From contig JBEKOM010000008.1 in the NCBI GenBank assembly GCA_049521795.1, positions 19,702 to 83,701 on the forward strand: DNA of 64,000 nt, in the 5' to 3' direction. The position numbers and the translations under genes were made by a program. Below, in pieces: positions 1 through 64,000 of this stretch (positions are counted from its first letter, which is position 1; each line of letters starts with the position of its first letter). The notes below the pieces were generated by a model. That model was not told where the DNA came from and searched no databases. It saw nothing but the letters and a program-made list of their open reading frames with translations. This DNA comes from Candidatus Bathyarchaeia archaeon (GTDB taxonomy: Archaea; Thermoproteota; Bathyarchaeia; Bathyarchaeales; Bathycorpusculaceae).

Positions 1-1227
1 ATTAGAGTAGAAGTGTATAGCTTTGCTCAAAGCGTGAAGGGTGGAGCCAAGGGCATCAGGAGAACCTGAGCGTTTCGCGTATTCTAACCCTTTGCGTCCC
101 GCTTGTACTGCTTTTCCCAGAATCCTTCTTCTCTCTTCTGAACTAGCGTCAACGTCTGATCCTGAAGCAGAATAACTTTCAGCATAGTACAAGTAGGTTT
201 GTGCGACGTAAAAATCTTGGCAAACCAGTTGAAGGCAACTTATCGCATGTTCCGAAAACTCGATGATCTTCCTATGTCCTTCCTTTTTCTTGTCCGGATC
301 CCCTTCCCTCACGGTCCTCCAATCAGTCACGAGCGCAAGGAGATAGTATGCAACTCCTTTCAAATAATTGTCTCTTATTTCGGCCCCCTGTTTCAACATC
401 TCTTCAGCATATCTAAACGAGTCCTCAGCGTTTTCAGTGAAGATAATAGTGGAATGGGCTGCTGCGCAGTTTGCCATAGCGACGAGTGAAGGATTTTCCA
501 CTTGCTTTGATAGTTCAAGGGCTTTCTCTGAATAACTAATGCTTCTTTGCACAAGTTCTTTACGTGTTCTCTCGTCTTGCTCACTGAAATTCGCCGCATA
601 CCAGTTCAAGAGACTGGCTGTGGAAAAGGCACCGAGCAAATCTTCCTTGTCCGCAAGCTTTGACAAAACGTTGATCGCGTCAAGGCCGTAGGTGATCGCC
701 TCCTGAGTGAGGTCTTTCAGTTCCCTCCAATCAGATGCGATGCTAAGTCTCTCGAAAAAGCAACGCAACAAATCATTGCACATCTTTCCATAGCTCGCTT
801 CGTCCGCAGATTTTTTGTATTTTTCCAGGCTTTCTTTTCCGAGCTTTAGACACTCATCGAGCGTTGTTCTTTTTTCCGCTGAGGTTGGTGCTAGCCATGA
901 ACTGACAAGTTCTGCGATGGCATTGCGCTGAGCCCTCTTTCCTTGATTTTCAAGCGTGCCCTCGCTCTCAAGAGCTTTCGCTGAAGACCTGTAAGCTTCC
1001 ACTGCTGATTGCCGGAGTCTTGCAAATTCCTCCACGGTTTCAGCTTGCCTAGAAGCGGACTCGTAGCAATCGCCGATTTTCTCCCACAAGTTGCCTACAA
1101 ATGAAGCATCCTCGATTCTGGAGCGCAGCAATTGCTCATAGCATTTCGCCGCTTTGAACCACTCATACGTTTTCTCTTGTTCTTTTGCTTTTTCCAGAAG
1201 TGACTGCGTGTCGAAATGCGAGTTCAT
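1..1227 (-). CDS. Large alpha-helical (TPR-like) hypothetical protein, N-terminal 409 codons; runs off the window start
   Basis: ATG at 1227 (MNSHFDTQSLLEKAKEQEKTYEWFKAAKCYEQ...) and the frame stays open to base 1 by manual translation. Ala/Leu/Glu/Lys-rich helical pattern. Absent from the ORF track because it has no stop in the window. Confidence 0.8.
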   Translation of the reverse strand, partial: MNSHFDTQSLLEKAKEQEKTYEWFKAAKCYEQLLRSRIEDASFVGNLWEKIGDCYESASRQAETVEEFARLRQSAVEAYRSSAKALESEGTLENQGKRAQRNAIAELVSSWLAPTSAEKRTTLDECLKLGKESLEKYKKSADEASYGKMCNDLLRCFFERLSIASDWRELKDLTQEAITYGLDAINVLSKLADKEDLLGAFSTASLLNWYAANFSEQDERTRKELVQRSISYSEKALELSKQVENPSLVAMANCAAAHSTIIFTENAEDSFRYAEEMLKQGAEIRDNYLKGVAYYLLALVTDWRTVREGDPDKKKEGHRKIIEFSEHAISCLQLVCQDFYVAQTYLYYAESYSASGSDVDASSEERRRILGKAVQAGRKGLEYAKRSGSPDALGSTLHALSKAIHFYSN

Positions 1228-1683
1228 CGCCTGTCAATCATACTTAACGGCTGGGCTTATGAAAGGTTTTCGCATGATACGTTTATAATTCTTGCCTTTC
1301 TTTCTCTCCGGCAGATCCTAGCGCGCCCATGGTGTTTCCGAAAACATTGCCGCTTAAGGTCGTATTGAATTACCAGTACGGTGCCGCTGAAAAGTTGTCG
1401 AGTCGCGAAAAGAGGCGAGTTCGTCCTCAACTCCACACTTGAACAAAACCTTTAGGCTTTTTCCTCCTCGTTTCGCACGATCAACTCAAATCATGCCTTC
1501 CTCGCGCGCACCAAGGATGGCTTTGCTAGCTGTAGGATAGTATTTTTTCAGAAAAGCATTTCCGAAGGAGAAACGGTGAGAATTCTTTGGTTTGTTTGGC
1601 ACGCGCGCTGGAAAGCTTGAGATGAAAAAAGTTAAATGAAAGCAGCAGTACAACACTATTGTATATTCACAGGTGAAAGGGGA

Positions 1684-3048
1684 ATGAGGAAAGCGCTAGA
1701 AGTGATGGTAATAGGAGTTCTGTGTTTATCTGTTTTTTTCGTTTCTTCTATAGGCTCTATTTTGTCAACATCACGAAGGATTGTCTCGCACTCCTCCGCT
1801 TTAGATGAACCCCCCACTTTGGTAGGAGTCAGTGTTAGGCTTTTTGATGGTTCTGTGAGTGTCAGTTACTCCGACTACTTCTACGTGAAGCACGGATGGG
1901 TGGCCTACAACTGGAGCGGTGTGCCCACGCCAGCCCAAAATGCGTTCCTAGACCCAGCGCAAAACAACTTCACTTTAACGACGAACGCCTCAGGCTTCAC
2001 AAACCCGCCTCTGAGCCAATACACAGAATACAACAGCACGGAAGACTCGATGGCAAGCTGGTTCTGGATCCAATTCTATCCAGGAAACCTCACTCCCGGA
2101 ACATACTCATTAACGGGCACCTGGCAAGAAGCTGCAGCTGCTAACTATCCAAACTATACCGACATCTACAGTCAAAGAACGATCACGCTTTTCGTAAATC
2201 CTGCAAATTCCACAACGCTGGTTTCCCTTTCACCCAACCTTGTCTCTGTCGGCCACGTTGCTAACTGCACCGCTACGGTGTCAGGACTAAACGCAACCGG
2301 CACCATCAACTGGACGACGAGCAGCATCGGAGGCTCGTTCGGTTCAAACGTCGGAATCTTGTCCGCTGGAGGCACAACAACCACTTATGTCGACAACTTC
2401 ACCGGCTACGTGATGATCACGGCATGGTACAGTGGAGACTCAAACAACGCGCCGAGCAGCGGCAGCGCCGTTCTAACGGTTTTCGTTAACGTCTCGACGG
2501 GAACAAACGTCATGGTTTACCCGACCGCTGGCCTAACACTGAATTTCAACAGCGTCACGTCTGCCGGTTACACGGTCGCAAACACAACGCCAACCGTTAA
2601 CGCACCTCCGTTGAACAACACGGTTGGCCCATACTACAACATCAAGGTGACCGCAGGTTTTTCTGGCAACGTGACGGTTAGCTTGGCTTTTGACGGTTCA
2701 AACATGACGACGGAGCAGAAAAACAGTCTGCAGATGGCGCAGTACACGCCCATACCCGGCGACTTCAAGGGCGAAGGCATAGTAAACATACTCGACGCCA
2801 TAATACTGGGCAATGCGTTCGTTTCACATTGTCCAAACTATGACTATGTTGGAGAACCGGCTAGTCCTAACTGGAATCCCAACGCTGACCTGAACGGCGA
2901 CGGCATCATCAATATCCTGGACGCCATAATCCTTGGAAACCACTTCCTTCAAACCGCCAACTGGGTAAACATAACATTGTACGTCGACACAACGAACAAC
3001 ATCGTCTACGGACAAACCTCACACTTCTCCTTCATAACAATACACTAA
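1684..3048 (+). CDS. Secreted/surface protein with Ig-like domains and a dockerin-like (EF-hand pair) module near the C-terminus
   Basis: Signal peptide after ATG 1684 (GGTGA upstream); many N-x-S/T sequons; GDFKGEGIVNILDAIIL...NPNADLNGDGIINILDAIIL repeat pair. Confidence 0.8.
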   Translation: MRKALEVMVIGVLCLSVFFVSSIGSILSTSRRIVSHSSALDEPPTLVGVSVRLFDGSVSVSYSDYFYVKHGWVAYNWSGVPTPAQNAFLDPAQNNFTLTTNASGFTNPPLSQYTEYNSTEDSMASWFWIQFYPGNLTPGTYSLTGTWQEAAAANYPNYTDIYSQRTITLFVNPANSTTLVSLSPNLVSVGHVANCTATVSGLNATGTINWTTSSIGGSFGSNVGILSAGGTTTTYVDNFTGYVMITAWYSGDSNNAPSSGSAVLTVFVNVSTGTNVMVYPTAGLTLNFNSVTSAGYTVANTTPTVNAPPLNNTVGPYYNIKVTAGFSGNVTVSLAFDGSNMTTEQKNSLQMAQYTPIPGDFKGEGIVNILDAIILGNAFVSHCPNYDYVGEPASPNWNPNADLNGDGIINILDAIILGNHFLQTANWVNITLYVDTTNNIVYGQTSHFSFITIH

Positions 3049-3214
3049 GGAAAAGATTTCACTTTGCCCTCAAACCTAGACTGGCATACTAAACCAAGCT
3101 ATACGACGGCCCCACAGAGGTAGGTTAGTACTCCTTGAGGACGTAGCCCTTAAGGCTTTATTTTCTTTTCCTTCATAGCGTTTCTACGGATAGAGAATCA
3201 GATGGATGATGAAG

Positions 3215-3550
3215 TCATTGTTTGTCGGTTTGCGTAACTAAACCTAGGGTTTTCTTCTCAAGATATGTAGGTGCTTTCTGACTGATCAAACGTTTCTGTA
3301 TGAATTCATAACCGCATTCACACTTGAACCCAACAGTCTCATTCTTTATCGTCAGCAGACTATTGATGCGTGATGCTTTGCATCCTGTTTCTAGTTTGTG
3401 CATTCTCCAAGTTAAAGCAAGATCGTCCAGATTCATAGGGTTGAGCGTTTCCGCTTTGAACAGGAACCAAAAGACATATGATATCAAGCTGACCCAGAAA
3501 ATCAACGCTAGCCATTCCAGCATTCTTTCACAACCATGCTTACAACGCAT
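3215..3550 (-). CDS. Small membrane-anchored hypothetical protein with a putative Zn-binding motif
   Basis: N-terminal TM helix; H-x4-C...C-x-C-G motif. Confidence 0.65.
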   Translation of the reverse strand: MRCKHGCERMLEWLALIFWVSLISYVFWFLFKAETLNPMNLDDLALTWRMHKLETGCKASRINSLLTIKNETVGFKCECGYEFIQKRLISQKAPTYLEKKTLGLVTQTDKQ

Positions 3551-3753
3551 AATCTAGATTTTTCACCGGTGCGCGCCTGATGTTTAGGGCAGAGCCCTAG
3601 ATTAAAGAATTGTGAACCAAGCATCTTTACTTCAAATCAAAGACTGCATCACATACTCGGTAATTCTTGAAGTAATAAAGAAGCGAAGGCAGGCCTGAAT
3701 GGGGAAGAAATGGATGGGTCCACTGCTCAATCCACGTCTTCTTGCAACTTGAA

Positions 3754-4809
3754 TCATTCTGTCCAGTAGACCCGTCCGTTCGGACCCTTGGATTCTTTCA
3801 AGACTTCCTTTTTCACTCTGCGAGCGAGAAAATTCACAATCTTGCGCTCTTTGCCTTTGGTCAAGAGACCTCGGGACTCTAAGGCTTTGACCACATCTCT
3901 CACTGTTCTTCTACTGGTTTGCTTGAAAAATCCTTCGCGAACCAGACCTTCAAACGCGCGATGCGCGTGACCGCCCCATGTTTGAGCAATATTGCAGCGT
4001 CGTGTCTTCTGTGCTGTTCCGAGGACCATGAATTTCTTCTGAAGACGTTCAAAGGAAGATCCCACGACCTGGATATTCTCCATAACTCCTTCTCCGAGGT
4101 CTCTCTTCACAAATTCCTGTATCACAGGCATCTTTTGAGGGTTAAGACCAGCAATTGTAGCTCCAACTGTCTCTACGGCAACCGCATCTCTTCCAGCGAG
4201 CATAGTGTTCACCCGCACTGGAGCACCGCCTGCACCGCGCCAAAGGTACGTTCCGTCCAGCACGGCAAGGTCTATGCCGCCGACAGCTTCGTACACGTCC
4301 GCGAGGAGTGAAGGGAGAACTTTGTGATATTTTATTCTCTTCGAGTCTGGAATGCACCCGAAAAGGTTCTTGAGGATGCTTCCACTCTCAAAGGAGCGCA
4401 GAATGTGCGTGTCAACTAAGACGTTGGGTTTGAACAGTGTGTGCGACAAGTTCATTTCTCGGTCAGCAAGCTTCACTTTTTTGGTGTCTGAGTCATCTGA
4501 GAGGTTGAAGGGAATAACTCGCTCTGTGAAAAGCTTCTTCCATATTTGAAGCCTCTCTGAACCGGTGCCTTTGTAATTGTCAGATTCAGCCAAGAAAATC
4601 TTCGGCGTTCTATCGAAACAATCGATGATTGCCTCAACCAAGCTCACTGAGGCGTGGTTTTCCGCCTTATGACTGAATACGCCGACCTTAATGACAACAG
4701 GTCTCTCAGCAGTGTTCAGGTCATCTATTCCGCCGATCAGGTCGAGAAGTCGCCTCAACTGCGTCTCCTCGTCACCATTAAATTCGACCACAGCCACTTT
4801 CGAAGTCAA
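3754..4809 (-). CDS. DUF362-family protein with C-terminal HTH-like domain
   Basis: VVIKVG, AESD, LKNLFGCIP and AGRDAVAVE motifs typical of DUF362; TTG start at 4809 after GAGGT (ORF track extends to 4860). Confidence 0.75.
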   Translation of the reverse strand: MTSKVAVVEFNGDEETQLRRLLDLIGGIDDLNTAERPVVIKVGVFSHKAENHASVSLVEAIIDCFDRTPKIFLAESDNYKGTGSERLQIWKKLFTERVIPFNLSDDSDTKKVKLADREMNLSHTLFKPNVLVDTHILRSFESGSILKNLFGCIPDSKRIKYHKVLPSLLADVYEAVGGIDLAVLDGTYLWRGAGGAPVRVNTMLAGRDAVAVETVGATIAGLNPQKMPVIQEFVKRDLGEGVMENIQVVGSSFERLQKKFMVLGTAQKTRRCNIAQTWGGHAHRAFEGLVREGFFKQTSRRTVRDVVKALESRGLLTKGKERKIVNFLARRVKKEVLKESKGPNGRVYWTE

Positions 4810-5115
4810 TGTCAAACCTCGCTTTAGAACGGAACAATGTGGATATTCATTGAAAAACAAAAACCTTTCTACTACAGCAAATTGTGTTACGGCAACGCTA
4901 AGTCTTCATGGGCCACAACGCTCACCGTAAGATTCGAACTTAAAAGTGGATTCATCTAGTGTATATACAAAACGTATATGCAAAATGTATATGCTCACAG
5001 ATTTTTCTTTTTGCGAATTTAGAGACAAGCTAGCGCGCTTTATATCTTGACGCGTTCAAGCCAAGTTATAGAATCTGTTATAAGCGTTGCCGTTTTCAGG
5101 TTTGTCTTGAGGAAA

Positions 5116-6372
5116 ATGGTTGAGCTAAAGAGAACTCTGAGTCTTTTAGATGCCACGGCGATCGGCGTCGGGGCGATAATCGGTGCGGGAATCTTCGTTG
5201 TGCTAGGCATCGCCGTGGGCTATGCTGGGCCAGCCGTTGTCGTGTCAATGGTCATTGCAGCTACCGTTGCCTTGTTCACCGCGCTTAGCTTCGCCGAACT
5301 GGGTTCTGCAATTCCCAAGCAGGGAGGGACTTACGAGTTTGCTTACGAGATGATCTCTCCCTTCGTAGCGTTTATTTCGGGATCTTTGTGGCTCTTCGGC
5401 CAGACCGTGGCCGGAGCAGCTGTGAGCCTAGCGCTAGCAAGTTACGTCGTAGCGATGTTCCCGTTTTTTCCTTTGAAAGTCGTTGCAGTTTCAGCCGCAC
5501 TGGTTTTCACGGGTTTAAACCTCGTCGGAACGAAGCATTCGGCTATAATCAACAACATTTTGGTTCTGGTGAAAATCGTGATCCTCTGCCTGTTTGTTAG
5601 TTTCGGAGTTCTTCAAGTGAATTCGCAAAACTATTCACCGTTTGCGCCGCATGGCCTTGTTGGAATCCTTCAGGGAGCAGGGTTCATCTTCTTTGCGTTT
5701 TTGGGTTTCGGAAGAATAGCAGCGCTCGGTGAAGAGGTAAAGAACCCCAAGAGAACGTTGCCGCTGGCGATCTTGATCGCCCTCGTCACCTCGGTGATTC
5801 TGTATGTTGCGACGGGCCTTGTCGCAACAGGCCTGCAAAACTATCAAACTTTGGCAGGTTCAGGGTCGCCCCTTGCCACCGCTGCAAGAGCGACGGGAAA
5901 CTCGACACTAATCGCGACAATTTCCTTCGGAGCCATTGTGGCCACTGCGAGCGTCCTTTTGACCAACCTGATCGGCTTGTCCAGGGTCTCATTTGCGATG
6001 GCGAGAAACGGACAGCTTCCAAAGTCTCTGGCAACAATCCACTCCAAGTTCGGAACCCCCTATGTTTCAATTCTTTTGACTGGTGCGCTGATGGTTGTCT
6101 TGGCCTTTGTTGCTGATCTGTGGCAGACTGCTGCAATAACGAGTTTTTCACTTCTGTCTACTCACATCATCCTGCACGTTTCAGCGATAAGACTCAGAAA
6201 GAAAATGCCCAACCTGAAAACCTTTAGGGCCCCATTTTACCCGCTGATCCCTTCCCTTGGCTTGGTCAGTTGCATCATTCTGATGTTTTCACTGCCCGTA
6301 GAAGCGTGGATCGTTTGGGCAGTGTTCGTGATAGCCATCTCAGCCTATTATCTTCTAAGAAACAGACATTGA
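5116..6372 (+). CDS. APC-family amino acid permease
   Basis: LKRTL...IGAGIF, FAELGSAIP..GG.Y, FFAFLGF..IA.LGEE motifs; ~12 TM helices. Confidence 0.92.
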   Translation: MVELKRTLSLLDATAIGVGAIIGAGIFVVLGIAVGYAGPAVVVSMVIAATVALFTALSFAELGSAIPKQGGTYEFAYEMISPFVAFISGSLWLFGQTVAGAAVSLALASYVVAMFPFFPLKVVAVSAALVFTGLNLVGTKHSAIINNILVLVKIVILCLFVSFGVLQVNSQNYSPFAPHGLVGILQGAGFIFFAFLGFGRIAALGEEVKNPKRTLPLAILIALVTSVILYVATGLVATGLQNYQTLAGSGSPLATAARATGNSTLIATISFGAIVATASVLLTNLIGLSRVSFAMARNGQLPKSLATIHSKFGTPYVSILLTGALMVVLAFVADLWQTAAITSFSLLSTHIILHVSAIRLRKKMPNLKTFRAPFYPLIPSLGLVSCIILMFSLPVEAWIVWAVFVIAISAYYLLRNRH

Positions 6373-6550
6373 CGGCTTGTGCACGGTGTTCTCGTCTATT
6401 TCTCACATCAAGACGAACAAGCTCTGATCCAGATGGGAAAAACCGGTTAATGAGTGAGGCATAAATAAGAAATTCATTCCACGATACGAGAGGCTAGGGT
6501 TAAATAAACGTGGATCCTCAGCGATACTCGCAAGGCTCAAGGTGTTCATC

Positions 6551-7987
6551 GTGAAAGAATATGATTTTATATTGTTAGGCACAGGCTCGGGCATGGAAAT
6601 AGTCAACGCGCTGATTGAAGATAATCCGAGCATGAGAGCGGCAGTAATAGACAAGGATGAGCCAGGCGGCATCTGTCTCACCCGCGGTTGCATTCCGTCC
6701 AAAATTCTCCTATACTCTGCAGAATTAGTAAGGACGATAGAAAGAGCCAAGGATTTCGGCATATCTGCTGATATCAAGAACGTGGATTTTCAGAAAGTCA
6801 TGCAGAGAATGAGAACCCTGATCTACGAGGATATCAACAGTTTGCGGCAAGGACTTTCTCATTCCAAGAACGTGGATTATTACAACAGCGTGGCCGAATT
6901 TGTGGCGCCCTACACGTTGAAAGTTGGCAACGAAATCGTAACCTCTAAGATGATTTTTCTATGCTGCGGGTCGAAACCAATTATGCCTGCAATAGACGGT
7001 CTTGAAAACGTACCCTACCTTACCAGCGACACGATCCTCAAGCTTGATCGCCTCCCTAAGAGCATCGCAATCATCGGCGGCGGGTACGTAGCAGCTGAGT
7101 ACGGCCATTTCCTCTCAGCCATGGGGTCCAAGGTCACCATAATTGGCAGAAATCCACAGTTCATTCCGGAAGAAGAGCCAGAAGTGTCCGCGTTGGCCAA
7201 AAGAGAACTGCAGAAGCACATGACCGTGTTCACGAATCATGAGGTGCGCAGAGTCGACAACACTTCAGCCGGCAGAAGAATGGTGATTGCCGTTGACAAA
7301 GAAACAGGAAGGGAAACTGAGATAGCAGCAGACGAGATACTCGTAGCGTCGGGAAGAGGCCCCAACTCGGACATACTGCATCCAGACAGGGCCGGAATCA
7401 AAACTGACGAAAAAGGCTGGATCATCGTTAATGAGTATATGGAGACATCTCAGCCTAACGTTTGGGCCTTCGGAGACGCAGACGGCAAATACATGTTTAA
7501 GCACGTGGCAAACTATGAGGCACTACTCGTGTATTTCAACGCTGTACAGAAGAAGGCTGTCAAGGTCGACTATCACGCGGTCCCACATGCTATCTTCACT
7601 TATCCGGAAGTCGCATCGGTGGGACTAAAGGAGAAGGAGGCAATAGAAAAGTACGGCCAAGAAAACGTTCTGATCGGCTTTCACAGGTTTGAAGACACGG
7701 CTAAAGGAGAAGCTTTGGGCGTGCGAGACTACTTTGTGAAGGTAATGCTTGAAAAAGACACGCTGAAAATCATAGGCGCACACATCATCGGGCCCTACGC
7801 GTCAGTTCTTATCCAAGAAATAGTGAACGTCATGTGCACTGATGAACAAACCGCAGAACCGCTCATCAAGGCAATGCACATCCACCCCGCGTTGACCGAG
7901 GTTGTGGCGAGAGCCTTCAGCCCGCTCATGACACCGCAGCTGTACCACCACACTATCGAGGAGCATTACGGTCTTCTATTGAAGTAA
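6551..7987 (+). CDS. lpdA: Dihydrolipoyl dehydrogenase-family flavin disulfide oxidoreductase
   Basis: GTGSG FAD loop, GGICLTRGCIPSK redox disulfide, GGGYVAAE, HIHPALTE. Confidence 0.85.
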   Translation: MKEYDFILLGTGSGMEIVNALIEDNPSMRAAVIDKDEPGGICLTRGCIPSKILLYSAELVRTIERAKDFGISADIKNVDFQKVMQRMRTLIYEDINSLRQGLSHSKNVDYYNSVAEFVAPYTLKVGNEIVTSKMIFLCCGSKPIMPAIDGLENVPYLTSDTILKLDRLPKSIAIIGGGYVAAEYGHFLSAMGSKVTIIGRNPQFIPEEEPEVSALAKRELQKHMTVFTNHEVRRVDNTSAGRRMVIAVDKETGRETEIAADEILVASGRGPNSDILHPDRAGIKTDEKGWIIVNEYMETSQPNVWAFGDADGKYMFKHVANYEALLVYFNAVQKKAVKVDYHAVPHAIFTYPEVASVGLKEKEAIEKYGQENVLIGFHRFEDTAKGEALGVRDYFVKVMLEKDTLKIIGAHIIGPYASVLIQEIVNVMCTDEQTAEPLIKAMHIHPALTEVVARAFSPLMTPQLYHHTIEEHYGLLLK

Positions 7988-8150
7988 TGCACCCGCGTGC
8001 ACGGTACCTTTGTCTTGCGATGCGTGGGACTCCTTTGAGAAGCTTCGGACGGCACGCATGAAATCTTCTGCACACTACAACAACCTTATATGTCCACATT
8101 TAACCATTGGCAAACAAGCGGTCGTCCAAAGCTGAAAAGAAGGAGTCATT

Positions 8151-9356
8151 TTGATCAAAGACCTTTCAGCCTTCTACTCCAAGAATGCTCTCAACATGAA
8201 ACGTTCCGAGATCCGCGAACTTTTGAAAGTGACCAGACGACCCGACATGATCAGCTTCGCAGGCGGACTTCCCGCTCCAGAAACTTTTCCCGTCAAAGAC
8301 CTCGAAGATATATCTTGTCAGATACTGAGAGAAAAAGGAGCCGAGGCCCTTCAGTACGGACCCACCGAAGGAGAATGGCCTCTGCGCGAAGAAATCGCCA
8401 AGTGGATCTCACGTGAAAAACCCGGAATCAAACCCGAAAACATCCTTGTCACGTCAGGATCGCAACAGGGTCTGGACATCATCTCCAAAGTCTTCCTGGA
8501 CCCGAAGGACACGGTAATAGTTGAGTTGCCAACGTACATCGGCGGTCTGCAAGCGTTCACAGCGTACAGAGCCAAGATGGTCGGCGTCCTTCAAGACGAT
8601 CAAGGAATGAGGATGGACCTCCTGGAAAAAACTTTGACCGGACTGGCAAAGAGGAAAAAGAAACAAAAATTCATCTACGTTGTCCCAGACTTTCAGAATC
8701 CTTCCGGAGTCACGATGTCCCTGGAAAGACGCAAGAGACTCTTGGAACTGGCATACGAGTACGAGCTTCCCGTCGTTGAAGACAGCCCGTACAGAGACCT
8801 CAGATTCGCAGGCGAAAGCGTTCCAGCCATTTTCAGTCTGGACAAAGAGAATCAAGTCATAGTCTTAGGAACCTTCTCCAAGCTGCTCTGCCCAGGACTA
8901 AGGTTGGCTTGGATAACGGCCCCTGCCGAGTGGATGGACAGGATGGTCGTCGCCAAACAGAGCATGGACCTCTGCTCGCCCACGTTCACTCAGCTAATAG
9001 CGGCCGAGTTCATGAAACGCGGGTTGATGCCGAAACAGGTCGAGAGTATCCGCAGACTCTATGCAAGAAAGCGTCAAGTGATGCTCGAAGCCTTGCAGAA
9101 ATTCATGCCGAAGGGTGTGACATGGACCAAGCCCGAAGGCGGACTGTTTCTGTGGGTCAAACTTCCGAAGAGAATGAGCACAGACGACCTATTTCCAAAG
9201 GCAATCGAAAACGGAGTGGTCTACGTAAAAGGCTCAGCCTTTCACTGCAACGGCAAAGGCCAGAACACCATGAGAATAAACTTCTCCTACCCATCAGAGC
9301 AGCAGATTGAAGAAGGCATCAAGCGCCTAGCCAAAATGATCAAAGAGAACGCATGA
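8151..9356 (+). CDS. PLP-dependent class I aminotransferase (LysN/ARO8-like)
   Basis: ISFAGGLP, GSQQGLD, FQNPSG, EDSPY, GTFSKLLCPGLRLAW. Confidence 0.92.
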   Translation: MIKDLSAFYSKNALNMKRSEIRELLKVTRRPDMISFAGGLPAPETFPVKDLEDISCQILREKGAEALQYGPTEGEWPLREEIAKWISREKPGIKPENILVTSGSQQGLDIISKVFLDPKDTVIVELPTYIGGLQAFTAYRAKMVGVLQDDQGMRMDLLEKTLTGLAKRKKKQKFIYVVPDFQNPSGVTMSLERRKRLLELAYEYELPVVEDSPYRDLRFAGESVPAIFSLDKENQVIVLGTFSKLLCPGLRLAWITAPAEWMDRMVVAKQSMDLCSPTFTQLIAAEFMKRGLMPKQVESIRRLYARKRQVMLEALQKFMPKGVTWTKPEGGLFLWVKLPKRMSTDDLFPKAIENGVVYVKGSAFHCNGKGQNTMRINFSYPSEQQIEEGIKRLAKMIKENA

Positions 9357-9521
9357 GAAAACAGAGGCAGAAATAGCGAACGTTTGCTTTCAAAGCTTTG
9401 TCCACCGTACCAGCGATCAATGCAGAACTGCCGATACTTTCTTCGGCCTTACTATTGCTCCTCGTGAATTTCTCTACGGCTCGATGCCTGACGGTCGGGT
9501 CATAAAGACTTATTGCTTGAC

Positions 9522-9929
9522 TCACTCAGACAACACGGGCAACGGGTACAGGTCGCTCAATCTGACTTTCTTGAGTTTCCTGTCGACTTGAACGATCACG
9601 TGCGGGTCGCCGAATTCGCTTATGAACTGTCTGCACTTTCCACATGGCGGCAGGAAACGGCCACCGTTTTTGTATGCAAACGCGATAATAGTTTCGATTT
9701 CTTCTTCTCCCTCGGAAACCATCGTTCCGATCGCTGCGTACTCTGCGCAGATTGAACATGGAGCAGAACACTCTATCTCGATGTTGACACCGGAGAAAAT
9801 CTTGTTGTTCTTGGTCCGCAAGACAGCTGCGACGGACGACCTCTTGGACTTTCGCTTTCCAATCATATCCTTTGCTTTCTCGACAAGTTCAAGATCCCGC
9901 TTCGTAAGCTCTTCGAATCGCATAGACAT
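9522..9929 (-). CDS. cdd: Cytidine deaminase
   Basis: SGVNIE, ICAE and PPCGKCRQ Zn-binding motifs. Confidence 0.85.
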   Translation of the reverse strand: MSMRFEELTKRDLELVEKAKDMIGKRKSKRSSVAAVLRTKNNKIFSGVNIEIECSAPCSICAEYAAIGTMVSEGEEEIETIIAFAYKNGGRFLPPCGKCRQFISEFGDPHVIVQVDRKLKKVRLSDLYPLPVLSE

Positions 9930-10757
9930 CTAAAGCAGAACTCGCGTTAATGAACTTTCGTCTAAAATAGAATCACGGGTGACTAAGTCCCGCGGTTCTC
10001 GATTCGCGTTTTCATTGGATATGAACGCTACATCCCTGTGTTCGCGTTTTCACCTCGTCTATCACGCCTACCCCCTCCCCCTAGGGTACTAGTACTGCAC
10101 ATAGGCGCTCATGGAGCCCCTGGTGGGTTTGTACGGACTTGAAGCCAACGCGAGTAGAGGGCTTGAAAGAGGACTGGGCGAGGGTAGTAACTTTTCATTG
10201 TGTTCAACCGTCACCGTTTTCTGGTTTCATCTGCGACGCTGCGAGCTTGCTAAAACGCCGGTCCTTCCGTGCTAGGATGTCAGCCAGACGTGACCTGTCA
10301 AGCGTGTGTCTAGCTGAGTCTGTCGCTGCGGATCTGTTCGTTCATCAAGCCTAGGCTTTTTGCGTATTCTAAGAATGCGGTGCGCAGAGCCTCGCTTTCA
10401 GCCATTCCTAGGCTTATGCACATTCGGTCAAGAACCTTCTTCTGTGAGGGTGGCAAATAGACTTTGACAGATTTCCTCGCCAAAAAGCATCACCTCTTTA
10501 GACATCTCACCGTTTTCGGCTCTGAAAAATACGGATGCTCCTGATTCATAAAAGAATTGCCAACATGGAAGCTTCAAACCTTGCAGGGGGTTAAGCAGTG
10601 TTGAAGCGTAAGTTGACACAGGGAAAAGGCAAGGCAGAGAACGTTATTCACAGACCGTAGTTTCAAAAAAGAAGTCCATTACGGTCCATCCTTAACGTGC
10701 AGATGTTCAAGCAGGGTCCTCGACCATTAGACTTAATTATTCTGCCATTGTTGTCGC

Positions 10758-11486
10758 TTGCAGAGGAGGAACAAGACTCGTTTCGCAGTCGGCCACATGT
10801 CGTTGGGGTACATCCTGGGCAAGACTTCGTCCAAGTTCCTGAAAACAAACCTTAACATACCGCTTGTACTGACCTTATCTATCCTCCCTGACATGGACAT
10901 CCTGGCAGAGCACGTGCCTGGTTTGGCTCCGATCCTCCAGCACAGGGGCCCAACGCATTCGTTTGTGGTTTCGTTCATCATTTTCATCCCTTTCTTTGTC
11001 GTCTATCGGAAGACCGCGGTTCCGTATTTCATAGCCTTGGTCCAGCACGCTTTGATAGGTGACTACTTAACTGGAGGGGGTTTGCAGCTTTTCTGGCCGA
11101 TTAGCCAGCAACGTTTCGGATTAGCAGGGGCAAGCATAATGAGCGCAGAAAACGTGGCTTTAGAGTTTAGTCTGTTCGTTGTGTCCCTTGCGATCTTGCT
11201 GATCACCCTGGATATAGTTGCATTGTTTCAGGCTCATCGGTCCAACCTCATACTGGTTATCCCCATTTTCACGGTGTTGCTGCCAACGTTCTTGAGCTAC
11301 CCGTTGACCGTGCCTGCCTGGTTAATCGTGCCGCACTTAGTGTACATGGTTCTTTTTGCGGCCAGTGTTATCTTCGAACTGCCAAGGCTCTTCAGGTCCC
11401 AGCGCAGCCAGAAATCAGAACTTGTCCTGAGCAAGCAGGTGTATAGATTATTAGGACGGCGGCGGAGGCCTTGTTCCCAGGGTTAG
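10758..11486 (+). CDS. Membrane-bound metal-dependent hydrolase (YdjM-like)
   Basis: GH near the N-terminus, LPDMD, HRGPTHS, H..GD.LT..G..LFWP; start codon uncertain. Confidence 0.85.
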   Translation: MQRRNKTRFAVGHMSLGYILGKTSSKFLKTNLNIPLVLTLSILPDMDILAEHVPGLAPILQHRGPTHSFVVSFIIFIPFFVVYRKTAVPYFIALVQHALIGDYLTGGGLQLFWPISQQRFGLAGASIMSAENVALEFSLFVVSLAILLITLDIVALFQAHRSNLILVIPIFTVLLPTFLSYPLTVPAWLIVPHLVYMVLFAASVIFELPRLFRSQRSQKSELVLSKQVYRLLGRRRRPCSQG

Positions 11487-12629
11487 TAGCAAATCAAGAT
11501 CTTGATTGCTCCTGACTAGGTGTAAGGTCACATTTTCCGTAGGCAGAGTGTATTCTTCCAGGTAACTGGACATCTCGTCGCCGTTTTTTATGCGAGTCTG
11601 ATTGATCCCGACCAGTATGTCGTCAACGTGCACTCCTGCCTTGTCAGCCGGTCCTCCAGAGACCACTTCACCGATCCACCAGCCGTAGGTTACGTTTGTG
11701 TGCAGAGTCTGAGCTTGGAAGTAGTCCATGTCTCCTCCTCGGTCGGCCGTTGTTCCTACGCCCAGATATGAGTGGCCGTCGTAATGGCCAGTTGCAACCA
11801 AGCTTCCTAACTCCCTGAGTATCGTGTTCGATTCAACGGCAAAAACCACTCCCTGAGCCGGCGTGCCTTGAGAAACCTCAGCTGTAGCTGCAGTTATCCC
11901 CACGACTTCACCGTCGAGGTCCAGCAGGGGACCGCCAGAATTGCCCGGGTTTACAGGAGTGCTCGTTTGTATGATGTCAGCTATGGCAAAACCCCCAGCA
12001 TATTCGGTCTCAGTTATCGTCCTGCCGAGACCACTTATCACGCCCGTGGTCATCGACCCCGCTAAGCCGAAGGGAGCCCCTATCGCCACCACAGAGTCTC
12101 CGACCCTCAAGGTTGAGGAACTCGCGACAGCAATCGGCTTGAACTCATCCTCTGGAGCCCCTACAACCGAGACCACTGCTAAATCTGCGTACGGGTCTGT
12201 CCCATTCACTGTGGCTGCGTAGCCGTCACCGTTTGAAAAAGTCACGCTTAGGCTTGTCGTTCCGTGTACAACGTGGTTGTTTGTTACCACAAGCAATGAT
12301 CCCGTCATGTTGTAGACGAAACCTGAACCCTGAACGGTTCCGGTGCTCGTTTGGCCTTCAATCAGAACGACCGAGTCTTTGACTTTCCCATACAACTCGT
12401 TTAACGCAGTTGTGTTCCAAAATAGATTGATCGTCTGGTAGAGGTTCGTCTGGTTACCTGACATGCGCGACAGCGTACTTGAAAGGTTTGAAACATCATT
12501 CTCAAGACTGTCGATCTTCTGCAAAAACACGTAAGATGTTGCCAGTCCTCCAATTATCAGCCCTGCAACGAGGACCAGAGCTATGACCGCCGCAGAGGAA
12601 CCCATACGATGCTCATTCATCTGATTCAC
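11451..12629 (-). CDS. Membrane-anchored HtrA/DegP-like trypsin serine protease with PDZ domain
   Basis: TNNHVV, DLAV, NPGNSGGPL catalytic triad motifs; C-terminal PDZ; N-terminal TM. Confidence 0.93.
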   Translation of the reverse strand: MNQMNEHRMGSSAAVIALVLVAGLIIGGLATSYVFLQKIDSLENDVSNLSSTLSRMSGNQTNLYQTINLFWNTTALNELYGKVKDSVVLIEGQTSTGTVQGSGFVYNMTGSLLVVTNNHVVHGTTSLSVTFSNGDGYAATVNGTDPYADLAVVSVVGAPEDEFKPIAVASSSTLRVGDSVVAIGAPFGLAGSMTTGVISGLGRTITETEYAGGFAIADIIQTSTPVNPGNSGGPLLDLDGEVVGITAATAEVSQGTPAQGVVFAVESNTILRELGSLVATGHYDGHSYLGVGTTADRGGDMDYFQAQTLHTNVTYGWWIGEVVSGGPADKAGVHVDDILVGINQTRIKNGDEMSSYLEEYTLPTENVTLHLVRSNQDLDLLLTLGTRPPPPS

Positions 12630-12685
12630 CTTTCCCTAAGTGAGTTGAAAGACCCCTCTTAAGAGTTACGGAAAACCTGTTCCGG

Positions 12686-13822
12686 TCAATGCTTGAAGAG
12701 TCTAACGGCAAAAAGAGCCATGACCGGCATAGCAGCCCCTGCCACCATGAATGGATACTGCGGCGAAAACGCGTAGAGAAGACCACCAAGGTACGGGGCT
12801 ATGAAGGAAACAAACATGCTTACCGTCTGAGGCACCGCCACCCAACGGGCTCTGCACGACTCTGGGGCCATAGGGCCTGCGATAGCACTCATCAAAGACC
12901 ACGTTAAGTATGAACCGCCGATCAGAACAAATGAGACTGCAAGAATTGCGAAACTGCCCGACAACAACAACAAAACCGTCGACACACTGCTCAGGATGGC
13001 AACCAGTGCAAGAGGATACGATTTGCCTGACCTGTCTCCGAGTCTGCCAAGGAGAACACTTAGTACGGCTGAGCTTGCAAAGGAAATTGAACCGAGAACA
13101 CCCAATTCAAAATCGCCAAACTTGTACACATCGGCCACGAACTTTGGAATGAAAGGTCGAAACATCGTCAAAACAAACATTAACAGCGCGAAGAAAATCG
13201 TCATGATCAACAGTTTTCGATTTTTCAGAAGTTCTCTAAATGAATAATCATTCTCCGTGCCGGTTTGAATGTTCTTTGCGCGTTGGCTCTTGATGAAGAA
13301 AAGTGTCAGGCAGGCCAAAGAGTAAAGAATGAAGGCCGTGTAGAAAACAGGTTTCATGCCGATGTTTCCAGACAGAAATCCCCCTAGAGCAGGTGAAAAA
13401 ACGTAACCGATTGACCATGCCGCGGACATCGTCGTGAAAGTCAACGTCAACATGCTGGGGTCAGCAGCTGTCACGATGTACGCTGTTCCCGCGGGTCCTC
13501 CCAGCCAGATGCCCCACATTATCATTCCAGGAAGCATTGCAATCCAGTTGCTGGCTGATGAAAAGATCAAAGGCACGGGTAACCATGCAAGCCACCCCGC
13601 GATCATGATCTTCTTGCGGTCGTACCTGTCTGCCAGCGTTCCTGAGATCAGAAGGGTCAGGGCAGCGGACAGACTGAGCACCGCGTAAAGTATCCCTATC
13701 TGAACTGAGTCAGCGCCCAACGTGTTACTCATGTAAACCGGCAGAAGATACGCGAAGAGGCCGTCGCCGAAAGCGCCCACCAAGTTGCAAGTGAAGACCA
13801 ATTTCAAATCTTTGTTCAGCAC
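12686..13822 (-). CDS. MFS transporter
   Basis: GTLADRYDRK and GRLGDRSGK motif A copies; ~12 TM helices. Confidence 0.9.
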   Translation of the reverse strand: MLNKDLKLVFTCNLVGAFGDGLFAYLLPVYMSNTLGADSVQIGILYAVLSLSAALTLLISGTLADRYDRKKIMIAGWLAWLPVPLIFSSASNWIAMLPGMIMWGIWLGGPAGTAYIVTAADPSMLTLTFTTMSAAWSIGYVFSPALGGFLSGNIGMKPVFYTAFILYSLACLTLFFIKSQRAKNIQTGTENDYSFRELLKNRKLLIMTIFFALLMFVLTMFRPFIPKFVADVYKFGDFELGVLGSISFASSAVLSVLLGRLGDRSGKSYPLALVAILSSVSTVLLLLSGSFAILAVSFVLIGGSYLTWSLMSAIAGPMAPESCRARWVAVPQTVSMFVSFIAPYLGGLLYAFSPQYPFMVAGAAMPVMALFAVRLFKH

Positions 13823-13906
13823 TGGCGAGCCTCCTGCGCCACTATCGTGTTAGATTGTTGTTCTTACTTTTTTCGGCGATTGCTGAACAGTCAACGACCT
13901 TCTGCG

Positions 13907-14920
13907 TCATGTTTCGTTGAGGCCATTTCTCCTGTCAACAAGGTCTAAGGCGTCAGGTCCAGTCCCTATGAGTGCAACCTGGACTCCTGTTTCTTTTTCA
14001 ATTCTGCTGACGAACTGTTTTGCCTCATTTGGAACTTTCTCATATGATTTTGCGCCTTTACATTCTGGGTAAACGCAATCGAGTTTGGTTAACGCTATCT
14101 GTGTGGCTCCATCGATCATCACAGACCTCTTGGCAAGTTCGAAGTTGAAGGGTGCTGCACGTCTGTCTCGCCCAGTTCCTGCCGCTTTCTCAAACCATCC
14201 GCGCCTCATTGCTTCTTCTTTTGATATTTCTCCAGGCAGGGATCCTGTCCCCACGCGGGTCATGAAGGATTTCAGCACTAACAAAACGTCGTCGACTCTG
14301 GTTGGGCCTACACCTGCTTCTGAACATATCGCAGCAGCACTCGTATCTCTGCTGGTGACGTATGGGTATGTCCCATGGAACACAGAGAGCATCAGCCCTT
14401 GGGTTCCTTCGAGCAGAACCTTCTTCTGCTTGTTCAGTGCGTCATTGATTTCCGATGCCGCGTCTGCGAGGTAAGGCTTCAGTTCAGGAACATCTCTCAC
14501 AAGCTTGGCAGTCCTGCGCACACGTTCTTCAACCGCCGGACCGACACCCCAGCCCGTTGTTCCTAGACCCTTGAGGTGCTCGCTCGTCTTGTCCAGGGTC
14601 GAGTGCTTCTCCTCTATTATGGATGCTCGGCTGTCAACCCCTATGCGGTTCTTCACGCCGGTCTCCTCAACTTCTTTCAGAAACTGTTCAACGTGAACGT
14701 TTGCGCCTGGCCCGATCAGCAGCCGACATGCCTCATTGACGAAACCTCCTGGAACCATGTGTAACGCGTAGCGTTTACCCTTGTACCAGATCGTGTGGGC
14801 AGCGTTCACCGAACCTGTTCTCACGCAGCAGTCCACCTTGTCTTTAAGTGACAAATAGGATATTATTTTTCCTTTACCCTCATCTCCCCAGAAGCCGCCG
14901 GCTACAACTGTGCAAGGCAT
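13907..14920 (-). CDS. purA: Adenylosuccinate synthetase (short archaeal form)
   Basis: GGFWGDEGKGK, NAAHT, EGTQG, TYPYVTS, LTKLD. Confidence 0.96.
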   Translation of the reverse strand: MPCTVVAGGFWGDEGKGKIISYLSLKDKVDCCVRTGSVNAAHTIWYKGKRYALHMVPGGFVNEACRLLIGPGANVHVEQFLKEVEETGVKNRIGVDSRASIIEEKHSTLDKTSEHLKGLGTTGWGVGPAVEERVRRTAKLVRDVPELKPYLADAASEINDALNKQKKVLLEGTQGLMLSVFHGTYPYVTSRDTSAAAICSEAGVGPTRVDDVLLVLKSFMTRVGTGSLPGEISKEEAMRRGWFEKAAGTGRDRRAAPFNFELAKRSVMIDGATQIALTKLDCVYPECKGAKSYEKVPNEAKQFVSRIEKETGVQVALIGTGPDALDLVDRRNGLNET

Positions 14921-14991
14921 TTTTTTCACCGATCAGAGAATTTGCGTGGGTTTATTTAACATTGTTTGCCGGTTTCATGTCGAAAGAATAG

Positions 14992-15384
14992 CTATGATCC
15001 ATGGGGCTGTCTGCGACTTGCAGCTTCAAGTTCTATCCTTCGCAGAAGCTCACCGATTTTTTCGCCTTTCTTCCTCAATTCCATCTTTGAAACGGTTCGG
15101 CCTCTCGGGCACAGCTCATCCACGAGCGGTACGTTCTGTTCGGTGTAAACAGCAGGGTATAGACGGCATCCGAACGGCCTAGACGCATAAGCTTTGCAGC
15201 GTCGCCTCTCAACATCATAGAAAACACAGTGTCCTCCACGATTTTGAAGCAACGCATAACCATGCCTGTCATATCTCACGAAGCTTTCGCTGCTGTAACC
15301 TGCCTTCATCAGGAGCTGCACGTCATCTTCAGAAAGCAACATTTGAGTTTCTTTGCAGCATACTCCACAGTGCGAACAGCGCAT
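14992..15384 (-). CDS. YkgJ-family (CxxCxxCC) Zn/Fe-chelating protein
   Basis: CSHCGVCC, CVF, C..Y..RP..CRLYP. Confidence 0.88.
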   Translation of the reverse strand: MRCSHCGVCCKETQMLLSEDDVQLLMKAGYSSESFVRYDRHGYALLQNRGGHCVFYDVERRRCKAYASRPFGCRLYPAVYTEQNVPLVDELCPRGRTVSKMELRKKGEKIGELLRRIELEAASRRQPHGS

Positions 15385-15439
15385 GAAGGCTCTATAAGCC
15401 AGGCTTTTCTAATCTGCGTTTCGACTACTTTCTGCTTCT

Positions 15440-15679
15440 CTAACCGTCAGTAAGGATCAAGTTCAGGTTCAGCAACTCTGCCCATGCTATGTTTCTTATG
15501 GAAACTCTCAAAGTGGGTCTATTGCCATACGGAACGCACGTGACAAAGTTCTCTCTTCTGAATTCGTCCTTCTTGATCCCTGCTACTTGAACGTTTATTA
15601 TCACAGAACCGTCTTTCAAGTGCAGGTTAACGTTTCTTCCGAGAAAAGACCTTGCCGTGTTAAGGCTGAAACCTTCCAT
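15440..15679 (-). CDS. Small protein with an Sm/LSm-like N-terminal motif
   Basis: ATG 15679 with GGTGA upstream; FLGRNVNLHLKDGSVI resembles the Sm1 motif. Confidence 0.6.
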   Translation of the reverse strand: MEGFSLNTARSFLGRNVNLHLKDGSVIINVQVAGIKKDEFRRENFVTCVPYGNRPTLRVSIRNIAWAELLNLNLILTDG

Positions 15680-15683
15680 GTTC

Positions 15684-15821
15684 TCACCACTCGAAGTCTC
15701 GGTCTGCCAGCTTGCTCCAGCAGCGTCGGCAAATCGGCAGCCTCTCTCCTTTGAAGAAAATGTAGACTTCAATGTCATTGTTCTTGCACTCTCCATCCCA
15801 AGGGTTTTTGCAACGTTCCAT
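15684..15821 (-). CDS. 45-aa Zn-finger microprotein (not in ORF track)
   Basis: GAGGTG RBS, then MERCKNPWDGECKNNDIEVYIFFKGERLPICRRCWSKLADRDFEW*; four Cys; stop lies 4 nt before the next ATG. Confidence 0.7.
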   Translation of the reverse strand: MERCKNPWDGECKNNDIEVYIFFKGERLPICRRCWSKLADRDFEW

Positions 15822-16059
15822 AATAGCACCTCTTCAGCATCTGGACACTCGCTGTTTTTGCTCTTAAGCTTCGCCTTGCCACGACATCAGCCGCCCGAAG
15901 AGAGATGAGTTAAAGTGATGCCGTCCACTGCTGGAATTACGGGTTCGACTGTGCAGAAATCTTTTAAGCAGTTGATTCCAGATTTGACGTCTGGCAATGA
16001 GCAGGTGAGAGAAGCTATTGCGCAGGTCTGCTGGCTGGATTTGGGAGGCTAAGTAGCAC

Positions 16060-16497
16060 ATGGGTCTGTTTAATCCAAACGCTTTTTTTCTATCTGACGT
16101 AAACTTGCTTCTTCAATTGGCAATTTTGGTCGTCTTGATTCTGGCGTTCTTTTTCAAGTCTAGGAAGAGTTATCTGAAGCATGGTGCAACTATGGGAATT
16201 GCTGTCACCTTGCACACGGTTTTGATATTTGCCATAATGGTTCCCTCATTTGCGTCGCTCGTGGGCTCGTTTGGAAATCTGCTTTGGCCATCTGCGTTGG
16301 CGGTCCTATCGCACGCGGTTCTCGGAAGTCTAGTGGAATTACTCGGGCTGTATCTCGTCCTGGCATGGGCGCTGAATCGCTGGAATGTCAAAGTCTGCCA
16401 TGGAAATAAGAGATTCATGAAGCCCACGATCATCTTGTGGTTGATAGAAATAGCACTCGGTGCGTACGTGTACATATTGCTCTACGTGCCCTTGTAG
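16060..16497 (+). CDS. Four-helix membrane protein (DUF420-like)
   Basis: Four hydrophobic segments with His residues (KHGATM, LH, SH). Confidence 0.7.
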   Translation: MGLFNPNAFFLSDVNLLLQLAILVVLILAFFFKSRKSYLKHGATMGIAVTLHTVLIFAIMVPSFASLVGSFGNLLWPSALAVLSHAVLGSLVELLGLYLVLAWALNRWNVKVCHGNKRFMKPTIILWLIEIALGAYVYILLYVPL

Positions 16498-16543
16498 CTC
16501 TTCACAGTTTAGGCTAAGATGGGTTGCAAGTCGGTTCGTGTCC

Positions 16544-17086
16544 CTAGATCTGGATTAGTTCGGGCACAATTCTCTCTTTTGTTACCCTTAGCAAGGCAAC
16601 GCTGGGCTTAGCTATGAACGAAGGAAGAGGGTTCGTTGGGCTTCCAGGGTTTATGAACAAGATGTCGCCGTTCCATTTTATGCTTGAATTATGCGTATGC
16701 CCATAGACCAGGACGTCGAAACCGTTCAGCTTGGCGATTTCACGCGCTTTTCTGATCCCGAAAAGTGTGCCAGGGTCATGAATCGCACCGATCTTCCAGT
16801 TGAACACTTTGAAGGAGTTCAACTTCTGAAGACCCCCACGAACCTCTGGCCCGTCCATGTTGCCATAGACAGCCAAGACTGGAGCGAGCTGTTCCAAGTC
16901 GTCGATAACTGACAACTCAACAAGGTCACCTGCGTGAACAATGTAATCAACGTTTTCAAAAACCTTGAAGACCGCTTTGGGGATCTCCCGTGCCCGAACT
17001 GGCACGTGCGTGTCGGATATTAGGCCAACGACCTTGCCCGAACTTTCCTGCAGCCTGGGAAGAATCTGGTCTTGCTGGCTGACCAT
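16544..17086 (-). CDS. YfcE/MJ0936-family metallophosphoesterase
   Basis: SDTH, HAGD, GNMD, GHTH, NPGS. Confidence 0.92.
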   Translation of the reverse strand: MVSQQDQILPRLQESSGKVVGLISDTHVPVRAREIPKAVFKVFENVDYIVHAGDLVELSVIDDLEQLAPVLAVYGNMDGPEVRGGLQKLNSFKVFNWKIGAIHDPGTLFGIRKAREIAKLNGFDVLVYGHTHNSSIKWNGDILFINPGSPTNPLPSFIAKPSVALLRVTKERIVPELIQI

Positions 17087-17249
17087 CAACTTGCACTTCC
17101 ATGTGGCCTCTGACAGCTCACCGAAACGGTTCGAGCGCAAATTAACCATTCGGAACTTGGATATTAAAGCTTAAGGCGCAACCCGAGTTCTTGGCAAATT
17201 AATAAGTAACCTGAAAAGCTATGCCTTTTGCAGATGGTGCAACAGTCAG

Positions 17250-18611
17250 ATGCATGGTGCTAAATTGTTAGAAGAAACAAGAGAAGAAGTGACGGCTCTT
17301 CTTAGAGATTTGATCCGCATCGATACGACTAACCCGCCGGGAAATGAAATCAAAGCTGCAGAATACTTGGCTGGAACATTGGAAGAAGACGGTTTCAAAT
17401 GTGAGCTCTTTGAGTCCAAGCCAAGTAGGGGCAGCTTGATAACGCGTATGAAAGGATGCGGCGAAGGACCGAGTCTTCTGCTTCTCTCACACTTGGATGT
17501 GGTTCCTGCAAATCCAAAGGAATGGAGCGTAGACCCCTTCGCCGGCATAGCCAAGGATGGCTTCGTCTGGGGACGCGGTGCATTGGACATGAAGTCCATG
17601 ACTGCTGTTGAAGTTATGGTCATGAAGCTCCTGAAGAAAAAGCGCGCCCAGTTGAAGGGTGACATCATACTCGCTGCAACAGCAGATGAAGAAAAAGGCG
17701 GAGAAGACGGAGTTGGCTGGCTGACGCGCAAACATCCAGAGAAAATTCGGGCAGACTACGTGATAAACGAAGGAGGAGGTCTAGCGATACCGGTCGACGG
17801 CAAAAACGTTTACACAGTTCAAACAGCGGAGAAAGGAATCTTATGGTTTAAGGTCAAGGCGAAAGGCACTCCTGGACACGGCTCGATACCAGGAGCATCG
17901 GACAACGCCATCGTGCGGATGAACAACGTCGTCCGTAAGCTTGAGCGATACCGTTCAAAAATCTCGTTAACGCCGACTGTCAAACGGTTCTTGGCTGAAA
18001 TGGCAAAAGAGCACAAGACGGCAAGGAAGACGTATACCAAGCTTCTTGAGAACCCGGCTGATGCTGATTCCGTTTTGGATGAACTTGCCAAGAAAGACAG
18101 GATTTTGGCTGAAGAGATACGGGCAAAGCTTAGGATGACGGTGACTCCCACCATGATTCACGGCGGAGTCAAAGAAAACATAATCCCGTCAGAATGCGAA
18201 GCTGTCTTTGACTGCAGAATCTTGCCGGGCCAGACCACTTCAGACGCCATGAACAAAATTAGGATCCTGCTCAAGAGCGTTGGCCTTGAAAAGTTAGAGT
18301 TTAAGACAATTCAGGCTAATGAGCCCTCAGAGTCGCCTCTTAACACCAAGCTGTACCGAGAGATCGTGAGTGCTCTGCGAAAATTCGACGCTGACTGTGC
18401 CGTTGCGCCAGACTTGCTGACCGGTGGAACTGACTCTCGATTTCTCAGGAGGCTGGGTGCTGTGTGTTACGGTTTTCAGCCTGTGCGTGCAGACATGTCC
18501 TACGGAGAATTGAAGAGTGGAATACACGGGGTTGATGAGAGGATATCGATCGATAACCTTGTGTTCGGAACGAGCGTCTTGTACCATGTTGTTGAGAGGT
18601 TCATGACTTAG
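17250..18611 (+). CDS. M20/M25/M40 metallo-hydrolase (ArgE/DapE-like)
   Basis: SHLDVVP, GRGALDMK, ADEE, NEGG, GGTDSR, HGVDE. Confidence 0.93.
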   Translation: MHGAKLLEETREEVTALLRDLIRIDTTNPPGNEIKAAEYLAGTLEEDGFKCELFESKPSRGSLITRMKGCGEGPSLLLLSHLDVVPANPKEWSVDPFAGIAKDGFVWGRGALDMKSMTAVEVMVMKLLKKKRAQLKGDIILAATADEEKGGEDGVGWLTRKHPEKIRADYVINEGGGLAIPVDGKNVYTVQTAEKGILWFKVKAKGTPGHGSIPGASDNAIVRMNNVVRKLERYRSKISLTPTVKRFLAEMAKEHKTARKTYTKLLENPADADSVLDELAKKDRILAEEIRAKLRMTVTPTMIHGGVKENIIPSECEAVFDCRILPGQTTSDAMNKIRILLKSVGLEKLEFKTIQANEPSESPLNTKLYREIVSALRKFDADCAVAPDLLTGGTDSRFLRRLGAVCYGFQPVRADMSYGELKSGIHGVDERISIDNLVFGTSVLYHVVERFMT

Positions 18612-18668
18612 AGTGAACCTATAAATACGGTTCAGTACAACTCATATGATTCAGTAGGAGAACCTGTG

Positions 18669-18959
18669 ATGCCCGCGATAGAGGTTGGCAGAATATGCGT
18701 CAAGGTTTCGGGACGCGAGGCCGGAAGAAAATGTGTTATAGTCGACGTAGTTGACAAGAGTTTTGTGTTGATAACTGGACCGAAAACAGTGACTGGTATC
18801 AGAAGGCGTAGGGCAAACGTCAACCACGTTGAACCTCTGCAAGACAGGGTGGAGATCAAGCGAGGCGCATCCGATGATGAGATTTCGGAAGCGCTGAAGG
18901 CTTCTGACAAGCTAGACATGATGGCGAAAGAAGTCAAGCCTGTCCTATCGGCGAAGTAG
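18669..18959 (+). CDS. rpl14e: 50S ribosomal protein L14e
   Basis: MPAIEVGRICVKVSGREAGRKCVIVD...TGPK...RRRANVNHVEP; conserved position upstream of cbf5. Confidence 0.96.
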   Translation: MPAIEVGRICVKVSGREAGRKCVIVDVVDKSFVLITGPKTVTGIRRRRANVNHVEPLQDRVEIKRGASDDEISEALKASDKLDMMAKEVKPVLSAK

Positions 18960-19092
18960 ACTAGACGGCCGCAGCCTGTGGGCACTTTTCCACAGAAATC
19001 ATGAAGTGCGAGGCAGGCAAGAAGCTGTGTTTCACATCTAAGCTCAAATACTTCAAACACTTTTTCTGTGTGCAAGGAGTGATATTGCCACT

Positions 19093-20125
19093 ATGCCTAG
19101 GACTGCTGCTCCATGGGAAGTTAAACATGAACTGCTTGTCAAAGCTGAGGATGAAACTGACCCGCGTTTTGGATGTAAGCCTGAAGAAAGGTCGGCTGAG
19201 GATTTGATGAAGTACGGTGTGATAAACGTTGACAAACCGGCCGGTCCGAGTAGCCACGAGGTTGCGGCGTGGGTTAAGCGCATCTTGAAGCAGGAGCATG
19301 TTGGTCACGGCGGGACTCTAGAGGCTAAGGCTTAGCCAGAGAAATCCCAAAGTGACCGGCGTTCTGCCCGTGACTCTAGGGGACGCTACGAAAGTTGTTC
19401 AGGCGTTGCTTCACAGCGGGAAAGAGTACGTGTGCGTAATGAAGCTTCATAAAGACGTAAGCATAGAACAAATCAAGAAAGTGCTAGGTCAGTTTGAGGA
19501 CAACATCTATCAGCGACCTCCGTTAAGGGCTTCGGTCAAGCGTCAACTTCGAACCCGGCGCATCTTCTACCTGGACCTCCTAGAAACAGAAGGACGCAAG
19601 GTGCTCTTCAGAACCGGATGCGAAGGCGGCACGTACATACGCAAGCTATGCTTTGACATCGGCGAAGTCTTAGGCTGTGGCGCACACATGCAGGAGCTGC
19701 GAAGAAGTAGAGCCGGGCCGTTCGTTGAGGCAAACAGCGTGATCTTGCATGATGCTGCCTACAGTTTCATGATGTGGCAGGAAAAGAACGATGAAAAATA
19801 TCTAAGACGGTTCATTCAGCCAATGGAGCGAGCCTTGGACATGATTCCAAAGGTTCATATTCGAGACTCAGCAGTGGACGCAGTGTGTCACGGTGCAAGC
19901 CTGACCGCTCCAGGGGTCCTATCGCTTGAAAGCAGTGTCAAAACAGGTTCAATGATTGCTGTTCTAACCCTGAAGAATGAGGCCGTTTGCTTGAGCCAAG
20001 CTGTCGTTGACGGAAACCAAGTCTTGAACATGGAGCACGGAGTTGTTGCGAAGACTCAAAGAGTGCTCATGCCCAGAGGTACGTATCCAAAACGCTGGAA
20101 GAGCGGTTCGAAAAAAGATGAGTAA
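19093..20125 (+). CDS. cbf5: H/ACA RNA-guided pseudouridine synthase Cbf5; two exons (19093-19321 and 19344-20125)
   Basis: DKPAGPSSHEV and GHGGTL in exon 1; removing 19322-19343 restores GHGGTLDPKVTGVL; C-terminal PUA domain. Confidence 0.95.
19322..19343 (+). other. 22-nt archaeal bulge-helix-bulge mRNA intron in cbf5
   Basis: GGGA-CTCT-AGA-GGCTAA-GGC-TTAGCC-AGAG-AAA-TCCC forms a perfect hBHBh'; cutting after the 2nd nt of each bulge rebuilds GAT (Asp). Confidence 0.93.
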
Positions 20126-20735
20126 GAAGAACAACAGCATAGAGCATTACTTTGTAGAACACCCAAAGTCAAGGGCAAGTTTTGGGCTGGTCTGCACCTA
20201 CCTGCGGGGAAGACCTTTCGAGTTCCTGACAGCCTCCGGCATATTTTCAAGAAGCCGAATCGACCTGGGTACAAGGCTGCTGATCGAATGCATGGTGCTT
20301 CCAAAAAAAGGCCACGTGCTGGACATCGGATGCGGCTACGGACCCGTCGGCATTGCCGCAGCGGCTTTCAACCCCAAACTGCACGTAGTACTGGCCGACC
20401 TTAACAGCCGAGCAGTGTGGCTGGCAAGGCAGAATGTGGAAAAAAACCTTGTCTACAATGCCGAGGTAAGGCGGGGCAACCTGTACGAACCTGTTCAGGA
20501 GCTCCTTTTCGACTGTGTGCTTTCGAACCCGCCTGTGAGTGCTGGGCTGAAGACTGTCAGAGCGATAATCTGTGAAGCGCCAAAGCATATGCCGAACAAA
20601 GGCACTTTTCAAATGGTCGTCAGATCCAAGGTTGGCGGCAAAAGATTCCGCACCTTTTTCGAGGAGGCTTTTGGAAATGTTGAGGTTTCGGCGCGCGAAA
20701 GCGGCTATCGCGTCCTAATGTCCCACAAACATTAA
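20118..20735 (+). CDS. Class I SAM methyltransferase (RsmC/MTS-like)
   Basis: EHYF, GIFS...IDLGTRLL, LDIGCGYG, SNPP; overlaps the cbf5 stop. Confidence 0.9.
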   Translation: MSKKNNSIEHYFVEHPKSRASFGLVCTYLRGRPFEFLTASGIFSRSRIDLGTRLLIECMVLPKKGHVLDIGCGYGPVGIAAAAFNPKLHVVLADLNSRAVWLARQNVEKNLVYNAEVRRGNLYEPVQELLFDCVLSNPPVSAGLKTVRAIICEAPKHMPNKGTFQMVVRSKVGGKRFRTFFEEAFGNVEVSARESGYRVLMSHKH

Positions 20736-20758
20736 AGTCAATCGTCTAGGCGACTCAA

Positions 20759-20814
20759 AGACCTATGATAAACTGCAAGCCCTAGTGTGATTTGCTGGGT
20801 TTGAGCCGAGGTCT
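20759..20814 (+). ncRNA. Possible C/D-box-like small RNA
   Basis: Terminal stem AGACC/GGTCT, ATGATAA (C-like), TGATTT (C'-like), CCGA (D-like); boxes are degenerate. Confidence 0.3.
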
Positions 20815-20969
20815 GCAAACCAAGTATAATGCGCGCGCTTATCCTAGGCCCTTTCTTCTGTCTCGCTTATCGCTATGCCCTGGAATTTGGGTCTAATTGT
20901 GAAAAACCCTTTAATCCTACTGAACCTTTATAGGCAAGATTCAGAATACGGGAAACAACAGGTGTATTG

Positions 20970-21938
20970 ATGGATATCTGGAAGCTCCGTTTGTCCATGG
21001 CTGGAACGCTAGCCCTAATAATCGGACTATCAACGCTGTTCTTCACGGTTATTCTAACCCTGACAGCGTCCTTCGATCTCATAACCTTGGGCGTATTGGT
21101 CGGAGTGTTTAACATTGTCATGTGGCTTGTTTCACCCTACCTAATTGGTGCAATGTACCGCGTTCGTGCCATGTCTGCAACTGAGCAGCCCAAACTTCAC
21201 GAAGTCGTCGACGATCTCAGCAAAAAATGCAACATAAAGACACCAAGGCTAATGCTGGCGCAGATCCCACTGCCGAACGCTTTTGCTTACGGTTCACCGA
21301 TAGCGGGAACCCGGATTGCCGTCACAAGCGGACTTTTGACAACCTTGAACGACGGTGAAGTTGCAGCTGTAATTGGACACGAACTTGGACATCTGAGACA
21401 CAGAGACGTGCAGATAATGATGTTCGTTTCATTGTTGCCCGCCGTAGCCTACTACATAGGTTTCTCCCTCATGCTCTCAGGCATGTTTGGAGGAAACCAA
21501 AAGAATCAAGGCAGCGGTGCAGCGCTGGGCATAGTCTTCATGGCTTTTTCCTTCATAATGAACCTGTTCATACTCAATCTCAGTAGACTCCGCGAGTACT
21601 ACGCTGACAGAAACAGCGCATCAATCGTCGACGGAGGATCACAGAAACTCTCAACTGGATTGGCAAAAATAGTCAATGCAAGCAAAAACATGGGTAGGAT
21701 GGGTATGACGAGACAGCAAACGAAGAATCTGCATGCATTCAAGGCGTTGTTCATCACCGACCCCGACCACGCAAACGTCGACTCTGCTGAATTGTCCGCA
21801 ATGTCAGCCGCAGACAGTCAAAAACTGGTCCAAGAGATATTGTCAAAGAAGCTGACAACGGCCGATCGGATTCAAGAGGTTTTCTCGACACATCCCAACA
21901 TAGTTAAGCGACTAAGAGCCTTGCAAGAACTTGCCTGA
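20970..21938 (+). CDS. htpX: Zinc metalloprotease HtpX
   Basis: PNAFA, HELGH, SRLREYYAD, STHP...KRL; TM segments. Confidence 0.94.
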   Translation: MDIWKLRLSMAGTLALIIGLSTLFFTVILTLTASFDLITLGVLVGVFNIVMWLVSPYLIGAMYRVRAMSATEQPKLHEVVDDLSKKCNIKTPRLMLAQIPLPNAFAYGSPIAGTRIAVTSGLLTTLNDGEVAAVIGHELGHLRHRDVQIMMFVSLLPAVAYYIGFSLMLSGMFGGNQKNQGSGAALGIVFMAFSFIMNLFILNLSRLREYYADRNSASIVDGGSQKLSTGLAKIVNASKNMGRMGMTRQQTKNLHAFKALFITDPDHANVDSAELSAMSAADSQKLVQEILSKKLTTADRIQEVFSTHPNIVKRLRALQELA

Positions 21939-22104
21939 GCACCCAAGCTGATTCTCCAAGTCTTGCAGAGCCGCTGGACTCGAACCTCGTGAGCCATCCG
22001 CATGCTAATTTGGAAGCCATTCTGAAAAACGCTTAAATCCCCTTTCGGTCGCCTCTGTACGCAAGGCACACTGCTTCATTTGCAAGTAATGAATTAAAGG
22101 AAGA

Positions 22105-23478
22105 ATGATGATGAAAGCCGAGAAGACTTTGATAATGATCGCATTACTTATGATGAGTTTAACCTTGCTAGCTGACGCGTCAACTGCAAAGGCAAGCAAG
22201 ACTGTTCACTTCTCCAATCCAGTTCCAGCATCTTCCGCAACGTCACATGGGGACTGGAGCCAAACTTACGGCGGATCAAACGACGAATTCGCATATTCTG
22301 TTGTTCAGACCAGCGATGGCGGCTACGCATTAGCAGGTTTCACGGATTCTTCAGGTGCAGGAGGCTTTGATTTCTACCTTGTCAAAACGGATTCCGCTGG
22401 GAATCAGAATTGGACCCAAACCTATGGCGGATCCGGCGATGATTTCGCGTATTCCCTTGTTCAGACCAGTGATGGAGGATACGCGTTGGCAGGCTACACG
22501 GAGTCTTTTGGCGCGGGGTACTATGATTTCTATTTGGTCAAAACGAATTCGGCTGGCATCCTGCAATGGTCTAAGACGTATGGGGGCCCAGGCGACGATG
22601 AGGCACGTTCGCTAATCCAAACGAGTGACGGCGGATACGCGCTAGCAGGGTGGACGAACTCTTTTGGCGGTGGCGGCTACAGTTTCTACTTGGTCAAAAC
22701 CGACTCAACAGGCAGTATGCTTTGGAATAGAACTTATGGAAGTGCAGGCGACAATCAGGCCTATTCAGTAATCCAAACGAGTGATGGCGGATATGCGTTG
22801 GCTGGTTACACCGATTCTTCTGGTCATGGCGGCAACGATTTCTACCTAGTTAAGACGGATTCGGCGGGCAACATGACATGGAACATGACTTATGGGGGAA
22901 TAGGCGACGACGAAGCATATTCACTAATCCAAACAAGTGATGGCGACTACGCTTTGGCGGGCTATACGACCTCTTCGAGCGCCGGCGTAGACAACTTCTG
23001 GCTTGTTAAGACGAATTCAACGGGCGCCATGCAGTGGAGCCAGACTTATGGGTCACCTGGTGATAGCGAGGCATATTCATTAGTTCAGACCAGTGATGGC
23101 GACTACGCGCTTGGAGGCTTCACGGACACTTTGGGCGCTGGGGGCTACGATGTTTGGCTCGTCAAGACAGATTCAACAGGCGGCGTGCGGTGGAGTCAGA
23201 CTTACGGCGGATCAAGCGACGATTTCGCATATTCCCTTGTTCAGACCAGCGACGGAGGATACGCACTGGCAGGTTTCACGGATTCTTCTGGTGCCGGCGG
23301 CAACGATTTCTACCTGGTCAAGGTTGATTCGACCGGCGCATCTTCCTCCTCGCCAGGCTTGAATTGGAGCTCTATAGAAGGATACGTGATTATCGCTGCG
23401 ATAATCATTATCATAATAGCAGCAGTATTGTTAATCCTTTCTAGAGTAGGTGGCAGAAAGGGCAAGGGCAAAATCTAG
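22105..23478 (+). CDS. Membrane-anchored surface protein, seven-bladed beta-propeller-like
   Basis: Signal peptide; seven 52-aa repeats W..TYGG..D..AYS..QTSDGGYALAG.T.S.G.G..DFYLVKTDS.G; C-terminal TM plus basic tail. Confidence 0.88.
   Translation: MMMKAEKTLIMIALLMMSLTLLADASTAKASKTVHFSNPVPASSATSHGDWSQTYGGSNDEFAYSVVQTSDGGYALAGFTDSSGAGGFDFYLVKTDSAGNQNWTQTYGGSGDDFAYSLVQTSDGGYALAGYTESFGAGYYDFYLVKTNSAGILQWSKTYGGPGDDEARSLIQTSDGGYALAGWTNSFGGGGYSFYLVKTDSTGSMLWNRTYGSAGDNQAYSVIQTSDGGYALAGYTDSSGHGGNDFYLVKTDSAGNMTWNMTYGGIGDDEAYSLIQTSDGDYALAGYTTSSSAGVDNFWLVKTNSTGAMQWSQTYGSPGDSEAYSLVQTSDGDYALGGFTDTLGAGGYDVWLVKTDSTGGVRWSQTYGGSSDDFAYSLVQTSDGGYALAGFTDSSGAGGNDFYLVKVDSTGASSSSPGLNWSSIEGYVIIAAIIIIIIAAVLLILSRVGGRKGKGKI
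22252..23337 (+). repeat. Seven intragenic tandem repeats of 156 nt
   Basis: CAAACTTAC at 22261 and CAAACCTAT at 22417 are 156 nt apart; the period persists in the protein. Confidence 0.88.
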
Positions 23479-24169
23479 CAAGTGATAGAAGTCGATGTTT
23501 CTGCCAAGTTGACTTCGCGGAGTGTACCATTCTAAATAGTCAAGCTCAGAGCGGAACCGTTTGCTGCAACAGAAAGCGAGTCATTCAGCTTCGTGCCGAT
23601 GCTTGCGCGTTGCATATACGTTTTGCATATACGCTAATGATCATCAACGGTTGAAGTTTTTGTCCGAAGCACGCGCGTTTGTTGAAGCGGCAGGAACGGC
23701 GTGACAAGATGCTACTGTTAAGAAGGCCTTTAAGAAGGCAATAAGCTCTTGATTGCCATGAATTGGGCCACCATGCCGCCTGTGAACGGCCTTACCCAGA
23801 ACGTTAAGGCTCGGACCGTGCCAGCATCTCCAACCTTTGGAAACAAACTTAACGGTGCAGTCGCTCTTTCCTTCACTCATCATTGAAACTAGAACATTCT
23901 TTATAGGGTGATATTGTTGAAAAATGGCATGGCGCGTTGGGTGTTTCCAGCTTCCAGAGGCGGTTTTCTCTTCTTTCTTACCTACTGGGTTGGCGCGCGC
24001 GTGCGCATGCTTCTTGTCGAGCCGTTTGGTCTATAGGTAGCGCTCTAGGATGTCGTTTCAGAGGGCTATTGCGTCCTGGGTTTTTACACGCGCTCTAAAT
24101 GTGTTTGCTGTGAAGACGAAGTTCAAAAAGGGGGTTGAAGGGTCGCTGAGGCTCGATAGCAGCCGTGCA

Positions 24170-27100
24170 TTAGCCAGTCCAATGGTTTGACAGTATTATG
24201 TCGTCCAAGATGTTTACGACGCCGTCGCCGTTGATGTCCGCGTTGTGGTTCCAGTTGGGACTGCTAGGCGTGGATAAGAAGGCGTTGCTCACTAGTATAT
24301 CGTCCAAAATGTTGACTCTTCCATCGCCGTTGACGTCGCCCGTAATAGTCAAAGTGACGTTAAACTTGGCTGTGAAGCTTCCGGCCCAGGTCGTTATCTG
24401 GAGCGTGTAAGTTCCGGATGACACTTGTTGACCGGAGTAGTCTTTTTGATTCCATCCCCACTCTCTCTTTTCTCCTGGGAGAACAGAAACCAGTACATAT
24501 TCCGCGATTGGATTGTAAACGACGCGTCCTGAGGCATCAAGTATGACCCAAGGAGCGGTGTTTGACAAAGTGATCGTTGTTGAGCCCGTGTTTTGGAACC
24601 CGACAATGACTGTGTCACCAATGGCATACTGCAATTTGTCTGTGTACGCAAAACCACTACCAAAGACAGCTTGCAACGCGTGGTTTGTATTCATCGTCAC
24701 GCTCGTGGGGTTGGCAGGGCCCACGTTAACACCATCCAGCACCCAGTGGTCGAACCCGTAGTTGACGTTTGGCCTCGCCGAGACGCCGACAACGCTTCCC
24801 GCGGCATAAGAATAGACGCCAGGCACAGGAGTCGTCGTTCCCCCAGCAGTAGCCGAAATCGTCAAAGTGTACGTAACAGGAGAGAAGGCATACTTGAATA
24901 TCCATTCGTTACCCGGACCATACCCCCCGATATCGCAGAGTTTAAGTTCGTTCTGGCCATCGTTGTTGAAGTCTGCAATGTTTACGCCAGAGATTAAACC
25001 GAATGCTCCGGTTATGGTGGACTGTTCGGCATATCCTGTTCCTATCCATGATATAACGTGCACGTTGCCGCCTCCGACGTAGAATTGATTCTTTCCAATG
25101 TTTTCGCCGTCACCTATGGCCACACCTTCAATGACTGAGTATTCCGATGGCCAGCTGCCCTCCCACACCTTGTTGTATGCCACACCGTCCCACTTGACCA
25201 GAACTGCTCCTGCCCCAGCGTATCCTGCAACGTTGTTTCCGATTCCAATCTCTGCTATTCCGTCTCCGTCAACATCTCCCACCGCGACTCCGTAAGGGAT
25301 GCCGCCGCCTATCAGGCCCGCATAGACAAGCTCTGCATTCCAGGTGTTCGAGGTTGCGTTCCAAGTGAGTGCCCATGTTCCCGCTGTTGTACCAGTGGAG
25401 CTGTCTGATATGCAGGCCACGATCCTTGTCTTCCCGTCACCTTTGATGTCACCACTCCACACCATCGAGCACTCCATCGACGAGTAGCCCGGCAGCATCC
25501 ACTGGGCTTTCACATAGAATTTGCTGGTTGCCTTGTTCCATCCGAGGCCAATGACATGTGCAGCATAGCCGCCCCACGGGGCGTTTGCAACGACCACCTC
25601 TTTGACGCCGTCACCGTCAAAGTCGCATGAGTATACGTCGTAGGTGAAAGAACAGTAGAAGTGGTCAAGCTTGGTGAGCGTGGTGCCGTCCCACTTGTAG
25701 GCCCATACTCCATCGTTTGCGCCGCAGTACGCCCATGACATTACGAGTTCTAGGCTTCCGTTTCCGTAGAGGTCCAGCATGGTTGCGCCAGACGGCGAGT
25801 TGTAGGTGCCGCCGCCTTCAGTCCAGCTGTACACTTGATAGTACGTGCCTGATGTTTTGTCGTATTTCAGTATGCGTGCTATACCGCTGCTTTCGTAACC
25901 ACCGACTACTATCTCGTTGACTCCGTCTCCGTCAAGATCCCCGCACGGCTGGGCAAACTGAGAGTGCCCACCACCACCAAAAGTGCTATTCCACTGTAGA
26001 GACCACAGAGCAGCGGGCCCGTTCACTGTTACAGCCGCTGTGTTAGACTTTGCCGTCGCGCCGACGCTGTCGAGAACTGTTGCGTAGACCGTGTAGGAAC
26101 CTGAGGATGACGGGGTGAAAGTCCAGCTACTGTAACCCCAATATTGCGGGTTACCATTCAAAAACCACTGATAAGAGTATGGAGACGCACCGCCAGAGAC
26201 GCTTAACGTAAACAGCACAGACTGACCAACGTTCATCACAACAGAACTGGGCGAAACAGATACAGAAAGCGGGTTGAAAGGAGATTGAAGAGACAGAGTT
26301 TGTCCCGCGCTGACTGGTTTGGTTGTATAATCGATGAGTACGCCGTTTTGGTTGTATAATTGCAGGAGGTAGGTTCCGGGATACAATGTCACAGTGACTT
26401 GCCCGTTGACAAACGGGATTTGCCAAGCCGTAGCAACATTCGGATTGGATGCACTCGTAACGTAAAGTGTTCCTGAAGTTAACGTGGAAGTGATATTGAT
26501 TACTCCCATCTGAGACTGGTAGTACAGTGGGCCAAGTTGACCAGCACCATTCGTCATCGTTTCGAATGTTTCTCCGTTTTGATTGTAGGAGAATCCGCAC
26601 ATCACATTGTCTATTAGTTCCCCCGTGCCACTTCCAAAATTGTAGGCGTAAGGCACGATCTGATAGTTGTGCCCGTTCCAGTACTCCAGCTGAAGTTGAA
26701 CCTGAGACTGGACAGTGGGGACAGCGGTAGTTGGTGGTGGTGGTCCGCGTGCAGCTGGTGCCCCCAGTATCAACGCGGCATTATAGAAAGTTCCAGCAGG
26801 ATCGTAATTGAACCCGTTTACTTCAAAACCAGCTAAAGACGTGAATCCGACCACATTTGTAAAAGTGACTGTATCGAAGGTTACCAACCCAGAACCGTCG
26901 ATGTCGAATGCAAAGCTTACCGTAGGGCCGGAATAACTCATCCGTGAGGTCACATTGAGTGTGATAGTTGTCGGGTTAGTGAGAGTAACAGGTTGGAAAT
27001 CGTGCGTGTTTTGGTAAGCGCTACAAACATAACAGCTCCCATCCTGCTTTATAGGGGTAGGGTTGTTTCCAGATATGCCGGAAGAGCTTGTGTTCGGAGC

Positions 27101-29638
27101 AGGAAAACTTGAATAGTTCCACACGTTGTCGACGAAATCGTTGAGAGTCAAGGTATTTCCAGAGGCAGAGGTAGTGACTGCCGCTACGTTTTGTACCCAA
27201 AAGACGAGCGGTCCATATATGGTGTTGATTTGAAGTTTGACGTTCAGTTGAAAGCTCGCGTCATGATTAGAGGTGGTTCCCTTCACCAACGTCGAAAGGG
27301 ACGCAACCGTGACGGTTCCCACAAAACTGGTGGTGTTGTATTGGTAGGGCCCGCTTGGCTCCATTCCGTAGTCTGCTATTCCCATCGGGGCTGGCTCGAT
27401 TTGATCAAAGCAATAAACATCGATTCCACCATTTGCAACATTCACAGTTGCGGTGTTAGACGTGGCCATCAATGGCTGGCTGTCGGTGACTCTTACGTAG
27501 ACCGTGTAAGAGCCTGTGTATTGTGGGTAAAAAACCCAAGTAGAGAGAGTACCGCCTGAAGCAGCTGAAACTGCCTGACTATTAAGATACCACTGATATT
27601 TGTAGGGCGGAAGGCCACCTGAAACGGTTGACGGAAACGGCTGACCTGAACCAAACCCGCTAACAGGCATGGTGACAGAACTTGGCGAGATAGATACAGA
27701 AAGCAGTCCGATCACCGTTACAGTCGCAGTGTTAGACGCTGCGTGCAGAATTCCCTGGTTGTCAGTGACTCCCGCCCAGACCGTGTAAGAGCCTGCGGAT
27801 TGTGGAGTGAAAGTCCAACTGCTTGAAGTCGCGCCCGTAACCGAAGACCCATTCAAATACCACTGATAGGAGTATGGAGACGACCCGCCGCCGCCGCCGT
27901 TGAAGACGCTTGAAGTAAACAGCACAGATGACCCAAGATTCATAGTGATCGAGGCGGGCAAAATGGAAATGTAAAAATTGTAAGTGCTAAATCGCACGCC
28001 AACTCCAGTTGCAAATTGATAGACGTTGCTGTACTCAGTTGCTCCGCTGGAGTTGAATAATTGGAACACACCTGGGTTTCTGACGAACGATATTGAATTT
28101 ATAGTGCTAACCGAGAACAGAGAATTGCCCGCTGAATCGATTTCTTGCATCCACATCCAAGCAGATGACTTGGTGGAAGTCATATCGCTGTACCATACTT
28201 GCTGCATATTACCATAATATGGATTAGTATGCAACTGTTCTGTCATTAATCCGCTGAATGCAGATTGAGGGGGAGGAGTTTGCGGATAGTTTGGAAGACC
28301 CACGAAGTACGTTGCTCCGGAGGAACTGTAACTCCCCGAAGAGGTTGCGCCTGTATTCGGGTCGTAGACTTGCATGAGGACGTTGCCTCCCGAAAAGCTT
28401 AGGAATAAATTTACACTGTCTCCTTGATTGACAGAAAGACTCACCCAGTAATAGTAGACTGTACTTCCACTAGGATCGAAGACAAAATAGTTGGCGTTGA
28501 ACCCGGGAGTATATGGAAAACCAGAGATACTCGAATTAGCATTGGTACCGAACCAGTCCCATGATAGCCCAACCTCGTACATGTATCCCTGGTCGGAAAG
28601 GCCACACAGCAGACACGCCGGACCTGTTACACTTGAGGCGCCAAACTGTAGCGCAAAACTGTCATCATAATCCTGCTGGACTGCAGTGACGCTGTAGGAC
28701 ATGCTGCCGGAGTTTTGTGTGAAAGTTTCTCCGAGTAGTTCGCAATATGGACCGGCCAAATAGCTGGTATATTCGGCCCAAATCTGCTGATCAGACAGTG
28801 CTATATTGTAAATCTTGACTTCGTCGATGATGCCGTTGAACCATGATGTACCTCCAGGATTGTTGCCAATACTGAGTGATTGGCCGTTATAGGCCAGATA
28901 ACCTGATTGTTGGCTACCTACAAGCCTTCCATTGACATAGAGTTTTGCGGTCGCGCCATCGAAAGTTCCAACAACATGATACCATACGCCTGGTTGAATA
29001 ATTCCGGGAGGTGAATAACATATTCCTGGGGCAAATTCAATTCCTGCGTTTGGGTTAATGCGCAAAAAATAACCTTCAGAATAATATGTACTTGCAATAG
29101 TCCCATAAGTACTCACATCATTCGCGTTAAACCACGCTTCTAACGTGATTGCCGCAGTTGGCATAAGACTGGAACCAGTCCCGCAACTAACATAATCAAC
29201 AACTCCATCAAAGCTCAAGGCGCTACCTACTTTCCCGGCAGTCCATGAAGCTCCAATTACAATTCCGTTATTGTTGTTACCGGAGCTATCGTAGGCCGTT
29301 GTACCTGAGCCTTCATCAAGCTTCCAGTAGCCAACCAATCCTGAAGCCTGAGTGTAGCCCGGTAGGCCGGAGTAGGCGGTTACGTTGCTCGTGTCAAGTG
29401 GACCTGCGGCACCAGACGTTTTCGGTAGAGGGGTTGCATAGTGCGGCGCCACAGCGTCCCTCTTGGTCGGGTCGGGGACTAACCCGCTGGCGTTTCCCCC
29501 ACGCGCAGCGGTGAACTGTGACTCAGAAACTCCAGAGCTGCCATGAGAAGCGGCTGCTCCAGAGAGAGTACTAATAGGAAACACCGAAATCAGAAAAAAC
29601 ACAATTAAAACGAAACTTACAACTGCTTTTCTATTCAT
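24170..29638 (-). CDS. Giant secreted multidomain protein: LamG, Ig/PKD repeats, thermopsin (A5 peptidase) domain, FG-GAP repeats, Ig-like domains, dockerin
   Basis: ATG 29638 with signal peptide; GYWKLDEG...FNGIIDEVKIYN (LamG); PAPMGIADYG, FQLN, WVQNV, YNFGSGTGE (thermopsin); GDLDGDG..EI repeats; C-terminal GDVNGDG.VNILD pair. Confidence 0.85.
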   Translation of the reverse strand: MNRKAVVSFVLIVFFLISVFPISTLSGAAASHGSSGVSESQFTAARGGNASGLVPDPTKRDAVAPHYATPLPKTSGAAGPLDTSNVTAYSGLPGYTQASGLVGYWKLDEGSGTTAYDSSGNNNNGIVIGASWTAGKVGSALSFDGVVDYVSCGTGSSLMPTAAITLEAWFNANDVSTYGTIASTYYSEGYFLRINPNAGIEFAPGICYSPPGIIQPGVWYHVVGTFDGATAKLYVNGRLVGSQQSGYLAYNGQSLSIGNNPGGTSWFNGIIDEVKIYNIALSDQQIWAEYTSYLAGPYCELLGETFTQNSGSMSYSVTAVQQDYDDSFALQFGASSVTGPACLLCGLSDQGYMYEVGLSWDWFGTNANSSISGFPYTPGFNANYFVFDPSGSTVYYYWVSLSVNQGDSVNLFLSFSGGNVLMQVYDPNTGATSSGSYSSSGATYFVGLPNYPQTPPPQSAFSGLMTEQLHTNPYYGNMQQVWYSDMTSTKSSAWMWMQEIDSAGNSLFSVSTINSISFVRNPGVFQLFNSSGATEYSNVYQFATGVGVRFSTYNFYISILPASITMNLGSSVLFTSSVFNGGGGGSSPYSYQWYLNGSSVTGATSSSWTFTPQSAGSYTVWAGVTDNQGILHAASNTATVTVIGLLSVSISPSSVTMPVSGFGSGQPFPSTVSGGLPPYKYQWYLNSQAVSAASGGTLSTWVFYPQYTGSYTVYVRVTDSQPLMATSNTATVNVANGGIDVYCFDQIEPAPMGIADYGMEPSGPYQYNTTSFVGTVTVASLSTLVKGTTSNHDASFQLNVKLQINTIYGPLVFWVQNVAAVTTSASGNTLTLNDFVDNVWNYSSFPAPNTSSSGISGNNPTPIKQDGSCYVCSAYQNTHDFQPVTLTNPTTITLNVTSRMSYSGPTVSFAFDIDGSGLVTFDTVTFTNVVGFTSLAGFEVNGFNYDPAGTFYNAALILGAPAARGPPPPTTAVPTVQSQVQLQLEYWNGHNYQIVPYAYNFGSGTGELIDNVMCGFSYNQNGETFETMTNGAGQLGPLYYQSQMGVINITSTLTSGTLYVTSASNPNVATAWQIPFVNGQVTVTLYPGTYLLQLYNQNGVLIDYTTKPVSAGQTLSLQSPFNPLSVSVSPSSVVMNVGQSVLFTLSVSGGASPYSYQWFLNGNPQYWGYSSWTFTPSSSGSYTVYATVLDSVGATAKSNTAAVTVNGPAALWSLQWNSTFGGGGHSQFAQPCGDLDGDGVNEIVVGGYESSGIARILKYDKTSGTYYQVYSWTEGGGTYNSPSGATMLDLYGNGSLELVMSWAYCGANDGVWAYKWDGTTLTKLDHFYCSFTYDVYSCDFDGDGVKEVVVANAPWGGYAAHVIGLGWNKATSKFYVKAQWMLPGYSSMECSMVWSGDIKGDGKTRIVACISDSSTGTTAGTWALTWNATSNTWNAELVYAGLIGGGIPYGVAVGDVDGDGIAEIGIGNNVAGYAGAGAVLVKWDGVAYNKVWEGSWPSEYSVIEGVAIGDGENIGKNQFYVGGGNVHVISWIGTGYAEQSTITGAFGLISGVNIADFNNDGQNELKLCDIGGYGPGNEWIFKYAFSPVTYTLTISATAGGTTTPVPGVYSYAAGSVVGVSARPNVNYGFDHWVLDGVNVGPANPTSVTMNTNHALQAVFGSGFAYTDKLQYAIGDTVIVGFQNTGSTTITLSNTAPWVILDASGRVVYNPIAEYVLVSVLPGEKREWGWNQKDYSGQQVSSGTYTLQITTWAGSFTAKFNVTLTITGDVNGDGRVNILDDILVSNAFLSTPSSPNWNHNADINGDGVVNILDDIILSNHWTG

Positions 29639-30344
29639 TTTCCAAACCCTTCCCGCGCGCGCTCCCCCGTCTTCCCAAAGACAACTCGCGCACGCCAATG
29701 TTGATTAGGCCCATTAGTACTATTTAAGCCCTGTGAAACAATGTTTCAGTCCTTACGAGCGCGTGCTGAAAATGAAGCATCTGATACAGGTTCAGTTCTG
29801 ACAAGCTTTCTTTCCATTCTCCATCCTCGAAGATACGCGCGCATCAGACTCTTGGCTAGACGGTCAGCAAGATTCTTCGTTAAAACAAACAGCTCTCCCG
29901 GATGCTTCCCATACAAAGTCTCCACATGCACAACCCATGATCGCGTAGTATGCCTCACATACACACTCTGTAAGAGCCCCAACAAAGCTGTCCAATTCAC
30001 CATCTCAACACGCCTAAAATCAACGGGCAAACAACCCTCAGCCGGCGCGCGCTACTTGATTGTATCTCGTCTCAAAGGAGGCTTCTCTTTCCAAAGGTCT
30101 TCGGACAGAATCTTCCCGCAATGTGGCAATTGACTATCTTTCTGCTCATCCAATTCATCTCCTGCCAAACTTTGCGGCACCCAGCGGTCGCACAGCGAAA
30201 AAGAAAAAAAGGGAAAGAAGCCGTCAAGAAGCGAATTGGAGACATCGCCTCGGGGAGTGAGGCTAGGCAAACCCACAAGTGTGCGTTGACTCGGCGGACA
30301 TGTTAAAACAACTGCTAGGCCTTCGAACCGTGGCTTGCAGAGCG

Positions 30345-31112
30345 CTAGACTTCTCTCCATCGTGCCTTGGTTTTTGCAAGCATGAAGAGTATGATTGTTA
30401 CGGCTATTAGGACGCTCCAGTCGAGAACTATCGTGGCAAGTGGTAGTGACAGATATCCAGCTGCATTCTGCGCTAGCTCTGCTGCGTACGTGGTAGGCGA
30501 GAGGTAGGCCAAGTATCTGAACGGAAGCGGGATGTAGGTAATGGGGTAGTAGACAGGCGGTATCGTTGAGAAAAGCGTTGAAAGAAGCCGTGTGAACGCA
30601 AAGCTTTGGACTATGTCGCTGGAAAACGTTGAGAGCGTATAGCCGACCGCCATTGAAGCAAAGAACATGAGGAGAAGCACTACGATGAACTCTAGGACTC
30701 CAACGACGCTCATTGCCACATAGTAGTGTGCTATAATGGCGAGTACGGTTAGCGCGGGAATGGAGTAGACGATCTCTGAGATGGCGATTCCAATCATGTA
30801 GGTCAGCCATGTGGTTGGAGAACTGACCACCATGTCTTGCAGTTTGAAATCGTTCTTGAGGTGCGAAAGGTCGGCTTGCAGGGACATGCCGCTCGAGAAC
30901 ATGCTCATTATGAACCCGCCTTCCACGGCTTCTCCTATGAGGCTGCCGCGGCTTACGAACACTATGAGCACTAGGAAGGAGAGGGGGGACAGAACAGTGT
31001 TGATTAGGACGATCGGGTAGTTCCTCATTTCATACAGGGCGTTGACGAGTATCGCGGCCAGAAACTGGCTGAACCTACTCCTCTTCTGCGTCGCGCTCTT
31101 CTTGAATGCCAA
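30345..31112 (-). CDS. ABC-2 type transporter permease
   Basis: Six TM helices; PPVYYP...P...LAYLSPTTYA; overlaps the ATPase gene. Confidence 0.88.
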   Translation of the reverse strand: MAFKKSATQKRSRFSQFLAAILVNALYEMRNYPIVLINTVLSPLSFLVLIVFVSRGSLIGEAVEGGFIMSMFSSGMSLQADLSHLKNDFKLQDMVVSSPTTWLTYMIGIAISEIVYSIPALTVLAIIAHYYVAMSVVGVLEFIVVLLLMFFASMAVGYTLSTFSSDIVQSFAFTRLLSTLFSTIPPVYYPITYIPLPFRYLAYLSPTTYAAELAQNAAGYLSLPLATIVLDWSVLIAVTIILFMLAKTKARWREV

Positions 31113-32034
31113 CTCCTTTACCTCCTTCTTGATTCACAAGATAGAAAAATATGTCGTCCAGCGAAACCGGATTTATCGTAAACTTTGACCCGCCCTTGGA
31201 GAGTTCTCTTGAAATTCTGAAGGCCTCTTCCTCAGTCGTGAGCACTCTGACATAGCCATCTCTTCCAGTCACTATCTCGCCCTTAGAAAGCTTAAGAAAA
31301 TCGGGCGCCGGTTTTGAGAGCAGCTTCATGCTGTAGTTGTAATTCATGCTCTGTCTCAGATCCTCGAGCGTTCCGATGCGGATCAGTTTGCCCTGATCCA
31401 GGATGCCGATCTTATCAGCTAGCTCTTCCGCTTCTTCGAGATAATGCGTAGTAAGAAACGTGAAGCGGTCGTTTCCAATATCCTTGAGAATCTCCCAGAA
31501 TTCTCTTCTTGAGATCGGATCAAGTCCCGTTGTCGGCTCGTCCAAGAAGAGTATTTCCGCTTCTGAAGACAGGACAGTCGCAACCAAAACCTTTCTCTTC
31601 ATTCCTCCTGAAAGCTTGCGATTCAAAGTATCGTTGTATCCGCTGAGTCCGAGCTTTTCAAGCGACTCGCAGGCCCTCTTTTTTGCTTCAACGTAGTCGA
31701 GCCCTCGCCAAAGAAGATACGAAAGTACCGTTTGCATAGGCGTCATCCACGGAATCGGCCTCGCTTCTTGCGGTACTATGGCGATTTTTTCTCTGAGCCT
31801 ACGAGGCTCCTTCACGACGTCTATACCGTTTATAGTGGCTCTTCCAGACGTCGGTTCAAGCTCGGTTGCAAGGATACGCACGAGCGTGGTCTTTCCAGAA
31901 CCGTTCCGGCCTATCAGCACGAACACACCACGGGTGGGAATAGAGAAGCTTGCAGAGTCAAGCGCCTTCGTTTTGCTTTTGCCATAGACCTTCGTTAAAT
32001 GATCACATATGATTGACTGAGAACTCTCTTCCAT
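31075..32034 (-). CDS. ABC transporter ATP-binding protein (multidrug/DrrA-like)
   Basis: GRNGSGKTT, LSGGM, FLDEPTTGLD, TTHYLEEA. Confidence 0.95.
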   Translation of the reverse strand: MEESSQSIICDHLTKVYGKSKTKALDSASFSIPTRGVFVLIGRNGSGKTTLVRILATELEPTSGRATINGIDVVKEPRRLREKIAIVPQEARPIPWMTPMQTVLSYLLWRGLDYVEAKKRACESLEKLGLSGYNDTLNRKLSGGMKRKVLVATVLSSEAEILFLDEPTTGLDPISRREFWEILKDIGNDRFTFLTTHYLEEAEELADKIGILDQGKLIRIGTLEDLRQSMNYNYSMKLLSKPAPDFLKLSKGEIVTGRDGYVRVLTTEEEAFRISRELSKGGSKFTINPVSLDDIFFYLVNQEGGKGVGIQEERDAEEE

Positions 32035-32264
32035 CCTCTCTCACACAACACGAATGCTGAATTTTTGGGGGCGCTGTTAACTCTTTCGGTTGATGGAACA
32101 CAAGACAAGTGCTTCGTCCATCGGCGCGCTAGGCTGTTTAGAAAGCGCGCGCCCATCTACTTTCCACAAAGCTTTAAGCTGTGCTTGGTCAGAGAAAGGG
32201 ATACGAACTATCTTCAGACATTTCCAAAAGTGCAGGGTGCACAATCTGGGGTATAGTTCCCCGT

Positions 32265-32369
32265 GCCGGGGTCTCCTAGCTAGGTATGGAGCAAGCCTGG
32301 AGACGATCAAATTCGCCTAACAGCTTGTGGCCTCTCGGGGCCACGTGGGTTCAAATCCCACCCCCGGCG
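32265..32369 (+). tRNA. tRNA-Ser(GGA) with a 19-nt intron at 37/38 (32303-32321); integration target
   Basis: Acceptor GCCGGGG/CCCCGGC, anticodon stem CAAGC/GCTTG with GGA at 32299-32301, long variable arm, GTGGG-TTCAAAT-CCCAC T arm, G73; relaxed BHB around the intron. Confidence 0.92.
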
Positions 32370-32370
32370 C
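32353..32370 (+). repeat. attL core (3' end of tRNA-Ser)
   Basis: 17/18 identical to 44462-44479. Confidence 0.85.
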
Positions 32371-32429
32371 TTTTTTACCAGTAAATCTTATATAGATTCC
32401 GCATTTAACTTTAAAGAGGGCTGGTCGAT

Positions 32430-32954
32430 TTGGGAAAGACAGAGAGGATCAAGGATAGATCCATCTACGTTTATCTTCCATCCGTTGACCAAAAGAAACG
32501 ATGGGATGAACAGGCCAGCAAGCATGGTGTAAGCACGTCAAAGTTTGTGATACAGCAGGTAGAGAATTCGCTAAGGCAGACAGAAGATGACAATTACAAA
32601 TCCATTGGTGAACTTTGGAAAGAGAATAAACAACTAAAAGAGCAGTTCGATAAAGAGGCGAGAGAAAAACACGTACTTGAGATTGCGATTGAAAGGTTGG
32701 AAGAAGAACTAAGAAAGTACCGTGCGCAGCCGTTTCTTGATGACGAGTTTGTCGGCACACGACCGTATCAAAAAGAGCTCGTGGAAATTCTCAGGGAAGG
32801 ACGGATCGTAAAGAGTGAGGAGGTTCTGTCTGGATTAAGGATTAACCCTACTGAACAGGAGACAGTTAAGGCTGTTTCAAAACAGCTAGAAAATCTAGAA
32901 AGTTATGGCGTAATTAAGTCTTCACCGAAGGGTTGGAGGTGGATTGAGAGATGA
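32430..32954 (+). CDS. Integrase-associated DNA-binding protein (RHH-like N-terminus, coiled coil, wHTH-like C-terminus)
   Basis: SIYVYLP...WDEQASKHGVSTSKFVIQQV; central heptads; VSKQLENLESYGVI...GWRW; ATGA overlap with the integrase. Confidence 0.7.
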   Translation: MGKTERIKDRSIYVYLPSVDQKKRWDEQASKHGVSTSKFVIQQVENSLRQTEDDNYKSIGELWKENKQLKEQFDKEAREKHVLEIAIERLEEELRKYRAQPFLDDEFVGTRPYQKELVEILREGRIVKSEEVLSGLRINPTEQETVKAVSKQLENLESYGVIKSSPKGWRWIER

Positions 32955-33910
32955 GTCTTGATAATAATGTTGAATCAGTCAGTTCTATCAATGAGGCGAG
33001 ACTTGCTGAAGGATTTCTGAAGGACTGCGAACTTAGAAGACTTTCTCCTGAGACAATTGAAGGGTACAAATCGAGTCTCCGAATAACTTCACAAATTCTC
33101 AGAAAACAAGGGCTAAGCTTAAGCAAATTGGACAAGGAATCTCTGAAAAGAGTTTTGGAGTTTCTAGTTGATCAAGGCTACGTCTGTAACACGCTACTCA
33201 ATTATTTCGCCACTCTGTCTGGTTTCTGTGACTATTTAGTCTGGGAAGGAATAGCAGACACAAATCCTGTCGTTCCTTTTAGAAAAAGATACGTTAGGCA
33301 ATTTAAAAACCAGCATGACCCGGAAAGGAAATTAATTTCAGTCGACGAGATGGCGATGCTGATTAATTCAATATTAGATCCTAGAGACAAAGCAATTGTC
33401 ACTCTTCTGGCCAAAACTGGAATTCGAAGGGGAGAACTCATCGGAATAGACATAAAAGACATCGATTGGGTTAATCAAAGTATCCAACTCAAACCTCGTC
33501 CAAAAAGAAGCAACTGCACGGTCTTTTTCGACGACGAAACTGCCCGAGTTTTGAGAAGGTGGTTAAGTGCAAGGCGGGACTTTAATGTTCAACAGGGGTG
33601 CGAAGCCGTCTTCGTAAATGAAGGCGGGACGAGGTTGCAACGCCATGGAGTGACGGATGCAGTAACAAAGCATGCTGAACGCGTCGGATTACACAACCCT
33701 ATGAGCAAAAGAATCGAAGACCATTTCACACCTCACTGCTGCAGACACTGGTTTACGACGCATCTCAGAAGAAATGGCATGAGAAGAGAGCTAATCCAAG
33801 AGCTGAGAGGAGATGCTAGAAACGCAGCAGTCGACATTTACGATCATATAGATAAGAAAGAGCTGAGGCGAGCCTACCTGGCAGCAATACCAGTGTTGGG
33901 CATTAACTGA
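32951..33910 (+). CDS. Tyrosine recombinase/integrase (intact, not SSV-type split)
   Basis: TGIRRGE (R), K-containing loop, TPHCCRH (HxxR), LRGD, IYDH (Y); N-terminal core-binding domain. Confidence 0.95.
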   Translation: MSLDNNVESVSSINEARLAEGFLKDCELRRLSPETIEGYKSSLRITSQILRKQGLSLSKLDKESLKRVLEFLVDQGYVCNTLLNYFATLSGFCDYLVWEGIADTNPVVPFRKRYVRQFKNQHDPERKLISVDEMAMLINSILDPRDKAIVTLLAKTGIRRGELIGIDIKDIDWVNQSIQLKPRPKRSNCTVFFDDETARVLRRWLSARRDFNVQQGCEAVFVNEGGTRLQRHGVTDAVTKHAERVGLHNPMSKRIEDHFTPHCCRHWFTTHLRRNGMRRELIQELRGDARNAAVDIYDHIDKKELRRAYLAAIPVLGIN

Positions 33911-34053
33911 ACTCTCACCTCTTTCGGACGCTCCCTGTTAGGTTTTAGAAAAACGTAGCGCGCGTCAAACTCCGAGCAAAACGCTACTCATTGTCTTTTC
34001 TTGTGGAAAGGAAAAGAACCAAAGATGTCTATTGACTGCCTTTAGTGTGGGGG

Positions 34054-34082
34054 ATGGGGCCTCCACCCAACTTTACCGGTAA
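34054..34082 (+). repeat. 29-bp internal island repeat, copy 1
   Basis: ATGGGGCCTCCACCCAACTTTACCGGTAA; 26/29 identical to 37874-37902. Confidence 0.85.
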
Positions 34083-34275
34083 GAATATGCTTGGGTTATG
34101 CTTGATTGGAGTTTAGCGCGCGCGCTCGTAGTTTCGTGTATTCTGATAATGGCACTTTCGTAGTATTGGATAAAAGCATATATAGAAAAGCAGCGGGCGC
34201 AAAACCGTTTGACGAAAAGCTTAAAAGATGATACATAAAATACAATGAAATATTCGTTATGGAGGGGGAACAAAG

Positions 34276-35160
34276 TTGAAAAACAGGAAATTGAAAATGA
34301 GTGTGTTGCTGATTGCAACTTTGATAGTGGCCGTGGGAATATATGGTATCTGGGCTAACGTTGGTCCGAAAAGCACTGGGTTAGCTGGAGATAACTCAGG
34401 ATTCTCTTTGGTACGTCCAGCTTTTGCGCAGAGTATGGCTGCAGCAACCACATTTCTGGATCAAGAGGCTGGAATATCAATATACCTGAATACCGGAAGT
34501 TCTATGGACGTGAACGCTGCGGCAGCCAACCTCGTAAACATAGAAAACAAAACCTCTGACTGGGCCATAGGTTCTGTTCCTCTAAGCAGTCCTTTTACAA
34601 GTTCTGACTACCCACACTGCTTTGTCCATAAGAGCGGGTGGATCGTTGTCTACTATCTTAAAGCAACCTCACAAAATATGGCTTACATAAGCAAGATGAT
34701 AGTCTGGAAATCTGTCGCGAACGTAAATTCTCCGTTGAATGACACCAAGCTGGAGCAGGGACTGAGAATCGCTTGTACGCCTCTTGGGATATCTACAACA
34801 AATGCGCAATATTATGACTTCCAGTACCCAAGCGCCACCAACTTACTAATAGCAGCCAAGACCACAATAAATGGATCACCAGCCACGTTCAACATAGAAA
34901 TCCCAGGAACCATGACAGTCTACGAACAAGCTTGGTGCCACAAGACTCACTCTTGGACGTCATGGGGAAACCCAGTGTCACCATCAGCTTTCAAAATCGA
35001 TCAAACACAAGTTGACAGTTGGATAGGAAGCGACGAGGTAACTATTGGTATGCTTGCGTTTCTACCGACCAATCCGCTGGCACTAGACATGTTTCATGTG
35101 GTTTACGTTGATGGAGACACTGGTTATTGCGGTATCTGTCTAACTATACTTTACTCCTAG
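34276..35160 (+). CDS. Secreted/membrane-anchored hypothetical protein
   Basis: GGAGG RBS and TTG start; N-terminal basic plus hydrophobic segment; 294-aa ORF. Confidence 0.8.
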   Translation: MKNRKLKMSVLLIATLIVAVGIYGIWANVGPKSTGLAGDNSGFSLVRPAFAQSMAAATTFLDQEAGISIYLNTGSSMDVNAAAANLVNIENKTSDWAIGSVPLSSPFTSSDYPHCFVHKSGWIVVYYLKATSQNMAYISKMIVWKSVANVNSPLNDTKLEQGLRIACTPLGISTTNAQYYDFQYPSATNLLIAAKTTINGSPATFNIEIPGTMTVYEQAWCHKTHSWTSWGNPVSPSAFKIDQTQVDSWIGSDEVTIGMLAFLPTNPLALDMFHVVYVDGDTGYCGICLTILYS

Positions 35161-36186
35161 TTGTCAAAGCCTCGGAAGTGCCTGTGCTTGAAAAAGATTC
35201 CAGTGACATACCTCTGCTTAATCAGCCTACTGATTGCTATCGCCACATGCTTTACGTTGACGCATGCGAAAACTTTGCAGACTTCGAGTCTGCCTCGTGC
35301 AAGTATGCATGAAAGCGCAATTCAAGGAAATAGCATAGAGCTTAATAACACAGACTACAATTCAACTACTGCTTTTGAACATCCCGACCTTGGCAACGTG
35401 ACCGAAAACGTTACGCAAAGAGTGGTCGTAGAGTACGGAGATTATGCGGCTCAGCACACAGTGTATCCGCCTGTCGGCCTGCCGTCAATACTCTCGACAA
35501 GGATAATCGTAGAATATGCTGATACATCACTTCTGATAGGTCTTCAAAGGCCTGAGGTTTTGAACCAAACAATCGCGCCGAGAATAATCATAGAATATGC
35601 CGATATGTCGTTTCAACTAAGCCTTCAGAGGCCTGAGACCCTCACCCAGACAATGGCGCCCAGAATAATTATTGAATACGCAGATTACGCGACAACCATT
35701 GCCGTGTCGCCTTATATGGGTCCGCCGCCATATTCGAACGGCACGAGTCGTCCCAGCATTGTCGTAACGCGGGAGCCATCAGGGCCCCAAGTTCCTGAAA
35801 ATCAGAGAGTTCTTGTTTCAGCGAATGTTACTGATGCAGAATCAGGAGTAAGAAACGCAACACTGGAATACACTCTGGACAACAGCACAGACTGGTCTCG
35901 TGCACATGCCACGCCTATGAGCCTCAGCACGACCCTGCAGCCTCAGAATTCTCTGGCTCTCTCTTTCAACGCAACAATTCAGGGGCAATCGTCTGGCACG
36001 CGCGTACGTTTCAGGATAGTTGCCTACGACTTCGCTGGAAACAATGCAACGATAGATGGTGTGATAGATACCACTACTTATCTAGTAGTGCCAGAGTTTC
36101 CATCGGTCGTACTGCTGCCACTGTTTGTAATGGCAAGTCTGTGTGCAGCCATAGTCTACAGAAGAAGGCACTCAGTAAGTGGCTAA
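35161..36186 (+). CDS. Surface protein with four 27-aa RIIxEYAD repeats, Ig-like domain and PEF-CTERM-like sorting tail
   Basis: Repeats 81 nt apart (35500, 35581, 35662); C-terminal VVPEFP + TM + RRRH. Confidence 0.8.
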   Translation: MSKPRKCLCLKKIPVTYLCLISLLIAIATCFTLTHAKTLQTSSLPRASMHESAIQGNSIELNNTDYNSTTAFEHPDLGNVTENVTQRVVVEYGDYAAQHTVYPPVGLPSILSTRIIVEYADTSLLIGLQRPEVLNQTIAPRIIIEYADMSFQLSLQRPETLTQTMAPRIIIEYADYATTIAVSPYMGPPPYSNGTSRPSIVVTREPSGPQVPENQRVLVSANVTDAESGVRNATLEYTLDNSTDWSRAHATPMSLSTTLQPQNSLALSFNATIQGQSSGTRVRFRIVAYDFAGNNATIDGVIDTTTYLVVPEFPSVVLLPLFVMASLCAAIVYRRRHSVSG

Positions 36187-36450
36187 CGAAGCGCGCGCGT
36201 TTTTGTGCATAAAAGACAGCGCGCGCGATCGAGTCTGCTGACATTATTGTAATCGCTGAGTCCCCTTTCTTTTCCTTTCGTCTCTTTCTTCCTTGTTATA
36301 TTTGATACAGTTCTAGGAAGTATGAGTTTCAGCTCATGCGATAGAAGATGGTTCCAAAAAACTTTAATACCTAAACACAGAGGACAATCTTCAGGTCATT
36401 GAGAAGTAAGAATTAGGGGAAAAAATCCACCAACCGGGAAGCGACTAGGA

Positions 36451-37797
36451 TTGAAAACAAAAATGGTTGTCGTTATCGCTATTGTGTTATTGGCTCAGTG
36501 CTCAATAGCTCCATTTCTCCATGAAGCAATAGCAGATTATTCGGGAAACCATTGTCTAAGTTACAACGGGGTCAATGATTATGTAGTTTTCGGGAATTCG
36601 CCAGTTTTCCATTCAGCCGCGCTCACTCTTGAAGCTTGGATTAAACCCAAATACGACATCATATATGGAAGCAATTCACAATATGGGCACCAAAGTGGAG
36701 TGGTCGCAACCACTCGGCCGCAAGGGATGTCGACTGACACTGGATGGCAAGTGTGGTTCAGTTATTCGAATGGCTACCTTGGCTTTGCATTTTGGTACGC
36801 GCCAGCTGTTGGAGTGTCTTACCAGTCAATCAAGCAGGTCTGGTACAATGATTCGTGGTACCACATTGCGGTTACGTATGACCCAACGCTACCCAATGGA
36901 AACATAAAGTTCTTCGTGAACGGAACCCTTGACTCCGAACTTAACGAAAATCATACTATTTCTTATTCCACCGCGGGGCCTTTCGAGGCTGGTCTGTTGC
37001 CAGGTGGACCAGATGGCGGTCACCCTTTTGGTGGCCTTATTGACGAAGTGCGAGTGTGGAACATCTCTAGGCCGCAGGCAGATATTCAAAGCGACTGGAA
37101 TAGAACACTTATCAGCACTGAAATGGCAAACCCCAACCTGATCGGATACTGGCGCTTCGACGAAGGAAGCGGACCGACTTCCCACGACTACTCGATTTAT
37201 CAAAACGATGCCGCTCTAGCCCCAGCCCCATCTAATCCGCAATGGTTTAGTCCAGGCGCCCCGATAGTGCTCGCGTCTCATGATGTAGCCGTCACGAATG
37301 TTGTGTCTTCTAAGACTGGTTGCCTGCCAATGCCAACAGTTGGTCAAGGCTTCAGCGTCACCATAAACGTCACAGTGGCAAACCAAGGCAGCTACACTGA
37401 AACCTTTAACACAACAGCATATGCCAACGCAAACATCACGGGATCAGAAAACGTTACCTTACCAGCTGGCGGCTCCACGACAGTCACGTTCACATGGAAC
37501 ACTACTGGCTTTGCCTTTGGCAACTACACCATAAGCGCTTACGCTTGGCCTGTCCCAGGCGAAACCAACACGGCGAACAACAACCTCACAGGCGGAACTG
37601 TTGAAGTAACTATTCCAGGCGACCTCAATGGCGACGGAACGGTCAACATTTTGGATGCTATATTACTTGCTAACGCCTTTGGCGCCACGCCCGGCAGCTC
37701 AACCTGGAACCCCAACGCAGACATAAACGGCGACGGTGTCGTAAACATCTTAGACGCCATAATCCTCGCAGGCCACTTCCAACAACACTACCCATAG
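36451..37797 (+). CDS. Secreted LamG + CARDB + dockerin protein
   Basis: TLEAWIKP, WYHIAVTYD, GLIDEVRVWN; HDVAVTNV...NQGSYTETF; GDLNGDGTVNILD pair. Confidence 0.88.
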   Translation: MKTKMVVVIAIVLLAQCSIAPFLHEAIADYSGNHCLSYNGVNDYVVFGNSPVFHSAALTLEAWIKPKYDIIYGSNSQYGHQSGVVATTRPQGMSTDTGWQVWFSYSNGYLGFAFWYAPAVGVSYQSIKQVWYNDSWYHIAVTYDPTLPNGNIKFFVNGTLDSELNENHTISYSTAGPFEAGLLPGGPDGGHPFGGLIDEVRVWNISRPQADIQSDWNRTLISTEMANPNLIGYWRFDEGSGPTSHDYSIYQNDAALAPAPSNPQWFSPGAPIVLASHDVAVTNVVSSKTGCLPMPTVGQGFSVTINVTVANQGSYTETFNTTAYANANITGSENVTLPAGGSTTVTFTWNTTGFAFGNYTISAYAWPVPGETNTANNNLTGGTVEVTIPGDLNGDGTVNILDAILLANAFGATPGSSTWNPNADINGDGVVNILDAIILAGHFQQHYP

Positions 37798-37873
37798 CCC
37801 CTTTTTCCTAGTTCAGCGCGCGCTGCTGCAAGCATCCCCTAGAAGGCGCTGCTCGCTCTGCCACACTCGAAAA

Positions 37874-37902
37874 ATGGGGCCTCCACCCGATTTTACTGGT
37901 AA
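37874..37902 (+). repeat. 29-bp internal island repeat, copy 2
   Basis: ATGGGGCCTCCACCCGATTTTACTGGTAA. Confidence 0.85.
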
Positions 37903-38127
37903 AACGCGCGCGCAAGCCTGCACGTTAGTGTGTAAAGTCTTTTATTAGCTACCGAACATAATAGAGAAAATGTTTGGCGTAGTGAATGGCTCTCCAGAAG
38001 GGTCATCACCACTCGCTGCGATACGCAAACTTACAGTGTGCAATTGCACACTTAAGATTTTCGCAAGAGTGGCTTTAACCCTTAGGGAACCTTCCTCCTC
38101 ACGCCAAATAGGAGGGGTCTATAAAAA

Positions 38128-38313
38128 ATGGGAATAAATCTGGAAAACCCGAAGACATTCTTGCCTTTATTACTATTCATAGGCTTTGTCTTTTCATTGA
38201 TAGGGTTGGGCTTGTGGACTTGGACATCAAACGCAGGGCTAGTGATTGTTGGTTATCTGACCATGATGCTGGCAGTATTTCTATGGGTTCTCATAAATCG
38301 CAGAAGGTTCTAA
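38128..38313 (+). CDS. 61-aa two-TM membrane protein
   Basis: GGAGG RBS, two hydrophobic helices, basic C-terminus. Confidence 0.7.
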   Translation: MGINLENPKTFLPLLLFIGFVFSLIGLGLWTWTSNAGLVIVGYLTMMLAVFLWVLINRRRF

Positions 38314-38351
38314 ACTAAATGCTTGACCTAATACTGTCACCCTTCCCTTTT

Positions 38352-38430
38352 TTGAAAATAATCGAACAAAGATATGATCTTATTGTCACATCTCCACCCT
38401 ATCATCATTGATCCCTTTGCAGGAACAGGG
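38352..38430 (+). pseudogene. Remnant of a beta-class amino DNA methyltransferase
   Basis: LKIIEQRYDLIVTSPPY (38352-38402) directly followed in another frame by IIIDPFAGTG (38401-38430). Confidence 0.65.
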
Positions 38431-38678
38431 TGCATGTCTGTTAAGTTTACAGTATCCCTTTGGGTTATCCGCAAGAAGGTCTAGCCACTAATGTTGGGCC
38501 CCAGCGCGCGCGCTATTGAAATATTCAAACATGATTCCAATGTAAACATAACCTGATCTTAGACACGTTAAGGATGGGTGAGTCTTAAATGGCATTTGGC
38601 AACGTCAAAGTCATAGGATTTTGAGCACTCTACAACGAGCACAACAGGTGTGCGTGCTAAGCGAGAAAGTATTTTAAG

Positions 38679-39155
38679 ATGACTAACAGGTGTAAGGTTG
38701 TGCAAGAGAAATTGCAGAAAAACGGCAAACAGGAAGCCTCAAATCAGATCCTATCAGGTGAAGGTTTCCCTGACGGAAATGCGAAGGGAGAAGTAATTAA
38801 AGTTAGAAGATTGGAACTAGATTTAGGCAAGAAAGGACTATTCTTATCCTGCGAACCAAGGAAAATCATAGTCGCACAGGAGCTTCTCGCTATAGACGGT
38901 GCAAGTTTTGCCATAAGGGCTTTTCTCATGTCTGAGAATGTCGAACATTTGTTACCAAAAGCGATTCTACTAGAAAAGTGTAATGTCGAGCTTTTGAACG
39001 GTTTAGTGGCCGCTGAAAGTGGTAAACCTAATATTGTTTTGCCCATTTACGTATGGGATGTCCGTTCTGAGCTTTTGAATAGAATCGAGAACGGAGAAAC
39101 ATTGGAGATAAAGGTAAAACAGCATAAGGCAATCATCCATAGACTGTCGAAATAA
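38679..39155 (+). CDS. Divergent aconitase X swivel-domain (DUF126, phosphomevalonate dehydratase small subunit-like) protein
   Basis: LSGEGFPDGNAKGEVI, KIIV, ASFAI, PKAILLEK...LLNG, IENGETLEI follow the DUF126 pattern; KGST motif absent. Confidence 0.62.
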   Translation: MTNRCKVVQEKLQKNGKQEASNQILSGEGFPDGNAKGEVIKVRRLELDLGKKGLFLSCEPRKIIVAQELLAIDGASFAIRAFLMSENVEHLLPKAILLEKCNVELLNGLVAAESGKPNIVLPIYVWDVRSELLNRIENGETLEIKVKQHKAIIHRLSK

Positions 39156-39178
39156 ACACATTTAGAAAAAGACCACTA

Positions 39179-40063
39179 TTAGAAACCCTGGAAACACTCT
39201 GTAGTAATCCTAATGAAACCGTCAACAACTGAATCAAGGTCAAATCTAAATTCTGAATAACGTTTTATCAATCTTCTTATGGCCAGCGAGACCAAAGGAA
39301 CATTCGCCATAACTTCATTTATCACTTCGAACCAACGGTTCTCGTACTCGTCAGCAAGTTTCCTGTCAAACTCCTGCAGGGCCAGAATTACAGAAACCTT
39401 GCCCAGGCTTCTTGCTGTATGCAAAACTAGACAAGGAAATGTCAAGTCCTCTGAATCAATTGACTCTCTAAGTGCCCTTATATTCAATCGTTTTTTCTCT
39501 TCGAGGAGTGCTTCAAGAGACAATTGCCGATAGCTAATGTCACTCCTAAACATCAACTTGTAAGCTTTTGTGTCCCCGATCAGATTCAGGAGTATGGACA
39601 GGTATTCTCGTGATATTCCTTCATCTTTTGTAAGCGAATAAATTCTATTCAAATTGCTCATGAACTCTGAGCCCCCGTGCGGAGGGTACTCTTTTAGAAC
39701 ATAGTGAGCTATTTCATGGGCCAGAGCGAGTCTCTTTTCGCTGTCTGAGCGTTTAGCAAGGTCTTCAAGGTCGATACATATTTCTGGGGGTGGATATGGC
39801 ATGAAGAGAATTGCAGGAAGCGAGGAGACAAAGAATCTTGTTTGTTTAAGGCTAGTTCTTTTTTTTAACTCTCTAATAATGTAATTGTGAAAGACAATTC
39901 TGTTGTTACACATGGTAACATTGACAGTTTCATCTTTTCCAGAAAGCTGACTGGAAATCGTAGCAATCTCCAAGCAAAGGCTTTTTTTCATTTGCAGGGA
40001 TATGTTGCCAATCGTTTTCGCGTTAATTGACAATAATGTCTCCCTTGAGTTCTGTATGGTCAT
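39179..40063 (-). CDS. Putative zincin-like metallopeptidase (HEXXH)
   Basis: LALAHEIAHYVLKEYPPHGGSEF; ATGA overlap with the upstream gene. Confidence 0.65.
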   Translation of the reverse strand: MTIQNSRETLLSINAKTIGNISLQMKKSLCLEIATISSQLSGKDETVNVTMCNNRIVFHNYIIRELKKRTSLKQTRFFVSSLPAILFMPYPPPEICIDLEDLAKRSDSEKRLALAHEIAHYVLKEYPPHGGSEFMSNLNRIYSLTKDEGISREYLSILLNLIGDTKAYKLMFRSDISYRQLSLEALLEEKKRLNIRALRESIDSEDLTFPCLVLHTARSLGKVSVILALQEFDRKLADEYENRWFEVINEVMANVPLVSLAIRRLIKRYSEFRFDLDSVVDGFIRITTECFQGF

Positions 40064-40881
40064 TCTCTAATCAAATCATCTATAAAAGAGGCATCCTCTA
40101 CTTTTTCGCCACTCTGCCACAATTCTCTTTCAAACTCATCTCTTAGCTGCTGGGCCCTTTCTTTGTTTTCGACCAATTTTCCCTCAAAAATCTTCTTCGT
40201 TTCTTCATCTCTGTTTGAATAAACAATGTACTTGTCGCCTATAATAGTAGCTTCAAGAAATTTTGACTTCTCGTCGATCTTACCACAACGAATCTTGAAG
40301 TTTGAATTTGTCTCTTTTAGAAACTTCTCCAATATCTTTTTTCCCTCTTTAACGTAGCCTTTGTAGTTTTCATCCCGAATGTATTGTTTGAGAACAAGTG
40401 CTGCATTGTACTTATCAAAGAAATATTTCACTTTGAGACCCATTTCAGCCTTTCCGTCCCTAGATGCAGATGCCTTCAAAAGCAAATCGAAGTATTTTCT
40501 TCTAAACTTGGACTTCTCTGAACTGGGAAAAGGAAACGCGGAAGGGTCATATTCAGAGGCTAGTATAACCCCTGGTGTCGTGGAAACGATACAAATATCG
40601 GTTGAATTTTCGACAACCCATCTGGATTTTTCGTAAAATTGTTTTGCAGTATGGAGTTCCTTGTAGTTCCTTATATTAACCGCGGAAATGACAATTCCTC
40701 CAGATGTAAGTCCTGACAACGCGATACCCAAAGCAAATGCGAGTTGATTCAGGTAGACAAGCACACCCAAGCACGCTGCTATAACAATTAGGATTAGGAT
40801 GACTGCTATTCCTCTAAGACCTAATCTATCGTAAATACTACGAAATTCATTGAATTTTCTGTTTGAACTTATTTCGCTCAT
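40060..40881 (-). CDS. Two-TM membrane protein with a soluble alpha/beta (TrmB/PLD-like) domain
   Basis: Two N-terminal TMs; DICIVSTT...IIGDKYIV...FERELW pattern; no HKD motif; ATGA overlap. Confidence 0.6.
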   Translation of the reverse strand: MSEISSNRKFNEFRSIYDRLGLRGIAVILILIVIAACLGVLVYLNQLAFALGIALSGLTSGGIVISAVNIRNYKELHTAKQFYEKSRWVVENSTDICIVSTTPGVILASEYDPSAFPFPSSEKSKFRRKYFDLLLKASASRDGKAEMGLKVKYFFDKYNAALVLKQYIRDENYKGYVKEGKKILEKFLKETNSNFKIRCGKIDEKSKFLEATIIGDKYIVYSNRDEETKKIFEGKLVENKERAQQLRDEFERELWQSGEKVEDASFIDDLIRE

Positions 40882-41210
40882 ATTTCTTTCTCCAAGATTA
40901 CCTTTAATGTGTATATTACCATATAAATAATAGATGGTGCTGCCGCGAACACGAGGAAGACGCTTAAATAGAATATCGAGGTGCGCGAATCTTCAAGTTG
41001 TGGCGATGCACCAAAGATGGAAATGAAGGAAGCCAAAAATAGGCTGAAAATTGTCCAAGGAGAATTGCGTAGAATTTGCCGACGCACCGCCCGGAATTCT
41101 CTTAATTGCTCTCCGAGAGCTAAAGAAAGAAAAACCAGAACTAATGATGCACTGGTCATGCAAAGCCCAGCTAATCCAATTAAAGTTGCCGAGTCGATCA
41201 AACCGATCAC
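40878..41210 (-). CDS. Small three-TM membrane protein
   Basis: Three hydrophobic segments; GTGA and ATGA overlaps with both neighbours. Confidence 0.7.
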   Translation of the reverse strand: MIGLIDSATLIGLAGLCMTSASLVLVFLSLALGEQLREFRAVRRQILRNSPWTIFSLFLASFISIFGASPQLEDSRTSIFYLSVFLVFAAAPSIIYMVIYTLKVILEKEI

Positions 41211-42352
41211 ATCTTGTCTAGGTGCTTGATGTCATCCAGAAGAAGAGAGCGGTCTTTTTCGCTTGCGGTTTCTGGGGGGCCTCCTATTTCAGATATGACG
41301 GTTGGACACCTATTTTCTAATGCTGTGGACACTTCAGTGCGCACTCTGTCTGCGTGTTTATTGTCTGTGATTATGAATACGCTCGGCCCTGTATCGATAG
41401 AATAGTGAACTGGAAAATGAGCTTCTCTTAACTTGCTTACGAGGTGAATAATAGATACTGTCTCAGGCATCCAGACTAATGCTCCGCATTGCAATAATAG
41501 GCTGTGGAAAAATCTTGTATCGGATTCAGCCATCTCTCCTATTTTGAAAACATCTCTATTTTCAACATGGTTGACAAGTTCAAAGACGTGTTGTGCTTTA
41601 TTCGTAGCCCATTTTTCATAGAAGGGAGATGATAAAGCTCTCCTGTGCATTTCTTCAGTGGTAATTCCTAAGGGCAATGGCACCACAACCATTTTTAAAG
41701 GCAGTTCGCCGTCATCGATTCTTACCGAATAAGATTCCTCGGGAGCTATACCCTCATATGAAAACCATAGAGCAACACCTCCAGCAGCGGATCTTGATGC
41801 AGACCCAGCGAATAATCGTGCATAAGTAGAGACAAGCCTGGATTTCCTGCTCATTTCTTCCCCATAGGCGGCCGATATAATCGCCTTAGCGAGAGCAGCT
41901 CCAGCTGCAGCGGAAGTGCCAAGTCCCTTGGCATCAGACCCATTTTGAAACCTATTTCTTGATGCAATTAGCACTTTTGTCTTTATACCAGTATCGTTTC
42001 GAAAACATCGGATTACCTTAGACGCCCTTGTGAGACTTTTGTCAATTTGTTTCCCATTCACGATAAAAAGATCATCTTCTAGACGCCTGTCAAACTTCAC
42101 ATAGGTGATTGTTTGCATAACCTTGTGGCAAACTGAAACTGACGGGAAATACGCTAATCGTAGTTCACTATCAGACATTCCTAGATACTTCTCTAATCCT
42201 AAAATAGGATAGGCAGTGGCTGTGGCTTCTCCCTCAATTTTCTCTTCTTTTGGTAGCTTCGGTTTTTCTTCTAATTTCCCTTGCTGTTTGAGATAAGCAC
42301 GTATCTTTTCTGTTTCTTCTTTCAGTTTCTGAACAATTGATGCGTCAATCAT
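41207..42352 (-). CDS. Diphosphomevalonate decarboxylase homologue, mevalonate-3,5-bisphosphate decarboxylase-like
   Basis: N-terminal extension, AYPILGLEKYLG (Lys kept), PSVS, AKGLGTSAAAGAA, YARLFAGSASRS, LWFSYEGI, IDTGPS (catalytic Asp kept). Confidence 0.8.
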   Translation of the reverse strand: MIDASIVQKLKEETEKIRAYLKQQGKLEEKPKLPKEEKIEGEATATAYPILGLEKYLGMSDSELRLAYFPSVSVCHKVMQTITYVKFDRRLEDDLFIVNGKQIDKSLTRASKVIRCFRNDTGIKTKVLIASRNRFQNGSDAKGLGTSAAAGAALAKAIISAAYGEEMSRKSRLVSTYARLFAGSASRSAAGGVALWFSYEGIAPEESYSVRIDDGELPLKMVVVPLPLGITTEEMHRRALSSPFYEKWATNKAQHVFELVNHVENRDVFKIGEMAESDTRFFHSLLLQCGALVWMPETVSIIHLVSKLREAHFPVHYSIDTGPSVFIITDNKHADRVRTEVSTALENRCPTVISEIGGPPETASEKDRSLLLDDIKHLDKM

Positions 42353-42362
42353 TCCAGTTTTC

Positions 42363-43202
42363 TCATTCTGCAACCTTCTCTGCCTCTCCTACTAACACTC
42401 TAACTCTATCGAACGCTATGTCTAAACATTCGTCAACTACCTTATCGAAATCATCGTTGGAGATTATTGGGATTCCATTCTCTCGAGCTAAACTAACAAG
42501 ATGATTTTGTATGACTCGTATTTCATTAAACACGGGGATGAATCTCTCCGCATCTCGTCGGATGTGTGTAGAAGACTTCCGCAAAAGAAGACGTTCCCTA
42601 TGTACCTTAGGATCTCTTACTTCTAACATCATGGGTATGACGCTTTTATTTTGAAAGGCAGTGCTCCCACATAGTTTTTGTGTCAAGTAAAGGCTCTCAA
42701 TAGCTACGCTTTCTCCATCTCGCAAGCATCTTTCTAGCAGTCGTTCTATTGCATCGGCAATGCACTTTGAATGCTCTTCATATGCTTTTATGATATTGTG
42801 TTCTGTTGGTTTTTTGTACTTCACCCTCCAACATTCATATACACTACTGAAGAAAAGCGGATACTGCTCTTCAGGCACAACACTTCTCAAGCACTCTCTG
42901 ATGGCGTCAGCCCCTATTGTGTTTCGCAGTCCCATTCTAAACGCCAACTCTGCTGTGACACTTGTTTTCCCGGATGCATGGCCACCTATTACTAGAAGTA
43001 TTATCGGATCTGTCAATTTGCCTGATTTGACAAGGTCATGGTACCTCAAGAACAGTTCAAATCTACTCGCATATTTTGGCGAAAGCTTTGCGAGATTCCG
43101 GATAATGTCGTTGGAATTTGAACTATGGGTTGAGATTTTGCAAGCTTGCTTGAGATCGAGTCCTGTTGAAAAGATGGCCAACTCTTTGACATCAAGAAAC
43201 AT
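42363..43202 (-). CDS. 2-phosphoglycerate-kinase-family P-loop kinase, probable mevalonate-3-phosphate-5-kinase
   Basis: GGHASGKTS Walker A, AELAFRMG, DAIRECLR, SSVYECW, IES, IQNHL; lies between two decarboxylase-fold genes. Confidence 0.8.
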   Translation of the reverse strand: MFLDVKELAIFSTGLDLKQACKISTHSSNSNDIIRNLAKLSPKYASRFELFLRYHDLVKSGKLTDPIILLVIGGHASGKTSVTAELAFRMGLRNTIGADAIRECLRSVVPEEQYPLFFSSVYECWRVKYKKPTEHNIIKAYEEHSKCIADAIERLLERCLRDGESVAIESLYLTQKLCGSTAFQNKSVIPMMLEVRDPKVHRERLLLRKSSTHIRRDAERFIPVFNEIRVIQNHLVSLARENGIPIISNDDFDKVVDECLDIAFDRVRVLVGEAEKVAE

Positions 43203-43223
43203 AGACTTGGCCTCTCAATGAAT

Positions 43224-44210
43224 CTAATTTTGAACGATTGAAGCTGGACCAGCAACCTTGTATTCAACAGCAGGAAAACGTTTTGTTAATTCCTTGAATA
43301 TTTCTCTTGAATCTTTCTTCAAACACAATACGTTTACTGCACTACCACCGGTGATAATAAAATACGCCTGATGCCCATTTTCTCTTAACTGTCTAACGTA
43401 GTTTAGGGCTTCAAACATCTGATCTTTGATAACTCGCAACCCGCACCATTCGAGCAAGTAATGAAAATTCATTGTGTCTTGTTCCGCAATTTGCATAATC
43501 CTAATAATATCTCTCTTTTTAGCGGCCTCTTTCAATTCTTCAACCATTTTTGATCTGCTTGCAACCCGCTGTGGAAAGTCTGGGTGTTTCACGATAGCTT
43601 GATGAATTTCGTCAGAGCTGTGTCGATTGATTCCTTTAAAGCCTATTACGAAAATCGAGAGATCTTGAAGCTGTTCATTGCTCAATAGTAAACTTGCGTG
43701 GCAATTATCAGAGATTATTTCGGTCAAAGATAATCCTCCTAAAAGGCTTCGGTAAACGCTTTCAGACCCTTGTCTAGCAATATCAGTCACCTTTGCATCT
43801 AGTTTGAGGTCGAACATGTTAGAAACCGCGAGCGCTAGAGCACAAGCACCGGAATCTGAGCTACCCGAGATAATGCCAAAATTGCGTGAAGTGATTTTTA
43901 ATCCCACTCTTAGCCCTGCAAGGTCTTGTAGTGCCAACACCATTTTTTTCATGTCATCTATGCGTTTGTTGTCAAGGTTTTTGCGGATTTCTTTCCCTTC
44001 AGCGACATCAACTATACCAAGCTGGATTTCATTTTTTTGGGGAAGTTGCTCCACAAGGGTCTCGGTTCTTACATATTCACGATCATCAGTAACTGAAATG
44101 CCTGCGTTGGAATACGCTGGAACTCTTCTGTCCCAATCCTTCAGGCCACCCAAAAGCAAAACTCCAATTGCCGGGTATGCCCTCGCAAGCACTTTTTCTT
44201 TCATTTTCAT
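43224..44210 (-). CDS. Mevalonate-3-kinase-like GHMP protein
   Basis: AYPAIGVLLLGG, SNAGI, SRNFGIISGSSDSGA, SESVYRSLLGGL, SDEIHQ, AEQDT..FH, ITGGS (Thr replacing the decarboxylase Asp), matching my recollection of Thermoplasma M3K. Confidence 0.85.
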   Translation of the reverse strand: MKMKEKVLARAYPAIGVLLLGGLKDWDRRVPAYSNAGISVTDDREYVRTETLVEQLPQKNEIQLGIVDVAEGKEIRKNLDNKRIDDMKKMVLALQDLAGLRVGLKITSRNFGIISGSSDSGACALALAVSNMFDLKLDAKVTDIARQGSESVYRSLLGGLSLTEIISDNCHASLLLSNEQLQDLSIFVIGFKGINRHSSDEIHQAIVKHPDFPQRVASRSKMVEELKEAAKKRDIIRIMQIAEQDTMNFHYLLEWCGLRVIKDQMFEALNYVRQLRENGHQAYFIITGGSAVNVLCLKKDSREIFKELTKRFPAVEYKVAGPASIVQN

Positions 44211-44258
44211 TCCCAACTGAAATGACGTTAAGTGGTTGTTCTTAATTGCTAATTTGCA

Positions 44259-44266
44259 TATATAAA
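44259..44266 (-). promoter_or_regulatory. Probable TATA box of the mevalonate operon
   Basis: TTTATATA on the minus strand about 50 nt upstream of ATG 44210. Confidence 0.5.
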
Positions 44267-44461
44267 AGATTTGTATTAATAGGCTAAAATCGAAGCATGT
44301 TTTGAGCTTGTTTTTGCTGGACAAGCCTGATTCAAGAGTCGTCAGCATAAGTGAGAATTTGAATGCACGTTTACTTGTAGCGCGGCTCGGCAGCGCCGGA
44401 GAGATTCGAATTCTCGTCGCGCTCTTATGATGGGCTGACTTCTACTAGTAAACTGGTGCTG

Positions 44462-44481
44462 AAATCCCACTCCCGGCGCCA
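44462..44481 (+). repeat. attR: displaced tRNA-Ser 3' end including CCA
   Basis: AAATCCCACTCCCGGCGCCA; 17/18 match to the tRNA 3' end. Confidence 0.85.
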
Positions 44482-44537
44482 ACAAACCTCTGGTGCTTCT
44501 CGAACTTTAGTTTCATTTTCTCTTCGTGGCAAGCGAA

Positions 44538-46043
44538 TTAAGGATTTAGACTTGCTGTTGGCTTGAACTCTGGTGGTTTGCGAACTTTCGTTGCTTGCTC
44601 AAGCGCGTAGGCCAACTTGATGAGTGTGGGTTCTTGCCATGCTTTGGCAAAGAATGAAATGCCGATTGGCAGACCGAAGATGTGTCCCGCGGGCACGGTT
44701 ATGTGTGGGTACCCTGCTACTGCGGCAGGTGACGTACAATCCATGTCCCAATTGGTGGCATCGCCGTTGATCAAGTCTATGGTCCACGATGGACCACCTG
44801 ATGGCACGACGATTGCGTCCAGTTTGTATTTTCGCATGGTCGCATCGATGCCTTCTTTGCGTGTCAGACGACGATTCTTTGCGAGTGAATCGAGGTACTT
44901 TTTGTAATGCAGTGAGCCCTTTTTTTGCGCGGTTTCCATGTGTTCCTGTCCAAAATATGGCATCACACGGTCTTTGTTTTCCTCGTTGAACTTGATGACT
45001 TCGGCCAGCGTTTTCACGCGGGCTTTCGTGCTCGCGAGATATTTGTTCAAATCTGCCTTGAACTCGTAATGCAAAACCTCCAGCTCGGTCTTGCCGAATT
45101 TTTTGAAGTTCGGTACATCGGCTGGGTCAACAATTACCGCTCCCATCTGCTTCATCACGTCAAGGCACGACTCAAAAATCGTTATGATGCGTTTATCAGT
45201 ACCAACCATTTTTCTTGCAACGCCAATCCGCGCGCCCTTGAGGCCGTTCTTATCAAGGAACTGAGTGTAGTCTTCGAACGCTCGCTTCTTGCTAAGCCTT
45301 GTAGCTGAATCCTCTTCATCAACTCCCGTGAGTGCCCCGAGCAGAATCACCGCATCCGCGACAGTGCGCGCCATGGGACCAGCCGTATCTTGACTGTGGG
45401 CGATAGGAATTATTCCGCTTCGACTCCACAGGCCAAGCGTAGGTTTGATTCCCACAATGCCATTCGTTTGACTCGGGCAAATGAGCGAGCCATCGGTCTC
45501 TGTGCCAATCGCAGCTGCGCAAAGGTTTGCGGCTACGGCCGCACCCGAACCTGAGGACGAACCGCAAGCGGAACGGTCAAGCGCGTAAGGGTTACGTGTG
45601 AGTCCGCCGCGAGACGACCAACCACTGATAGAGTGCTTGCCTCGAAAATTCGCCCATTCGCTCAAGTTGGTCTTGCCCAAAATCACTGCTCCTGCTGAGC
45701 GCAATTTCTTGACTATGAACGCGTCGTGGGGTGCGATGTGTCCTGCGAGCGCAAGCGAACCCGCTGTCGTCTGCATTCGATCATGTGTGTCGATGTTGTC
45801 TTTGATTAGGATAGGAATACCATGGAGTAGACTACGCGTTTTGCCGTGGTGTCGCTCATTGTCAAGGGATGATGCGATAGCTAGAGCGTCGGGGTTCGTT
45901 TCTATGACGGCGTTCACCTTTGGGCCGTTCCTGTCTACCGCATCAATTCGATCTAGATAAAGCTCAACGAGACGACGCGATGTCAACTCGCCTGTGTTCA
46001 TCATCGATTGCAATTCAGAAATCGTCCATTCTCGCAAAGTCAT
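44538..46043 (-). CDS. Amidase-signature family enzyme
   Basis: LHGIPILIKDNI, GKTNLSEW, GSSSGSG, GTETDGS. Confidence 0.93.
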   Translation of the reverse strand: MTLREWTISELQSMMNTGELTSRRLVELYLDRIDAVDRNGPKVNAVIETNPDALAIASSLDNERHHGKTRSLLHGIPILIKDNIDTHDRMQTTAGSLALAGHIAPHDAFIVKKLRSAGAVILGKTNLSEWANFRGKHSISGWSSRGGLTRNPYALDRSACGSSSGSGAAVAANLCAAAIGTETDGSLICPSQTNGIVGIKPTLGLWSRSGIIPIAHSQDTAGPMARTVADAVILLGALTGVDEEDSATRLSKKRAFEDYTQFLDKNGLKGARIGVARKMVGTDKRIITIFESCLDVMKQMGAVIVDPADVPNFKKFGKTELEVLHYEFKADLNKYLASTKARVKTLAEVIKFNEENKDRVMPYFGQEHMETAQKKGSLHYKKYLDSLAKNRRLTRKEGIDATMRKYKLDAIVVPSGGPSWTIDLINGDATNWDMDCTSPAAVAGYPHITVPAGHIFGLPIGISFFAKAWQEPTLIKLAYALEQATKVRKPPEFKPTASLNP

Positions 46044-46290
46044 CGTTCTCTACCTGTGACGTTGTGTTCCGACTGAGTTTACAAACTGTTGTAATTGCTT
46101 ATAAGGTGGGACCAGAGGGCCCTTCAAGATGTGGCTACAGGCTCAACTGACATTGAGTGGCTACTGTATTGCCTTTCAAAGATTGTTCCTTTTGATTGTT
46201 TCTCCTCTTGCCTGAACTGTCGTGTTGGACGGGCTATTTCCGATGGCCAGCTCGCAAACGTATTGTTTCATTAAAGAAGGGCGCGCGTTT

Positions 46291-47421
46291 TCACTCAAGG
46301 ACAAAGATGTTCCGTTTTCGGCCCATGTCCTTAAGTATCTTTGGCCAAACGGTGACGCTGACCTCGCCCAGATGTGCTTTCTTGAGTATTGCCATCTGTG
46401 TGCGCGATTGTCCGATGCCGCCTCCGATGCTGAGTGGGATCTCATTCTTCATTATGGCCTGGTGGTACGGGTACTTGAGAAAGTCAAGCTGGCCTGACAT
46501 CTCTAGCTGTTTCTTGAGCGTTTCTGGGTTGACGCGTATGCCCATTGATGTTAGTTCGTGGCGGCGCTTTGTCACAGGGTTCCAGACGAGTATGTCACCG
46601 TTGAGGCCGTGCATCGGTTTGCCGTCCTTCGACTTCGTCTCCGTGACCCAATCGTCGTAGTCTGCTGCCCTCATTTCGTGTGGGTAGCCGTCTTTGAGGG
46701 GCCATCCGATTCCGTAGATGAAGATCCCTGGGTACTCTTGCAGAATCTTTGTCTCCCGCTGCTTGCGCGGTAGATTTGGGTACTTGTCAAGGATATCCTC
46801 AGCGTGTAGAAACGTGAGTTTGTCGGGGAGGTCCGGATACTTGTCCGTCTTCAGCTGGGGATAGAGTTTCTGGACGTGTTTCTCAGCGCCCTTGATGACT
46901 CTCCAGATCTTCTCAACGGTTTCTTTTAAGTACTTGAGGTTGCGCTCCTTCTCAGTTATCGCCTTTTCCCAGTCCCACTGGTCCACGTATGCGCTGTGAT
47001 CGTGGTCGAGGAAGTAATCCTTGCGCACGGCGCGCATGTCGGTGCACAAGCCTTCTCCAGGCTTCATTCCGAACTCTTTCAGGGCCATGCGTTTCCACTT
47101 CGTAGCGGCTTGAACTATTTGAGCGTCAACAGGGTGCTTGTCATAATCGTTTGAAATGTGGAACTGGATCGGCGTGCGCGAACCATCACGGTCTAAGAGG
47201 TCGTTGATGCCGCTCTCCACGTCCACGATAAGTGGAACCTGAACCATTACCAGATTAAGCTCTTTGCACAGGTTTTCTTCAATGTAGGTCTTTATGGCAA
47301 AGATCGCTTTCTGCGTATCCTTCGGATTCAAAATGGAGTGGTAGTCGTTTGGCAGAATCTTCTCCAAATCCTCGTAGGTGCCGATGCCCGGACCCGCCAA
47401 GTCCGCTTTTTTGTCCGACAT
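46291..47421 (-). CDS. asnA: Aspartate--ammonia ligase
   Basis: KWKRMAL, HSAYVDQWDWEK, RAADYDDW, ELTSMGIRV, IGGGIGQSR, HLGEV. Confidence 0.95.
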   Translation of the reverse strand: MSDKKADLAGPGIGTYEDLEKILPNDYHSILNPKDTQKAIFAIKTYIEENLCKELNLVMVQVPLIVDVESGINDLLDRDGSRTPIQFHISNDYDKHPVDAQIVQAATKWKRMALKEFGMKPGEGLCTDMRAVRKDYFLDHDHSAYVDQWDWEKAITEKERNLKYLKETVEKIWRVIKGAEKHVQKLYPQLKTDKYPDLPDKLTFLHAEDILDKYPNLPRKQRETKILQEYPGIFIYGIGWPLKDGYPHEMRAADYDDWVTETKSKDGKPMHGLNGDILVWNPVTKRRHELTSMGIRVNPETLKKQLEMSGQLDFLKYPYHQAIMKNEIPLSIGGGIGQSRTQMAILKKAHLGEVSVTVWPKILKDMGRKRNIFVLE

Positions 47422-47495
47422 GAAAATCACACACGCATCGCATAATTAAAACCGCCATATAAATTTTCAGTAAGAGCGCCTGCCTATCTGCTATT

Positions 47496-47574
47496 GGCAT
47501 TCAACGACGATGGGGACTAAACGCTGGGGTGACATCTCAGTTGCGGCGAGGAGTCAAATCCCTCATGGATGCCA
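47496..47574 (+). pseudogene. Degenerate tRNA-like cloverleaf, anticodon GAC (Val)
   Basis: GGCATTCA/TGGATGCC acceptor, CTGGG-GTGACAT-CTCAG anticodon arm, GAGGA-GTCAAAT-CCCTC T-like arm; poor D arm. Confidence 0.45.
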
Positions 47575-47682
47575 TCAATACTATCTTTGACCGCTGCAGG
47601 GAGGGTTGATCTTCACCCGCGTTAAATGGGCTTTCCTTCTAGCACTTCGGTCATTCGTTCAGGTAATCTATAGCGAGCACGT

Positions 47683-49491
47683 TTAGGTTGGGAATCGAAT
47701 GAATTCGTTGTTATTTGAGTTGACTACTATCGCTACTGTCACGCCTATCGGCAGTTTTTCGATTCTGCTGACTGTTGTGAAGTCTAGGTTTTGCGTGTAA
47801 GCAACGTAGTCGGTTTGGTTAATCGTTAGAACGTAGATGGTGTTGCCGTTGTTGACGTATGAGAATTTGTCGGTTAGTGTTCCGGTTATCGTCGTCTCGT
47901 TTGAGGGTTGAACTGTTCCTGCTTCGAACCTGTTTTTCGCCTCTTTGACGAGGTCTGTGCCTTGGTATGTTTTGCCGTTTTCGCTGGTCATAACGATTGC
48001 ATAGTGGTCTAGGTTCACGGCGTCAACGATTCCGAGGCCGGCAAGTTTGAGGGTTTCTTGTGCTGAGGTGGATTCGCCTTGTGCAGTGCGCCAATATACA
48101 GGAACGAACCAGGCGTTTTCGCCGTTAATCGGGTATATCAGTGGCATTTCTGCTTCGTAAGCGCCTGTGGTGGGTTTTAGGATGTGGGATTCGATGACGT
48201 TCTGCGCCTGTAGGCCGCTCTTGATGTCTAGGCCTGTGGTGTCATAATACTCTATTCCACTAGCCGATGTTTTGAACATTCCAGCCATCGTCTGCGCTTC
48301 GCCGACGAAGTCGACAGGGACCAGCGCGGTTATCCTGTTTGTGTCGGGGTCAACGATCCATCGGAGGTCATCTGAAATTTCCACCCTGTTGGTTGATGCA
48401 GGTATCCACCCGAAGCCCCCTGCGAAGATGTCGAAGCCGCTTCCTCTCCTAGTGGCACCCCATATACTGATCATGGTCTTCAGCCAGCCTTCATCGTAGC
48501 GTTGGGTGACCCAGTCGGGGATCTGGTTCATGCTATAGGAGTTTTCAACTTGGCCGAACTCGTTGTACACGTACACTCCTTTGGGTTGTGCGACGAACGT
48601 CCATTGTTGAACTTGCGTAGCTGTCAGGACGTATTTCCAGTTGCCGTTGTCGTCGGGTGTCAGAGTAGCTCTGCCGTAGGCGTCGGCAGTAGATAGTCCC
48701 CAATAGGCGTTTCCCTGTATGTTCCCCGTGTAGAAAAGTGGGAAATACACGAGCCCTTCGGCGACTTTGAAAGGTTTGTCGATGATCCCGACGTCGAGTT
48801 CCGGGTTGTTTGCATCGACGATCACGAGTCCCTTGATGGTATTGTCACCATACAGATTTTGCGGGATCATCGTCACCACCCAGACAAGGCGGCCCTGGTA
48901 TATGGTTATGTGTGCTGATCCTACCCTTACGCTTCCAAAGTGGGCAGCACTTCTCAGTGCGATGCTCTTCGCCAATTCTTCAGTCGTCAACCGAAGCATG
49001 TTGTTGGGAATTTCATTCTGGAACAGCGGTGTTCCCGCAGGTTCGAACGTCACCACCCGGTTGAAAGAACTTGCATTGTTGACTCTCGACGCGGCTTGGG
49101 TCTGCCATAACATGACGGCTGAAAAAACGATAATAGCTATCATTGCAATAGCGGTCAGCCATCTGTATTCTTCCTTTCTGTTCCCTCGACCAAACATCGA
49201 CCTGAATCTTCTGTTCTCGTATTTTTCATACATGGACCGCTCCTCGTGGTCAGATAATCTGTAGATGTTCAAATAGGCGAACAGCCACTCTCCTAACGTG
49301 ATGAACAGTTTGAGAAATATGAGCCAGAGAACCATGTAGACATCGATGGTGACGGCTGCAATGGCGATCAATCCGAATAGCGCGCCACCAAGGCCGAGCA
49401 GCAGGTATCGCAACTTGCTCTTAATCCAGTGCTCAGTCATGGGAAACACGAACACAATTATCCATATCACCCACCATAACAATGGAAACAT
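47683..49491 (-). CDS. Membrane protein with N-terminal TM helices and a large extracellular domain
   Basis: 602-aa ORF, GGAG upstream, about four TMs then a beta-rich domain. Confidence 0.8.
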   Translation of the reverse strand: MFPLLWWVIWIIVFVFPMTEHWIKSKLRYLLLGLGGALFGLIAIAAVTIDVYMVLWLIFLKLFITLGEWLFAYLNIYRLSDHEERSMYEKYENRRFRSMFGRGNRKEEYRWLTAIAMIAIIVFSAVMLWQTQAASRVNNASSFNRVVTFEPAGTPLFQNEIPNNMLRLTTEELAKSIALRSAAHFGSVRVGSAHITIYQGRLVWVVTMIPQNLYGDNTIKGLVIVDANNPELDVGIIDKPFKVAEGLVYFPLFYTGNIQGNAYWGLSTADAYGRATLTPDDNGNWKYVLTATQVQQWTFVAQPKGVYVYNEFGQVENSYSMNQIPDWVTQRYDEGWLKTMISIWGATRRGSGFDIFAGGFGWIPASTNRVEISDDLRWIVDPDTNRITALVPVDFVGEAQTMAGMFKTSASGIEYYDTTGLDIKSGLQAQNVIESHILKPTTGAYEAEMPLIYPINGENAWFVPVYWRTAQGESTSAQETLKLAGLGIVDAVNLDHYAIVMTSENGKTYQGTDLVKEAKNRFEAGTVQPSNETTITGTLTDKFSYVNNGNTIYVLTINQTDYVAYTQNLDFTTVSRIEKLPIGVTVAIVVNSNNNEFIRFPT

Positions 49492-49843
49492 TTCCTTCTC
49501 CGTCTCCCTTTGTTTCTATTTCTTAACTCACAAGGCCCTAATTAATAGTACATAGGGCGACCCAATATATACTGTATCACACGTATCCAGTATAGCAATT
49601 TGAATTTGCGAACAGTCTTCTGAAACATTAAAGGACGACGTGGACTGTAACAAAAGGCTTCGCGTATGCTGCATGAAAATGATTTTCCTGATCAGTTCCC
49701 GCTCTTGGCGTGTGTGGAAGATAAATCTGAACAAATTTTTTCTCTTCGTAACGATGGAAAAGAGCAGTCTGTTAGATTGTGCCACAAAATCCGGAATGCA
49801 GGTTTCAGAAGCAGGGTTCTACAAGACCGAATTTCGCTTTTGC

Positions 49844-50761
49844 TCAAGCTGTCTTTTTCATTTCTGTTATCGCGTCTTTTATTATGAAAGCAGATTTTTC
49901 AAAGTCCTTCTTCGCTTCCGCATCTAGCTTGAGCTCCAGAATTCTTTCAACGCCATTTTTTCCAAGGACGCAAGGGACACCGATCGAAAGGTCTGAATAG
50001 CCGTACTCGCCCTGCAAATAGGTGGAAACACTCATCACTCTGTTTCTGCCTCTCAAAACAGCATCGGCCATTATCGCAATGACAGCGGCAGGGGCGTAAA
50101 CTGTAGACCCTTTAAGCTTTATCACGTCTGAACCTGAAGCCCGGGTTAAGTTTACCACCTTTTCGATCTGGTCCTCGTCAAGCAATGTTGTTATCGGTAT
50201 TCCTGAAACGGAAGCGAAGTTCACGAGGGGGACCATGGAGTCCCCGTGTTCCCCAATCACTAAAGCGCGGATGTCCTCCCGTGAAACGCCCAGTTCCGAT
50301 GCGATGTAGGACCTGAAACGGAGAGTGTCAAGGATGTTTCCCATTCCGAAAACGCGGTTTCTTCTGAACCCTGACTCCTCGAAGGCAACGTAGGTCATCA
50401 CATCGACCGGATTAGTGACCATCATCAGCAGGCTGTCAGGAGCATACTTGACAACCTCTCTTACCACCGATTTGACTATCTTCGCGTTCTTGCTCAAGAG
50501 GTCAATTCGGCTCATTCCAGGCTGTCTGGCCAGACCAGCAGTCACGATCACGAGTTCTGAACCTTTCATTTCGCTAAAATCACTGGTGCCCTCAATCTTC
50601 CCATCAAACTCGATCGCAGGGGCCGCCTGCATCATATCCAAAGCCTCGCCCCGAGCCATGTTCTCAGCGATGTCTATCAGAACAACGTCGCTGATTCTGC
50701 GGCCTAGAATGTTGAAGGCAGCAGAACTTCCGACTTTTCCAGCGCCTACTATCGTGATCAT
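49844..50761 (-). CDS. mdh: Malate dehydrogenase (LDH-like)
   Basis: GAGKVG, TAGLARQPGMSRIDL, TNPVD, LDTLR, GEHGDS. Confidence 0.95.
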   Translation of the reverse strand: MITIVGAGKVGSSAAFNILGRRISDVVLIDIAENMARGEALDMMQAAPAIEFDGKIEGTSDFSEMKGSELVIVTAGLARQPGMSRIDLLSKNAKIVKSVVREVVKYAPDSLLMMVTNPVDVMTYVAFEESGFRRNRVFGMGNILDTLRFRSYIASELGVSREDIRALVIGEHGDSMVPLVNFASVSGIPITTLLDEDQIEKVVNLTRASGSDVIKLKGSTVYAPAAVIAIMADAVLRGRNRVMSVSTYLQGEYGYSDLSIGVPCVLGKNGVERILELKLDAEAKKDFEKSAFIIKDAITEMKKTA

Positions 50762-50880
50762 AGCTTACAAGTGACAAGCTGGTTTTACATAAACCTAACT
50801 AGAAATGCCGCAGAACAGGACCAAGAAAGCTTAATTAATCAAAATATTTCTTTACTCACTACGGCGCCTACGCCATGATA

Positions 50881-50988
50881 GCCCTGGTAGTATAGTCCGG
50901 TCACATTGATGAAAACAGCATCAATGTCGGAGTAGTATATGCGGCTGTCGCCCGCAGGACCCGGGTCCGAATCCCGGCCAGGGCGCCA
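50881..50988 (+). tRNA. tRNA-Asp(GTC) with a 32-nt D-loop intron at 20/21 (50902-50933) and encoded CCA
   Basis: GCCCTGG/CCAGGGC acceptor, TGCGG-CTGTCGC-CCGCA anticodon arm; BHB TCCG-GTC-ACATTGATG...CATCAATGT-CGGA-GTA. Confidence 0.93.
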
Positions 50989-50991
50989 CTT

Positions 50992-51561
50992 CTATAGAAG
51001 ATTTCCTCTGTAATGGACTGAGGCTGGGCATCCGAGGCATCTGTTGTTTGTGTAGAGAGTGCAGTTGCTGCAGTCGGTTTCGGTTTCGCATGGGATAGTC
51101 TTCTTTTTTTCCAGGATAGGTTTTATCGGAACGATGAAGTCTCTGATGGGTGTGACGATGAGATTGAACTCCATTTCTTTTATGAGAGGGTCATTTCTCA
51201 TGTGAGAGTCTACACATGACATTATGGACCTCATGTTCTCTCCGACTAGAAGGACCGTTAGGTTGTACTTTCCAGAAGTCAAGAAACTGTTCAGGTAGAG
51301 AGGACACTTGTCGAAGAAGCTTATGACATCCTCGGTGCCTGTTGTCACGATGTCCATTTTGGCAAGAAACAGCTGACTCTTCTTGATGTTTGTTCCAACC
51401 GAATAGGCCAGCACACCCGTTTCTTTGAGCTTGTGCAGTCTTGCGCTGATTGCAGGCTGCGAGATCTTCAACCCCTCCGAGAGTTCAAGCTGGGAGAGCT
51501 CTGGGTTTTCTGACAATGATCGCAAAATCTTTCTGTCGATTTCATCAATCCCTTTCAACAA
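50992..51561 (-). CDS. Lrp/AsnC transcriptional regulator with Cys-rich C-terminus
   Basis: IDEIDRKIL...SQPAISARLHKL HTH; TSGKYNL; C-x5-CxxC-x7-CxxC tail. Confidence 0.88.
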   Translation of the reverse strand: MLKGIDEIDRKILRSLSENPELSQLELSEGLKISQPAISARLHKLKETGVLAYSVGTNIKKSQLFLAKMDIVTTGTEDVISFFDKCPLYLNSFLTSGKYNLTVLLVGENMRSIMSCVDSHMRNDPLIKEMEFNLIVTPIRDFIVPIKPILEKKKTIPCETETDCSNCTLYTNNRCLGCPASVHYRGNLL

Positions 51562-51728
51562 GATGATTCTTCCCCTGCGAAGACAATTAGCTTGTTGCAA
51601 CTTCTACTTCTATAAGACATTCATTCTAGTTAATAAGTAAATCGCCACAACAACTTCTCAATGATAACCAAAACGCTTATGAGCACCAAGTAAGCACATT
51701 TACATAGAGGCTTTCTGGAGGTTAACCA

Positions 51729-52100
51729 ATGCCCGAAGTTGAATCATGGGAGAGCAAATGTTGTCGTTGTGAAGGCGAACCCAAGGTCGATGTGCATCCT
51801 GGAAAGAGAGCATGCCACGTAGCCTGCGGTTCTTGCCTCTACCCAGCAGATTGGTCTCGCTGTCAATCATGCGAGCTCGTGACTCATTGCATGTATGCTG
51901 TGGAATATCTTAGGAACATGAAAATGAAAAGCTCCGAGAAGGGATGCATGTTCAAAGACCAGCTGAACGGAGAAGAGAGCTTGTACCACGCATTAAACTT
52001 TGTCAATGCACAACAACAGCTTCTGAACACGCATGGTGAAAGACGATACATCAAAGAACTGAGAGAAGAAAACGCTGAAAGCAGATGCCTGAAAAGATAG
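51729..52100 (+). CDS. Cys-rich hypothetical protein
   Basis: GGAGG RBS; 11 Cys; divergent from the Lrp regulator. Confidence 0.7.
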   Translation: MPEVESWESKCCRCEGEPKVDVHPGKRACHVACGSCLYPADWSRCQSCELVTHCMYAVEYLRNMKMKSSEKGCMFKDQLNGEESLYHALNFVNAQQQLLNTHGERRYIKELREENAESRCLKR

Positions 52101-52181
52101 CATAATTCTTATCCGCTGCATGAAAGAGAAGTCGTAGCGACACATAGAAAATCTGAGAGTTAAGTGGTTTCTAGCAGTCGG

Positions 52182-52466
52182 CTAATCGTTCTTGCCTTCC
52201 TTTCTTTCCTGCTCGCCGACTAATTGCTTGAGCTTTTTTTCCATCTTCAGCTCGTATTCGTGTTCCTTCACAGGTGGAGGCAGGCCTTTTTTCTTGAAAA
52301 GAGAGTTTGGAGGAACGATTCGCTTCTCTCCAACCCTGACCTTGGTCTTTTTGCCGTAAACTTCATCTTCAAAAGGCTCCAGAGCCTCCACAACCCAGTT
52401 CCCACGACTTTCCGACAACACAGCGACCTTGTGCTTTCCCTTGTAGTAGCGAACTTCCCTGCTCAT
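52182..52466 (-). CDS. Small hypothetical protein
   Basis: GAGAGG RBS and TATA-like element upstream; natural composition. Confidence 0.7.
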   Translation of the reverse strand: MSREVRYYKGKHKVAVLSESRGNWVVEALEPFEDEVYGKKTKVRVGEKRIVPPNSLFKKKGLPPPVKEHEYELKMEKKLKQLVGEQERKEGKND

Positions 52467-52585
52467 GGCCTCTCACGCTAAAATGCTGACGCGGCTGAAC
52501 CTTATAAAACGCACGTTCCATAATAGCCAAGACCTGCCCAGAAAACATAAGAACAGGTTTAGACCATCTTCTGGATTGATAAACG

Positions 52586-53941
52586 TTGACGCTTTCTCAA
52601 GTACGGAATGAAAAAAAGTTTTCAGACACCTGGTTACACGATGTTCTCAAAAGCACCGGCGCAGTCCAAGATGAAATTCCAACGATCACTGCCAAATCCT
52701 CGCGAAGTGGTCTGTGCGTGGTCTGCAAGGGTTCAAGACTCTTGTGCGGCAAGACACGATGCCCGATAATTGTGAAGGTCAACTATTACTTGAAAAGTGT
52801 GCCTTTGATGAGCAGCGAAGACATCGCCGGCGCCTCACCGCCAAGCGTCTTCATCGGCAGAATTGGATATCCAAACGTTTATGCAGGACCACTGGTCCCG
52901 CCCGTGCAAGATGACACGAGCATTTATGACCTGCCGGAACTCTGGTTTGGAAAATCCATAGATGAAATCGTGGCTTTCCGCTCGATGCTGATTCGAGGCA
53001 AACAGAGAGTGCACGTTCAGAAGTTCAACGAAGCAGGAAAAATAATTCAGAAGACCCGCGAACTGGCCCTGGCTATTAAGCCAGTGGATGTTGAATTGTT
53101 CTTGACCAAGAAGCCTCATGGTTCCATATTCTTGAGCGACGAAGTCCAACCTTTTGGGCCCTCGGCTCCAATCAGAGATTTGAACGTTGGCAATACGAGA
53201 TGGGATCAGCACGTGGAAAAAGTGTACTCGGACACCGACCTGAAGGCTGTCCAAGCAGTGCTTGAACTCTATGGAAAGGGTGTGTTCGAAACGAAAATTC
53301 AAAGGGCCTTCAGCGTCGGAGCCTTCGGCATCGAGAAGAACCGCAGGTTCGTGCCAACACGCTGGAGCATAACGGCTGTGGATGACATCATTTCAAAAAA
53401 TCTCATGAGCCAAGTCAGAGAATTTCCTGAGATCAACGAGTTCCGCGTTTATGAATCTAACTACCTTGACAACGTCTTCGAAGTCCTCATGATACCACGG
53501 GAATGGTGTTATGAAGCGATCGAAGCCTGGTACCCAGGCACCGTTTGGAACCCAGATGGAGAACAGGTTGTCATGTTCGGTGATTGGGAGGGCCATGATG
53601 GTAGAACCTCCTATGCAGAGATAGGTGGATGTTACTACGCAGCACGCTTGGCGGTCTGCGAGCTGCTGGTGAAGGCAAGAAGGCAAGCGTCGGTTATCGT
53701 TCTGCGGGAAGCTCACCCTGGCTACATCATGCCGGTTGGAGTGTGGCAGGTCCGAGAAAACGTGAGACATGCCATGGGCCAAAAGCCATTAACCTTCAAC
53801 ACGCTAAACGAGGCATTGGAAACGATTGCAAGCAGGTTCAAGATCCCTCTTCAGAGCTGGATAAGACAGAGCCAACTCATCCGCAACGCCTTGTTCCAAA
53901 AACGAATAACAGACTTTCTAAGCACACCCAAGCCTGACTGA
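52586..53941 (+). CDS. nreA: Nre-family archaeal DNA repair protein
   Basis: CVVCKG..LLCG...CP, SPPSVFIG..GYP, VPTRWSITAVD, GGCYYAARL, VGVWQVRE; PIP box QKRITDF. Confidence 0.92.
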   Translation: MTLSQVRNEKKFSDTWLHDVLKSTGAVQDEIPTITAKSSRSGLCVVCKGSRLLCGKTRCPIIVKVNYYLKSVPLMSSEDIAGASPPSVFIGRIGYPNVYAGPLVPPVQDDTSIYDLPELWFGKSIDEIVAFRSMLIRGKQRVHVQKFNEAGKIIQKTRELALAIKPVDVELFLTKKPHGSIFLSDEVQPFGPSAPIRDLNVGNTRWDQHVEKVYSDTDLKAVQAVLELYGKGVFETKIQRAFSVGAFGIEKNRRFVPTRWSITAVDDIISKNLMSQVREFPEINEFRVYESNYLDNVFEVLMIPREWCYEAIEAWYPGTVWNPDGEQVVMFGDWEGHDGRTSYAEIGGCYYAARLAVCELLVKARRQASVIVLREAHPGYIMPVGVWQVRENVRHAMGQKPLTFNTLNEALETIASRFKIPLQSWIRQSQLIRNALFQKRITDFLSTPKPD

Positions 53942-54012
53942 CACGGAGGACAGTGTCCTTTTCCCGGCCGAAGCCTGTTCCAGCAAGCCTGCTGAGCTTC
54001 CTGTTTCATCCT

Positions 54013-54441
54013 CTAACTCTGCACGCGCTCTCTCTCCAGGATCCAGGTTGACACGTCCTTCCTGATCTCGTCTTCGTCCATAAACTTTGACTTAGTCGCA
54101 TCTTTCTCCGCTCTGGCCTTCTTGTCGTATTCTTCAACTCGCTTGTTAGTTGCGGTGACCAGCCCCTCAAGCCAGCGAAGCTTCTCCTCCACCCTGTCAC
54201 GAGTGGTCACAAGCTTTATTGCTCTTCCCACGACTAGGACTTTCCTGTCCCAAAAGTCTAAGCTAGACCACAACTCTTGTTCAAACAGCGTATGCCAAAC
54301 GTAGGAAGGATCGGAATCCAATGGCAAAGTTATGATGTAGGCTATTGGATGGAACGGGTCCTTCTGTATGTCAACATGGGCCGGGTCGGCCGGATGTTTG
54401 ATATTTACCTTTTCTGCCAGTTCTGCCAACTGTGACTCCAA
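54013..54441 (-). CDS. Hypothetical protein
   Basis: 142-aa ORF filling the gap; coiled C-terminus. Confidence 0.65.
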   Translation of the reverse strand: MESQLAELAEKVNIKHPADPAHVDIQKDPFHPIAYIITLPLDSDPSYVWHTLFEQELWSSLDFWDRKVLVVGRAIKLVTTRDRVEEKLRWLEGLVTATNKRVEEYDKKARAEKDATKSKFMDEDEIRKDVSTWILERERVQS

Positions 54442-54585
54442 CTTAATCTAAGCTGGTCTCAAAAGTCAAAGCTTGCGTCCCAATGATAGAACACGTCTAA
54501 AAAGGGACTCTTGAAAACAATTCCTGATTTCAGAGAACACGCGATTCCGAGTTTCTCGTATCTTCACAACAGTCTGAAGTTGATG

Positions 54586-55128
54586 CTATTTATCGTGAAG
54601 CTCCGCCATCTTTGTGTATCTTTCCATAGAAGAAGTCACAATTGCACATGCATCCTTGACGCTCTTCCACTCTCTGAACTTTGCCCATTTGATCGGCTCC
54701 AGCCTCTTGTACGTTTCAAAGAACTCTTGAATCTCTCTGAGTCTTTGCGGATGTACGTCTGGAATGTCGCGGTAACCGTCGAATCTTGCGTCGCTAACTG
54801 GGACAGAAAGAATCTTTGCGTCCTCCCCTTTTTCGTCTTCAACGACCAATGCTCCTATCGTTCTCACCTTGACTATGCAGCCAACCTCAAGCGATTCATA
54901 GCTGAGACACATTATGTCGAGCGGATCATCATCCTCCGCCCAAGTCTGCGGTACAAAACCGTACTCCACTGGAAAAACCACAGATGAAGGTATTACCCTG
55001 TCCAAAACGAACGCCTCCCACTCAGAGCGAAACTCGTACTTGTCTCTTGACCCACTCGCAACCTCAATCACGACATTCAAAAGCGTCGGAGGCTTGTCAC
55101 CCGAAGGAATATCCTTCCAAACATTCAT
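54586..55128 (-). CDS. ppa: Inorganic pyrophosphatase (family I)
   Basis: KYE, LDR, YGFVPQT, DDDPLD, D..GED.K, FFETYK.LE. Confidence 0.95.
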   Translation of the reverse strand: MNVWKDIPSGDKPPTLLNVVIEVASGSRDKYEFRSEWEAFVLDRVIPSSVVFPVEYGFVPQTWAEDDDPLDIMCLSYESLEVGCIVKVRTIGALVVEDEKGEDAKILSVPVSDARFDGYRDIPDVHPQRLREIQEFFETYKRLEPIKWAKFREWKSVKDACAIVTSSMERYTKMAELHDK

Positions 55129-55299
55129 TACGATCAGCACCTATGACAAAAAGTCACACCGACTAATCTGTTTTTCCCGAGAACACGCTGCGCTGAATAG
55201 TCAACCTTCTCATTTCTGCTATGACTTAATCAACCTCACTCACGATGAATCCAATGGACAAGAAAGGGAAGGGGAATATCTTAGAAGACTGTTGCAAAT

Positions 55300-56088
55300 T
55301 TAGGTTTCCTTGAAAAACTCGGCCAACTTCTTTGTCTCAGCTCGAGAAAGTACCTCGGCGCATTTTCTTGGATCCACGTGCCTAAACTCCAGACCAAGAG
55401 TCGTGAGGATTCTCTGGACGTCTTTTGCGATGCTTGGGGCTACGAGTATTCCACGAACCGGGCGGTCTGCCCGCGTTCTTATCGCTTCAATGTATCTTGC
55501 AAGCTGCAGAGCTGCGGCTTTTCCAGCTGTCTTGCGTTTAATCTCCACCACAACGAGCTTTCCGTCCTTGTCCTGGCCATAGACATCGACGAAGCCTGGT
55601 TCAATCTTCTTTTCATACGTTATGGGTCTGAAGCCTTCCTCTAAGAGGTCAGGTCTGAGCAAAATGGCTTTTTGCATGTCCTCTTCACTTGCGTAGAGCG
55701 AAAACTCTCCCGAGTCGACCAAGGCAAGCGAGGCGACGAGCTGAATCTCGTCAAACAAGACCGTGACGGTCTCAAGAGGCTTTTGCCTCAAGGCACGGAT
55801 CTCCAAGATCTTGCCCTTGACGTGTACGTTGAAGACCACGTCCCCACCGGGCATCCAGTTGACCGGTTCGTAACCTGCCGAACGATGAACGAGCAGCGAA
55901 CCGTCTGCCTTCACGATCAGGATGCGTTCTCCCGGGCCAAGCCTAGATTTTGCCCTGCCAAGATAGTTTACCCAGCATCTGCCGATGACAAGCAGGGTGT
56001 TGTTACGTGACACGGCCTCCTTGACAGGATTTTCAGCCTCTTCAACACTAGGATCAACCAGCACCGTTGGAAGCTTTGAACCTGGCAT
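55300..56088 (-). CDS. nucS: Endonuclease NucS/EndoMS
   Basis: Y.GRAKS.L, KADGSLLVH, PVNW, EEDM, GFVD, VVEIKR, QLARY, RGILVAP. Confidence 0.94.
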   Translation of the reverse strand: MPGSKLPTVLVDPSVEEAENPVKEAVSRNNTLLVIGRCWVNYLGRAKSRLGPGERILIVKADGSLLVHRSAGYEPVNWMPGGDVVFNVHVKGKILEIRALRQKPLETVTVLFDEIQLVASLALVDSGEFSLYASEEDMQKAILLRPDLLEEGFRPITYEKKIEPGFVDVYGQDKDGKLVVVEIKRKTAGKAAALQLARYIEAIRTRADRPVRGILVAPSIAKDVQRILTTLGLEFRHVDPRKCAEVLSRAETKKLAEFFKET

Positions 56089-56146
56089 TTTCCTCGCCAA
56101 TAGCTTTAGAAGACATGTGCACTCATAAAATTTCTGAAGGGTTTGA

Positions 56147-56743
56147 ATGCTCGGTTGGCACAAGAAACGCAGAGTCATGCTTTGCTACGATACGACGGCA
56201 ACCATTTACGAAAAGCGCTACGCTGAGGAGCAAGCAGCCAAGGTTGAAGCCGCTTTGAAACACGTGAAAATCGAAAAAGAAGGGCTGATTTTGGACGTCG
56301 GCTGTGGAACCGGCATCCTCTTTGACTATATCACCAACGAAGCAAATGGAGTTGTCGGCCTTGACTTTTCCAAGAAATGCCTTCTCCAAGCAAGGGAGCG
56401 CATACGCAACAAGCGCCTGCGAGATGTGCAGCTGATCCAAGCAGATGCAGACAACATGCCCTTTCACAACGAAGCCTTCAACACGGTTTTCGCCATGACA
56501 ATCCTGCAAAACACGCCAAGCCCCAACGAGACATTAGCGGAAATCAAACGCGTCTCAGGAAACAACGCCCTTTTTGTGATTACCGGTTTGAAGAAAATCT
56601 TCACCAAGGAGGGTTTTGAACAACTGTTGAAGAATTCTCAGTTAAACACTCTTGTGCTTGAGGACGAAAAACTGAAGTGCTACGTTGCTGTATGCACCAA
56701 CTCGCCTATCCTTGGCCTTTCTGCGAGCCAAAAAGAGATTTGA
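56147..56743 (+). CDS. Class I SAM-dependent methyltransferase
   Basis: YD.TA..YE.RY.EEQ..K, LDVGCGTG, ADADNMPF. Confidence 0.88.
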   Translation: MLGWHKKRRVMLCYDTTATIYEKRYAEEQAAKVEAALKHVKIEKEGLILDVGCGTGILFDYITNEANGVVGLDFSKKCLLQARERIRNKRLRDVQLIQADADNMPFHNEAFNTVFAMTILQNTPSPNETLAEIKRVSGNNALFVITGLKKIFTKEGFEQLLKNSQLNTLVLEDEKLKCYVAVCTNSPILGLSASQKEI

Positions 56744-57090
56744 AAGCCGTAGTGAGCCCGCAATGCACAAGAAGAATGAGAACCCAACCTGTGATCAAGC
56801 ACTACTATATCAACTGACTGCAAGAGTGCATTTCACCATTGCGCCGGGCAAAATCAACCTAGACAACTTCACCCAAAACGGAGCTGAAGACACTGTTATC
56901 GCATCGATAGCCGCCTCAATGTCGCGCACCGGATTTTGAGAAACCCTTCGATAAAGCTGTGATTATCATACATTTGCACACTATACCTCGCTCCGTCTGC
57001 GGGATGCCCTTGCGCCTTATGATTGATTTGCAGGGCTGGCAAAACCTAAATATGTGCAGGGCTTCTTTTGGTTCAAGGAGAGATTACACG

Positions 57091-57954
57091 ATGCATGCAA
57101 ATGAGACTCCTGCCTCTTCAGAGACTCCTCCTCCAGCAGAACAACCAGCCTCACTGCCGCCACCTAGCAAGAGGTCTAGAAAGAAGATCTATGCCGTCTT
57201 GGGGATTGTTGCGGTTGTGACTGTTGCTTCAGCTCTTGTCTTTGCGTTTTTGGTTCCGCAAAGCTCAGGCACAATCATACCGTTGAGCTACAACTTCACT
57301 GTGGGAGACACCATGACCTACAACGTGACGGCAAATGAAACAACGATGGGCCGGAATTCCGTCTCGATTATGACGTTGAACATGGACATCGTCAGTTTTG
57401 ACGGTGAAAACTACACCATCAACGAGACGTTCAGCGTTTCGTTACTAGGACCTCAGAGCTATTCTCTCACCGAGAAGATGAACAAGACAGGGTATTTTAC
57501 AATCACTTATATTTCAGGTCTTCCGGCTGGAATGAACCAGACGAATTCTGCGGGCAACGGCCCGCTGGGGTTTGGCACATTTTTCCTGAAGGGTCAGGCT
57601 AGGGTGGGAGAAACCTGGCAGGTTCCAATGGGTCTAAGTAACTTGGCGAACATTGGTCCGCCGGGAAACTTGACTTACAAGTTTGGCGACATTCAAAACA
57701 TAACCGTGCCAGCAGGCACGTACAAGGTTTTCAGGATAGACGTTTCAGGCAGCAACCTTACCATGAGTTCCACCATGGCTGGTGTTTCATTCTCTATGAA
57801 CATGAGCCTTAGCGGCCAGGAATACCTCGAGTACGGGACTTGCCGGCCGATTGATTTTAACCTTCAAGAAAGTGCCTCCAGTCAGTCTGGTGGACAGAAT
57901 TCTACAATGACCTCTTATATTCAGATGATACTCGCACAGGACAGCAGGCATTAG
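57091..57954 (+). CDS. Membrane-anchored beta-rich surface protein
   Basis: AGGAG RBS, Pro-rich N-terminus, TM helix, ITVPAGTY motif, many sequons. Confidence 0.78.
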   Translation: MHANETPASSETPPPAEQPASLPPPSKRSRKKIYAVLGIVAVVTVASALVFAFLVPQSSGTIIPLSYNFTVGDTMTYNVTANETTMGRNSVSIMTLNMDIVSFDGENYTINETFSVSLLGPQSYSLTEKMNKTGYFTITYISGLPAGMNQTNSAGNGPLGFGTFFLKGQARVGETWQVPMGLSNLANIGPPGNLTYKFGDIQNITVPAGTYKVFRIDVSGSNLTMSSTMAGVSFSMNMSLSGQEYLEYGTCRPIDFNLQESASSQSGGQNSTMTSYIQMILAQDSRH

Positions 57955-58299
57955 AAACGCGTTATGAAGCTCGACGAGGGAAGCGCGCGCTAGGGCGTCA
58001 ATAGAATTCGGGCAACATCAAAGGTATCGTGGATGGGCTCTCTTGTGGACTGGAGCATACTCGACATAATCGGCCTGCCCGCATAGGAGTCTCCCACAAG
58101 AACGTCGTTTACGAACTGCACCTTGTCTAACCTAGTCGATCGATGCATGCGCCGACACGAAGTGATTTTCATTTTCACTACAATGCCCGGCTAGGCGCCA
58201 TCCTGATAATGGAAAACGGTCAGTTTGCCCGGTTCTTTAGAAAATTATAATAGCATTAGTCAACAACTAGAGCGCGTCTCGTGAGCTAAAAAAGGACTC

Positions 58300-59229
58300 G
58301 TGAAAGGAATGAAGAGAACTTCCATAGTTTACGTGATTCTGTGCACTTTGATTCTCTGTTCAGTCGTCAGCATGCAAAGGGCAAACGCCTCGATAACTAA
58401 TTACAACTGGATCGGCACTATGGTTCGAAACAGTTTCGACAATTTCTACGGCGCACCCGTCACGGCCTATGAGGAAAACACGACGGCCAACCTCGTCGTA
58501 AACGTCTACAACGACATCTTCGGTGTTCAAATAAACGTCTCAGCCGTGACAGTCGGTTTCGACTGGGGCGTGAACTACACGTCAAGCCAGTGCAGCATTA
58601 CCAACCCATATGCCATACAGCCGTCTCAATCAAACGTCTTTACGATAACCTTTACGGTTCCATCCGTGCTAATAGCCTCCAACTTCGTCACACACAGCTA
58701 CATTATCTACGTGGAGCACGTGAACAGCACAACCGGGAACAAAGGTATAGTGAGCACTTGGACAAGAAGTGGCGATAGCTTCGCTGTATTCTCCTCCGAC
58801 CAGGCAGACGCCTATAACTATAAGCAGCAAGTCGACGCCTATCCGACTACCTCTATCAACGGCATTCCCATCCTAACCGCGAAAGCAAGAGAACTGATTG
58901 TGCAGTCCAACGTCGCCAAAACCCTAGCAGGCAACTATTATGTGCAAGGAGACTTTACCAACGCCAAGAAATACTACGGAGACTCGCTGAACGACATTCA
59001 AGAAGCCTATTCAAACGACACAGACCAACTGTCCTCTATTGAAAACTCGCTCGCAAACCTCTTAAAAAGCGGAGGCGAGCTACTGACCTACCAAGGATAC
59101 TCGTGGCTCATCTTCGGAATCGGCTTCCTCCTAATGGGCATCGGCGTCGTCGTATACTTAACCAGAAAACGACCGCAGCCAATGATAAGCCAACAAACAA
59201 GCCCACCGTCGAGCCCCCCAACCTCCTAA
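58300..59229 (+). CDS. Secreted protein with C-terminal membrane anchor
   Basis: Signal peptide, Ig-like then helical region, TM + RKR + Pro tail. Confidence 0.82.
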   Translation: MKGMKRTSIVYVILCTLILCSVVSMQRANASITNYNWIGTMVRNSFDNFYGAPVTAYEENTTANLVVNVYNDIFGVQINVSAVTVGFDWGVNYTSSQCSITNPYAIQPSQSNVFTITFTVPSVLIASNFVTHSYIIYVEHVNSTTGNKGIVSTWTRSGDSFAVFSSDQADAYNYKQQVDAYPTTSINGIPILTAKARELIVQSNVAKTLAGNYYVQGDFTNAKKYYGDSLNDIQEAYSNDTDQLSSIENSLANLLKSGGELLTYQGYSWLIFGIGFLLMGIGVVVYLTRKRPQPMISQQTSPPSSPPTS

Positions 59230-59521
59230 CAACCCCTTTTTTCTTCTCTTCTCGAAAAACAAGTCCATAGGCGTCATTCCCATCTTGCAAGTGCAAAGCC
59301 GTGCTCCTCACAAGATCCGAAGGCGAGATGTTGCGCGCGCTAATCAATTAGAATTGCAAGTTTCTTTTGAAGAAAAAGGGGAGAACTGAGCGGGAAAAGT
59401 GGAGACTTCCGCGAACAGGGCAATACTTTTTGAATCACTGTGAACGTGAGCGCACCGACACAATCGAGCTCACACGTTTTATATAGTCAGCTAATCAGTC
59501 TTTCTAGAACAAGGCGCCGGC

Positions 59522-60637
59522 ATGAGAATCCGTGAGGCCGTTACGAGACACAGATCGTTGGTGGAGATATGCAACTTCTTCACTTCCACAAGGTTGCTAG
59601 TTCTTCTCGTTGGCTGGCTGTCAAGTCTTGTAATCATAAAATCAGAATTCTACCATAATCCTCAATCCATAGTTGACCTGTTTTTCAGATGGGACTCAGG
59701 ATGGTATCTTTCAATTGTCCAAAATGGCTACTCTTATGTGCCTGGAAAACCGTCAAACGTGGCGTTCTTCCCTCTTTATCCCTCGCTCGTGAAGATTTTC
59801 TCGTTTGGCTTTGCAGATGTGAGGATAACAGGAATCGTTCTGTCTAACGTTGCTCTGCTGTTAGCGATGATTTACTTATTCAGACTGGTCAAACTGGACT
59901 ACCAAAATACGAAGATGCCTTTGAACTCTGTTATCTTTGCCCTGATATTTCCGGCTTCTTTCTTCTTTTCGATATTTTACGCTGAAAGTCTTTTCCTTTT
60001 CCTAACTGTCGCGTGCTTCTACTATGCGAGAAAAAATCGTTGGTTTCTTTCATCACTGTTCGGATTTTTTGCCGCGTTAACGAGAGCTTTGGGCGTTTTC
60101 ATATTCATACCAATATTGATCGAATACTTGGCCCCAACTTCATTCAAGGACCTCAAACTCGGCAAGATCAAGAAGGACATACTTTGCTTGCTGTTAATTC
60201 CCGCGGGCTTGCTCACTTACATGACCTATCTGTACATCAGATTTAATGAACCTTTGGCGTTTCTGAAAGCAGAAACCGCATGGAGCAGAGTATTTGCACC
60301 AGGACTTTTGACGTTACAAAGCCTTTTTTCTTACGATCCCTTTTACAGATTCACCTTTCTGGGTTTTGTGGCATTGTCCATTCTCATGCTGGTCTTCCTG
60401 ATCTATTCCAAGGTTAGAATAAGCTACATCGTGTACACTGCTGTCGAATTATTCTTCATCCTTTCTTCGAGTCTACTGGAGAGTTTACCAAGGTACGTCG
60501 GCGTTTTGTTTCCAATGTACATCGGTTTTGCAATAATGGCGAGAAACAGATTCTGGGAAGAGACTCTCAAAATGCTCTCCGTGAGCCTTTTGACGTTGTT
60601 TGTGATCTTGTTTGTGAACGGCTACTGGCTGACTTGA
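59522..60637 (+). CDS. GT-C fold mannosyltransferase (PIG-V-like)
   Basis: RWDSGWYLSI..GY, AFFPLYP, YAESLFL, TR..G; multi-TM. Confidence 0.88.
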   Translation: MRIREAVTRHRSLVEICNFFTSTRLLVLLVGWLSSLVIIKSEFYHNPQSIVDLFFRWDSGWYLSIVQNGYSYVPGKPSNVAFFPLYPSLVKIFSFGFADVRITGIVLSNVALLLAMIYLFRLVKLDYQNTKMPLNSVIFALIFPASFFFSIFYAESLFLFLTVACFYYARKNRWFLSSLFGFFAALTRALGVFIFIPILIEYLAPTSFKDLKLGKIKKDILCLLLIPAGLLTYMTYLYIRFNEPLAFLKAETAWSRVFAPGLLTLQSLFSYDPFYRFTFLGFVALSILMLVFLIYSKVRISYIVYTAVELFFILSSSLLESLPRYVGVLFPMYIGFAIMARNRFWEETLKMLSVSLLTLFVILFVNGYWLT

Positions 60638-60726
60638 GCAGGCTGCCTCTACTTTAGACTTTATAGACATCCTGGTAGTGTGCAGAGAAACACGGATTTT
60701 ATTGGTTTTTCTGAGGTTTCTGCTTC

Positions 60727-61467
60727 TCAGTTTCCTCGGTTTTCTCGGTTTTGAGTGTCTCCGTTTGCCATCTCTGCGCAGAGCTTCAGAAAGCCTTTCC
60801 CATGAATGTATATGTCTTTTGTCAGTCTCTTCAACGGTGTTCTGGTTCCGCGCTTTTCTATCCATTCAACTGGAAACTCGGCCAATTTGTAACCCTCACG
60901 CACGCTTCGTACGATGATCTCTGTGTCCCAAAACCAATCTGCGCTGTTGCAACGGCTCAAGACGTCTCCCACGACCTTACTTGAAAACGCCTTAAACCCC
61001 AGTTGGTGATCATTCACGTGTGTTCTAAAGACTGCTCGAATCAGCATATTGTACGTTCTTGATACAAGACCTCGCAATGCAGGGCGTTGCACAATGGCCC
61101 CACTCATATACCTAGAGCCAGTGGCGAGGTCACAGCCATTTCTTATTGCCCCTATCAGCTGCGGATAATATTTCATGTCAGTGGCCAAATCGCAGTCAAC
61201 AAAGGCGTAGATATCTCCGTTAACCTTTTTCCAAGCGTTCTTGAGAGCCAAACCTCTCCCCAATTTCCTATCCGCGTGAACATGAATGATGCGTGGGTTG
61301 TTCCTTGCCAAGCGCTCGGCAATCTCGTTAGAGCCGTCAGTGCTTCCATCTTCAGCTATGACTATGCGGTAATCGTCGCCCAGAGCAAGAGTTTCCTGCA
61401 TCAGTGTTCTGACGGCGCTTTCAAGGAACTTTGCCTCATCGTGGGCTGGAATCGTGGCTATTATCAA
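60727..61467 (-). CDS. GT2 glycosyltransferase (dolichyl-phosphate hexose synthase-like)
   Basis: IPAHDE, EDGSTDG, G.G.AL, DCDL, GSR, DHQLGFKAF, WFWDTE. Confidence 0.9.
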   Translation of the reverse strand: MIIATIPAHDEAKFLESAVRTLMQETLALGDDYRIVIAEDGSTDGSNEIAERLARNNPRIIHVHADRKLGRGLALKNAWKKVNGDIYAFVDCDLATDMKYYPQLIGAIRNGCDLATGSRYMSGAIVQRPALRGLVSRTYNMLIRAVFRTHVNDHQLGFKAFSSKVVGDVLSRCNSADWFWDTEIIVRSVREGYKLAEFPVEWIEKRGTRTPLKRLTKDIYIHGKGFLKLCAEMANGDTQNRENRGN

Positions 61468-61662
61468 TTAGCCGCACCTGCAGGCCATGTAGAGCACGCA
61501 ACTTCAAATGTTATCGCCACTGCGAAGGCTCTCAAGCTGCAAAACGGGCTTAAACAGGGAATTGGGATGCTGGCCATGCTTGTCTTGTATGCTCGGCTAA
61601 TCTAATAAACCGAACGCGAGCGCGCTATTTGGGTCTCAATAATGTAAGGAGAAAGAATCTGC

Positions 61663-61848
61663 TCAGCGCGGGGTTGTGCTATATGCTTTAGCATCATAAT
61701 GAGGGTTCTTAGTCCCGCATGTTCCGCAGAATTTCTCCGTTATAGTTACAGGTTTCTTGCAATTTCCGCAATCATACAGTAATTGCTTACCACAATCAGT
61801 GCAGAATTTCTTCTCCAAGTTATCCTTTCCACATGAGCACCGAACCAT
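61663..61848 (-). CDS. Double zinc-ribbon microprotein
   Basis: CSCG, FCTDCG, CGNC, FCGTCG. Confidence 0.8.
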   Translation of the reverse strand: MVRCSCGKDNLEKKFCTDCGKQLLYDCGNCKKPVTITEKFCGTCGTKNPHYDAKAYSTTPR

Positions 61849-62008
61849 AGCTTACAACCCTATTCTTAGTATCTGCTCCGCGTTCTTAAGTCATTCTGCA
61901 ATAGTCAACTAATGCTAGGACTCAATGGAGAATCATCAACAAAAACTACTCGGAAAAGTCAGGTCGCAGCTACCTTTGCGTTCCTCCGTGCTCTGCCAAA
62001 AGAAGCAA

Positions 62009-62188
62009 TCAAGAGTCCCGCACTTCCTTTTTCCTCGCTTCCCAGTATTCTTTTGCTTCCCCGTATTCCTTTTCTTTTTTGGCTGCTCCCGATTTGCGCC
62101 TACATTCTGGACATAAGCACGTGCCTATGTGTTGCACGTACCTGGTGTAGAACATCTTCCCGCAATTCTCGCATCGGTGATCGCCCAT
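62009..62188 (-). CDS. Small Zn-finger protein
   Basis: CENCGK...CPEC followed by a charged helix. Confidence 0.65.
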   Translation of the reverse strand: MGDHRCENCGKMFYTRYVQHIGTCLCPECRRKSGAAKKEKEYGEAKEYWEARKKEVRDS

Positions 62189-62430
62189 GATTTCGCCTTC
62201 GGCGTAATGGTTATCTTCCAAGGATTTAACATGTTCTGCATTAGTCCACTAATGCAAGACAATAGGTTCTTGAGAAAGCGCGGTCTTAAGGAAATCGGTT
62301 AGTTAGGGCGCGTGTGACTCACTGTTAAATATTTTTACTCCCCATTCTCGAGCGCGTGCGAGTTTACCGTTTCTTTCTTAATTCGGGATTCTTTCGCCAA
62401 TGGACAGATGGGTCTTCTGGCTTTTTGGGT

Positions 62431-62904
62431 CTATTGTGGTTCAAAAAAAGATTTGCGCTTAACATCGTTGTTTCGATCAGACCCAGATTTCCGTGATCTA
62501 TCTTGGTCAAATTCCATCCAATTGCTGATATGTTCAGCAGTTTCCTTTTTCAGATGCTTTCTGATCATCTCCAGCAATTTCTGCATGTCGAAAGGTTTCA
62601 AAATGTATCCATCGGCACCCTCGTTAACTGTCTCCATAGCATTCTCTAATGTCGGAAAACCCGTGATGATTATCTTGACCATGTGGGGCTGGTTTTTCTT
62701 CAGTCTTTGGAGGAGCTCAGTTCCCTCCATGTCAGGTAGCTTAATGTCAATCAGGGCTATGTCAAAACGTGATTTTTCGAGGATCTTGGTTGCTTGTTTG
62801 CCATTCTCCACTGTTTCAACTGAGTATCCCTCCTTGGATAGTATCATAGAAAGGCTCTTTCTAACGTCTGCGTCGTCGTCCACAACTAGGATGCTTTCAT
62901 TCAA
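62431..62904 (-). CDS. Response regulator receiver protein
   Basis: ILVVDDD, DIKLPDMEG, ITG, YILKPF. Confidence 0.92.
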   Translation of the reverse strand: MNESILVVDDDADVRKSLSMILSKEGYSVETVENGKQATKILEKSRFDIALIDIKLPDMEGTELLQRLKKNQPHMVKIIITGFPTLENAMETVNEGADGYILKPFDMQKLLEMIRKHLKKETAEHISNWMEFDQDRSRKSGSDRNNDVKRKSFFEPQ

Positions 62905-63373
62905 TCACATCATCTCCGCTTTCTCATGTGGGGCAACATCACATTTTGCTGTTGACGTCATAAGTTTTTTATGAAGCAGAAATATGAACTTGCGCGCGCT
63001 ATTGGACTAATGGTTATTTCCAAGGACCACAAAGTGGAAGTTGCAGAAGAAGCAGAAGGCAAGAACTTAGTCTATCTAGAACCACGAAAATGGTAAGAAA
63101 AATATAACAAAGAATCTCAGCGAACAAACCCTCAACATCAGAAATATTAAATCTGCACAGGAACAGAAGACGCGCGCGCTACGGCGGCATGCCACCAGAG
63201 TATTAGGGCGCGCCAACAACTACTAGAAGCAACATTATTTCTTTAAAAGAAATTCGGTTTTCTCCAAATTGTTATCCAGTGTACATTTTCCTTCTATCCC
63301 TAATAGGGCGAACCTTTTTAGTCTCTCAGCACGCGCTAGTTTTCATGGGGAGCCCTTGTCAGGGGGGTTGGGT

Positions 63374-64000
63374 TCAGAATTTTACTCGCTTGTAAAAGAT
63401 TCTTTTTGCCACTTCGCCCAGGATGATGTAGAGTAACACGATTATCGCCATCAAAAGAAGAACTAAGAGGGGTGGCTGAGCAAATCCGAATAGGTTGCCG
63501 AGCGGAGTGAAGGGGAAGATAAGCGTGGCACCAACAATAGCTATTGTGGTTAGCAGCAGATATTTCCCAGGAAAACTTTTGAAGAAAGGTCTCCTGCTTC
63601 GAATAACGAGCACAATCAAACTTGCTGAAATAACCGACTCTACGAACCAGCCGGTTCTAAATAGGGTCATCGGGCTTTTCAAGACAAGAAGAAGTACTCC
63701 AAAGGCGAGATAATCAAACACCGAACTTAGAATCCCGAAAACCACCATGAAATTGCGGATGAAGGTGATGTTCCAGCGACGGGGCTGTTCAACCATTTCA
63801 CTATCCACATTGTCCGTGGCGATGGTTGTCTCTGGGAAATCTGTCATCAGGTTGGTGAGCAATATCTGTCTGGGAAGGAGGGGAAGAAATGACAGAAAGA
63901 GTGATGCTCCTGCCATGCTGAACATGTTTCCGAAATTGGCGCTCGTTGCCATGAACACGTACTTGAGAGTGTTGGCAAAGGTTTTCCTTCCCTCTTTCAC
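63374..64000 (-). CDS. mgtA: Mg2+-transporting P-type ATPase, C-terminal part (runs off the window)
   Basis: EGRKTFANTLKY, SANFGNMFS, QILLTNL, TDNVD, SSVFD, TGWFVES. Confidence 0.9.
   Translation of the reverse strand: MKEGRKTFANTLKYVFMATSANFGNMFSMAGASLFLSFLPLLPRQILLTNLMTDFPETTIATDNVDSEMVEQPRRWNITFIRNFMVVFGILSSVFDYLAFGVLLLVLKSPMTLFRTGWFVESVISASLIVLVIRSRRPFFKSFPGKYLLLTTIAIVGATLIFPFTPLGNLFGFAQPPLLVLLLMAIIVLLYIILGEVAKRIFYKRVKF

Follow-up and report, generated by a model that had tools for sequence, protein, structure and literature searches.

A tRNA-integrated element in a Bathyarchaeon carries three adjoining genes that probably encode the lower half of a Thermoplasma-type mevalonate pathway beside the host's canonical route, a reading to which we assign a probability of roughly 0.7. 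The genes lie on the minus strand (44210-41207) of the window, that is, the whole 64,000-nucleotide stretch of contig JBEKOM010000008.1 (assembly GCA_049521795.1) that was analysed, and encode a mevalonate-3-kinase (M3K) homologue, a 2-phosphoglycerate-kinase (2PGK)-family kinase, and a decarboxylase homologue. A preliminary description, made from the sequence alone, had named these families and their residues, regarded the route as typical of Thermoplasmatales, and presented the cluster as a candidate undescribed system. Open reading frames, profiles, and alignments bear out the three co-oriented genes, and profile scores, PDB matches, and trees bear out the families of the first and third. 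The trio is not an undescribed system, however, because its order recurs in 10 of 80 M3K loci, commonly those of DPANN archaea, and earlier papers, in their available parts, report the genes in Micrarchaeota, Altiarchaeota, Aenigmatarchaeota, and Heimdallarchaeia, that is, outside Thermoplasmatales (PMC6107057, PMC8975820, PMC11052028). The trio itself being already known, the novelty lies in the lineage that holds it, in its mobile vehicle, and in its presence beside a canonical route. The locus may show how a known second way of making the building block of membrane lipids in archaea passes from one archaeal group to another.

The three-gene cluster and its enzyme families

The M3K homologue (gene 1; 43224..44210, minus strand; 328 aa counted from the ATG at 44210, with the frame still open upstream as far as 44348) is followed after 21 nt by a 2PGK/COG2074-family P-loop kinase, the proposed mevalonate-3-phosphate 5-kinase (M3P5K) (gene 2; 42363..43202, minus strand; 279 aa). 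This gene overlaps by 11 nt the mevalonate-3,5-bisphosphate decarboxylase (BMD) homologue (gene 3; 41207..42373, minus strand; 388 aa counted from the TTG at 42373, with an alternative ATG seven codons inside it at 42352). All three frames are open, and their catalytic residues are intact. Upstream of the M3K gene, some 50 nt before its start codon, the TATA-box-like element TTTTATATA (44259..44267, minus strand), read from the sequence by comparison with the archaeal consensus, is a possible archaeal promoter.

The arrangement is non-random, since among 80 loci collected by M3K alignment all three families occur together in 14, and 10 of those 14 share the order and strand of the window, with the kinase likewise in the middle; the earlier reading of a cluster in pathway order thus holds. 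These 10 loci span several phyla, comprising DPANN clusters (Micrarchaeota, Aenigmatarchaeota, Iainarchaeota, Marsarchaeota) and other MAGs, two of them labelled Methanosarcinales / Methanothrix. Their kinases share the long form of the window kinase, whereas no integrase was found within 6 kb of such clusters except for two weak matches (L061, L158). Their hosts mostly have reduced genomes and may be without the upper pathway, as the available part of one report indicates (PMC8975820).

Gene 1 matches the Pfam families M3K_C (9.2e-25) and MVD-like_N (3.1e-17), and its best NCBIfam model is mev_kinase (mevalonate-3-kinase) at 207.9 bits, which is below the NCBI equivalog cut-off of 440; the next family reaches 79.9 bits. 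The top PDB match is Ta1305 (3.1e-36, compared with 4.6e-15 for DMD). Alignment to S. epidermidis MDD and Ta1305 places Leu19 at the position of the catalytic Lys and Thr287 (IITGGS; IVTGGS in Ta1305) at that of the catalytic Asp, while Arg196, the aligned equivalent of Ta1305 Arg185, is kept. According to the accessible part of a study of these enzymes, the catalytic Asp is common to DMD, PMD, and MBD but not to M3K, and Arg185 is required (PMC9254496). Because the Asp is replaced by Thr, we propose that gene 1 is unable to decarboxylate. In the tree, the protein falls inside a 35-row M3K clade that includes the Thermoplasmatales enzymes (SH-aLRT 100), and its nearest relatives (46-49% identity) belong to the recurrent three-gene clusters described above (L008, L009, L010).

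Gene 3, by contrast, retains Lys62 (EKYLG), Arg186, and Asp327 (DTGPS), the triad described as necessary in the decarboxylase in the portion of the literature available (PMC5177888). A KGLGTSA motif is also present, and the alignment with the top PDB match, the PtoMBD structure 7t71 (1.7e-33), takes in the N-terminal extension of the protein. Its NCBIfam score is highest with mev_decarb (bisphosphomevalonate decarboxylase) at 207.3 bits, under the equivalog cut-off of 560. The protein belongs to a 22-row clade with five Thermoplasmatales BMDs and 11 operon third genes, with an SH-aLRT of 94 (<95). The PMD/DMD-like proteins of Asgard archaea, Chloroflexota, and Bathyarchaeia form clades apart from this one. 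The PMD-like outgroups closest to it also contain KGLGTSA, so that, judged by sequence alone, an ATP-dependent PMD is a less likely but conceivable identity for gene 3.

The identity of gene 2 as an M3P5K, also put forward earlier, is borne out in part. The protein matches NCBIfam models of the 2PGK family (E 3e-45), has its Walker A motif at residues 73-81, and carries an N-terminal extension of ~65 aa that is missing in the ~200-aa Thermoplasmatales enzymes. In the tree it is sister to a clade of M3K/BMD-linked kinases and Thermoplasmatales M3P5K (FastTree 96; IQ-TREE quick SH-aLRT 94), two of the latter exceeding NCBI's cut-off, and proteins above the 2PGK cut-offs fall in the other kinase clade. 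On the other hand, gene 2 branches first, next to the M3P5K crown group and not within it, and the 2PGK models score higher (154.5/153.2 bits) than the M3P5K model (108.7 bits, cut-off 250), all under their cut-offs. The operon kinases of L010 and of the bathyarchaeal genome G280, unlike gene 2, have M3P5K as their top-scoring model, and gene 2 is the most divergent kinase of the operon set. None of the three proteins groups with DMD/PMD or with 2PGK proper, groupings that would have counted against the preliminary description.

The Thermoplasmatales route uses the same three families (Ta1305 M3K, PDB 4rkp; Ta0762 M3P 5-kinase; Ta0893 / P. torridus MBD), shares the diagnostic loss and retention of residues in the kinase and decarboxylase, and has its enzymes in the same clades as both MDD-fold proteins of the window. 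It differs in several respects: its proteins are only ~30-36% identical to those of the window, all 39 M3K loci fetched from Thermoplasmatota have M3K on its own, two of five Thermoplasmatales genomes checked have M3P5K next to BMD, and the window trio is adjacent, rides a mobile element, and includes a longer kinase. The donor of the module is not a close Thermoplasmatales relative. We know of no assayed member of the operon-type (non-Thermoplasmatales) clade.

Proposed pathway and its host context

From their families and residues, we infer three successive activities for the trio: gene 1 would phosphorylate the 3-OH of mevalonate without decarboxylation, gene 2 would phosphorylate mevalonate-3-phosphate at the 5-OH, and gene 3 would form isopentenyl phosphate by taking off CO2 together with the 3-phosphate. 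The isopentenyl phosphate kinase (IPK) and IDI2 of the host would then convert this product to IPP and DMAPP. If the genes are expressed, they could provide the Fe-S- and prFMN-independent bypass proposed in the preliminary description and so perhaps benefit the host.

The host genome encodes MVK, IPK, and IDI2 side by side on one strand, as well as HMGR, two pairs of AcnX large and small subunits, and one UbiD, in agreement with the earlier expectation of an AcnX/UbiD route. The canonical archaeal route (MVK, AcnX-type dehydratase, UbiD-type decarboxylase) is thus apparently intact as judged from gene content, which makes the trio redundant in this host; acidophilic Thermoplasmatales, in contrast, are described as being without MVK in the available part of one report (PMC8975820). 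None of the 10 same-genus genomes searched contains the operon, an M3K search of 60 relatives gave no match above 98.6 bits, and among 401 genomes of the class only G000 and G280 gave M3K matches.

G280, the second Bathyarchaeon with the trio, belongs to the same family as the host and is 95% complete. Its trio is scattered rather than clustered and replaces the canonical route: HMGR and IPK were found, whereas MVK, AcnX, and UbiD were sought in this genome and not found. The decarboxylase, which is 58% identical and sister in the tree to gene 3, lies directly upstream of IPK, at a place occupied in the congeners G144 and G205 by MVK, UbiD, and AcnX. It is 688 kb from the adjacent, low-GC M3K and kinase genes, which are 30-32% identical to those of the window. 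The possession of the trio without MVK, AcnX, and UbiD, with the decarboxylase adjoining IPK, argues that the route is used in this lineage. The window host would hold a redundant second route, resembling an early step of the replacement completed in G280.

It is unlikely, if conceivable, that the trio instead works in the salvage of mevalonate or in a route with another order of steps, capturing mevalonate or mevalonate-5-phosphate from other organisms or from the host MVK. The M3K homologue might then use mevalonate-5-phosphate, the membrane and HExxH proteins encoded downstream might assist, for example in uptake, and the element would benefit without lipid supply being backed up. Such a role is conceivable because a trio-bearing Micrarchaeon is described as lacking HMG-CoA reductase in the available part of one report (PMC8975820). 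Moreover, the decarboxylase is trailed, with 4-nt overlaps, by three genes of which two encode membrane segments, and sequence does not reveal substrate order. However, these downstream genes are without a homologue in any other operon locus, the host MVK is already there for imported mevalonate, and the combination of HMGR and the trio without MVK in G280 fits de novo flux through M3K.

Still less probable is an addition of the haloarchaeal type, in which gene 3 is an ATP-dependent PMD working with the host MVK and genes 1 and 2 do other things, the kinase being, for example, a true 2PGK. The haloarchaeal / Chloroflexota route (MVK, PMD, IPK) likewise ends in isopentenyl phosphate and IPK, and its decarboxylase has the same fold and belongs to the same superclade as gene 3, along with Asgard PMD-like proteins. 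The PMD model (MvaD) gives gene 3 a score of 176 bits, the PMD structure of A. thermophila (AthPMD) matches it at 2e-28, and the best curated models of gene 2 are those of 2PGK. PMD is reported in Bathyarchaeia in the accessible part of one paper (PMC11052028), and MDD-superfamily (PMD/DMD-type) matches (E <=1e-10) occur in 10 of 60 relatives, three of which were scanned and score 272-290 bits with MvaD. In the tree, however, gene 3 joins the BMDs of Thermoplasmatales and the third genes of other operons rather than the PMD-like clade of these relatives, and gene 2 sits apart from the proteins above the 2PGK cut-offs. The haloarchaeal route needs neither an M3K nor a 2PGK-family kinase, so that an adjoining M3K whose decarboxylation Asp is replaced would have no role in it, and the recurrence of the same order in 10 loci of several phyla also favours the Thermoplasma-type pathway.

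Integration into a tRNA gene

The integrated element (32371..44461, ~12.1 kb) was delimited by att repeats, an empty site in a relative, and low GC (0.37-0.45 across its right half, 38-44.4 kb, against ~0.49-0.52 in the flanks; the comparison is also given as 0.41 vs 0.49). Its target is an intron-containing class II tRNA gene (32265..32370, plus strand) that matches the Rfam tRNA model at 41 bits (gathering score 29; E 3.2e-07) and combines a long variable arm with a 22-nt insert at the anticodon loop; the anticodon is read as GGA (Ser) from the alignment, and ARAGORN run on the window did not detect the gene. The 18-bp core of attL (32353..32370) lies at the tRNA 3' end and is identical at 17 of 18 positions to attR (44462..44479), a partial duplicate of that end. 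Positions 44462-44487 are identical (26/26) to the tRNA end of G001, a genome of the same genus in which the syntenic site is empty and holds one continuous att copy. The duplicated tRNA 3' end together with this exact empty site is the mark of a genuine integration.

Immediately inside attL lies an integration module (32430..33910, plus strand; Pfam and PHROG matches) composed of a 174-aa protein, whose N-terminus is read as ribbon-helix-helix-like, and a 319-aa tyrosine recombinase (Pfam Phage_integrase 2.3e-25; PHROG integrase 2.9e-43), with a 4-nt overlap between them. This two-gene cassette is present in 46 of 60 integrase loci fetched, and none of the other 59 loci has M3K, the kinase, or the decarboxylase within 8 kb of the related integrase. 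The proposal of a mobile island stands, given the integrase, the att repeats, the tRNA gene as target, and the congener whose site is empty. The element has in common with other archaeal tRNA-targeting elements an intact tyrosine recombinase, a duplicated tRNA 3'-end att core, and an empty site in a relative, and its integration is presumably of the pNOB8 type; it differs in having a core-metabolism module as cargo. Such an element would have carried the module into the tRNA gene of this Bathyarchaeon. The flanks of the contig share 92-93% DNA identity with genomes of the same genus, which rules out a chimera with a Thermoplasmatales sequence. The bathyarchaeal host suspected earlier is likewise supported.

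It is very improbable that the operon is silent or decaying cargo, intact by chance and heading for loss, or an island misassembled onto the contig: its redundancy, its absence from the 10 same-genus genomes, a host contamination estimate of 4.37%, and an attL junction with no bridge of at least 31 letters in the run contigs compared would fit such a case, but the frames and catalytic residues are intact, the att duplication and the precisely empty site of G001 mark a real integration, the attR junction is bridged into the flanking amidase gene by contigs of runs X1 (7309 bp) and X3 (589 bp, zero differences), an identical 2819-bp contig is present in another collection, and diverged intact relatives of the trio proteins occur in other metagenomes at 94.8%, 84.9%, and 73.8% identity.

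Downstream genes and other cargo

The trio and three downstream genes form a six-gene run on the minus strand. The gene for a predicted membrane protein of 110 aa (40878..41210) begins within the last 4 nt of the decarboxylase gene; searches of Pfam, NCBIfam, PHROGs, and PADLOC assigned the protein to no family. It is followed by a 273-aa protein with N-terminal hydrophobic segments (40060..40881; 4-nt overlap with each neighbour) and a 294-aa protein with a HEIAH (HExxH-type) motif (39179..40063), the last gene of the run, whose single-sequence fold has a pLDDT of 36, too low for use; neither matched a family in profile searches that included Pfam and NCBIfam. Homologues of all three were sought in the other operon loci and none was found, so conservation of the module does not extend to these genes. 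As a separate lead, an Atlas model of the 273-aa protein may resemble DUF5753 / TrmB C-terminal domains (TM 0.58). The left half of the element encodes three predicted secreted or surface proteins (34276..37797, plus strand): one of 294 aa, an Ig-like protein of 341 aa, and one of 448 aa with Laminin_G_3 (LamG; 2.1e-20), Dockerin_1 (6.6e-13), and CARDB (2.3e-07) domains in Pfam.

Layout of the operon and families of its mevalonate-pathway homologues

Archaeal membranes cannot be made without a supply of isoprenoid precursors, and the steps leading from mevalonate to IPP vary by lineage for reasons that are debated, among them acid adaptation, ATP economy, and oxygen sensitivity. On the minus strand of the window, six genes lie head to tail. 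The first encodes a homologue of mevalonate-3-kinase (M3K; gene 1, 44210-43224, 328 aa from a homologue-supported ATG, with the frame open to 44348), the second a 2PGK-family kinase proposed to be an M3P5K (gene 2, 43202-42363, 279 aa), and the third a homologue of bisphosphomevalonate decarboxylase (BMD, also called MBD; gene 3, 42373-41207, 388 aa from a TTG, with an ATG seven codons in). A gap of 21 nt separates genes 1 and 2, genes 2 and 3 overlap by 11 nt, and each of the three ORFs downstream of gene 3 overlaps its neighbour by 4 nt. These ORFs encode a membrane protein of 110 aa (41210-40878), a protein of 273 aa (40881-40060), and a protein of 294 aa with an HEIAH motif (40063-39179), and they appear to be translationally coupled to the decarboxylase gene. 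ORFs antisense to the operon found no support.

The Pfam domains MVD-like_N (3.1e-17) and M3K_C (9.2e-25), both over cut-off, assign gene 1 to the diphosphomevalonate-decarboxylase (GHMP) fold with an M3K-type C-terminal domain. With the NCBIfam mevalonate-3-kinase model NF040848 it scores 207.9 bits, versus 79.9 for the next family; this is below the equivalog cut-off of 440, and the operon-type relatives score 134-186 bits, the model seeming to be tuned to Thermoplasmatales. By sequence comparison with the PDB, the closest solved structure is Ta1305 of Thermoplasma acidophilum (3.1e-36), and the top decarboxylase reaches 4.6e-15. Leu19 occupies the position of the catalytic Lys of decarboxylases, and the catalytic Asp is replaced by Thr287 (IITGGS), which lines up with IVTGGS in Ta1305 and with D283 of S. 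epidermidis MDD; an Asp is found at this position in none of nine aligned homologues. Arg196, invariant in the alignment of gene 1 homologues, corresponds to residue 204 of the 4rkp chain, which is native Ta1305 Arg185 once a 19-residue tag is counted. According to the available text of one study, the catalytic Asp is a conserved residue of DMD, PMD, and MBD that M3K does not conserve, and Arg185 is required for phosphotransfer (PMC9254496). In a decarboxylase-fold tree of 83 rows, which were chosen from 220 extracted genes and include no assayed DMD, gene 1 falls in a 35-row clade (SH-aLRT 100) apart from DMD, PMD, and BMD. This clade holds all 13 stand-alone M3K rows from Thermoplasmatota and Altiarchaeota, all operon first genes, and one protein named mevalonate-3-kinase by NCBI; nearest to gene 1 within it, at 46-51% identity, are two Micrarchaeia loci, a Methanosarcinales-labelled MAG, and two proteins from metagenomes.

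The best NCBIfam model for gene 3 is bisphosphomevalonate decarboxylase (NF040847, 207.3 bits), followed by MvaD (PMD) at 176; the NF040847 cut-off of 560 is not reached, and four of five Thermoplasmatales BMD likewise fall under it. The closest structure is P. torridus MBD (7t71, 1.7e-33), with an alignment that begins at residue 14, within the N-terminal extension of gene 3, and the A. thermophila PMD comes next (2e-28). Lys62, Arg186, and Asp327, the last equivalent to Asp309 of PtoMBD, are retained and are all invariant in the alignment of decarboxylase homologues; a Lys/Arg/Asp triad of this kind is described as necessary for decarboxylation in the accessible part of an earlier report (PMC5177888). 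In the same tree, gene 3 belongs to a 22-row clade (SH-aLRT 94, under the 95 mark), together with five BMD from Thermoplasmatales and the third genes of 11 operons; within this clade, a subclade (97) unites it with the third gene of the closest operon (L010) and three database proteins (P0013, P0012, and P0011). The Asgard PMD-like proteins, the Chloroflexota PMD-like proteins, and the MDD-like proteins of Bathyarchaeal relatives form separate clades outside the BMD clade, supported at 99 each.

Gene 2 is a P-loop kinase of the 2PGK/COG2074 family (NCBIfam 2PGK-family models, E from 3e-45 to 3e-31) with a Walker A motif at residues 73-81. Its scores with the 2PGK models PRK12337 (154.5 bits) and PRK04220 (153.2 bits) exceed that with the M3P5K model PRK12339 (NF008996; 108.7 bits against a cut-off of 250), all three being below cut-off, unlike the kinases of L010 and of a second Bathyarchaeon carrying the trio (G280), which score best with NF008996. 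A word-based search with gene 2 returned itself and one 85% relative, and the PDB gave no meaningful match by sequence; a full HMMER search recovered 938 relatives at E ≤0.001, 15 of them at ≤1e-30. In a FastTree phylogeny of 177 rows, gene 2 lies in a 43-row clade (support 96) comprising every kinase found beside an M3K or BMD gene together with the M3P5K of Thermoplasmatales, of which two exceed the NCBI cut-off. A quick IQ-TREE analysis of 61 rows gave the same split (SH-aLRT 94), with gene 2 as the first branch: it is sister to the M3P5K crown clade rather than nested in it, on a branch of length 1.0 and in trees that are unrooted. The model scores alone would favour a true 2PGK, and this identity was rejected on the grounds that the three representatives passing 2PGK cut-offs sit in the other large kinase clade and that the host encodes no other member of the family. 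Gene 2 lies between the M3K and decarboxylase genes, as in 10 other loci, and its assignment as M3P5K is drawn mainly from this position, the protein itself being an outlier.

An integrated element in a tRNA gene

The operon stands in a stretch of low GC content (0.41 at 38-44 kb, versus ~0.49 around it). A class II tRNA gene with an intron (32265-32370, plus strand; Rfam 41 bits at 32265-32369) is the integration target, with a 22-nt insert, a long variable arm, and an anticodon read as GGA (Ser); ARAGORN reported no tRNA in the whole window, the target included. The 18 bp that end the tRNA gene (attL, 32353-32370) recur with 17/18 identity at 44462-44479 (attR), and between these repeats lies an element of 12.1 kb (~32371-44461). 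At its left end a tyrosine recombinase (32951-33910, plus strand; Pfam 2.3e-25, PHROG 2.9e-43) forms a cassette with a preceding 174-aa protein whose N-terminus is read as ribbon-helix-helix-like (32430-33910, plus strand). Three predicted secreted-type proteins follow (34276-37797, plus strand), and one of them, of 448 aa with LamG, CARDB, and type I dockerin domains, is an unusual item of cargo to find next to a metabolic operon. None of the 110-, 273-, 294-, and 158-aa proteins of the island had a match in PHROGs, PADLOC, Pfam, or NCBIfam. For the 273-aa protein, an ESM Atlas model offered a structural lead that is DUF5753/TrmB-C-like; the 294-aa HExxH protein fell in unnamed ESM Atlas clusters alone, and its single-sequence fold (pLDDT 36) was unusable. 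The island was considered as a virus and this was rejected, no viral hallmark genes being present on it.

Two genomes of the same genus illustrate the use of this site. In G001, a single-contig genome, the sequence runs continuously from the left flank (92% identity) through one tRNA end to the first bases right of attR, with no insert between them, and thus represents the empty site. In G002, the same tRNA carries a 2.1-kb insert (L196, G002:C15 ~6234-8665), bordered on one side by the tRNA end and on the other by a partial copy, and 44 bp of this genome match the window's element at its right end; because of this other insert, the site seems to be used repeatedly by the element family. Related integrases were collected in 60 fetched loci, with identities of 61-73% in Bathyarchaeia and ~37-60% in Methanotrichaceae (most full-length ones 53-59%), and extending to Methanomassiliicoccales, other Thermoplasmatota, and Nitrososphaerales. 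The 174-aa partner is present in 46 of the 60, and none of the other integrase loci among them has mevalonate genes within 8 kb. The cassette looks like the mark of a family of integrative elements that is widespread in archaea and whose cargo varies.

The right junction is also present in run contigs: attR is bridged into the flanking amidase gene by a 7309-bp contig (37707-45015) of run X1, possibly the source run, and by a 589-bp contig with no differences from run X3, which belongs to another study. For attL, no bridge of at least 31 letters was found in the examined contigs, in which unitigs break at the high-depth tRNA repeat, and the joint expected after excision (32370 to 44462) was likewise absent from examined contigs, which cannot show rare forms. 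The same proteins occur in assemblies from several sources, and a search of metagenome contigs returned a single match, an identical 2819-bp contig. A chimera with Thermoplasmatales was rejected in view of identities of 30-36% and of flanks that are Bathyarchaeal. Right of attR, the amidase gene (44538-46043, minus strand) has no counterpart in G001 at the syntenic position, and a ~91% identical copy occurs in another context in runs X2 and X4, on contigs of very high depth. Left of the island lies a very large ORF of 1842 aa (24170-29698, minus strand).

Host pathway genes and distribution of the cluster

The preliminary description expected the host to use the AcnX/UbiD route, and the inventory of its mevalonate genes shows the genes of that route to be present. 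The host genome (G000; 2.44 Mb, 98.75% complete) encodes MVK, IPK, and IDI2 in a row, two pairs of AcnX large and small subunits, one UbiD-family decarboxylase, and HMGR, and contains no further member of either trio family. Among 60 relatives, no M3K-model match exceeded 98.6 bits; 10 of the 60 carry an MDD-fold gene, and the three that were scanned are of PMD/DMD type. One same-genus genome holds only MDD-fold fragments (L096, G009:C28; a 243-aa frame and two separate tblastn pieces), possibly a decaying PMD/DMD-like gene.

Across 401 sampled genomes of the class, G000 and G280 alone match the M3K protein at E ≤1e-30. G280, placed in the same family as G000, encodes exactly the database protein P0012, whose source label is 'Candidatus Bathyarchaeota archaeon'. 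Its M3K and kinase genes are adjacent (30-32% identity to those of the window), and its decarboxylase, 58% identical to gene 3, stands directly upstream of IPK at a distance of 688 kb (L212, L213, and L215; G280:C9 ~900057-902182 and 1587940-1588890). This position next to IPK gives indirect support to the predicted BMD activity. HMGR is present in G280 (95% complete), and MVK (best 36.6 bits), AcnX (22.3 bits), and UbiD (no match) were not found. In its congeners G144 and G205, MVK, UbiD, AcnX, and IPK form one cluster; synteny with G280 runs rightwards from the start of IPK and stops there, the left side being unrelated within 10 kb. At 95% completeness, absence from G280 means not found, but all three of the genes grouped in the congeners are missing. 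From its gene content, G280 looks like a completed pathway replacement and provides the best indirect evidence that the M3K route works in Bathyarchaeia.

In genome contigs, relatives of gene 1 were detected with an alignment query, a single-protein query having returned none; the alignment query found none in viral contigs. The alignment search gave 118 relatives, from which 80 loci were kept after exclusion of matches with alignments below 150 aa. All three families occur together in 14 of these loci (10 in the order and strand of the window), M3K and the kinase with a contig end soon after in four, and M3K with a second MDD-fold gene in one. The other 61 have M3K alone, including all 39 from Thermoplasmatota and all 14 from Altiarchaeota, and only for 30 of the 61 does the contig extend 2.5 kb or more in both directions. 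The decarboxylase alignment yielded 80 fetched loci, three with adjoining M3K and kinase genes, all already in the M3K count. The 110-, 273-, and 294-aa genes have no counterpart in any other operon locus examined.

In the Thermoplasmatales the pathway is not fully scattered, since M3P5K and BMD are adjacent in two of five genomes checked. Such pairs, with M3K elsewhere, occur in E-plasma and a Cuniculiplasmataceae (L205/L199 in G063 and L206/L201 in G064). The Methanosarcinales-labelled MAG with the closest operon (G434, source of L010) contains HMGR, IPK, and two UbiD genes and gave no match for MVK or AcnX; it may depend on the M3K route, or else its bin or label is doubtful.

A possible route of pathway spread

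The M3K route itself is already known. In the available text of the sources, it was first confined to Thermoplasmata and a small number of Micrarchaeota (PMC6107057), with the Micrarchaeota trio described as acquired from Thermoplasmatales (PMC8975820), and was then added for Heimdallarchaeia, Altiarchaeota, and Aenigmatarchaeota from non-acidic sites, Bathyarchaeia being credited with PMD and not with the M3K route (PMC11052028). That last paper was the sole relevant match in a search for mevalonate-3-kinase in Bathyarchaeia, and among the papers found on the Thermoplasma-type route from 2022 on, none concerned mobile elements by title or abstract. Within the literature searched, the lineage, the mobile vehicle, and the coexistence with the canonical route are new.

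We tentatively propose, at a probability of about 0.3, that the island is a 'plug-in' lower mevalonate module in transit, carried between archaeal phyla by tRNA-integrating elements. A recipient would first run the cassette beside its Fe-S- and prFMN-dependent canonical route, the state represented by G000. Loss of the canonical genes may follow, as represented by G280, where the position upstream of IPK is taken by the decarboxylase instead of MVK, UbiD, and AcnX. In a bolder extension, the three predicted co-transcribed proteins might adapt the module to its host via uptake or regulation.

If true, this proposal would explain concretely how the pathway came to be spread so patchily among Thermoplasmatales, DPANN, Asgard, and, with this locus, Bathyarchaeia. 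The locus presents a complete, predicted alternative lower pathway borne by a small integrative element, in a lineage for which the literature searched holds no prior report, and G000 (both routes) versus G280 (alternative only) offers a natural before-and-after comparison of pathway displacement by horizontal transfer. It also offers mesophilic, non-acidophile M3K, M3P5K, and BMD homologues for enzymology and pathway engineering; if the enzymes proved inactive or different, many 'Thermoplasma-type' annotations in DPANN and Asgard would need revisiting.

Of the 11 runs listed as containing this DNA, none is an RNA run, and five carry the label peat metagenome; in three of these five, 85% or more of the sampled words are present. 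Because of these labels, the proposed transfer would further suggest that acidity or oxygen/iron stress acts as a selective pressure. An acid adaptation has been proposed for the M3K route in the accessible text of one report (PMC5177888), and a link of the operon to acidic peat is speculation.

Diverged relatives of all three proteins occur in other metagenomes (M3K P0001/P0065, 94.8% identity; kinase P0060, 84.9%; decarboxylase P0011, 73.8%). Their identity declines in operon order, which, if they derive from one operon, suggests recombination or uneven constraint.
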